Positions 1 through 64,000 of a DNA stretch of 64,000 nucleotides are shown here, piece by piece. The translations under genes and the position numbers were made by a program. Every line of letters begins with the position of its first letter. Positions within the stretch are counted from its first letter, which is position 1. Below the pieces are notes generated by a model that searched no databases, was not told the DNA's origin, and saw nothing but the letters and a program-made list of their open reading frames with translations. Origin of the DNA: Blastocystis sp. Blastoise (taxonomy: Eukaryota > Protista > Bigyra: Opalinata); contig JBBPEB010000020.1 in assembly GCA_039096225.1 (NCBI GenBank), forward strand, positions 186,001 to 250,000, read 5' to 3'.

Positions 1-12070: not shown

Positions 12071-15000
12071 ATAAAACTAAAGAATATATAATATTATAAA
12101 AATGGAATAATTATTATTATTATAAAGAAAAAAATAACAAATATATTATTAATAGTCAGTTAAAACAAACTAAATATATTATTAAATACATATATACCTT
12201 AATGAAGACTTGAATCATTGCAATCTGATTCCCAGGTTGTACTTGAATACGCTAAGATTCTATAAATAAATAAGTAGAATAAATTAATAAAATTAAATAG
12301 AGTATATATATTAAAAGATAAACAAGATAGAAAAATAGAAAGCAATTCAATTGTAAAAAAAAATATATAAATGAAAATGAAATAAATATGTTATAGAAAT
12401 AATATGAATGTATTGATAATATAGAAATAAAACAGATATAACAAAGAATAAACAAAATGAGAAAATGTAAAATAATTATATACCTTAGATTCATCTTTAT
12501 TGTTCACCAAGACCTTTAGAGTTGATTTGAAACTAGATATAGCTTTTTCTGAATATCTAAACAATACGCAACCAATTGATCAACTGATTACTATATAAAA
12601 CAAAATATTTGAAGAGAGTAAACTATATAATATATATATTTATGACTAGAAAACATACGTAGATTCATTTTATATGTTTATAATGACAATATATGAAATA
12701 AATCAATATTTGAATCTCAAGAAATAATCATTCTGAGGATGGAAACAGGGATAAATCAGCCTAAATAGCGGAAACAACCTCTTTGATAAAAACTTTTTTG
12801 TGATTCAGTGAACAAGTTTTAAAAATAATTTCTAGAGATTCAAAGTTTGGGATAAAAAGTCTTTTTTGATATGGTCCCTATTCTTAAAGTTTTTTAGAAT
12901 TACTTCAATCCGTGAAAGTCTTATTCAGCATCGGCTTAAATGAACTGTTGTGGAAGAGTATATTTTTTAAATATTATTATATGGATTATTTAATTATTTA
13001 GAAGGTTATTTTATATTTTATAATTATATTATATTTTATATGCATATTATTATAGATTAGGAATGAAATAAATCCAAATAATAAGCCAATTGGTGATTCA
13101 TTCTTTCAGGTATATGTTTATTTGAATAATATTATGTATATAGGCTTAGAAACATAATCTAGGGAGCCTGATGACGTTCGCTATTCAATATTGGAAGAAA
13201 CTATATTTGTCATAATTTCTTGATTGGCAATTTTGGTTTTAGTATGCTCTAGTAGTATATTGTTTTATATTTTGTTTCTATATTTAATTATTATATAGTG
13301 AAGAATTTGAAAGAAAAAATTAAATGAATTGCATTTACTGAGAAGAATGTTACCTAGGTCTTTTTATTATTTTAATGACTTCTCTCATGATCTTACAAGT
13401 ATATATTTTTATTATTATCAATATACCTCATATTATTATATAGAAATGGTGAATGATCAGTTGTTTGAAGTTTTATTATCTTTCAAATTCATAGTATCAT
13501 TGAATTATTGAAGGTATATATATATATAATAATTATCATATCTTTTATAGGTATAACAGAAACAAAACAATGATTATGTCAAGATTATTTTAATATATAT
13601 TCAGTTAAAAGTATATATATTTATTAGAACTTAAACATCATCATCAATAGTTGATTCTGATATATATATATATATATATATATATTATTTATTTATCATT
13701 TTTATTCCTTTTATTCATTATATATATATAATATTATTTATTATATATTATCATATATAGACGTATTAATGATCACTTGGAAAATCAACTCATTATATAC
13801 ATATAGTATATATATCTACATATATTCTTGTTTATATATGTATATATATATATATTTATATTAATAACATATGTATATAGATTACATTATTTATTATAAT
13901 ATTTAAGTATTATCTTATTAGCAATCACACAATGTATATATAAATATATATTCCTATTTATTAATTTATATTTTAATAATTTGTCTAGAATATTTTGTAT
14001 ATAATATAATATTATGTTATACATTTTCTTTTTCTTTTTATAATCTATTGTTTTTTATTCTTAAACTTATATATATATATAGAATTATTACTGCCATTGA
14101 ATGGTTTGCTTTCTATAATCGATATTACTACATAATACATATTCTTTTTATGTAAATATATATATATGTTATATTACTTTTCTATTATTCTTTATCTCTT
14201 ATTAGTATTATGTTGTTTATTATCTTTTATTTTATTTTTAAACAATGATTATATATATATTATATTTCTATTATTAGCTATATGTCATTTTTTATATAGT
14301 GAATAGTTATTGTTATATTCAAGATTATTTTTTAGTATATATATATATTATATTATATATTATATTATATATTATATTCCATTTTGAGTTATATACTTCA
14401 TTCTTCTTTCATTTTTAATCTATAAAGTATGTAGTTTATACAAATAGATACGTTTTACTAATTATCATTATTTAGATTATTTATACTTTTTATTTCTTAT
14501 TCATGTTATTATTATTATTATTATTATTAATATTTATTATATATTCATTCTATATGTATAAATATATTTAATAACTATCACATTATATGTGTTTATTTAT
14601 TTAGTTTTATTTAGTTTTATAAGTTATATATATATATATACTTAGAGATATATATATATAAATTATTATTATGTATTATTTATTTTTATTATATTATTAC
14701 CATAATATGTCTATTTGCTTACATATGTATATATAGTTGTTTTATTTCATATTCAAACGTTGCTTTAGTGAACAAATATATATATTTATATATGATATTA
14801 TAGAATTATTTTGTATTCATTATATATATATATTATGCATTAATTTTTACATGTTTGTTATACTTAATATATATATATATATGTAATTATTTTATATCTA
14901 TATATATACATATATATATATAGATATCATTGATATTAATATTCAAAGTATATATATATAAACATATATAGACTTATATATAGTATTTTATATGTATTCA

Positions 15001-16081
15001 TATTATAATATATTATGTATAGTTTAATAGTTATATGTAAGTCATCCTTTCATGTTTCTTATGAATTTATATAAATATATTCCTTTAATTCTGATTATGT
15101 ATATATTATTATATATATCATCTTATTCTATATATATTATGTATTTTTTTATTAATATAAAAGATAATATTTTGTGTATTTAATATTTTATATCAATTAT
15201 TCTTCTATTTAACTCTTTTATATCATTTATCTTTCTACAACTTTATTATTTATTATCTTTTTTAAATACCATTTACCATATAGTTTATTATACATACATA
15301 TAGTAATAGTCATAGCGCTTCTTTATGTATGTTTTATTCAATTATGTTAGTATATGTATTGTGGTATATATGTATATTAATTGTCGTTTATTTATATATC
15401 GTTTTGTATTTATTTTGAAATAAAGATTATATACATATAGTTATTATGTATATATATATATATATATATATAACATTATTGATGTGAGCAATTTATTTTT
15501 CGTAATATATATTAAGTCTACTTCTCTTATATATAAATATATCTAATAATTTACTATATGTTTTCCAACTTTATATATATATATATATGTATTTACTATT
15601 TTCTATTATTATTATATATATATTGCTAATAAAATTAAGATATTGTCCAGGTAAGAATATATATATATATATATATATATATTAATTGTTTTTATTCTTA
15701 TAAGTATTATGTTCTTATATTATATTTAGATATGTTTTTTTCTTTTTGTTATTTTTTTTTAATTATACTGTAAATATAAATACATAACTTTCTACTCTGC
15801 TTATTACTTCTTTTATAATATATATCTATATTTCTTTCTATAAATATGTCATTCATCTATATGCTATTATATCTATTTTAGAATCCAAGCTCCTAATAGA
15901 AACTACTATAATTAATGATGATACAACCTTTTTGGTATATACATATTTATACTATTATTAGTTTTTTATAACTTATTATGTAATATTTTATTAATATTTT
16001 AACCAAATTTATTTATATATTATTATTCATTTTCTTTATTCTCTAACTATTTATAGAATGTATCTTTAGCTGGTCTCTCAT

Positions 16082-16119
<38 letters not shown>

Positions 16120-16322
16120 TCTTTATTACTTTATATTCTCTTTTTATATCTCTATTACATTATGTTTATCACTTATTGATATAAATCTTATTATAAGGTT
16201 TTCATTATATAAGTTAGTATAAATAGGCGTAATAGAGTATATATTTATATATATATATAATTATATTTTGGGTTTTTGTCTGTTAAACATATATACATGG
16301 TTATATTCAAATAATTAATATT

Positions 16323-16390
16323 CCTTAGACTGAATATGGTTAGTAGCAATCATTAATAGATTGTTATCAGGTTCAATTCCTGATCTAGGG
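16323..16390 (+). ncRNA. tRNA-like cloverleaf lacking the canonical inter-arm linkers
   Basis: Acceptor CCTTAGA/TCTAGGG, D arm CTGA-ATATGG-TTAG, arm TAGCAATC-ATTAATA-GATTGTTA, T arm TCAGG-TTCAATT-CCTGA. Confidence 0.65.
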
Positions 16391-16921
16391 TCATATATTA
16401 TATTTTTTATAAAAAAATTTAAATATTTTTCTCTATAGATATTCTCATTCATTAGAACCAGTATGAAAGGGTATATTGAGTTTCATGTAATTGAATAAAC
16501 TCTATACATTGCTAGTCGCTTTTCTATAATGTTTTTAGTTTACTATATTCAACACACAACACATTCACAATTACATTCACTACCGTCGTTTTTTTTTTTT
16601 AGTGAAAAGGTAGTTTGAAGTTTTAGTGAGGTTTCCCCAATAATTGTTTCGTGAAAATATGGGAATAGGTTTTCGTGATTTTGACGACAGGGAAAACAGT
16701 GAATAAGGATGACACACCCTAAAATGCCTAGAGTTTTACCGAAATATTTGTCCGCCAAAAGTCTAATTGTAAGAATTTTTAGCGTTCACTTTTCAGTCAT
16801 TTTTCAGGGTTATTTTATTCATTGGTAGCTTAATAAACGTTCATATAACAAAACAAACACATATATATAATATAAAACATATAATAAACATATAATAGAC
16901 AAATAATAATAATAATAAACA

Positions 16922-17567
16922 TTTAAATGGAACCAATCAACACTTATATCACACTCTCTAAGCATTGTAACCTATATAAAGATAATTATAATAATACAGA
17001 ACAATAATTAATTGAAATTAAAATTTAAATGATAAAAATATATATATACATTTTCGTTGTAAAACTGAGGCCGAACAGCAATACCATAGACACCTTGTAC
17101 TCATAATAAGCCTATATAAATTAAAATATTAGATAATTAATAGTATAAAATAGAATAATATTTACCATTGCAAGAATCCAAAATGAATAATAAGGAACCT
17201 ATACGCTTGCCTGTAATGCTGATCTATATATAATAATGATTAGATCCTTTAATAATAATAAATAATAATAATAACAGTAATAAATAATAATAAATAAAAA
17301 ATATATATATATACAATAAAAGCTATATAAATATAAGTGGGGTTAGTTAAAATAGGATAACGACAAGTAATATAGATAGATATATACCATTTTATATAAC
17401 TTCTTTCTGAGTCAAACGGATCCTATTCCTACAATTGTCACCCAACGATATAGAAGACGGAGAAAGCCAACCATTATAAGAGACAACGCAATCTTTAACT
17501 CCAAACGAGTATTATATACATATTAAGCAGAAACAAGCCAATACCGTCAACTATTACTAGAACCCAT
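16922..17567 (-). pseudogene. Small multi-exon host-like gene remnant inside the CACTA element, product unknown
   Basis: GC-richer exons bounded by TATAG/GTA splice sites, including an 8-nt micro-exon, join in phase: QKEVI*NAFIISITGKRIGSLLFILDSCNGLL*VQGVYGIAVRPQFYNENVTMLRECDISVDWFH. Premature stops are present. Confidence 0.5.
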
Positions 17568-19358
17568 AGTTAATAGATGATTCACAATAATTAATAATAT
17601 ATGTGAAAGAAATGTAGATAAAATGACTATATATGGGTATGATAGGAATTCAAAAGATCTGGGGTATATTAATAAAATAAACAAGAATAAACGAGATTTA
17701 TTTTTAGTATAAGACTCTATGTTTTATATAAAATGAATGGTTATAAATAAATAAGAGAAAAAGCTTTAAATTCATGAAAATATTTGATCTTTTCTCTATA
17801 ATTTGAAATTTGTTTATTATTTTGTCAAGTACTTTCATGATCAATAATAGCGTAATAAAGTATTGTCAGTGCAACTAGACTTGAGTGGTAATCATTAATA
17901 GAAAAAATAAATAAGAATTTGCATCAATTCAGTGTTTCTTAATTAATTCAACTAATTAAGAGTAAGTAATAATTATAGGTGTTTAGTGGTGTGTGTTGTT
18001 TGATTCATGATGGTGATATGTGATGAGAAATAACGATATTACAAAAACTTCAAAATAAATAGGACAATCTTATCGGGCTATTATATATATTTTTTAGTTA
18101 TAAATATTCAGTGAAAAGAGAATTTGTAAAGAAAATAAGAATAGAATTATTTATAGAATGAATCCAAAGAGAAATGTTAGACTATCATTATTATTATCAT
18201 TGACTCTTGCTTCTTTCAATAATTTAATTGGAATACAATAGATAAAAAGTGTATAAGACAGAATAAAAGTGATTACAAACATTTCTACAAAGTGAATTCA
18301 ACTCTTAAATAAAGTTTGCTGTATTTAAAAGCACTTAAAAAGTACTTTTTAACTAATATTTGAAAGTAGTTATGTAAAACAATTAGAAATAAAATGTTTT
18401 TTTGTTTTGATGTTCTTCAAAAAATAGTTTGTTGGATTTATTTAAATGTAAAGAGTGTTAATTAATGCATAAAATATTTAAAAACATTTTTTCTAGTATT
18501 TTATTATGAACTATCAATACAAAAATAAGTTTACATTATAAAACAAACATTTTTTGCTGCTTTTATTCTAAAACTAATAAATCATTTTAAATTGATATAT
18601 AATTCTCATTTTACAGTTCACAGACAATGTGTTCTTAGTTGGAGATCATTTGAGCTATTTTAATTATTTGATCATCATCATCTTTTAACATTCCTTAATA
18701 TGAAAAAACAAAAAATAGCTAATTTAGATTTAAAAGTAGTTTCTACAGTGGTTCTCAATGATATTATTTAAAAATTATAAAAAAAGTAATTAATTAATTT
18801 CATAAACTATGTTAAATTCTTGTAAAAACCATTTATATATGTGATAAATGTAGTTTTATTTACAACTATGATTAGATTGTGTAGTTATTTAGGTTTTATA
18901 ATTGTAATTCTTAGAAACCTTTTGCTCAAAGCATTTAATATGTACTTTTTGTGAAAATAGATTTCTGTAAAAGCCAATCTAGAATATATTTATAAGAGAA
19001 TAGTTGAGAATATTTAAAATAATTGTAATTCGCTAACTTATTTTATTTAAAACATCTAAACCAACTATTAAATAACTTATAATATCTAAATATTAATCAT
19101 TTAAATCAATAAGTAGTAAATAAAATATAATGTTTGGTAATTAAATGCTAATTATATTGATCGTAATTAGAAGAGTTCATTATATAAGTACTTACAGTAT
19201 TTTAATTACTTGTAATAATAATCATTTAATATATATTCTCAAAAGAAACAATTATCTTTGGAAAATCATTTTTGAAGATATTGATAAGGAATATGAGATT
19301 AATAAGAATAGGTAGAACTATATAAAAATAGAATATGAAGAAAAAATATATGTATAAT

Positions 19359-19422
19359 CCTTAAGACAGGGTTTGAACCTGTTTACACATAAATAGAGTA
19401 ACTTACCATTATAAGCTTAAGG
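19359..19422 (-). ncRNA. tRNA-like cloverleaf lacking the canonical inter-arm linkers
   Basis: Acceptor CCTTAAG/CTTAAGG, D arm CTTA-TAATGG-TAAG, arm TTACTC-TATTTAT-GTGTAA, T arm ACAGG-TTCAAAC-CCTGT. Confidence 0.65.
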
Positions 19423-19789
19423 GATATATGAATGTAAAGAAAATAATAATTATATTATTAGGGATATATATGTACCTACTATATATTATCTATACTATAT
19501 ATATATCGTTATATATTTTTATAGACAAATATAGATAGAAAAATAAATAGAGAGAATAGTAACTAGAAAGATAGATAGAATAAACACATAACAGTAAAAA
19601 TTCTAATTAAAACAATAGTGATTAAAATTTAAAAAAGTATATTATAAACTAAATAGAGGCAATTTATCAATGAATATATAATCATAGTAAACAATAAAGT
19701 ACATTGTGATTGAATGAAGGATATTATATAAAGATAAGGAGGTAATAGAGAAGTTGTAGAAACCAGATAAACATTATAATATGAATATA

Positions 19790-21770
19790 TAGGAAGATGT
19801 AAAAGAAAAAAGAAGAAGGAAGAAGAAGTAAGAAGAAGTAAGAAGAAGTAAGAAGAAGTAAGAAGATATAAGAAGAAGTAAGAAGAAGTAAGAAGATATA
19901 AGAAGAAGTAAGAAGATATAAGAAGAAGTAAGAAGATATAAGAAGAAGTAAGAAGATATAAGAAGACGAGATAAGAATAAAGAAGAATAAAGAGGATATA
20001 AAAAGAAGTAAGAAGAAGGAAGAAGTAAGAAGAATAAAGAAGATATAAAGAAGATATAAAGAAGATATAAAAAGAATATATAAGAAGATATAAGAAGAAG
20101 GAAGATGATATAAGAAGGAAAAAAGTGTATATAAAATAAAAGAAGATGACATAAGAAGGAAGAATAAAGAAGAAGATATAAAAATATATAAGATATAAGA
20201 TATAAGATATAGAAAGTAGCTGAAAGTAGCTGAAAGTAGCTGAAAGAAGATGAAATTAGATGAAATTAGATGAAAGTAGCTGAAAGAAGATGAAAGAAGA
20301 TGAAAGAAGATATAGAAAGATAAAGGAAAAAAAAAGAAAAAAAATAAAGAATAAAAACGAAGAAGATATAAAAAGAAGAAGAAGTATAATGATAAAGAAC
20401 ATAGAAGAAGATATAAGAAATGTTAAGAATTTTAAGGAAAATATATAAGAAGGATAAAGAACAAAGAAGAGAATAAAAAGAATGAAAAAGAAGAAGATAT
20501 GAGAAGGATAAAGAACATAGAACAATAGAGAATAAACATAACAAGATATAAGAATGAAGAAGAATATATAGAAGATGAATGAAGAAGTAAGAAAAGAAAG
20601 AATAAGTAACAAGATGGAAGAAGAACCAATGAAATCTTTAGAAGAATAAAAATAATACCTTAATAGATGGTTGATATTTATACCTATATATAATAAACTT
20701 AAAAATAGTTATAGAAATTATAGAAATAGAACAGAAGTATTATTAAATAATAAAAAATAAAAGCATATAATAAGAATAAAATGATATAAATATATATTTT
20801 AAAATAAAAAGAAAACAATTGATATATACGTGACAAAAGAACAAGAATCTAATGAAATCAGAATAGAAAGAAAAGGAAGGAAATGAATATATAAAAGATA
20901 GATTAATAAAGATATATACATCAAAATAATGAAGGTAATAAATGATTTGAATAATATATAATAAGTAAGGAGGAAGAATGAAGAATAATATGCAAAATAT
21001 GTAATAGAAAGCAGAAAACGAAGATAAAGATGAATTAAAATAAATTTAGGGAGGAGAAAAGGTAGTAAAGAGAGTTGAGATTGTATATAGACAGAAGAAG
21101 TTTCATGAAGAATAAATGAATGAATAATAAATATACTATATATATATATATATAAAATGAACTATAATACAAGATAAATATATAGCAATAAAAAAAATAA
21201 CATTAAAAGTGTTAAATAAAAAGATAAAATAAAATGAAAATCGAATATAATAATACAGAAAAATTAAGATAAAAAAATAGATAAAGACTGAATAAAATAG
21301 TATATAGAATAAGCAAAATATGTTCACAAAAGTACACCAAGAATAAGATAGATAGAAGTAGCATAACATATAAAGGGAAAAGTGAAAATATAAGTAATAT
21401 AAAAGGATATGTTTATAATAGTATGAAGATTTGAAGAAAACGAAAGGGATGAAAACAAAATAAGAGGCTGAAAATTTAAGTGAAGTAGAGTAGGACAATA
21501 GAATAGGTAGAAAGATATAAGATAGAATTAAAAGATGCAGAAATAAAGAATCAAAGTAGTAAACGTAATGGAAATAAAACAAAAACATAATTACAGTAAA
21601 AGAAGCTAAAAATAATAAGTATAAAATAATATGAAAATTGAAATAACAGGTATGTATAATAGAAAGAAAATTAAAAAAACAGCAAAAAGAAGAATAGATG
21701 AAGGATAGGTGAAGATAAATGAGGATAATTGAGAAGAAGAAGAAGAAGAAGAAGAATTGTCTGAACATAA
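19790..21770. repeat. GAA-rich low-complexity block (AAGAAGAAGT/AAGAAGATAT units)
   Basis: Direct inspection. Confidence 0.85.
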
Positions 21771-24725
21771 ATCAAGCCCCTTTACAATGACTAAGAAAAG
21801 AGAATACTAAGAAGTGAAAAGAATAAAATTTGAAACTATTTTTGAATATTTAATAAAACATGAAAGAAGAGATGTAGAAAAGAAGATCTAGGAACGAAGA
21901 AGATTCAATGATAAATGATGTTTGAATAAAGGAGAATAAGACAATTAAGGACTAAATGAGACATCTCTAATAACATTAAAAGACCTAGAAAGAGACATAT
22001 AAGACACATGATAATTAGTAACTAATATATAATAATAAATTCTTTATACTGAATAAATAACAATGAAAAAATAAACTAAATAATAATAATAATAATAATA
22101 AAACATAAAAGAAAACAAAAACAATAAATATTTATATACTGACTGGTTTTGAAAGACAATGCAACAAGATGATGGAAAGAATGAATCAAAACACATCAAA
22201 ATTAGTTTGTATCACCTATACAGATTAGAATAAATAAAATAAAATAAAACATACAACAAAATAAAAAAAGAAACAACACGTAAAATAAGATTCATCCTCT
22301 CAAAGTAGTTATTTGAATAGAAAACATAATGAACACTTGCCATACAACATCTTCAAGCAGTTAACAAAGCAGAAATCTATATATAACAAAATACAAAAGA
22401 AATGGGAAAAGAAGTTAATATATTTAAAGTCAAAATTATATATAAATTAATAACTGAAGATATTTAGTATTAGACTATTATAAAAGAATACAATAAAAAA
22501 TAAATAACTACAATAAAAAATATACAGGCAAACTAAGTTTTAGAATAAGTTAATATGGTCTGAATCATATTGTCCTGGATTTGCCATTAACATTCTCTTG
22601 GGTATAACATAGCCAGTTTGGCGGCTAAGAGTGGATAAAAAAAGTAAAATTATTTGGGGAACAACTCGGATATTGCGGGAAATATTTTTTGTCATTTTTT
22701 AAATAATACCAATTTTAGTTATTTTTGAGTGTTGACATTTAAAAAGTATTCTCTATGATATAGAAAAGAATAGCATAATCCTTTCTCGAATAAAAAACTG
22801 CCTTTACTCCATTATCAGTGAATCACGACTAGTGAAGAAATCAGTTGTTGTTGGACACAGACATGCATACAGAGCTTTACTATTAGTTGGGTGAATTAAA
22901 AAACTCATCTCTTATTATTTCACCACATAATTACGATCTTTCTCAAAATTAGCTGTTTAAAGTTCTAAACATGATTTTCACGTCATATACTATGCTCTAA
23001 ACACACATATAACATCATATTAAAATAAAGTCGCATATTGATGGTAAACCATAGTCAAATAAAAACTTTCTCTGTTCAAGTTTCTTTTTTGAACCGAGAA
23101 ATTCTGAGTCCCCAGGTTGTCTGGCGGAAAAACTGTTTACGAGTTTAGGCCAAACTATTTTTGATCAAAAAATCTGAGTCATTTTACTCTCTCTCTCACG
23201 GGGAAATATCAAGAAAAAAAGCAAAACGACAGTAGTGATTCACTTAGAATACCACATTCATTATTTTGTTTTGCTATATATCCTATTGATCAATTCTACA
23301 CACAAATAAAAAATAAATATTCATCAATAACACCTTGAAGTCTATAAACACGCAATGCATTCTTTGTTTATACTCTTAAAAAGCATTTAAATCATCTATA
23401 TTAATATGATTGACACTAAAAGTCATTTGTAACATTTATAAACCACTCTTGAGACTTTTAAAGAACCTTGACAAATCTACATTACCTAGAAAACTATTAT
23501 AATTAACTTTAGTTTATATAGGTCATAATTAAATTCAAATTACTAATAGAAAATTAAAATAACGACATTCTAACTCATAATATCAACTAGAAAAATCAAT
23601 TGTGTTTGTAACTTCTCTAAAATTGAATTAATTAGTGAAATATGTATTTAAATTAATGTTGAATTTAAATTTAAACACACACAAACTCACCTTTTCTGAC
23701 AGTTCTACACATTTAGGCAATCTAGTGACTATCATATAATCGACTAATTTTTGTTGTCTTCATCAAGTCTAGTGATTTCCTCATGACCATAACCATTAAT
23801 TTCATTTTATGTAACACTCTATAAATAATTAATCAATTAACTAATTTTATTTACATAAATACATACTCCATCAACAACAAGAAGACATCAGGAGTAAGAA
23901 TAACGGTTTAAAGTATTTAAATAAAATAATAAAAAATAAAAAGTAGAAATATTAAGATTTCAATAAAATTTAATAAGTTAATTTATAGTGAAGTTTCAAT
24001 AATCATATAAAAAATATGATTAATTTCGTTTTTGTATGTTTTAAGTATATATTTATCTATATATAGGCCCTAGGAGTATAGTAGAGTACCTTCCAGTCTC
24101 CATTGGCAGATTGATCTGTTGTGCTATGTTCTCTTTCTCTATGGTGAGCTTGTCTGAGTGGTGTAAAGTGGTTGAGCTAGATGGTCTGCTATTGTATTGT
24201 TGTTTAAATTGGATGATGTGACGTCACCATACAAAGTTATTTCTTTAGGCTTTCTCACTGAGTAGCAATTGGTGGGTTATATTAACTGAGCGTGGTTCAA
24301 TACTTTAAAAAAAAAATTACTTAATTGGATAAACAGATTGGTCTTAAATTGCAGAGAAGCATGGATCTCTTCACTTAATCACTACCTATGCAACTCAAAT
24401 GCTTATAATTAGAGTTAATTTGTATTAGTCATATTCAGATTCTAGATGTATATATTTTCTGCATTTGTTTTCTTTATAATTATAATTATAATATTATATA
24501 GATATTTATATAGGTTATTATATAGTTATTAAGCCTAGTTCTTGTTCTTCTTGTCACTAACTTCTTGGCTTTTCTTATTTATGTATATATATATATATAA
24601 TTGACTTTTTTTTATTTTGCTTATATATTATTATTTTCTTTATTATTAAGAATTACTTTTATTTTTCTTTATTATTAGTTTAATTCAATATATTTATAGA
24701 CTTATTTATATTTTTTATTCTTTTT

Positions 24726-24764
<39 letters not shown>

Positions 24765-24779
24765 CAAAACTTTTATATA

Positions 24780-25947
24780 TTTGTTTTTCTTCATTCTTAT
24801 TTTCTCCTCTTGTCCTGAATTGGCCTTGTTCTCCTCTTCTCTCTTCCATTCATCTACTCTCTAGTTTTTACTCATTTTTATTCTTATACTCTTATGTTAT
24901 ATAGAACAGTTATTGTTTTTCTTAATATTACTTTATAGTATGTTTTATTTCATGTTCTTCTATTCTATATTCTAGTTTTTCCTTCACTTTCTTCTTTCCT
25001 CCATTAATTATTACTGGTTCTTCTTCTCCTATCATTACATACTCTCTTCATTTCAATCTCTTTATCATGATCGTCTTCTTTTTCATTTCCTTCAACTCTT
25101 CCTTTTCCTACTCTTCTTCTTTATTTCCTTCTATATTATTACTTCTTTTTCTCATCTTCTTCCAATTATACTTTCCTTATTCTTTATTCCTTTTGATTCT
25201 CATCTACACATTGTTTCTATTTTCCTTCTTCTTCTATATATCCTTATTTTTTGTCTCCTTGTTCATTCCTTTTTCGTTCTTTTTCATCTATTTATCCTTC
25301 TTCTATTTATTTTAATTCTGAATCACCTTCTTTCTCTCTCCTTCTGTTTCTTCTTCTTCTATTTGATCTTATTTTTCTTCTTCTCTTCTTCTTCTCTTTC
25401 TATACATCCTTCTCTGTATATTCTTTTTCTTTCTATCTCCTTCATCTACATTTCCTCTTCTATTTATCATTATTCTTATTCTACATTTTCTCCATATTAT
25501 TCTCCTCCTATATCTTATGTACCTCCTTTATCTTCTTATTCTTCGTCTATGTCTTCTATTTATTCTTCTTCACCTTTTTTCTTCTTCTATATATATATAT
25601 TCTACTTATTCTTCTCTATCCTTGTCTATATATCTTTCTTCTATATTTTCTGCTTCTACTTCTTCTTCTATATCTTCTATTTATCATTATTTTCCAACAT
25701 ATTTTTCTATGGTACTTCTTCTTTTCTCTTCCTTCTCCTTCTTTTCTATATCTTCTGTTTATCTTATTCTTCGTCTATATATAATTATTCTCCTTCTTCT
25801 TCTTCTTTATATATATATTCTTCTTTTTCGATATATTCTTTTTTTTTTTCTTTTCGTTCTTTTCCTTGTTCTCCTTCTCAATCTCCTTCTCTTCATTGAT
25901 ATCCTTCTTCTTCTTCTATTCATCTTTTTCTCCTTCTCCTTCTTCTT

Positions 25948-25978
<31 letters not shown>

Positions 25979-26218
25979 TTCTTCTTCTTCTTCTTCTTCT
26001 TCTTCTTCTTCTACTTCTTCTTCTTCTTCTTCTCCTTCTTCTTCTTCTCCTTCTCCTTCTTCTTCTTCTTCTTCTTCTCCTTCTTCTTCTTCTTCTTCTT
26101 CTTCTTCTATTCATCTTCTTCTTCTTCTTCTTCTTCTTCTACTTCTCCTTCTCCTTCTTCTTCTTCTTCTTCTATTCATCTTCTTCTCCTCCTCTGTCTC
26201 CTTCTCCTTCTTCTTCTA

Positions 26219-26251
<33 letters not shown>

Positions 26252-27100
26252 TTCTTCTTCTTCTTCTTCTTCTTCTTCTTCTCCTATTCATATTTCTTCT
26301 TCTTCTTCTATTCATCATCATCTTCTTCTTCTTCTATTCATCTTTCTTCTTGTTCTTCATTTAATCCTTCTTCTTCTTCATTTAATGCTTCTTCTCCTCC
26401 TCTGTCTTCTTCTTCTATTTATCCTTCTTCTCTTTCTATTCTCCTATATATCCTTTATCTCCTGTTTTTCCTTCTCAATCTCCTTCTCTATATCTCTTTC
26501 TTTTTATCCTTTTTCCACTTTTTCTATATTTTTCGCTTCTTATCTTTCTATATCTTCTGTATATCATTCCTCTCCTTCTTCTTCAGCATCTTCTTTTTAT
26601 ATCTTATAATTCTTTCCTCTTTATATTATTCTCATTTCATTCCATTTCATCTATTTTTCTATATCTCATTATTTTCAATATTTATTATACAGAATATCAT
26701 TTATATTTAATGTTTTTCACTTTCATTATCTTTTCCATATACATTATAGTCTTATTTGCTTTTCCTACATCTTCACTTGTTCTTCTTATGTGTATTCTCC
26801 TCATATTTTTATTTCTTTTCTAATAGATTTTCCTTTATAGTTCTTCTAACTCTTCTCTACATTCTTTCTTCTTTATCTCTTATACTTGACTTTCTAGTCT
26901 CCATCTTTCTTTTTTTTTTATCTTCTTATCTTATTATCTATATGTACTTCCTCTTCCTCTAATTCTTCTTTATACATATAAATTCTTTTCGCTCTTTATC
27001 CTTCTAATCAATTCCTTCTTCTTCTCATTTAATTAATATTTTTCTTCTTCTTTATTTATTTTCCCTTATTCTCCTTATTCTTGTCTTCAATTTTTTTCTA
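24780..27100. repeat. TTC-rich low-complexity block
   Basis: Direct inspection; (TTC)n core at about 25930-26340. Confidence 0.9.
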
Positions 27101-27342
27101 TATTCAATTCTTATTTTTCATTATCTTTTATATCTATATATATATATATATATATATACATACTTCTCTTCATATTTTAATTATTTCTATCTGTTATACT
27201 TATTAATATAATATTTATTTTTATTAATAAAAAGATTTTCCCATTTTTATTTCTTATTTATACTAATTATTTCATTAATTTATATACTACTTATTTATGT
27301 TTTTTTTTATATATATTTTAATATTTTTTTATTTATTTATAA

Positions 27343-27400
<58 letters not shown>

Positions 27401-27444
27401 TGGATATTATGTATTTTAATATTATTATCATTATTATTATTACT

Positions 27445-27510
27445 CTTATGCTCTATAAGGTGAGAGGCTATCATAATTAGATAGCAATCAGGTTCAACTC
27501 CTGACATAAG
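27445..27510 (+). ncRNA. tRNA-like cloverleaf lacking the canonical inter-arm linkers
   Basis: Acceptor CTTATG/CATAAG, D arm CTCT-ATAAGGTG-AGAG, arm GCTATC-ATAATTA-GATAGC, T arm TCAGG-TTCAACT-CCTGA. Confidence 0.65.
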
Positions 27511-28730
27511 TCATTCCTTATATATATATATATATTGATATTTTATTTAATAAACATTTTAATTATATGTTCTTTTTACACTTATGAATGCATTTATTAA
27601 ATTATTTATAGCTCTTCATCCTTCAAAACTTCATAGTTTCTGAAATGAGTTGTAATCTGTTTTATTCTCAACAGTGTATCTTATTCAAAATATGTTAGAA
27701 TTGAGTTAAATGCAGTTTTAAAACTTAGATTCATTTTTTATTTTCAAAATATACTCAAATACAGAGTATATTCAGCAATCATTAATAATTTAATGACTGT
27801 AGTTTATTATTTTAAACTGAATTCTGGTCAGTATGCTCAACATAAGCAACCAAACACAACACATACACATTCATGATTTTTAAACAACATTTTCCATTTC
27901 GACATTTACTTGATCCATTATAAAACTATCTGTCCTTTTGATATAGTATAGAGAAACTAATACCATATACCAATCAAAACTTGTTAACATGAATCTCGTC
28001 ATCTATTAAATATTTTTGTTAATCAATTCACAGTTCATACTCTTAAAACAGTTATTTGAGATTAATATTTATATATTTGTCTTTAAACAATGTAACTATG
28101 ACATTGTAATAGTATATATGAAAATATAAAGAATCAACAAATCTGTTAATTATCAAAAAATAAGTTCTATTTTCTAAAAACATCTTTATAATATTTATAA
28201 ACTCATATATTATAAATATATAGATCTTATATAAAGTATTCATTGATTAATTTAATTTGTCAGTAAATTAAAAGTATGTTATATAACGTAATTCTATGTT
28301 ATCTTTTTAATGAAGTTTATTTCATAGCTGTTTATGGCTTATTTGTCTATCAAACTTATTTTTTAAAACAATTACAGACAATTATGTTATGATCCTTGTC
28401 TATATTGTTATTCTATTGAATTAATAGTATAAATACAAGTTATATAACAAAATAAATGTATATATTGATTAAAATAAGGAATGAATATAAATAAATAAAA
28501 ATAGATAAAATTGCCAAAAAGAAAATTCTTAGAATTATATAGTACAATAAACGAACTTCTAATAGAAACTTAAAAATCGATTGATTGGATCAAATTGTCA
28601 AATCCTAACGTCATAATATGAATTATTCTTTTAATTTTTTATTAATTTAAATTCTATAAATACATCTAATAAACACGGTTATTATATAAATTAATACGAT
28701 TGGACAATGAAATCAAAATGTTAACAGATA

Positions 28731-28816
28731 TTTTTGGGTATTTCTACCAAATCATACAAAAAATTGGGTATGTATACAAATCAATAGGGAAATCTGGGTA
28801 TTTCTAACATTTTTCC
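28731..28816 (-). repeat. Right TIR of the MULE with TGGGTATTTCTA repeats
   Basis: Three inverted copies of the left-end motif. Confidence 0.85.
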
Positions 28817-29302
28817 TTTATATATTCCTAAAAATTTTTTAATATTATTTGGTAATTCTTGCTGAATATTCTGATTAATTGCACTAGCATAATTACGAAC
28901 ATTTGTATCAATTTCATAAGCTCTATTCTTAAAATACCTATCATCCATACCTCTATATTTAGCAATTTTAGCTAATGCATATCCAGTAGCAGCTCCTTCA
29001 ATAGCTGGAACACCATAAGGATAAAAATAATTATTCATAAATGGATCAACAACATCTTGTTTTACATTTTCAAAAGCTCTTCTTAAAAATCCTTTATGAT
29101 CTAATTTTTGAGAAAGATATCTTACATCTTTATTTTCATCTAGATTTCCAGGATCTGTAATAGTAGCACCTCCACGTGGTTGTGGTTTACAATATCCACT
29201 ACCTTCAAATTCATAACCTTCAGGTGGAGTAAAAGATATATTTCCACCATGTTTTGATGAATCACAATTCATATCTAAATATCTTTTAGCAATAGTAGCC
29301 AT
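28817..29302 (-). pseudogene. 5' part (162 codons) of the 591-aa viral protein split by the MULE
   Basis: The last 11 aa of ORF 28781..29302 (GKMLEIPRFPY) are read from the TIR. The true continuation is at 6225. Confidence 0.85.
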
Positions 29303-29344
29303 ATCTTATTTAAAAAAAATAAAAATATTTATGAATATATTAAA

Positions 29345-30391
29345 TTAATTATATTGATAAGGTGCACCATGATATCTACGTTTCATTGGATATGGTGAAA
29401 AATATTTCATTTGTTGATCATGTAAGATTTGTTCTTGTAACATTTGCATCACACTTTCTTTTGGTTTCTCTTTTTCATCACGTTCTAATCCTCTTAATGG
29501 TATCTCTTCTTGATGAGGTAATATTTTTTCTAATTTCTTAGGAATTCCTGAATCTACTTTAATTCTTTTTCCTGGAAATAATCCACCACCATTACCTTTA
29601 CCTTCTTCTTCACGTTTTTCTTTATCTTCATCAATATCTGTCCATTTACGTTTAGCTACCATTTTATATGCATTTTGTTTGCTACCAACATCAGGATTAA
29701 CCCATGGTATTAAATCATCACAACCTTGTTTTAACATAAAAAATTGATGTTTATCTTCCATTAATTCTGTATTTTGTAAAATTTCTTCTAAATTTGGTGG
29801 ATCTATTTGTAATTTTTTAAATAATAAACCAGGATCACGTTTTAATATTTGACTATTAATAAAAAAATGACTTACTTGACTTAATACACTTTGATTAGTA
29901 ATATCATTATGACTTTGTAAACATATAATAGCATTTTGTTTATAATGTCTACCTTTAGATAATAATGAAATTAATAATAATTTTGTTTCACGTGATAATG
30001 GATATATATCATCTAATACAATGAAATTGTGTTCTGGTAATTTATAAGTAGAAACTAATTCATCAATTGTTTTTATTTTTTTAAATTTTGCATCAATACT
30101 ATCAAACCATTGATATTTTATTTCAGCATGTTCTAATAAATCTTGTAATGATGTATAGCATTCATTCATTGAACTAGCTTTTGGTGAAAATAATGTAACT
30201 TGGCGGTATTTATTATTTAAATCCATTGTAGCCAATAAATTTACCGCCAACCAAGATTTACCACTAAATGTTCTAGCTATCATTAATATAAATTTTGATT
30301 CATATGTTTTATGATGTGTTTTACCATATTTAAATGCTAATACACCACAACCACTACGATCTTCTTTTAATGGATTCACGGTTTTTACCAT
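29345..30391 (-). CDS. A32-like (FtsK/HerA) DNA packaging ATPase
   Basis: Walker A ARTFSGKS, Walker B FIVLDD, Arg-finger SKGRHY followed by IICLQS. Confidence 0.9.
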   Translation of the reverse strand: MVKTVNPLKEDRSGCGVLAFKYGKTHHKTYESKFILMIARTFSGKSWLAVNLLATMDLNNKYRQVTLFSPKASSMNECYTSLQDLLEHAEIKYQWFDSIDAKFKKIKTIDELVSTYKLPEHNFIVLDDIYPLSRETKLLLISLLSKGRHYKQNAIICLQSHNDITNQSVLSQVSHFFINSQILKRDPGLLFKKLQIDPPNLEEILQNTELMEDKHQFFMLKQGCDDLIPWVNPDVGSKQNAYKMVAKRKWTDIDEDKEKREEEGKGNGGGLFPGKRIKVDSGIPKKLEKILPHQEEIPLRGLERDEKEKPKESVMQMLQEQILHDQQMKYFSPYPMKRRYHGAPYQYN

Positions 30392-30489
30392 TATTTATAG
30401 TATTAAAATATTTTTAAAAATTTAAACAAAACAATTTTTTTTTTAAAATGATATATTTATGATATTTTAAAGATATAATAAAGATATAT

Positions 30490-31140
30490 TTATGAACACG
30501 TAAAGAAAATTTCAATATTATTTAAAGTAATATTCACGGGACTATCATTTTGATCACGAATTTCCCATGAAATATCATTATAATAACCATCAACCACGGG
30601 AATACTAATATTACTTAATGACCAATGATTATCAAATCCTTCTTCAGTATATATAGGTATACTAATCATATCATTATCACGGTTAACTATACTACTATAT
30701 ACTCTTAATAAATAAATTTTTTCTATTGGAGAATTCAGAACATAATCATCTGTTAAAAAAATAAAGTTTCTCATATCTGTAGAACTTCCAGTAGATTCCT
30801 GCGGTAATTTCATTATTTCAAAAAAATAATTATTTTCTGCTATATACCGAGTAAATGCATGACCTAAAAATAAACATTTATTAGAAGTATCATAATCAAA
30901 ATTTGGAATAATTGTAGTTAGTTTATTTATAAATTCTAATAAACTATAATTTCCCCCGGGAATTTGATATTTATTATTTTGTGTATCCATTAAAATAAAA
31001 TCATGAATATTTTGTAAAGCTAAACCATTTACAACCGTGGTTATATGAGTAATATTTTTTCCAACTAAATCTAATGCAGGTTCTATATGTTCATTATAAA
31101 ATGGACCTTCAATAAAACTACAATGACTAACTGTATTCAT
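30490..31140 (-). CDS. Minor capsid protein (penton, single jelly roll)
   Basis: IPGGNYSLLEFINKL, LRVYSSIV, ISIPI and ISWEIRDQND motifs typical of Polinton/PLV pentons; lies between the ATPase and MCP. Confidence 0.72.
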   Translation of the reverse strand: MNTVSHCSFIEGPFYNEHIEPALDLVGKNITHITTVVNGLALQNIHDFILMDTQNNKYQIPGGNYSLLEFINKLTTIIPNFDYDTSNKCLFLGHAFTRYIAENNYFFEIMKLPQESTGSSTDMRNFIFLTDDYVLNSPIEKIYLLRVYSSIVNRDNDMISIPIYTEEGFDNHWSLSNISIPVVDGYYNDISWEIRDQNDSPVNITLNNIEIFFTCS

Positions 31141-31180
31141 GGGAATTTAAAAAAATAATTTTATATAAAAATATTTATGT

Positions 31181-32479
31181 TTAATTCATAGCTCCATCTC
31201 TAACAAATTTAACAAAAATAAAATGAATAAATAATTCAACTTTATGATCTGTTGTTTCACTAGCTCCAAATTTATAACCTGTACCACAAGGTGATGTTTG
31301 TATATAATAATTTATTTCACAACCTGAACGTGTATTAACATCAACAACAGAACCAATTGGAAATAAATAAATAGGTTGTTCATACCATTTATCACCATCT
31401 AATACACACATAGGATTAGATTGTGATCTCCATATATTATATAACATATTATTAGGTATAGTTTGTAAAGAAGTAGAAGTACCTGGTATTCGACGTGTAG
31501 CTGTAGGAAATTGTGTTTGTGTAAACATATTCTTTCCACCTATTTGAAAATTAATAGTAGTTGGTGCTTCTAAATTAGTAGGTACCATAGCATCTTTAGC
31601 ATAAGTTAAAAACATTAAACAATAATCAGGAACAAAATTAACACTTCTATTTTTACTTGTAGTAAATTCACTTTTAAGCATAACTGCATTACCTGCTGAT
31701 GCTTTTACTGTTTCTTCACCTAAATCATCAACAAAATAACTTATTTGACAATTATTTGGAATACATTTAATTAAATTTCTTGCATCATTACCCCAATTAA
31801 TATCATACATATGCCTAAAATTCATGAATGCTTTATCTAAATTAAATTCAGAAAAACAATCAGTTTGACTAGCTAATTTTGTTAAATAATTAGTAACAAA
31901 TTGAAATTTCATAGTTTTTAGTTTAATAGCACAATCAAATGTACCTAAACCAGTAATTAACATTAATGGAATTAAAATTTTAAAAGTAGTAACAGTATCA
32001 GATTTAGAATTATCTATCATATAAGCTAATGTTTTTAAAGATGATACATTATCATATAAATTTTCAACTGTAGCATATATAGATTTATCTAATTCAAATT
32101 TACTTAATTCTTTAATAGCTATAAATTTTCTAGCTTTACTACTATTTAATGATGGTTCACTATAATTAACAGCTATATCTGTTCCTGTTGGACTAATATA
32201 TACCATATCTACAGTAACTTTATCTATTAATGCATAAATATTAGAATGTTGTATTAATGAAGCTGAAGTAGAATCTTTAGTTTTCTTTACATTTAACCAT
32301 AATTCTAAATAAGAATTACTAAAATCAATATATGGATTATCAACTGTATTATAATGAAAATCAAAAGTATATGGACTAGACTTTAAACTTTGATTTGTAG
32401 TAATAGGAATAGGAATTTGATTTTCTGTAATAGTTTGATGATTTTGTGATGGCATAAATTGTTTTGGGAATCCATCCAT
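31181..32479 (-). CDS. Major capsid protein paralog 1 (double jelly roll, predicted)
   Basis: FDF..YIDFSNSYLELWLNV N-terminal motif, IPLMLI, PDYCLMF and PIYLFP; 432 aa, beta-rich, within the morphogenesis cluster. Confidence 0.7.
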   Translation of the reverse strand: MDGFPKQFMPSQNHQTITENQIPIPITTNQSLKSSPYTFDFHYNTVDNPYIDFSNSYLELWLNVKKTKDSTSASLIQHSNIYALIDKVTVDMVYISPTGTDIAVNYSEPSLNSSKARKFIAIKELSKFELDKSIYATVENLYDNVSSLKTLAYMIDNSKSDTVTTFKILIPLMLITGLGTFDCAIKLKTMKFQFVTNYLTKLASQTDCFSEFNLDKAFMNFRHMYDINWGNDARNLIKCIPNNCQISYFVDDLGEETVKASAGNAVMLKSEFTTSKNRSVNFVPDYCLMFLTYAKDAMVPTNLEAPTTINFQIGGKNMFTQTQFPTATRRIPGTSTSLQTIPNNMLYNIWRSQSNPMCVLDGDKWYEQPIYLFPIGSVVDVNTRSGCEINYYIQTSPCGTGYKFGASETTDHKVELFIHFIFVKFVRDGAMN

Positions 32480-32577
32480 TTTTTTCTCTCTTTTAAAAAA
32501 AAATAAAGTTTAAAATGAAAATAAAAATATAAATTATATAATTATTATAAAATATAAAATTAAAAAATAATATATCT

Positions 32578-34206
32578 TTAAATATCACGAGTACTTCTAA
32601 CAGCTACCATATGTATAGTATATCTATGTGTATCAGAAATTTCTTGATTTATAGTTCTTGTTATACCAGCATGTTTTGAAATATAACCACTTAATGCATC
32701 AGTCTCTATATTAGAATTATCACTATATGTTTTTATTACTTTATTAGCTTCTAAATTACAATCAAAATTTAATTCTATACCTTGATGACTAGATACATTC
32801 ATAAGACTTTTACAAGGTATAACAAATATAGGATGTTTCATCCAATTATCAAAATTTAAAGCAGTTTCAGGATGTGAATTATCTGCCCATAATGAATATA
32901 ATGATTTATTAGGACAATTATAATGATAAATTTCTAAAGCATCATTTACTTTACCATTATTTAAAACATTATTATGATATTTTTGAGTAGGAAATTCTGT
33001 TTGTGGAAACATTTGAATATCACCAACTAAACAACTTAGATATGTTGGCCATATATAAGGTGATGGAATATTACTAATTCTATTAACATCCCAATCTTCT
33101 GTAAAATAAAATAAAATATATTCAGGAATAAAAGGTATTGCACGATTAATATTAAAATATTTATTTTTTATTAAATCATAACGATAATCTATTTGAATAT
33201 ATGTAGGAATTGTTTTATATAATTCTTCTTGATTAAAATTAACATTTTGATATGTCATTAATTGAATATTAGCAGATTTTAATAATATACTATCAAAAAA
33301 GTTTGCATAAAAGAAATTCCAAATTGTAGGTAATGTTAAATCAAGAGAAGCAGTAGCACTTTGTGTAGTATTATCAAATTGATTATATTGTTGAACATAT
33401 AATTTTTGATTATTTTTTAATAATGTTATAAGTGGAGCAGTTCTAAATGTTAATTTCATATGTTTTACTAAATTAAGTGAATCACCATCAACACCTAAAC
33501 CACTAATAAGATATAATGGAATAGCTAATGTTAATTTTTGATTTTCTTGACGAATAATATATTTTAATGTATTTACATTTTCTTTTGGTGTATAAAGACA
33601 TTCGCCATACATAGATTTTTCTAATTCATATTTTGGAACATCTTTTAGAATAATCATTTTTCTAGCTCTAGATGAATATAATGAAGTTTCATGATATTTT
33701 AAAGCACGTTCACTACCATCAGGTAAACCATAAACCATTTCTACATCAGTACTATCAATTAAAGCATAAGTATTTGTATCTTGTTGTAATTGTTCTAGAC
33801 ATAAACAAATTAATTCATGTTGAGTTAATAAAACTGTATTTTTTAATGTAAATGTAATTCTTCTAGTTTTATCCCATGCAGTAGTAGCATCTGCTTTTGA
33901 TTTCCATACAACTAATTCTGAATTAACACCAACTCGTGGAACTGGATATAAATAGTTTCCCCAATATAAATTTGTAGCTACACCATTAATATCATCTGTA
34001 TCAGTCTTTGTATTTGTTAAATGTTCTGGTATAGTATGTGGATCAGCATTATTATATAATGTTAATTCTAAATAACTTTGATTAAAATTAATAAATTTTC
34101 CATCAACATTAGTCCAATCATATTCAAATGTAAATGGCTGTTTAAGTAAATCTACATCTGATTGAATAGGAATAGGATTATTTATTCTTAATATTTTCAT
34201 CGACAT
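32578..34206 (-). CDS. Major capsid protein paralog 2 with insertions
   Basis: Collinear similarity to 31181..32479 along its length (SYLEL, YALID, SS.ARK, IPL.LI.GLG, MF.QT.FPT, PN..LY..W). Confidence 0.7.
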   Translation of the reverse strand: MSMKILRINNPIPIQSDVDLLKQPFTFEYDWTNVDGKFINFNQSYLELTLYNNADPHTIPEHLTNTKTDTDDINGVATNLYWGNYLYPVPRVGVNSELVVWKSKADATTAWDKTRRITFTLKNTVLLTQHELICLCLEQLQQDTNTYALIDSTDVEMVYGLPDGSERALKYHETSLYSSRARKMIILKDVPKYELEKSMYGECLYTPKENVNTLKYIIRQENQKLTLAIPLYLISGLGVDGDSLNLVKHMKLTFRTAPLITLLKNNQKLYVQQYNQFDNTTQSATASLDLTLPTIWNFFYANFFDSILLKSANIQLMTYQNVNFNQEELYKTIPTYIQIDYRYDLIKNKYFNINRAIPFIPEYILFYFTEDWDVNRISNIPSPYIWPTYLSCLVGDIQMFPQTEFPTQKYHNNVLNNGKVNDALEIYHYNCPNKSLYSLWADNSHPETALNFDNWMKHPIFVIPCKSLMNVSSHQGIELNFDCNLEANKVIKTYSDNSNIETDALSGYISKHAGITRTINQEISDTHRYTIHMVAVRSTRDI

Positions 34207-37200
34207 ATTTTTATTAATTTGTTTAAAAAAAAAAAAAGATTTTTAAAATAAATTATTAATTAAATATTATTTTAAATCAGTGCCTTCCCAACTTTTTATG
34301 ACACTTGCGGCAACTTTTTTGTGACACTTTTTTTCAGCCAAGCTTAATTAGACTGAAATAGGATTATTATAACAATCAACTAAAGACTTCAATAATTTGA
34401 AATACTATAAATGATGATGTTAGAATACTTCATAATATATAGTTCTTATATGATAATAAATATAAATTATGACTATAATCAATTATCCATTCCATTATAA
34501 TTTCAAAATACTCTTAATATTTTATTATGACTTTTATTAGCATATATTAATTTTAAGTAACATATATAGTACAAAATCAAAAAAAAAATAAACAATAATT
34601 ATGACTTTTAAAGAAACGTTGTTGTCAAAAATGTTTATAATGATTTAGAAAAGAATTCACAGTGATATTAGATGATGTTTACTAAATTTTAAAAAATTAG
34701 GAGCAATATATGTAAGAAGAATTATTTGACAATTGTAATAATCGACATAGAACGTTCAAGTTTTCAATAAGTTAAGTAACTACAACTAAAATACAGTTGA
34801 TAATATCTTAAACAGATCAACATTTATATTTGAAAAATAAGAATGATTAATAACTGCCAGTAAACTGTGCTTATATTTTTATAAAATAAATGAATCAAAC
34901 AGAATAAGCTATATTGTATATATGCATTACAAATTTAAAATTATATGATACAATTACAAAACTGATCCTTATAAAAAGTTATTAGACAGCTTAAATGTTG
35001 TTTCAATCATAGTGTATTGTGTATATTCATGCATCTTTCAACATTTTAATATAAATAAAAATAGCACATTGTATTATACCATATTCTAAGAAAGTGTCAG
35101 CCTAATATTCACAATGGAATGAAGTAAAGTATATCAAGTAATGGCCATGATCATACAAATATTATAGAATTAGATTAATCCAATAATAGAATAAATAATG
35201 TTTTATTAATTCATGAAAATTATTGGTTTTTCACTTAAAATTTGTAAAAATTCGATGATTATTCTATTTGTAAATTAAATTTATTATATTTAATTAATGG
35301 CTTCAATTTGGTTATTATCAATCTTAATCTATAATTCTATTGTATGAATAACTTTTATTTTTATTGTATTATATAGAAATGCTAAAAAAAGTTAATTCAT
35401 TCTACACATTTCTATACAGTTGTCTTTATATAGATTATATACTGGCTCTTCAGTTAAGCATGTGTTCAACCCTTACAATTCTAATATGAAAACAAATTCT
35501 TAGACATACGTATGTGCAATTGAAAGAAGATGTTGTCGTTGTTGATCATGTATTTCTTATATTATTATTATTACTTTATATAGTAAACAAAATAGTTAAG
35601 AATTCATGTATAATCCATCATTAGAAAAGACATTCGTTCTTTTCTTCTTTATAAATAAAATGGTCATTCATTTTTAATATTTTTCAAGGTATTTTTAATT
35701 GAATCAATCATTTATATATATTATTAGACTACACAGCGGTGGATTCATGATAATTACTAATTCTGATAAAGGTATATACATGTTAATTATTCGATTATGT
35801 TACATATCTTATTACTTTTATTAATAATTATTTTTGGTTTATTAAAATATTTATTTCTTTTGAGTCACATATTTAATAATTCATTTATTATAATTAAATA
35901 ATAGTTTATCTTTTCTTTCACCTTATAATTACTCTATAGGTTAAAATTTGTTAGTCTATTACTACATCATTTCAAACTCTCTTAAATCCATAATTACTCA
36001 TACTTCTTGTTCTATATACCGTTTGGTCTATCTTGAACAGTCCTATTTTCAATTTTTAATAATTTATTCCCTTCGTTGTGTTTCATTTATTCTTAAATCA
36101 CTATTATTAACAATTATCTTCATTAGTTAAAATTTAATTAATAATTATTTTTAGCCTACTTTCTCTTCTAATTACAAACTGATTACTATTACATATCAGC
36201 TTTTCATCTTCAATTGTGTCATCATTATTATACCTTATTTCATTTTGATTAAACTTAGTTCTTCTTCTTAATAATATGTATTCTTTTAGAGTAACAACGA
36301 CATTAGCAGTCTTTCCTATAATTGATTTCATTATCTTTTTAGCCCTATTCTTATTTTTGTATACATAACATCTTCCTTGACTGCATAAGTATTATGTCAC
36401 ACTTCAATAACCATGCAAAATGTTTTCCTATATTTAAGCTAATTTTCTCTATTTATTGATAATATTTTAATAATTCAATATATTTATTATTTCCAGAATT
36501 ATTAGTGATAATTGTCAATATACATCCTCTTTCATTAAAGTATCCTCAGTTCTTATGACTTCATTATTAACTCCTTCTTTCTTATCATCAAATATCTTAA
36601 TACATATTGAATTTCACATTTTTTAATAATTGAGTTTGGATTTCTCTACAAATGTTTGATCATTCCTGTATTTTATTTTCATTTCATTTCCATATCATTA
36701 GGGTTTTCATTATATACATCTTCCTAGTTTTTATATATTTTTTTTGAATGACTTTTATTACTATTCTTGAACACAATTACTTTTCCATTCTCATTTCTCT
36801 TTATATATATTAATATTAAAAAATTTCTTCGATATATCTTCCTTTGTGTTCTTCTTTAATAACGAGTTTATATATACATTTACTCCTTTTATATGTTTCT
36901 ATTCTTCTTATTCCAATTAGTTTTAATCTTATTTCATAATTAATATCCTTAATTTAGTTCATGTAGCGTACGGTGTCTCACACACTTTCACATTTATTGA
37001 CTTTGTTATTAACTTTTATAAAATAAAAATAACATCATAAAAACCGGAACACAATTCTGAAAATGACTGTTAAAGAAATTTTTCGAAAACTCTAAATTTC
37101 TGGCTAAAAAACGCAAAAAACCATTTTCGCACAAAATTTTAACCAAAATTATTGGATTATTTCTATTTTATCCAATATTTTTCATTTTAATAAAAACACT

Positions 37201-37609
37201 TATTTTTCGTTTTTTATTTTTTATTGTTTTCTTATTTTTTCTATATCTACTCACATTCTTTATATTTATTTTTATAAAATTGACTTTTATTGACGGGTTA
37301 GTCTAATAAATAGTTTTGACGGGTAAATTTGTTTATATTTAGAAGTTGACAACATATCAATACACACATCACTAACTATAAACTCTAAAACCATTTTATA
37401 TGCAATGATACTGACCTCAACTACTCTGAAACAACAATAATTCCTTTAAATAACAACAAAAGACAAACTGATATCCAACACATTCCTTCTTTATAAACTT
37501 ATTTGAGTTTATTCAAGTGATTTTGAATCAATACATGTCAGAAATATGTCTTTTAGTTGTTTAAAAAGTTTTCATAAGAAAATATTTGATAATAGAAATT
37601 TTGATGTTT

Positions 37610-38850
37610 TGATAGTATAGTTTGTTATTCGTCTTTCTCCTTGAGTTTTGGGTATTTTTTAAAAATAAAAGTATAATTATAATTAAGATAAGCTATTGCA
37701 GATACATATTTTTTATTTTATCTAAATATTGAATATTGACTGAGAAACATTCATTTATATGAAAAACATAAAAATGAAAATTTTCAAAAAAGGGTATAGT
37801 TTGTTATTGTGATTTCTCAATCAATTCTTAATAAAATAAAAAAGTTAAAACATATTTAGAAACTAGACATGTCATAGCAGATACATATTTTTCATTTTTT
37901 TAATTAATTGAAAACTCAGGTGACAAGAGTCAATAGTTGAACTCAATAAAAAATGACTTTCAAAAAATTTTCTTAAAAAGTTTTCATTTGTTTTTTGTTT
38001 ATATTTTCATCATTAACAATTTTATTTGACATTTTACTTTATATTTAAAAACTACATACCAAAATAAACATATTTTACAATTTTATTTTGTTTTTAAAAG
38101 ACTTTAACAACAGATCACCAGACAATGTTAACTCAATAAACTCTTAAAACGTTTTAATATGTGTTTAGAACCACTCATAGACACTGAATATGACTTATTT
38201 GAAAAAGTTAAGACAACATGTTGAACTGATACAGACAATGTTTGTTTTAAAAAGTTAGTTATGAGTCTTTATGAGTTGTATATGTCATAAATAAGCTTAA
38301 AATAAATAAATAAGTTTTTAATTGTCTTTAATTAGTGAAATAAATCGTTTAAAAAAAGAAAACATTTTTGATACTATAGTTTATTTTGACAATTTCTCCA
38401 TCAATATTAATTTTTAAAAAATAAATAAAACTTATATATAAACTAGACAACCTATAGTTTATATATTGATAAAAATCTTATCAAAATATATAATAACTTT
38501 TGAGATAAAAAATTATATATGAAAAACATAAAAAAATTAATTTTTGAAAAAAGGGTATACTTTATAACATTAATTTCTCAGTCAATATTTTATTATTTTA
38601 TATAATTTTAACAAATAAATACATAGAATAAGATATATTAATTATATTATTTTTAATATTTGAAATTAATAAAAAAATGAGTTCAGTAGAGTCAATAGTA
38701 TAACATGTTAAAAAACTGAAAATTGAAAAATCGTTTTTCTAAAAATTTTCTGAAAGTTGACAAATCAAATTCATATTTGACAATTAATTTTTACATATTT
38801 GAAAACTAGACATTATATGTATTGCATATCTCAAAAAAATGGTCAAAAGT
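37610..38850. repeat. Degenerate ~180-bp repeat units
   Basis: TATAGTTT..TTTCTC motif at about 37612, 37792, 38372 and 38553. TATATGAAAAACATAAAAA..AAAAAAGGGTATA occurs twice. Confidence 0.6.
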
Positions 38851-40459
38851 GGAGTTGACGAGTGAATGAGTATATGCACATGTTGGCTCATAATTTTATA
38901 AAAAGTAGTTCAATATGTCCTAAACCACATATTAGGACAATTCTATAAATATTATCACTTTATAATGAGTTTAAAGGGTAAAATAATTTTGAATTGTCTG
39001 TTTGACTGTCTTAAGTGAAGAGATTCAAGTCACTTTTTGTAAAAATGAGTATTAGAGTGTTTAATGTTTATAATAATAAAAGAATTGTTTGAAATAAAGG
39101 TGGTTGTGTGTTTGACCAAAATGTTAAAATGAGTCTATTTTAAAAAAATGGTTAGAATAAGAAAGTATTGAGTGTTTTTGGAGTATTTTATATTAAAATC
39201 TACAATAAATAAACATTTTAAGTTGTTTAAAAATTTGATTCTTTAGAATTACAATAGTTAAGTCAAGAGATTCAAGTCACTTTTTATAAAAATAATAAAT
39301 AGACTTATTATAGAATATAAAATATTAAAAATTAGTTTAATTAAACATGGTTGACTGTTTGATAGGAATGTTAGAATGGGTAAAAAGATTTTAATTGTTT
39401 CTAAAACAGTATAATACGTTTTTTTGTCACTAAATACAAAAATATTATTGTTTAAAGAATGTTTTTTATCTTTCAAAAGAACTCATTTTTTGTAATTGTG
39501 ACTTTAAACAAATGAAATTCAAGTTACTTTTTATAAATTAAAATAATAAATTAAATATATATGTATATTAGCATAAAATTAGTTAAAATAAAAGTGGATA
39601 TGTGTATTTCAAAACGTTAAAGTCTTTTAGAGTTTTTTTAAAATAACTCATTTGTTTTATAAACTATATTTTATGTATGATAGTTACAGTTTTTAAAGTA
39701 CTAAATCTATTTATGATATAGAATGTAATTTTTGGTTTATATTTAGTTTTTCGTTTCATTTAATGAAATGATTTTGAAAACATTATAAAAAATGAATAGA
39801 TAATTTTTAAAAATAATTCTTTTTTTCTTTTATAAAAGAAATTCTATATATGATAAATATTTAGAAAGAACTCTATGAGTTATTATCGATTATATAGAAT
39901 AATATATATATTTTAATTATTAAAAATATATATATATTTTTTTAAATCCAAATTGAAATAGGAGTAATAAAAAATAATAATATTATAAACATTTGAATCT
40001 GATAGTATTAAAATATAGTAACTATTACATATAATTAAACATTTATTAATAAGAAAAGGGGTATAATAAAATATTAAATATATATATATAATAGTATATA
40101 TAAAAAGAAATGATAGAATATAAAAAATCAAATAGAGATAAAAATGATAATAATTTAAAATGGAATAAAATAATATATGAGAAAATTTATAAAAGAATAA
40201 ATAATATTTTTTAGACAAAAGAGTAAGTTCTTTCTCATAATAATAATTATATAGAATAATTAAAAATAAAAAATAAATTCTTAAAGATAAGAAATAACTG
40301 ATAATAATAAGTTTTAAAAGAAAAAATATTTTATAATCATAATAATATTGTTTAAAGTATAAAATATTTATAAAACTAAATGAATTTATAATTACAAAAA
40401 CAGTTATAAATAAATTAACAAAGAAAAGTGAATTAATATAGAAAACTAAAATATAAATT

Positions 40460-41045
40460 TAAATCTAAATAGAAATCTAAATAGAAATAGAAATAGAAAT
40501 AGAAATAGAAATCTAAATAGAAATCTAAATAGAAATAGAAATAGAAATAGAAATAGAAATAGAAATAGAAATAGAAATCTAAATCTAAATCTAAATCTAA
40601 ATAGAAATAGAAATAGAAATAGAAATAGAAATAGAAATAGAAATAGAAATAGAAATAGAAATAGAAATAGAAATAGAAATAGAAATAGAAAAAGAAATAG
40701 AAATAGAAATAGAAATAGAAATAGAAATAGAAATAGAAATAGAAATAGAAATAGAAATAGAAATAGAAATAGAAATAGAAATAGAAATAGAAATAGAAAT
40801 AGAAATAGAAATAGAAATAGAAATAGAAATAGAAATAGAAATAGAAATAGAAATAGAAATAGAAATAGAAATAGAAATAGAAATAGAAATAGAAATAGAA
40901 ATAGAAATAGAAATAGAAATAGAAATAGAAATAGAAATAGAAATAGAAATAGAAATAGAAATAGAAATAGAAATAGAAATAGAAATAGAAATAGAAATAG
41001 AAATAGAAATAGAAATAGAAATTGAAATCTAAATTGAAATAGAAA
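40460..41045 (+). repeat. (AGAAAT)n microsatellite
   Basis: Direct inspection. Confidence 0.97.
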
Positions 41046-41424
41046 TATGAATAAGATTAAAAATAAAATATAAGAGCTAATCAATTATTATTAATAAACA
41101 ATAAATATATATAATCAATAATAAAAATAGCTAAAATGATACTAAATAAAAAAGGAAATACTACTCAAAAAATGTAATATAAAATGTTAAATAGGAATTA
41201 TGAATAAAGTGTGAATTAAATTATTTAGAATATACTAAACTAATAACTAAACAATAGAAGATAACAACTAAAACAATTGAAATAATAATTTATAAAATAT
41301 GAAATAGTCTTCATCCTAAAAATAAAAAAATAGAAATGAATAACAAAAACATAAAAATAAACATAATATTTAAAAAAAAACCAACATAAAATATAACAAT
41401 TAAGAGATGACAACTATCAAAACT

Positions 41425-41461
41425 CAAGCGTAGGCTGGCGTAGCCAGTCGTGAAACGCTTG
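41425..41461 (+). other. Isolated GC-rich hairpin, possible Helitron-type 3' end
   Basis: CAAGCGT..ACGCTTG enclosing GGCTGGC-GTA-GCCAGTC, ending CTTG|T. Confidence 0.4.
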
Positions 41462-43913
41462 TATATCTTAATTATATCCTTCGTATGATTCGTAGCTATT
41501 ATTACATATCTGATATGCAGTTCTCTTTATATTAATAGACTATTTTTTGGCAAAAACCTCTTTTATCAATTGTTTTCATTTTATTTAACATTTATTTCTA
41601 TTTCAATTATAAAAGAAGTCTTCTATTCGTGATTTCATTTATTCTTTTCATTATAATAATAGTAGTATACACTAATTATTGATTTCTTATTGAGCTACCA
41701 ATGATTTTGTCATTATTTTAATTTATGCTAATATTGTCAAAACACAAGTTTTCTTTTTCTAGTTTTTTCACTTTATATTTCGTCATTTGTTTATTTTTAT
41801 GATTTTTTTCAACTCTATCACAAGTTTTTATTCATTTAAAGCATTTCCTTTATCACTTTCTCTTATTATCAACCTCTCTTTCGTATAAATATAAGTGCCT
41901 ACATATATAATATATGCTTTTAAGCTTCAACTATTATCTATTGCTATTCATCTTCTTTATCCTATTTTATTCACACAATTCCCTGCGCTTATACATATTT
42001 ATTTAAGTGTTTTATACAATTATATTTTTTTGTTTTTGCTTTTTGCTTTTTATTTTATAGGATTCTTAGATCAAAATTATTTCATTATTATCCTTATTTT
42101 AATGTCCTAGTTTGATTTCCATATTACTTATTATAATGATGTGAATTTATTAATTTGAAGATAGTTTTAAATTTTTTATTTTTAGTTAATGATTTCTATT
42201 CTTCATCTTCTTATCAGTGTTCTGTCTCTACTATTCCTTTATTGACTAACTAATTTGAAATCTTCTTATGTGCCTTATACCATTATTAATCCATTCTTAA
42301 CTTATGTCTTGTCGTTTTTATTATGTAAATATTATATTCTATTATTGGTTATGTTTCTTCTACACTACGTTTTAGTTTCCCTTCTTTTCTTATTTAATTT
42401 TATGATTTTCATCAGTCACTATTTTTTGGTCTTCTCTCATTATTTGTTTCTATTTCAATATAAGTTATTTACATAAATGTACATTTATGTTAAAAATTTT
42501 ATTTTAAAGGATATATAACTCCAACATCATCTTCCTTTAACATTAATTATGTAGTATCTAACTACTAATTTGCTTAGCATATTCATTTTGTATATCATCA
42601 AGATTTTAGTATTTCTTTTCTTGTTTACTGTCTTAACAAACATTTATTATTATTTCACAAATTATATATCACTCTTGATGGTTATTATTATTAATGCTTT
42701 TTTTTATTTCATCTTATTTATTGGTATTTATTGTATTTACTAACCTGAGTTTTTGATACATTATTGCTAGTATCATTTAATTACTGAATTATCTTAAATG
42801 AATTCAATGCTTCTTATTATTTATTGTGATTATCGTCTTCATTCTTTCTTTAAATTAGTCTTCTTAGTTATACCTTATACATATAGAAATATTTTTTTAA
42901 TGAATCATATTGTTTAATGTTCGCTTACATTATTTTCATTGTTTATTTATTGACAATATTATTTCACTTTAGAAGAAATATATGATTTTTGTTTCTCGCT
43001 CTAATTTAATTATTATTAATTTATTCTCATTATCCTATTTTGGATTTATTTACTTATTTTAATTTAATTGAATTATCTTTTACTTATCATCACCTTGGTA
43101 TATCATTTTAAGAATTAATATTACTATAATTTATAATTAGCATTTTTAAATATTTCTTTAAAACCTATTATTTGATTTGATGATAAAGTATTCTCTTTGC
43201 CACTCTGAAATCTCTCTTCTCTTTTATTTTCTAATTGTCGAATTAAAATAAATTGTATTCCTTTATATAATCACTTAAATATAATGTCTTGTTGTTCCTT
43301 AACATGTTGATAATAGTTAATGTAGCTAGTTATTAGTCTTAGATCCTATCATAAAGAGAAAATGATTCTATAATCAACTTATTAATCATTCCTCAATTAT
43401 CCTTTTTATATATCTATTTTCCTTCATATTAATCAATAAATATATTCAACATTACTTTCCTCTTTATTATAAACATACTTTTTTTCATGGTATTGATGGA
43501 CATTTGTTCTAAAGATATAAATAACAGAAGAAGAGTTATTATATATAATATAATACACTATTATTATTTTATCATAAATATTTTCAATGATTTATATGGT
43601 TTCGGTTATGGAAATAAATTAGTTTGTAATATAATGGAAATTAATTCCTTTAACCACCGTTAATAATAGATTATTTCATGTCTATATTGTTGTGTATTCA
43701 AAAATATAATATATCTCTGCAAAATAGAATTATTATAATCATATTGATGTTTAGTAAGAATAGAGTTAAGGATATATATAAATATAGATATGTATAATCA
43801 GAGTACGTTAAAAGAATTTAAACAAGAAGAATATATATAATAATATATAATTGATATATAATATAAAACAATTTTTATTCTTATCAGAAATAGCAATAGA
43901 ATAGCATATAATA

Positions 43914-46900
43914 CTAGTCACAATTTAATAGTGAACTTTTTAAGACCTTTGTGGTAAGGTTATTACTGAGTATTGGTAATCTAAGATCTTCCATATACTT
44001 TTCCACAATTTCGCTGCTATTCAATGATGAAAGAAGATCTTGATTACACGTACTTGACATGTATGCTTGAAGCAACTCAGGCTTCATAGATGTTTGAAAA
44101 CAGCTTTTTATTCTTCGTAAAGTACTAAAACAAGTCTCACTTTTGATACTTGTTGGGTTGACTGTTAAACATATTTGCACAGCGACCTCATACATTGTAT
44201 AGTTTATTTGATACTTTTTGCGGATCATTTCAATAATATCACTTATTGAAGATTCAAGAGAAATAATTGTTTTTAAATAATTTATCATCTGTCCTATTTT
44301 AGATACAAAATCAATAGGAAGGCGAAAAGAGAATAGAGAATAGAAAGTCTGTATGCACAATAATTGAGTATCTTCACTAGTTCTGAGAATAAGATCAGGT
44401 GTAACGAATAATGAAAGTGATAAATCCTTAATTATGTCTTTGTATAATCTTGTTATCATACTTTGTTTTATTCGTAATATCATAAGATTAATATTTGCTG
44501 AGAATTGATAAATATTATTTCTATTATTTTCGAATATAATACTATATATATAATACTTTAAATAAAAAGAATATAAACTGAGTTATATATATATATATAT
44601 ATTCGTATAATATATGAAGATATATATGGAAATGTATATAAAAATTTCTATGGAAATGTATATGTATAGTTATATTAAATATATACTTATAATTTGATGA
44701 ATCTAATTTAGATTTTACATATAACTTCTTCTCATCTAAAGTTGTATTTGAAGTGGTTTCTTGAGATAATGACTCAATAGTACCAATCTGGTCAACATTA
44801 TATGTTGAAATAATTCGTTTTTTGTCAGGATATAAAGAACGTATATCTTTAATAATATTTTCAGAGTTTCTAGTACAATTCTGTATCTTCCGTGGTCTAC
44901 CTCTTGATCTCTTAGTTTCAGATAATAATAAAGGAGCATTTGATTTGCTTTTACTAGAATTATTTGAATTATCTATATTCTTTAATGAATTATTAGTATT
45001 ATGTAACGGTGATAATTCGCTGTATAATATAGAATAAAATATATCTATATCTTCATCTAATATATTATAGATATTCATTATCGGTTTTTCTGGGCAAGAT
45101 GTGATTGATGTAGACGAAGAAGTAGGAAGAGAAAGAGAAGAAGATTTTTGTTTTGTCTCTTGTAACAATATAAATTGAATATATTTATCTGAATTAGTAT
45201 TGTTTATATTTGATACACATCTATTCATTCTTATATCTTTACTATGCTCATTAGCAGCAACAGGTGCCATGTTAATATCATTATCACGATTAATCAGAAT
45301 GTTTTGCTTTACTCTATAATACATAATATATATATGAGAATTGTTATAGTAATTTAATTATGATATTTGAATATATATATATACCTTTTTGTTTGTGGAA
45401 CTTGAAGACCTTTATATATATACGTTCTTTGTAAATTTTCCTTTTCCATTTCTTCCCTATAATTGAGAATTGAAAGTATTGACTCTGATATAGAAAATGA
45501 AGACTGTTGTGGAAATGAAGTATCATAATTACTCAACGATTCTGAATTCAATACCTCTCCACTTTCAGAAAAATCATCGTGACTTGAATTTGTATCATCA
45601 TATGATAAATCATTTGCTGAATTTTCTATTATATCTATATTAAACTCATTAATATAATTAGGCATATTATTCATGATATTAATAATAGAGTCTATACAAG
45701 ATTTAGATTCTATGTTACTATACTTCTTAAGACATTGTGCTAAAGATTGAATATTAGAATATAAATAGTCTCTTCTATTAACAGCATTCTTATACATTTT
45801 CTTTATGGTTTGTGGAGAACATAGGTTAGAGAGACGATCGAATGTTTGGTTAATAATCCTAAGTGCTTCAGAAACAGTAAGAGTATCCGATTGTAACTGA
45901 GAAGATGCGTCATGCATAATACTAAGTAGATAAAACCAAGACTCAATATATAATTGAAATGATACCTCTCCTATTACCTTTAACATTTGTTCACAATTTT
46001 TGAAACATATATTATTTTTGTTATACGAATAATAATATAATAGAAATATTTTGCATAATGTCTGCTTTGAATGAATCATATAAGGATAAATAGAAAAATA
46101 TCTAGCTATGAATCGTGTATCTGATATTTGTGGTAGAGTGTACAAGCTAAATCCATGATTCTTTATAAGAACCCTAATTCTTGAGCATCTTGACCAACTA
46201 GTAGCAACATTATTAATAGTATCTATGTAGAATGAAGAGTCAATAATACTTTTCTGTAAGTCCAAGAGAGAGAGATTAAGCATGTGTACACGGCATCCAT
46301 AGCCGATTATTGAAGAAGGATTCATTGACAAGCCGGCAATAATACCAGATGTAATGCTTGTATTACAAATACAGTTGTCGTATGATATACAACATAAATT
46401 ACTTTTAATATAATTAAATTGCTCGAGACATTTAAGTATTGATTTTGCAATAAAAACACCTGATGGTGAAGTTTCTTCTAAGATATATAAAAAATACTGA
46501 TGAATCTTAAAATTATCATCAATATAACGAATAGTAATTGTTAATTCTTCTAATTTTTGTGCTGTTGTTCCATCAGTTGTAAGACTATACAATTTGTTTC
46601 CAACATTATTCTTTAATATTTCTATAAGGCTTTTTGAAATAATACTTATCCATTTTTGGATTGATCTTATTGATTTATATATCCTTTCATTCTCTATTAA
46701 AAATTGATTAAATATAGGGTCATTTTTTCCAGTAAGCTTTAACAGTGTAAGAAACATACCACAATTAGTTGATGATAAAGTAGTAGTGTCACCATATATA
46801 GAGTGTATATGAGATAAACAAACACAAATACAATTATAAAACTTTGAAAGGAAATATTTCCATACTAGTTTATTATTCGTGGTTATACAATGATTTGTTG

Positions 46901-49141
46901 AATTAGATATTAATGTTTGATTATTTTTCAAATTTTGAAGAAGACTTCTGAATTTCTTTAATGCTATTTTATGAGTACTTAAAGACATATGTGATTCTAC
47001 TGTAGTGTATATATATTTATTTCCTGATAACATAGGATCTTCAGAATAAAGGAGACAAGCAATACAATACCATTTATGTTCATCTTGATTATATGATATA
47101 AACTTATTATATACTCCATTATGCTTCAAAATACTTTTAAGTGATGGATACTTTAGAGACTCAACATCATAGAACATATTATCATCAGCCAAATATGAAA
47201 GTAATTGTATTATATCACTTCTATTATTATTCAAGTAAATCTTCCATCTTTCATTCTTATTAAGAATAGAATTCATATCCTCACTCATAGAAGATTCAAT
47301 ACTATTCTGCTTAACTAAACTGAAGAATTGATCATTACATTTAAGACAAGATTTAATATTCTCTATAGGATAATAATGAGAATTATCATCAACTTGTTTT
47401 GCTATTTCAGATGTTTTATAAGATATATTTTGACTAATATTAGTATTATATTGTGATTCGTCTCTTGCAGAAGATTTAGTATTCATATTTTTATAAGAAT
47501 CAGGAAGAAGTAAATACATGTTATTAACAATATCTATTGTTATGGAAGCAGAGAGTAGGAGAGATCCAAATGAATCTGAAATGTATCTTGATAAGGAAAT
47601 TAGTTTGGCAGCAACAACTTCTATTGCTTTCGTATTTAAAGATGTAACTGTATAAACTTGTTCTAAATATAGTATATATATACTATAAACTATATATATA
47701 CCTAAAGAATTATTATCCTTCTTCTTCACCTCTTCTCTTTCAATTGATAATGAATCTACTATATATATTTAATTATTAATTATTATATTATTAATTATTA
47801 TATATATATACCTAAAGAATTATTATCCTTCTTCTTCTCCTCTTCTCTTTCAACTGATAATAAATCTACTATATATATTATTAATTATTAATTATTATTT
47901 ATTATATATATACCTAAAGAATTATTATCCTTCTTCTTCACCTCTTCTCTTTCAATTGATAATAAATCTACTATATATATTTAATTATTATTTATTATAT
48001 ATATATACCTAAAGAATTATTATCCTTCTTCTTCTCCTCTTCTCTTTCAACTGATAATAAATCTACTATATATATTATTAATTATTAATTATTATATATA
48101 TATACCTAAAGAATTATTATCCTTCTTCTTCTCCTCTTCTCTTTCAACTGATAATAAATCTACTATATATATTATTAATTATTAATTATTATATATATAT
48201 ACCTAAAGAATTATTATCCTTCTTCTTCTCCTCTTCTCTTTCAACTGATAATAAACCTACTATATATATTATTAATTATTAATTATTATTTATTATATAT
48301 ATACCTAAAGAATTATTATCCTTCTTCTTCACCTCTTCTCTTTCAATTGATAATAAATCTACTATATATATTTAATTATTATTTATTATATATATACCTA
48401 AAGAATTATTATCCTTCTTCTTCTCCTCTTCTCTTTCAACTGATAATAAATCTACTATATATATTATTAATTATTAATTATTAATTATTATACATATGTA
48501 TATACAACTAAACTGTAAGCTGGGGTCTTCTATGCTGCCATTCTTAGATATAATACCATCAATGAATTTTAATTCTTTCTTTAGGGATACTTTATTACAT
48601 ATAGTATTGATAATTAGGTAATTAAAAAGCATACCACATATATATCCATCTTCTTGACAATATACACTTATTTTCTCATTTGCTAATCGTACAGATTTAT
48701 AACCTTCTTGAATAATACGTTTTGACAAAGATTTATTTACTAAATTACATATATTTATTTATATATACATATATAATACATGCTGCTATTTCTTTTAGTG
48801 TTTTTATTTTACCTTTATAAAATGCTTTTTGTTTATTCTCAATTTCTAGACATTTTTAATAATAATATCTAATGAATACCTTCAATAATAAAAATAACAT
48901 TGTAACCTGACTTTTGAACCATATCTATGAACTTCTTATATTCTTTTATTTTTTGAACTCTCCCATTCTATATTTAAAATGACTTTACATAAAATATTAA
49001 ATTACTTACATGTATTTTTGGTAAAAGATCGCTAATAGAGTGTTTATGATGAGTATCATCATAATAATTTTCAGCATTTTGTCCTAAATATTTTCTTACA
49101 TATATTGGAAGCAAGTATATAATAAATGAAGCTGTTATCAT
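43914..49141 (-). CDS. Multi-exon hAT transposase (TTF/ZMYM1-like); 5' exons damaged
   Basis: WYCIACLLY..H....H Zn finger, SLTTDGTT, ISYDN, GCRVHMLNL (CxxH), DTRF, AT-hook RGRPRK and C-terminal dimerisation motif TSIKSETCFSTLRRIK. Introns 45314-45384 and 44542-44686 join the three large ORFs in frame. A TAG at 48869-48871 and a nearby frameshift affect the 5' part. Confidence 0.88.
47701..48460 (-). repeat. Eight tandem copies of a 57-nt phase-1 exon plus flanking intron
   Basis: Each unit reads TATAG|TAGATTTATTATCAGTTGAAAGAGAAGAGGAGAAGAAGAAGGATAATAATTCTTTAG|GTATATA and encodes VDLLSVEREEEKKKDNNSL or a close variant. Confidence 0.85.
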
Positions 49142-50029
49142 GGTATATAATGATATATAACCCTTTAAAAAAGTATATTTTATAATAAAAAGAAAAGAAT
49201 ATTTTTCTTTTTTGCGATTAAAATGACTTTTTCAAAATATTTTTTAAATATATATTTCATTTATTCCTTTTAAGACTTAGACTATAGCCGTTTAGGTAGA
49301 AAATCATTTAAGAAGTCTTTGTTTTTTCATTTTATTCAGTCTTCATTAAAGTATTGAAAATTCTTTAAAATGATTATTGTTTTGTCTATACTTTTAAATA
49401 TGTCTCCTATCCAATTTTGATAATTACGATGATTCCTAACGATTTAACAACTTTTTTACTAAATCCATTGAATGCTCAGTCGATCTGATGGACACTTGAC
49501 TGCTATGGAAATAGTTGATATGTCACAATTTAGTTATATTAATAAATTTATGAACACTAAAGGATATGAAAGAAGTTTATATTCATCAAATAATTAGTTT
49601 TTAAAAAGAAATTATAAAAATAAAATGTCAAAAATGAACACAACGTGGGTAGATCCTCAAGCTAAAGGAAACATTAAGGCTTCCCAATCTCTTGGACTAT
49701 ATTTTTAATAAAATTTTAGTATATATTGTTTATATAATGTTAATAAACTTCATTTATTATTAATTTTATTCATTTTGTTTCACGACTCTCAAAGTATAGT
49801 TTATCTACATTAGTTTAAAATAAATCTTACGTTAATAAGTTGAATTCATCCTAAAAGTATAGAAATAATCAACATCTTTATTATTGATAAAATAAAATGC
49901 AATAAGACTATTTTAAAATTCTTAAAGTACAACCGTTCTTCTATATAGCATGAAAATGTCTTATATTGTATATTTAAAAAGAATCTTGATTAAATATTTT
50001 AAAAAGTTTAAATTTTATATCATTCTATT

Positions 50030-56330
<6,301 letters not shown>

Positions 56331-56922
56331 TATAAAGAGTTGTTTAAAAGCTAAAAGCCTTGATACCTAAAGAAAGAAAGCAATTAAGTAAAACAGATTA
56401 TAAAAATTAAAATAAATACTCAAGGCGAATACTCTTGATAAACTAAGTTGACTAAATAAAACCAAAATGAATGATCGTATCAAGAGATAATCAAAATAAA
56501 TATATAAAAGAACAAGTTTCATAAAAAGATGTTTTTCCAAGAAAAAAAATAAAAATGCCACAGGCGAGATTCGATCCAGCGACAATAACCACAATAACTA
56601 CAGCGGTGGTCAACTATACCAACTGCTTTCTCGATTTTATTTTCTTATGTGTTCTATATAATAAGTTTAAAATTATTTGAAATCTTCAAATATTATATTT
56701 ATGCTCTTTTATTACATTTATAACATTCTAGAAATACTTAGAATTGTTTTTAAACAAAAATTACTTAATTTTGGAAAACAATTATATGTTGATATGTTGA
56801 TTCTAAACTAAAAAGCAGATATCAATGATGTAAATCATGTTTACAAATAGTAAGATGAAACAAAGTTGATTTTTAATAAAATCATTGTAAATAACAGTCA
56901 AAAGAAAAAGTTTAAAAAAATA

Positions 56923-56992
56923 GTTCCTCGTAAGAATCGATCCGTCGACCATGTAAAAATTTTGTACGCACTGACCATTTGACCAAACAACC
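56923..56992 (-). pseudogene. Degenerate tRNA-derived sequence
   Basis: A-box-like TGGTCAAATGG and B-box-like GGATCGATTC with weak acceptor pairing; other arms pair poorly. Confidence 0.3.
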
Positions 56993-57924
56993 CCCTTATA
57001 ATATTTTTCATCAAGTCATATAATAATTGCAAAGCTAGTGACTACTAACCGTTTTTTTATTTTTTTATTTTTAAACATTAAAACAATATATTTTATAATA
57101 TAAATATTATAAATGTGTTTTGTGACTTATTCTTCATATAAAATGTATTTTAAAAGCATTTTATAAGGCTATAAAAAATCATTTTGTTGGACGTATTGTT
57201 TTTTCAAATCCCGCTTTTGTTCATCGTATTGTTTTTTGTTTGGTTTTTGAAAATAATTATTTTAATATGTTTTTTGTTTATTTAATTTTTATTACTAGTC
57301 AGGGGGTATCTGTAGAGTCCCTACAAGACTCCTTCATGATATTTAATAAAAATAAAAACTTTTTAATTACATTATTATTTTTTATAATATTTTTTAGTAA
57401 TTATTGACATTATTTTACATTACAAACATAAATAAAACTCTTTAAAATAATATACAAAAGAATATTTTAAGCAATTAACTTTTGTCACAAAATATTTTTT
57501 GTTTATCACTCAACTTAACACAAATAGTCAAACATAGGAATCATACTTGTTGTTATTTGATGACTTATGAACTTTTAAGTCATGTATCTGTCACAACATG
57601 TGTCACAAAAAACATTTTATTTGACTTATTTTCAAATAGTCATACACTATATACTAAAATAATATGTTTTTAGTCAAAAACTGTCACGTCATAATATAAT
57701 AGTCAATGAATGAATTATCTTTTTTATGTCACCTGGTCTTTTTTTGTGAAAAGTGTGTAAATCGACGTGTCTTGATGAGCTGAGTTTGAAAATATTTTTT
57801 TTATATTTTTAAAATGAAAAACAAAAAAGTTATTAATAATTTTTCATTTTTGTGTCACAAATTTTGCTGACAATTGCGACGCCGCAAAAAAAAAGGGCCT
57901 TTTGGAAGTCGCTGTTTTAAATAT

Positions 57925-60237
57925 ATGTCAGAAGATAAAGATAATAGAATTAAAACACAAATTATACCTATTAACACTTTAAGTGTTAATAATGAATTTG
58001 ATGTACATCTTGATACAAATATTGATATACAAGGTGATACTATAGGTTTTGTTGATCTTAATTTATGTAGTAATATTAATTCTAATAATGAACAAATACC
58101 TATATTTAATACTATTGAACAAGATGAAACATTAGCTATAAATGGTATTCTTATTGATATTCCTAAAGGTTATTATGATTTATCTACTTTATTAAATATA
58201 ACTGGATTTAAATTAAAACAAGAAGAAAATAATGAAAATATTGCTTTATTATCTTATACTTATGAACAACCTAAAATCTTTGTTGTAGATTCAAATAATA
58301 ATAAAGTAAAAATATATATTAGTGCAGGAAGAAATCAACAATCAACTATACCTAATGGTAAGTATACAGAACAAGAATATATAGAAGAAATTGCATGGGG
58401 AATGAATAGTTATTGGGGTTCAACGGCATCCTCTCGATATTGTGTAGATTGGAGTGAATTTGCTTATAGTATACGATTAGCAAATAATAATGAAACTATA
58501 CATTGGATTAATCATGATGACACAGTAGGTGTCTTTAGTACTGCACATTCATTTCATTTTAATACAATAACTAACGGTATATCAACTGATTATGATAAAT
58601 ATAATTATATTAATTTTATTGATACGAATGATAAAACAATATGTAAACAAGAATGGAAATTTGATAGAGTAGTTAATTTTGCTGTTATTGAAGAAGGAAA
58701 AAATACAATATATATGAGTATGGGTGCTGATTATCCAAAAATGTTTCTTATTACTATACCTCCTGGAACATATACACAAAAATCATTTTATGAAGAATTC
58801 TGCAGACAATCAAGTATAGCATGGCCAGCAACAATACAACCCGGTGGTATTGATACACTTGATGACTGGACAGAAGAACATCCATTCTGGTATTTACAAA
58901 ATGAAGAATTGAATGATGCTTATTTAAGTAATTATGACTTAGAACATAGTTTAATGGATTATTATGGTATATTACATAATTTACAAACATTTAAATATTT
59001 TAATTCATTTACACCTATAAATATGTGGGATGTACAAGATGGTCCAATGCCTAAATATACAGATTATCCAGAAGAATTAAAACAATGGGTACCAGGATAT
59101 ATACCTCCAATAAATACTACTATTATTCCTACATATCATACATATATAGATGCAAGATTTATTAATTTTGCTACTTGCCCACAATTACGTGAAATTCTTG
59201 GATTTACACAAGAATATTATTTAAATGATGATATAAAAATAAGTGAGAATATAGCTAATATTACTGGAAAAAAATCAGTTTTACAATGTCATTGTAGTAT
59301 ATCAGATACTATGAATAATTGCTTATGTTGTATACCAATACGAAATCCCCTTGGGAATAATCAATTTCATGAAATGATAAATAGTCATGTTAATATAGGT
59401 ATTACTCATACAAATTATTTAAAATTTCGTTTTACAGATGCTGCTGGCAATGGAATAGAAATTGCTGGCAATACGAAATTACTTGGTTTTTTAGAATTAA
59501 AAGATACGGTTGAAGGCTCAGAACAACCACAAACATTAAAAAATTTAAATTTATCTTGTTTAACCGCGGATACACAATTTGAAACTGATTTTAAAGATTT
59601 GAATTTAATTGATAAAACCGTAAAAGATATTATTATACAAAATAATAATCCTTCAACTACTGGTCAAATAAATTCTCTTTATATAAATAATTTTCAAAAT
59701 CCTATTTGTATTTTTAACACAGATCAAAAGTTTCTCTATTATAATAATGTAAATTCTCCAATTTCTGTAAATCATAATATAAAATTATTATTTGATCATC
59801 CTTTTCAAGGAAATATTATTTGTAATGTCTGTGAACCTGTAACAATCCCACGGTTATTCTTAGATTGGGATGAAATCTATTGTGATTTTACAAATTCAGA
59901 CAAATTAAGTTTTAATATTCATAAAGTCTTAAAATATAATAATGTTTATTTAACAAATATTTTAGTATTATCTACAAATATTAAAGAAAACACAAATGGA
60001 ATAGTTTCTCTTAATTGTTTCCCTAATAAATATCAAAATATTATTCATATGATATTCCCAGGGGAATTACCTTATTTTTATAATTCTGATCAAAAATATG
60101 ATTGTATAAAACAATATATGAAACCAAATACGTATGTATGTAATCGCAGTATGTTGTCATTATTACCAAGTATTACGTCATTTGAAATAAGCTGTGACGT
60201 TAGGTGTGTCATACTCTTAAAGATCCAATATAATTAA
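57925..60237 (+). CDS. Large penton-like/vertex protein with repeated insert domains (true start ATG 57925, 770 aa)
   Basis: Three IPxGxY motifs (IPKGYY, IPNGKY, IPPGTY), then LQCHCSI, LCCIPI and LKFRFTDAAG. Most of the first 17 aa of the ORF-track call derive from the hAT TIR and TSD. Confidence 0.65.
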   Translation: MSEDKDNRIKTQIIPINTLSVNNEFDVHLDTNIDIQGDTIGFVDLNLCSNINSNNEQIPIFNTIEQDETLAINGILIDIPKGYYDLSTLLNITGFKLKQEENNENIALLSYTYEQPKIFVVDSNNNKVKIYISAGRNQQSTIPNGKYTEQEYIEEIAWGMNSYWGSTASSRYCVDWSEFAYSIRLANNNETIHWINHDDTVGVFSTAHSFHFNTITNGISTDYDKYNYINFIDTNDKTICKQEWKFDRVVNFAVIEEGKNTIYMSMGADYPKMFLITIPPGTYTQKSFYEEFCRQSSIAWPATIQPGGIDTLDDWTEEHPFWYLQNEELNDAYLSNYDLEHSLMDYYGILHNLQTFKYFNSFTPINMWDVQDGPMPKYTDYPEELKQWVPGYIPPINTTIIPTYHTYIDARFINFATCPQLREILGFTQEYYLNDDIKISENIANITGKKSVLQCHCSISDTMNNCLCCIPIRNPLGNNQFHEMINSHVNIGITHTNYLKFRFTDAAGNGIEIAGNTKLLGFLELKDTVEGSEQPQTLKNLNLSCLTADTQFETDFKDLNLIDKTVKDIIIQNNNPSTTGQINSLYINNFQNPICIFNTDQKFLYYNNVNSPISVNHNIKLLFDHPFQGNIICNVCEPVTIPRLFLDWDEIYCDFTNSDKLSFNIHKVLKYNNVYLTNILVLSTNIKENTNGIVSLNCFPNKYQNIIHMIFPGELPYFYNSDQKYDCIKQYMKPNTYVCNRSMLSLLPSITSFEISCDVRCVILLKIQYN

Positions 60238-60359
60238 AAATAATAGTTTCTCTTTTTAAAGATATAAGTTTCCACTTTTCTCTATTTTTTTATTTTATTT
60301 TATAAATCATTTTTATTTTATTTTTTATTATTTTTAAATAATTCTGAATTCTGCTGAAA

Positions 60360-60992
60360 ATGTCTGAAGATTTGAATAAGTTACCTTACTCTGAACTCCT
60401 TAAAGAAAAAAAATTAGAAAAGAAACTGAAATTATTGAAATGGAATATTGGTGAACCTCATGAAAGTACTTTTGTAGATAATGTTTTTGATATTCGTGAA
60501 ACAATGAAAAATGTGAAACAATTAATTTCTTATTTAGGTGAAACCATACAATTATATGATGAAATCTTGAATGATGAAAATGCCAAGAAGGCTGCCCCTG
60601 AACATTTAGCTCTTATTGATTATTCTACTGATAATAAAGAACTTCATGTATATATAGAAAAACGCATTTTTGAGGGACTCAGAGACATAGATGATTGTCT
60701 TATATATATTGAAACAGAAGCTCAAAGTATTCGTAATCCTAGAGAATTATTTAAGGAAATGAAAAGAATTCGTAAAGAAAAATATGATGAATGTGAAAAA
60801 TTTGTAAAGTATAATATATCTAAGAATGGTATTGATACTCCACCAAGAACTCCTACTCATGAAGCTAAAAGAACTAAGATTGAACCAAGTCAACCTGAAC
60901 GTAATTTAACTCCTTTAATTGATTTTCCAATGCTTAATCTTGACTGTATTTCTGAATCTGAAGAAAATAGTAGTAGTTCTGATAAAGAATGA
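60360..60992 (+). CDS. Viral hypothetical protein (charged, helical)
   Basis: Intact 210-aa ORF with normal composition and A-rich start context. Confidence 0.7.
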   Translation: MSEDLNKLPYSELLKEKKLEKKLKLLKWNIGEPHESTFVDNVFDIRETMKNVKQLISYLGETIQLYDEILNDENAKKAAPEHLALIDYSTDNKELHVYIEKRIFEGLRDIDDCLIYIETEAQSIRNPRELFKEMKRIRKEKYDECEKFVKYNISKNGIDTPPRTPTHEAKRTKIEPSQPERNLTPLIDFPMLNLDCISESEENSSSSDKE

Positions 60993-61138
60993 ATTTTTAT
61001 TTTTTATATTATTTTATTTATTTATTTATATTTTTTTTATTGTATTAAAAATTATTATTAATTCTTTTATTTGTTGTTTAGTTATTATTTTTTTTTTTAA
61101 TTAAAACAAAACACATATATAATATATATAAAAAATAA

Positions 61139-61558
61139 TTAATTATTATTATTATTAAAAAAAGAATTTACTGACATACAATCATTTTGATTCATACGAT
61201 TATTATTTATAAAGGGTGGCTGTGTTAAATCATTATCTATAGAAGATATATGTGGTTGTGAAGATAGAATAGAATTATTATTATTATAAAGATTTTTAGA
61301 ATATATTTTTTGTATTTCCTTATCTATAATATTTTGAATTTCTTTACGACATTGATTATCGTCTATAAATTCACTGGCACGACGTAAACCATTTAATTCA
61401 TTTTTTGTAAAATTTGCATTCTTATGAAAATCTATAAATCTACAACATAAACTAAATATACGATTTCCATAGGACCTTATAGCATCTTTCTTTATACCAC
61501 GTAATTCTTCAGCAAAATTTGCATAAGTCATATTATGCATATTAATAGGTTGTGACAT
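61139..61558 (-). CDS. Viral hypothetical protein
   Basis: Intact 139-aa ORF followed by a TGTTTTGTT motif. Confidence 0.65.
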   Translation of the reverse strand: MSQPINMHNMTYANFAEELRGIKKDAIRSYGNRIFSLCCRFIDFHKNANFTKNELNGLRRASEFIDDNQCRKEIQNIIDKEIQKIYSKNLYNNNNSILSSQPHISSIDNDLTQPPFINNNRMNQNDCMSVNSFFNNNNN

Positions 61559-61645
61559 TTTTATTACTATATAGAAAAATAAAATAATTATGTCAATAAC
61601 CTTGAATTTATTTTATTTAATATATTCAGTTCACATCAGAATTTT

Positions 61646-62236
61646 TCAACATGGCATTACATTACCGTGACTAATTAAATATAATAAAGAATAATAAAAA
61701 CAACCATTAGCATTTTCAGACGTGCTTTGATGCTGAATTGGACTGAATACTATGTTATGACTATTTACAAAATTTCTACTAAAATTTGGTTTATTCCCAA
61801 GACTACTATAATGTTCTATTTTCTTTGGAGTATAGATAATTGCTTCAAAATGTCCAAAGTTAGGATCTGAATTACTTTGATGAAATATCATATTATATTT
61901 TGTTCTATCATTATCTATATTATTTTCAAATTCTTCATAACTATTATAATAATTAAAACCTTCTGAATTTGACTGATTTAACATATTCATTGTTGATTTT
62001 GCACGACTACAAGCCACCGCACTTGTTGGTTTATTTAAATAACCGTAGTTATATATTTGCTTTAATAAATTCATGGGAACTGATGAATATTGACTAATTT
62101 TTTGAGAAAAATCTTCGGGAGATCTAGGAGTTACTTTTCTATCAGAATCACTTATAATAGGATTATCACAATCTAAGTGTTCTTGTATAAGTTTCTCATT
62201 CTTACTTTCTTCTAAACCTCCCCCTCTCAGTTTTTT
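61646..62236 (-). CDS. Adenain/Ulp1-like maturation cysteine protease; frame open upstream of Met 62074 to the slippery site
   Basis: GHFEA (His), IEHYSSLG (usual Asp position is Ser), QHQ (oxyanion Gln), GCFYYSLLYL (Cys). Confidence 0.75.
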   Translation of the reverse strand, partial: KKLRGGGLEESKNEKLIQEHLDCDNPIISDSDRKVTPRSPEDFSQKISQYSSVPMNLLKQIYNYGYLNKPTSAVACSRAKSTMNMLNQSNSEGFNYYNSYEEFENNIDNDRTKYNMIFHQSNSDPNFGHFEAIIYTPKKIEHYSSLGNKPNFSRNFVNSHNIVFSPIQHQSTSENANGCFYYSLLYLISHGNVMPC

Positions 62237-63633
62237 GATTTATTCCCATGTTTATTTCGTTTACATTGTTGCATATATTCATAAAATGCTCTACCTTTTA
62301 ATCTTTTTTTAGGTCCAGCAGCACGTAATACACCACTAGCTTTATCTGGCTTATTTTCTATTTCAGGCGCATCTGAAGTTTTTTCAGAACTATCAGCAAT
62401 TAAATTATCATTTTGAACAATTTGCTTGGAATTTGCTGCTTTCTGTTTCTGGTAATTTTCTAAATTTTTCTTTCTTTCTTTTAATTCTTCTTTATGATAA
62501 TCACCTTCTACTTCCATTTCTTGTTTTTTTATTTCATTTTCTTCTTTCATTGTATCCCATGCTTCTTTTAATTTACCTGGTTGTGCATAATACATTATTT
62601 TAGAAGGAATTGTCTTTACTGTATTCCATATATCTGGTAAATTCTTTACTACACCCATAATTTCATCAACTACACCACCACCACGCCTAAGCCGCAAATG
62701 ATTACCATCAGGAGATTCACTAAAATCTATATATTTACGTATTTTAGACATATTCAGTGGTTTTAAGCCTGCTGCACGCATTCCTTTACGGTTATCTACC
62801 ATAAATTGTAAAGCATTAGCTATTTGTGGTGGAATTAATTTCCCTTTTTTATTTTTTGTTTTAAAGAATTTCCTTACAGATTTATCATCTTAAGAACCAC
62901 CTCTAGAAGACTCCATCGCAGTAATAACTCCTGATAAATTATTTTCTAATAATGTACCACCAAAGGTTTTATTTAATTTTCTATGAATTCCATTACCTTG
63001 ATTATTATTGGCTATCTTCTTTATTATATTTAATGAACCATTTACTATACCACCTTGTGAATCATTATTATCACCAGTTAACATATTACCTATATGTTCT
63101 ACTGATTTACGTTTTGTAGCTTTACCTATAGCTTTCATTGTATGACCTAAAGCTTTTGTAAACATACCACCACCTTTATTATTTTGTAATTTATTTAATT
63201 CACGACTATTATAAGCTAATCCTTTACCTTTTATACCTATACGATTACGTGCTTTGAAATTAGTAGGATTAATCTGTGGATCATCACTAGTATGAGCTTC
63301 TTCTTGATTATCTACAGTATCATCATATCGCCTTTTATTTATTACACCTTTTCCTACAGGTTTTGCTTGTATTAAAGCTCCTCCTGCACCTGTATTAATA
63401 CCAAATTCTTTATCACGATTAACATAAGAATTTATTTTATTTTCTATTTGATTTTTCTTTTTTAAATTTGATACTAAAAAAGATGAATTTGGACCTACTT
63501 CAAATATTAATGGATTATATTCATCTAATGTTTTTAATGGTTGAGGTTTATAAGGTCTATTCTCTTTACCAACTGCTATTTTATTTATACCAAATGCACC
63601 AGGGCTTGGCATACCTAATATACAAGTTTCCAT
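62227..63633 (-). pseudogene. Viral core-like protein paralog B (468 codons, one in-frame TAA at 62890-62892)
   Basis: The two ORFs share a frame, linked by SRGGS*DDKSVRKFFKTKNKKGKLIPPQIANALQFMVDN. Many GxG/GGG motifs. Confidence 0.7.
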
Positions 63634-63702
63634 TATTAATAAAATATATTTTTTATAACAAAACTATTCTTTTAATAATAAATAAAATATAAATAAATAA
63701 TG

Positions 63703-64000
63703 TTAATAATTTATATGTAAAATATATTCATCATATAATACACCTTTACTTCTTACATATGTATTTTGACGATAAAATGATAATACTGAAGTATATTGTA
63801 TATCTTTATCATCAAAAGATTTTTTCATTTCATTACTTCATGATATATATACACATATAGCATCTTTCATTTCTTTCACAGTTTCTAAAAATTCATTATT
63901 TGAAAATTTATCTTTACTATAACGATCAAATGTATTCATATAGGGTGGATCCATATAATATATACCCTTAGGATATTTCTTTATTATATCACGATAATCA
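63703..64000 (-). pseudogene. C-terminal part of a Dam-like (D12 class) N6-adenine DNA methyltransferase with in-frame TGA at 63838-63840 (not in ORF track)
   Basis: DYRDIIKK..IYYMDPPY..FDRYSKDKF..VYIS*SN..EYILHINY. Confidence 0.82.

Follow-up and report, generated by a model that had tools for sequence, protein, structure and literature searches.

In rice and maize, every TIR superfamily has Pack-TYPE elements according to passages of Gisby and Catoni 2022 (PMC8903248), and an excerpt of Tan et al. 2021 (PMC8277862) reports that Pack-TIRs occur in animals, where a share of them is transcribed. In Arabidopsis, sections of Catoni et al. 2019 (PMC6379663) present Pack-CACTA elements whose partner is CACTA1, whose source genes are known and whose mobility was observed. 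A figure legend of that paper gives the TSD of CACTA elements as 3 bp; a length of 5 nt is stated in one passage of PMC8903248. No report of gene capture by TIR transposons in Blastocystis was found in the literature searched, and the main text of PMC10690189 makes no mention of CACTA, MULE, hAT or UTP20.

We analysed a stretch of 64,000 nucleotides (hereafter the window) from a tortoise-clade Blastocystis. The evidence supports a non-autonomous CACTA-type element nested in a MULE-type insertion, next to a hAT-type insertion, all inside an endogenous Polinton-like virus (Table 1). In our preferred reading, which we consider probable, a 6,660-bp Pack-type CACTA element lies in the cargo of an older MULE, within a decaying provirus, its transposase coming from elsewhere.

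Table 1. Positions of the features discussed, numbered from the first nucleotide of the window
Feature	Position	Strand	Remarks
MULE-like insertion, 22,582 bp	6235..28816	.	9-bp TSD TTTATATAT, imperfect TIRs
CACTA-type non-autonomous element	16578..23237	.	ends and six-frame scan without transposase domain
Left TSD ATT	16575..16577	+	letters of the window
Right TSD ATT	23238..23240	+	pair with left ATT
Left TIR, starts CACTA	16578..16600	+	14/15, 20/23 match to right TIR
Right TIR, ends TAGTG	23215..23237	-	inverted partner of left TIR
Subterminal GC-rich heptamer, left	16751..16757	-	post hoc; inverted relative to right-end copy
Subterminal heptamer, right	23122..23128	+	same offset in one diverged X1 contig
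Cargo gene relic	16915..17725	-	hydrophobic product; reading frame with four premature stops and three GT-AG introns
Relic exon 1	~17725-17388	-	5' end uncertain; contig cover begins at 17550
Relic exons 2, 3	17223-17166; 17111-17050	-	
Relic exon 4	16971-~16915	-	3' end approximate
Relic introns (GT..AG)	17387-17224, 17165-17112, 17049-16972	-	
Degenerate tRNA-like unit	19350..19424	-	T-loop-like motif
Purine-rich low-complexity tract, 10-bp tandem repeats	19700..21800	+	limits approximate
Packaging-ATPase-like ORF, viral	29345..30391	-	phrog_2666, E 3e-10
Predicted double-jelly-roll major capsid protein	31181..32479	-	TM 0.67
Capsid paralogue	32578-34206		29% identity
hAT-like insertion, 23,637 bp	34278..57914	.	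8-bp TSD TTTTAAAT, CAG termini
hAT transposase-like ORFs	43914..47729	-	DUF4371/RNase-H-like, Atlas features 0.92-0.93
UTP20 fragment, intron-containing, inside hAT	50051..55317	-	multi-copy among named Blastocystis proteins

The left end of the CACTA element reads CACTACCGTCGTTTT from 16578, and its inverted partner, which ends at 23237, matches it at 14 of 15 and, over a longer stretch, 20 of 23 positions. This pair ranked first among the 316 CACTA..TAGTG pairs within the window, and the terminal pattern, with up to two mismatches, occurs at just the two element ends (0.11 expected). Inverted termini that start with CACTA or CACTG, a 3-bp TSD and short TIRs exceeding chance are those of the CACTA superfamily, and the termini, 15-bp TIRs and ATT duplication of the sequence-only reading were confirmed. 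Arrays of subterminal repeats are a feature of the CACTA (En/Spm, CMC) superfamily. None was found in the element, which has one inverted heptamer per end: TGGCGGA, a post hoc choice, is inverted inside both ends and has a third copy at 54605 (0.45 expected).

Chance was evaluated using block-wise dinucleotide shuffles of the window (n=200 and n=1,000). Pairs with at least 14/15 identity and a TSD arose in 4 of 200 and 5 of 1,000 shuffles (~0.5-2%), and many windows were scanned. This frequency favours a reading in which the ends pair by accident within AT-rich cargo DNA and the 6.66 kb is simply part of the genomic segment that the MULE captured. That the CACTA element splits no ORF, and that no empty site was found in runs X1-X3 or in metagenome contigs, counts in the same direction. 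However, none of 1,000 shuffles combined the 14/15 match and the TSD with the 20/23 match, a stricter criterion picked after the ends were known, and none had the shared inverted heptamer, likewise post hoc. The element ends also exceed the MULE cargo in G+C and in CpG observed/expected ratio (1.21 and 0.87 versus 0.39 and 0.35), and X1 includes diverged versions of the subterminal sequence at the right end. We regard a chance origin of the ends as very unlikely.

Run X1 is RNA by the tool's guess and may derive from the culture that also yielded the window; X2 and X3 are near-empty for window words, with only AT-rich pieces of 31-53 nt and one 34-nt match. The subterminal region at the right end has matches in two X1 contigs, with 13 differences in 127 positions and 10 in 63, both of which then continue, as judged by eye, into unrelated DNA. 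Both are short and have a depth of 2-3, and the terminal 5 bases are seen in neither; the second retains the heptamer at the same offset. They hint at a family of diverged relatives with other interiors. X1 has no cover over the two TIRs, an observation that carries no evidential weight. The joint of an empty site, 16577 to 23241, was found in none of X1-X3, and neither these runs nor the metagenome contigs yielded a second complete copy of the element. The empty-site 24-mer and the right-TIR 23-mer each had zero matches in metagenome contigs, which is uninformative because the host is probably absent there. No paralogue in the window spans the empty site, as alignment of the joined flanks with other units is confined to the part upstream of the junction. 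The TIR 15-mer had 65 single matches in viral contigs, none longer than ~40 bp (E<=0.01 against the window), and these were set aside as chance.

No transposase domain was recognisable in six frames between the TIRs, consistent with the non-autonomy of Pack-TYPE elements. The 7,778 InterPro rows of eight Blastocystis proteomes include no En/Spm, DUF4218 or Plavaka entry, so that a partner transposase is not on record; the same rows do list MULE, hAT, Harbinger and Tc1 domains.

The spliced pseudogene proposed within the element was borne out, since its three minus-strand GT..AG introns coincide with three joints in X1, which skip 78, 54 and 164 nt. Joint depth is 26.6, and a 339-nt contig has no differences across 17388-17550. 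A fourth joint, 16965-17402 (side of 23), was discarded, as were 18200-24626 and 24105-24205, being short-sided or non-GT-AG. The introns have a GC content of 9-15% and the two internal exons of 37-39%. The best of the three spliced frames contains 4 stops in 176 codons, where 12.8 would be expected (P=0.0035, calculated for this one frame). The relic has probably decayed by stops, with transcription continuing here or at an identical copy. Its retained introns imply that it would have been captured as DNA, not via RNA. Searches for a parent gene in Pfam, among proteins of 196-2000 aa and among 1.84 billion representatives yielded none, bar one repeat-driven match; the two sequence searches used exon 1 only (111 residues), exons 2-4 being covered by Pfam. 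Pfam searches of six frames read through stops returned no family, bar an unrelated weak match (E 0.089) in the first exon.

The absence of a host parent from these searches would also fit a real element that is not of Pack type but arose by deletion and decay from an autonomous CACTA/CMC-type transposon. The relic would then be what is left of a multi-exon gene belonging to the element itself, or else a non-coding transcript. The genes of autonomous CACTA elements contain several introns, and since the published proteomes hold no recognisable CACTA transposase, a very divergent one could resemble the relic. Yet the least-interrupted frame of the relic is hydrophobic and has no match to transposase families even when read through stops, the interior includes a tRNA-like unit and a tract rich in purines that resemble MULE content outside the CACTA element, and the interiors of the diverged relatives appear different. 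Such a derivation is unlikely in our view; it is likely that the CACTA element carries host-gene cargo, whose parent was not found in our searches.

Apart from low-complexity frames, the interior has no intact long ORF. The cloverleaf unit that had been proposed there stood in part. The stretch 19350-19424 keeps a T-loop-like motif and can be aligned to a second unit, 27442-27512, which is called by ARAGORN, but it is itself uncalled by ARAGORN at default and relaxed score, it has no Rfam match and it does not adopt a cloverleaf when folded to minimum energy. The called unit scores 102 versus 51 for the best of 30 shuffles, a score inflated by its AT-repeat flanks.

Nesting of the CACTA element within a MULE-like element, 6235-28816, was likewise upheld. 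Copies of TTTATATAT on both sides indicate insertion into a target, as for a MULE. MULEs have long TIRs; here the ends match imperfectly over ~25 bp and each carries three copies of a motif, which does not amount to a long continuous TIR. The insertion breaks one virus ORF into 28781-29302 and 4936-6210, and its removal gives a 591-codon frame with a single terminal stop. Scans of three MULE stretches (3.1 of the 15.9 kb outside the CACTA element) revealed neither a Mutator transposase nor any gene that could be identified; a PH_9 match in one stretch (Pfam E 5.8e-4) was below the cut-off, with no passing stretch, and was not accepted. For the published tortoise isolates, counts of 26, 4 and 15 MULE domains are listed.

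The endogenous viral DNA of the sequence-only reading checked out as a Polinton-like provirus. It has a packaging ATPase and a predicted double-jelly-roll capsid, as do Polinton-like/MELD viruses, the TM score of the capsid candidate to a DJR-like cluster resting on predicted models on both sides; a single-sequence AlphaFold model of this candidate was unusable (pLDDT 29). PolB and integrase, which together with terminal inverted repeats also mark such viruses, were not recognised among the window ORFs, and viral ORFs reach both window edges. No relatives of the viral ATPase were confirmed in viral contigs. This provirus copy is decayed, with 4 stops and a frame change in a virus gene whose paralogues of 772 and 775 aa are intact. 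A reassignment of TGA to Trp was ruled out by 11 TGG and no in-frame TGA codons in four host/transposon stretches tested (39 TGG over all eight stretches); these are open frames by selection, and the argument rests on their length.

The hAT-like insertion has an 8-bp TSD and a short, imperfect TIR, and its transposase-like ORFs were assigned through Atlas features (DUF4371/hAT clusters). A hAT dimerisation domain (E 3.5e-4) lies just below the Pfam cut-off, with 20.7 versus 21.4 bits. A first search with the UTP20 fragment, restricted to near lengths, gave 0 matches; it was found at 15 contig places, represented by 5 sequences whose identity across the exon tested ranges from 208/212 to 211/213. 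The supplement of PMC10690189 lists 21 UTP20-N domains in isolate Rus-B versus 0-2 in nine other genomes, and 5 DUF4371 domains versus 0. The multi-copy UTP20 fragment gives good support to host-gene cargo in the hAT, which is the strongest cargo case at the locus, ahead of the CACTA element. The claim that three superfamilies carry cargo here is well supported for the hAT and likely for the CACTA element; in the scanned stretches of the MULE no gene was identifiable. Cargo capture as a general property of the genome, which had also been suggested, draws on this one locus and the UTP20 counts. Nine of ten ORFs inside the three insertions were absent from the collection in an exact look-up.

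As to the order of events, the Polinton-like virus would have entered the genome first and the MULE-type insertion would have followed. The CACTA element may have entered the MULE before or after the latter reached its present site, mobilised into the MULE cargo by a transposase encoded elsewhere in the genome, and its interior would be genomic host DNA captured with introns. In this reading the pile-up of insertions would be due not to targeting but to selection being weak, both on a provirus that is dead and on the cargo of transposons. A preference of DNA transposons for endogenous viral DNA, like that of Ngaro elements in Cafeteria virophages, appears highly improbable. Two top-level insertions of >22 kb lie within the 17.8 kb of viral sequence of the window, and a passage of PMC8547959 places 91% of type 1 Ngaros in EMALEs. 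Nevertheless, the CACTA element occupies MULE cargo rather than virus, so that insertions into viral DNA are two of three, and paralogues of the virus genes elsewhere are unbroken. Furthermore, none of 11 listed UTP20-fragment accessions lies within 100 numbers of genes of three other viral copies (the nearest at 106), taking accession order as gene order and with at least 4 UTP20 places unlisted. The suggestion that endogenous viral DNA acts as a tolerated landing site is plausible, if weakly so.

More tentatively, and with more doubt than confidence, giant cargo-bearing cut-and-paste transposons of three superfamilies might be reshaping this tortoise-gut lineage. The hAT would have multiplied its UTP20 fragment about twenty-fold, the CACTA transposase would be too divergent for current profiles and the CACTA cargo would still be spliced, the elements stacking in dead Polinton-like proviruses and being overlooked by standard repeat annotation. 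If the preferred reading is correct, Pack-type capture would reach a stramenopile gut protist, at three times the size of the largest rice Pack-MULE in the cited part of PMC6431247. It would account for an odd entry in a published table, where one isolate has 21 copies of a ribosome-assembly domain that is normally single-copy, the gene counts and repeat content of that genome would be mis-estimated, and a CACTA-type family would exist without an annotated transposase.

Like the Arabidopsis Pack-CACTA elements in the sections of PMC6379663 cited above, the element described here is non-autonomous, with CACTA-derived TIRs, a 3-bp TSD and an interior of probable host-chromosome origin; it differs in that partner and parent gene were not found and in that its host is a stramenopile protist. 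As in the rice and maize Pack-TYPE repertoires of the PMC8903248 passages, MULE, CACTA and hAT elements with host fragments would share one genome. Rice Pack-MULEs are mostly 1-2 kb and none exceeds 7 kb, in the part of PMC6431247 that covers them, whereas the MULE and hAT of the window measure 22-24 kb. The host belongs to another lineage than those of the Pack-TYPE and Pack-TIR comparators, and the hAT here has transposase-like ORFs of its own. The Chondrus crispus En/Spm (CACTA) elements of 16-20 kb, cited in a passage of PMC6431247, similarly have extra content outside land plants; they hold 4-5 ORFs, and the CACTA element here is 6.7 kb. As for the virus, excerpts of Starrett et al. 2021 (PMC8502044) describe a Blastocystis hominis MELD/Polinton-like virus that is similarly a mid-sized dsDNA virus with divergent virion proteins, the window ORFs differing in their lack of a recognised PolB or integrase. 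The Ngaro elements of Cafeteria burkhardae EMALEs, in passages of Hackl et al. 2021 (PMC8547959), are also transposons in a capsid-encoding stramenopile virus with multi-layer nesting; they are retrotransposons with a measured preference, whereas here three DNA superfamilies are involved and no preference is shown. Multi-superfamily Pack capture and transposons in endogenous viruses are already published, and what is new is the lineage and the size of 22-24 kb.

We inspected the ends of the CACTA-type element and found the CACTA..TAGTG termini and the ATT TSD claimed in an earlier, sequence-only reading to be in place. The TIRs match at 14 of 15 and 20 of 23 positions, the best of the 316 CACTA..TAGTG pairs in the window. 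Pairs matching at 14 of 15 positions or better and flanked by a TSD arose in 4 of 200 and 5 of 1,000 block-wise dinucleotide shuffles. None of 1,000 shuffles also reached the 20/23 match, and none also had a GC-rich inverted heptamer common to both ends (within ≤200 bp), both criteria having been picked after the ends were known. Subterminal repeat arrays were not found at these ends. The CACTA-type element is real and nested as described in that reading, 16578-23237 lying inside the MULE-like insertion.

Coordinates of the nested and neighbouring features (window positions)
Feature	Position	Strand	Remarks
Left TSD and TIR, CACTA-type element	16575-16577, then from 16578		ATT, then CACTACCGTCGTTTT; sequence inspection
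Right TIR and TSD, CACTA-type element	to 23237, then TSD		inverted partner of left TIR, then ATT; sequence inspection
Three GT..AG introns	near left end of CACTA-type element	minus	164, 54, 78 nt
Stops in best frame of relic	17549, 17525, 17414, 17103		
MULE-like element	6235-28816		TTTATATAT flanks both sides
hAT-like element	34278-57914		23.6 kb; TTTTAAAT flanks both sides
UTP20 fragment, intron-containing	55317-50051		inside hAT-like element

The spliced pseudogene of the same reading was also recovered. Three joints in X1, a sequencing run available as contigs only, whose RNA nature is a tool's guess, skip exactly the three intron lengths at a depth of 26.6. A 339-nt X1 contig of the same depth matches 17388-17550 without differences; from the common depth and summed length, all three joints appear to belong to this single contig. 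Translated in three frames, the spliced relic contains 15, 11 and 4 stops; the best frame thus carries 4 in 176 codons against 12.8 expected (P=0.0035). Two of these stops, 17525 and 17414, lie inside the perfectly matched stretch, and the transcript therefore carries them. This minus-strand sequence is best read as the transcribed relic of a coding gene. Protein searches with exon 1 as query found no parent gene.

Six-frame translations of the CACTA-type element, read through stops, yielded no Pfam family; to the extent that Pfam can tell, the element is therefore non-autonomous. The sole signal was a weak, unrelated match (E 0.089) with the first exon read alone. Overall it is a probably non-autonomous element that carries a spliced gene relic. 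En/Spm, DUF4218 and Plavaka are the domains taken to mark CACTA transposases. The InterPro table of PMC10690189 has no row for any of them, and thus no CACTA partner is on record there.

As for other copies, no empty-site joint was seen in X1 or two further runs (X2 and X3), and two exact patterns had no match in metagenome contigs. Two X1 contigs align to the element's right end, with 13 differences over 22792-22918 and 10 over 23140-23202, respectively, and both run on into DNA not fitting the window. By eye, the second harbours the heptamer at a matching offset, and its visible loose 3' letters, short of the last ones, are similar to the TIR run-up. These alignments offer a slight hint of a diverged family with other interiors.

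Leaving out the MULE-like element restores a 591-codon frame whose one stop is terminal, which proves its insertion into an ORF. The 'MULE' label depends mainly on the 9-bp TSD because the TIRs match imperfectly over a short length, with three occurrences of a motif at each end. Pfam searches of three interior stretches (3.1 kb) gave no accepted family. In its cargo, 24060-24450 is exon-like and GC-richer, with several diverged X1 contigs (depth 3-28), and at 12200-13400 AT-rich intron-like stretches separate exon-like pieces; neither has a Pfam family. Purine- and pyrimidine-rich tracts of opposite orientation lie near the ends (8000-12000 and 24800-27100), ~70% complementary across 250-300 nt and of low complexity.

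The cloverleaf unit proposed inside the CACTA-type element (19350-19424) stood only as a tRNA-like sequence: it is degenerate, its minimum-energy fold is not a cloverleaf, and neither ARAGORN nor Rfam made a call, yet it aligns to another tRNA-like unit at 27442-27512. Together with 16322-16392, these form three related AT-rich units that may represent a SINE-like module or a repeated piece of cargo. An AT-repeat stretch precedes each, and two of the three have a kilobase-scale pyrimidine-rich tract farther ahead on the same strand. Two minus-strand units near the hAT right end (56556-56632 and 56922-56996), with A- and B-box-like motifs, are a separate family.

The giant hAT with an amplified UTP20 fragment is the strongest of the new findings here. 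The hAT-like element contains both hAT-transposase-like ORFs and the UTP20 fragment, whose exon 50362-51060 is 99% identical to an NCBI protein named Blastocystis sp. Blastoise. The corresponding cluster comprises five truncated sequences at 15 contig places; across the tested exon, copies show identities of 208/212 to 211/213, and the copy in the window stops 180 residues short of the end of the longer models. In the PMC10690189 InterPro table, the tortoise isolate Rus-B, also called Blastoise, has 21 UTP20-N and 5 DUF4371 domains, whereas nine other genomes have 0-2 and none, respectively. We infer that all UTP20-fragment copies lie between hAT ends, their increase probably reflecting a recent burst. 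Long tandem arrays also occur in the element, with units of 6 bp (40470-41030), ~95 bp (47690-48490, upstream of a transposase-like ORF) and 3 bp (51620-52030, within a UTP20 intron).

Intronless ORFs flank the large insertions, among them a predicted double-jelly-roll capsid (TM 0.67) and a packaging-ATPase-like protein; capsid-like paralogues of 432 and 542 aa, 29% identical, lie in tandem at 31181-34206. Three of these provirus ORFs have paralogues on three other contigs. The virus gene at 61139-63633 has four stops and a frame change and is intact elsewhere at 772-775 aa, so the window's provirus copy is decayed. MELD viruses were previously reported in Blastocystis hominis data (PMC8502044). 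The provirus seems unannotated, since neither A32 nor viral PolB domains are entered for the tortoise isolates in the PMC10690189 InterPro table.

That endogenous viral DNA serves as a landing site was partly borne out: 17.8 kb of viral sequence in the window holds two insertions, each >22 kb, but the CACTA-type element sits in MULE cargo. None of the 11 listed UTP20-fragment accessions falls within 100 numbers of genes of three other viral copies, a test that presumes accession order to equal gene order and covers 11 places, at least 4 more being unlisted; in the window, by contrast, the fragment adjoins a viral gene. These distances speak for insertions being tolerated in one dead copy rather than targeted, and the broader claims of the earlier reading are partly supported.

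The low G+C of the window (13-35% per kb) and the length and AT-richness of its introns agree with the tortoise-associated clade described in PMC10690189. Among the listed matches from the openly accessible literature, none reported similar elements in Blastocystis. MULE, CACTA, hAT, PIF and Mariner Pack elements occur side by side in rice and maize (PMC8903248), Arabidopsis has mobile Pack-CACTA elements with a 3-bp TSD (PMC6379663), and a count of 370 Pack-TIRs has been published for animals (PMC8277862). Most rice Pack-MULEs are 1-2 kb and none exceeds 7 kb (PMC6431247), and in Cafeteria endogenous virophages are preferred by retrotransposons (PMC8547959). The CACTA-type element with its gene relic is a known kind of element in a new lineage.

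Follow-up and report, generated by a model that had tools for sequence, protein, structure and literature searches.

The locus raises the question of how 23.6 kb of DNA, with a transposase gene and a piece of a host gene inside it, came to lie between two genes of viral appearance. In the window (i.e. the whole stretch of 64,000 nucleotides that was analysed) an earlier note had described an exceptionally long hAT element inserted in a viral bidirectional promoter. Following the present analysis, it is probable that a 23.6-kb hAT, carrying its transposase and a truncated UTP20, moved in one piece, by cut and paste, to an intergenic and AT-rich site of an integrated Polinton-like virus (PLV).

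Ends of the element

The element runs from the CAG at 34278 to the CTG ending at 57914 (23,637 bp), and is flanked on the forward strand by two exact copies of TTTTAAAT (34270..34277 and 57915..57922), which is the perfect 8-bp target-site duplication (TSD) that had been claimed, and which is characteristic of the hAT superfamily. The left end (34278..34311, forward strand) consists of an imperfect 14-bp terminal inverted repeat (TIR) starting from CAG and a TTGCGGC box at 34305-34311, and the right end (57881..57914, reverse strand) of the same box and the imperfect TIR. The box occupies offset 28-34 from each end, in agreement with the equal offset reported earlier. The CAG..CTG TIRs are present at both ends as well, but only 11 of their 14 positions match, so that the short TIRs expected of a hAT are found in an imperfect form.

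Repeated subterminal motifs at both ends are a further hAT feature. Here, the first 350 nt hold five copies of T(A/G)TGAC (34297, 34320, 34468, 34526 and 34600; 34297..34605, forward strand) and the last 450 nt hold six (57484..57859, reverse strand), against 0.13 and 0.16 expected, for a motif and region lengths that were picked after inspecting the ends. All copies at both ends point inward, and they are likely transposase-binding sites.

The sequence TTTTAAAT occurs 22 times on the forward strand of the window, which offers six candidate pairs of CAG..CTG ends flanked by an exact 8-bp TSD. The hAT pair scores 20.9 versus -7.0 for the runner-up, while the best scores in 100 third-order Markov simulations had a mean of 3.1 and a maximum of 15.0 (none of the 100 reaching 20.9), in a test for which the CAG start was carried over from the earlier note rather than derived independently. 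When any 2-nt inverted start is allowed (103,537 pairs), three (TA)n-flanked pairs score slightly higher, at 21.2-21.5. Taken together, the TSD, the TIRs, the inward subterminal motifs and the chance test establish that the ends are genuine.

Transposase, cargo and sister copy

Between these ends lies, as had been claimed, a transposase gene of hAT type with its catalytic residues intact (43914..49141, reverse strand). Its exons were mapped against homologues, which also serve to predict its splicing, and in that comparison they contain no stop. In the numbering of the sister protein P0001 (see below), the enzyme has a zinc finger (C-x2-C..H-x5-H), D532, D597, a CxxH motif at 625-628 and E1254; a DDE triad with a CxxH motif is a feature of hATs. 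D532, D597 and CxxH are found in all seven aligned family members and E1254 in four of the seven (the four that reach it), whereas the position at which hATs usually have W is taken by F in all seven. The protein matches DUF4371, which is typical of Tip/ZMYM1-like hATs, and its C terminus resembles the hAT dimerisation domain, although this match is weak (E 3.5e-4; 20.7 bits, just below the Pfam cut-off of 21.4), as it is in the two of six relatives that have it. As to the Hermes-like fold expected of a hAT, profile searches of Pfam and PDB gave no useful match for the family, that of PDB matching no solved hAT transposase, and the single-sequence model of the enzyme had a pLDDT of only 34.8; of the two such models made in the analysis, the other reached 29.3. 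The element probably lies near the Tip group (BuT2, Tip100), and its enzyme gene being apparently intact, it seems to be autonomous. The 5' part of the gene holds 8 tandem copies of a unit of intron plus mini-exon of ~97 bp (47691..48483, reverse strand), versus 4 in the gene model of the sister. A UTP20-transposase fusion gene was also considered and was set aside, because the N-terminal exons of the transposase are its own, being homologous to P0002.

The earlier note had spoken of host genes as cargo. Host-derived cargo is indeed present, but it comprises a single truncated and frameshifted fragment of UTP20 with introns (50033..56210, reverse strand; UTP20_N match in Pfam, E 2e-23, and exon map), which is the only recognisable cargo. 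A host gene fragment between TIRs is a feature of Pack-type (i.e. transduplicating) elements. The fragment is truncated at its 3' end, stopping at residue 972 of relatives that extend to 1152-1183, and has one frameshift near 53168; its exons were mapped from 55421 to 50051, those farther upstream being predicted from open frames alone. A stop near 54530 relative to P0019 was left uncounted, as it probably falls within an intron which the gene model treats as coding. Intron-like (AT)n runs amount to 2.7 per kb in the transposase segment and 6.2 in the UTP20 segment, versus 0 in all three viral segments.

A Blastocystis protein set contains a sister transposase, P0001, in which 4 of 1210 residues differ from that in the window. 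The next locus tag and accession after P0001 is P0020, a matching UTP20 fragment that shares 7 residues with the UTP20 of the window against P0019 and that ends inside the last UTP20 exon of the window, so that at protein level there is a sister copy with the same cargo. Six codons (56284..56301, reverse strand) are identical to the start of the P0020 gene model, through which the block common to the sister reaches 1.6 kb from the right end of the hAT. Since the sister transposase adjoins a matching fragment, it seems that enzyme and cargo were duplicated jointly. P0001 is located on a contig of 1,322,594 bp and the viral proteins of the window on one of 532,122 bp (of the same or a different assembly); as none of the five members of the penton-like cluster (see below) is on the contig of the sister, the latter likely occupies a different genomic site. 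The cargo has diverged more than the enzyme between the two copies, with 11 of 453 versus 4 of 1210 residues changed (Fisher p 2.5e-4). Metagenomes were scanned with the pattern of the left end and with an alignment of the transposase, and contained no related locus.

The sister evidence, being at protein level, spans at most 43914-56301 and ends short of the left arm of 9.6 kb (34312..43913; 20% GC, with few intron-like (AT)n runs), which leaves room for the alternative that a smaller autonomous hAT with transposase and UTP20 (~14 kb or less) was inserted, and that the left arm grew in place by 9-10 kb of DNA that was nested into it or expanded, in which case the full 23.6 kb never moved as a unit. 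The make-up of the arm fits such growth: no gene was recognised in it (Pfam on short frames), and it contains diverged internal repeats at 37.6-39.4 kb and a 600-bp hexamer array, (AAATAG)n with ~100 copies (40449..41047, forward strand). However, scans for nested elements revealed none in the hAT that is bounded by clear TIRs and a TSD (one of the scans was insensitive, missing the ends of the hAT itself), and no relic of transposase or UTP20 was found in the arm; growth in place is considered unlikely. Pfam gave one weak match, which was disregarded, for 63 short frames from the hAT arms and the second insertion described below (of 67 listed, the four at viral edges being left out), an Rfam search gave 0 matches, and none of 10 further ORFs was recovered by exact look-up.

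Under the preferred reading, in which the whole 23.6 kb moved, an ancestral hAT would have acquired the 5' part of UTP20 while an excision gap was being repaired, likely through template switching, with either the native gene or an amplified truncated copy as the source. Transposase and cargo would then have been copied together, the former under purifying selection and the latter decaying. Such capture offers a cause for the numbers in a published InterPro table, where the strain giving the relatives their names has 21 UTP20 N-terminal domains versus 1 C-terminal domain, while two related strains have 1 N-terminal domain each; no remark on this excess was found in the literature searched. DUF4371 likewise numbers 5 in that strain versus 0 in the related strains. 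The joint expansion is nevertheless unspecific, because many mobile families are expanded in the same strain (MULE 26, Tc1-like 39, integrase-like 36). In addition, the longer UTP20 fragments P0016-P0019 occur in 14 contig records, for which near-identical transposases are too few, since the P0001 cluster has 1 member, and the carrier of these fragments may be different from this hAT.

Insertion site and fate of the provirus

The hAT is flanked on both sides by genes of an integrated (endogenous) PLV. On the left (29345..31140, reverse strand) are a P-loop ATPase (29345-30391; terminase-family match with E 3e-10) and a gene of 216 aa, penton-like by eye, followed by the major-capsid-like gene MCP2 (32578..34206, reverse strand), which at 29% identity is paralogous to a 432-aa gene at 31181-32479. 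MCP2 has an Atlas feature score of 0.96 with capsid clusters and a TM of 0.54 between predicted models, and thus appears to be a double-jelly-roll look-alike, a major capsid protein of this fold being characteristic of PLVs; sequence and profile searches of Pfam and PDB with the MCP family gave no match. On the right is a 770-aa gene (57925..60237, forward strand), penton-like as a lead only (Atlas 0.93-0.94 to clusters of which 13-17% carry DUF5901 or V18-19) and with no significant pairwise similarity to the 216-aa protein, together with a gene that by eye is protease-like (PDB search without match). A tyrosine-recombinase-like integrase (3..962, reverse strand; phrog_216, E 2e-4) runs off the window, and viral DNA continues past both window ends.

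A distance of 10 nt separates the right end of the hAT from the ATG of the penton-like gene (57925), and the gap between this ATG and that of MCP2 (34206) at the empty site amounts to 73 nt, both as the earlier note had given them. An empty allele could exist, the organism being reported as diploid. The transposase would have bound T(A/G)TGAC, cut at the CAG ends and inserted the element at TTTTAAAT with an 8-nt stagger. The head-to-head geometry agrees with the claim that a bidirectional promoter was hit, but MCP2 keeps 71 of the 73 upstream nt, which weakens that claim and speaks against a shut-off of MCP2 expression. The penton-like gene alone is cut off from its upstream DNA, and even there TTTAAA, a motif that 9 of 15 viral genes have in the 40 nt before them, is retained, because the TSD duplicates the motif. 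As the upstream region of MCP2 is kept, a loss of capsid expression through the insertion is plausible for the penton-like gene alone.

The same recurrent TTTAAA allows the reading that two hAT copies had entered two viruses at the same upstream motif TTTTAAAT and were recombined, or misjoined by the assembler, the TSD match being merely a shared target. The left and right flanks indeed differ: all five left genes found in the collection are singletons at 90% identity, whereas all three on the right have siblings, so that confirmation of the pre-insertion adjacency from other copies is lacking (viral contigs scanned with MCP2, the ATPase and P0029 yielded no related locus). The penton-like genes, whose siblings on three other contigs are 89-92% identical, are moreover mosaics. 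However, this reading requires two insertions plus a crossover, while the flanks form a non-redundant viral gene set (to the left the ATPase, two MCPs and the 216-aa gene; to the right a penton-like and a protease-like gene). In fact, the penton-like gene of the window already differs from all three siblings in its first 8 residues, to the right of the hAT, and a viral crossover independent of the hAT therefore explains the asymmetry; the two-copy reading is very unlikely. A final reading, which is the least credible and very improbable, takes the paired ends for a coincidence or a relic and the 23.6 kb for host DNA brought in otherwise, e.g. by segmental duplication or repair capture. In its favour are the shortness and imperfection of the TIRs, a TSD made up of A and T only, and the three low-complexity pairs, which reach equal scores once the CAG prior is dropped. 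Against it, the boundaries fall exactly at the edges of the viral DNA, with oriented subterminal motifs on both sides and a hAT-type transposase enclosed.

The provirus carries a second insertion (6226..28825), a Mutator-like element of 22,582 bp (6235-28816) flanked by the 9-bp TSD TTTATATAT, the inverted ends of the element starting with G and carrying repeated AAATACCC. Mutator-like elements have a 9-bp TSD and long TIRs starting with G, and both are found here. As to a Mutator transposase, a 66-aa stretch at 7091-7288 looks FAR1-like by eye, and a Pfam scan of 26 frames from this region gave 0 matches. The element splits a viral ORF, both halves of which are in the same frame. Together the inserts have expanded the viral part of the window from 17.8 kb to at least 64 kb, which is likely too large for packaging. 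It seems likelier that the provirus was trapped by its size and by the ORF-splitting second insertion than by lost MCP2 transcription, and two large inserts in one provirus provide a concrete route to the disabling of endogenous protist viruses. Whether this extends to the lineage is a more tentative matter: hATs and Mutator elements of more than 20 kb could ferry host DNA in Blastocystis, have multiplied truncated UTP20 ~20-fold in one strain and prefer PLVs, the hAT targeting the viral TTTAAA, which together would form a trap that makes proviruses unpackageable, a scenario that we regard as possible though rather unlikely.

Comparison with known hATs and disabled viruses

The natural cargo size of cut-and-paste elements is thought to be limited, and an apparently autonomous 23.6-kb hAT with a sister and a decaying cargo would test this limit naturally. 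The earlier note had called hATs usually a few kb long, in line with PMC3942097, which gives a typical length of 2.5-5 kb and TIRs of 10-25 bp. The Tip-group hATs BuT2 and Tip100 also have an 8-bp TSD, short TIRs and a spliced transposase gene, whereas the transposase here is larger (~1,330-1,480 aa versus 643 aa for BuT2) and the host cargo and repeated mini-exons are particular to the present element (PMC3942097). The largest cargo-bearing hATs found in these sources measure 5.6-14 kb. The transduplicating hAT of Pyrenophora tritici-repentis (5.6 kb, 10 copies) is likewise autonomous, with a histone H3-like gene between its TIRs that was raised in copy number, but the element described here is 4x larger and its cargo is an intron-bearing, truncated and frameshifted fragment (PMC3538342). 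ToxhAT (14 kb) is also large, cargo-carrying and nested in a larger mobile element, whereas no benefit of the cargo is evident here and the hAT is nested in a virus-like provirus (10.1101/2024.03.04.583430). The hATs S0-S2 of Pandoravirus celtis (7.3-10.3 kb) combine cargo and their own transposase in viral DNA as well; their cargo consists of viral genes and they reside in a giant virus, while here a host gene fragment is brought into a small integrated virus, the length of which more than doubles (10.1101/500207).

Outside the hATs, gene fragments are similarly captured between TIRs by enlarged CACTA elements of 16-20 kb and by Pack-MULEs, which stay below 7 kb according to a review in which giant means over 20 kb; this review names no hAT, the words hAT and hobo being absent from its text (PMC6431247). 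Host mobile elements are also known to break small DNA viruses of protists: Ngaro retrotransposons (~6 kb) occur in about one in four endogenous virophages of Cafeteria (PMC8547959), and a PLV of Hydrurus is interrupted by Ty3/Gypsy (PMC10120064). Unlike in those cases, the invaders here are DNA transposons, two per provirus, each exceeding the viral DNA seen. The element is thus an unusually large gene-capturing hAT, which displays a known behaviour at a new scale, about five times the usual size of the family.

Ends of the element

The coordinates that an earlier note had proposed for a hAT-type transposon were all re-found: the 8-bp TSD TTTTAAAT lies on both flanks (34270-34277 and 57915-57922), the 23,637-bp element begins with CAG at 34278 and closes with CTG at 57914, TTGCGGC occurs at offset 28-34 of both ends, and the ATG of the penton-like gene (57925) stands 10 nt beyond the right end. 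The two ends match each other at 11 of the 14 terminal nucleotides. The window contains six CAG..CTG pairs flanked by an exact 8-bp duplication, of which this one scores highest (20.9, versus -7.0 for the next), and its score was reached in none of 100 Markov simulations (maximum 15.0). When the CAG prior is dropped, three (TA)n-flanked pairs out of 103,537 score slightly higher, and therefore TIR and TSD alone are not decisive. The window has a GC content of 22-25% and its introns are (AT)n-rich; its nearest named proteins all come from Blastocystis sp. Blastoise, and the host was taken to be that organism or one closely related to it. The ends are decided by inward-pointing T(A/G)TGAC motifs, selected after inspection of the ends (five copies in the first 350 nt and six in the last 450 nt, all inward, with 0.13 and 0.16 expected), together with the proximity of the ends to intron-free viral genes (71 and 10 nt).

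Transposase, cargo and sister copy

As had been claimed, a hAT-type transposase gene is present inside the element (49141 to 43914, minus strand); its splicing is predicted from homologues. Its motifs are a C-x2-C..H-x5-H finger, D532, D597, CxxH and E1254 (numbered after P0001, the transposase of a sister copy), of which the finger, D532, D597 and CxxH are kept in 7/7 aligned family members and the glutamate in all four that extend to it. The hAT dimerisation domain falls marginally below the Pfam cut-off, DUF4371 is above cut-off in one of six relatives (with precomputed annotation in all six), and a profile search matched the transposase to no solved hAT structure, so that its hAT assignment rests on motifs and ends. 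The six relatives, found among 7,993 scored candidates, comprise one near-identical protein and five at 48-61% identity. At 47691-48483 an intron plus mini-exon is tandemly duplicated (8 units, versus 4 in the sister's gene model).

With respect to the cargo, "host genes" had been reported; a host-derived UTP20 is indeed there, but the plural was overstated, since UTP20 (Pfam UTP20_N, E 2e-23) is the sole recognisable host gene and the left (9.6 kb) and right (1.7 kb) arms gave neither a credible Pfam or Rfam match nor relics of the proteins already known. The UTP20 exons run from 55421 to 50051 with ~80-99% identity to P0019 (a longer UTP20 fragment), end at residue 972 of 1183 and contain a frameshift near 53168. 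One UTP20 intron holds a perfect (TAT)n tract of 412 bp (51621-52032), and the left arm a 600-bp (AAATAG)n array (40449-41047).

P0001 differs from the window transposase at 4 of 1210 residues compared, with N-terminal exons, mini-exons and one segment spliced out in the P0001 gene model set aside. Its contig measures 1,322,594 bp, as against 532,122 bp for the contig encoding the viral proteins of the window itself. The sister UTP20 fragment P0020 directly follows P0001 in locus tag and accession, has seven residues in common with the window cargo against P0019, and ends C-terminally inside the window's last UTP20 exon; its first six residues are encoded in the window at 56301 (a unique match in six frames). 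Because of this adjoining position and the shared residues, end and start, a block of at most 43914-56301 is present twice; the sister block may carry an internal deletion. In the cargo, 11 of 453 residues differ, ~7x the transposase rate (p 2.5e-4), as selection on the enzyme but not on the cargo would lead one to expect; gene conversion could also have produced the gap. The sister's contig carries none of the five members of the penton-like cluster.

The invaded virus

Left of the element, the 542-aa MCP2 gene (32578-34206, minus strand) resembles double-jelly-roll capsid proteins and adjoins its paralogue, a 432-aa gene (29% identity), in a tandem pair at 31181-34206. Among 1.84 billion representatives, five unnamed proteins are related to MCP2 (35-61% identity), and Pfam and PDB gave no match for the major-capsid-like genes. 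The 770-aa gene to the right (57925-60237, plus strand) resembles penton clusters, which is a lead only, and the viral genes include an ATPase and a tyrosine-recombinase-like gene. This predicted gene set fits a Polinton-like virus with termini beyond the window; related viruses are mentioned in human Blastocystis (PMC8502044). For the right-hand viral genes, three further contigs hold siblings, whose locus tags keep the local order. At 90% identity, 5/5 left-hand genes have no sibling, so that the original MCP2/penton-like adjacency is presumed from this locus. The sibling penton-like genes are block mosaics of each other, and the window's version departs from 3/3 siblings over its first 8 residues.

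The same provirus contains a second insertion at 6235-28816 (22,582 bp; 6226-28825 with TSD), flanked by the 9-bp TSD TTTATATAT and with Mutator-like ends that hold repeated AAATACCC. It splits a viral ORF (29302-28817 / 6225-4936), the halves of which are in frame with no stop before the distal end. Pfam searches of short frames confirmed no Mutator transposase or other gene in it, and its interior includes purine-skewed low-complexity tracts. A tRNA-Ile call at 27442-27512 has a 72% similar copy 11 kb off (16311-16403), the pair possibly being tRNA-derived repeats.

Of their upstream DNA, MCP2 keeps 71 of 73 nt and the penton-like gene 10 nt, including TTTAAA, which is also the hAT target site at this locus. 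In the viral regions scanned (1-6225, 28826-34269 and 57923-64000), TTTAAA occurs within 40 nt upstream of 9/15 genes, against 9.6% among 40-mers drawn at random from viral DNA, a figure too low as a background for AT-rich intergenic DNA; it is a candidate viral promoter motif. Judged by their geometry, MCP2 and the penton-like gene may have shared a bidirectional promoter. The window holds 17,764 bp of viral DNA, and with both inserts the provirus spans at least 64 kb, above the 14-40 kb range of Polinton-like viruses (PMC12220804), which suggests that packaging would fail.

UTP20 amplification and known hAT elements

A search for UTP20 relatives of 395-2000 aa returned a P0016 cluster (longer UTP20 fragments) of five sequences, on 1, 7, 5, 1 and 1 contigs (15 contig records), the longest being at most 1183 aa. 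Domain counts for the strain from which the relatives are named (PMC10690189, supplement file 7) list 21 N-terminal and one C-terminal UTP20 domains, whereas two other tortoise strains have one N-terminal domain each; the corresponding counts are 5 versus 0 for DUF4371 and 12 versus 1 and 3 for the hAT dimerisation domain. That paper's main text mentions neither UTP20, hAT nor Polinton. Amplification of UTP20 simply by the hAT is disfavoured, because the longer fragments come without matching near-identical transposases (P0001 cluster n=1) and because MULE, Tc1-like and integrase-like domains are likewise expanded in the strain.

In the literature covered (subscription journals and Repbase lying outside it), the searches turned up neither an account of this element nor a hAT above 20 kb. 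Endogenous protist viruses are already known to contain transposons (PMC8547959, PMC10120064). Typical hATs measure 2.5-5 kb (PMC3942097), and gene capture has precedents at 5.6 kb (PMC3538342), at 7-10 kb in pandoraviruses (10.1101/500207) and at 14 kb in ToxhAT. The element is real, and while gene capture by hATs was already known, its size appears to be new: 23,637 bp, compared to 5.6-14 kb for these gene-capturing hATs.
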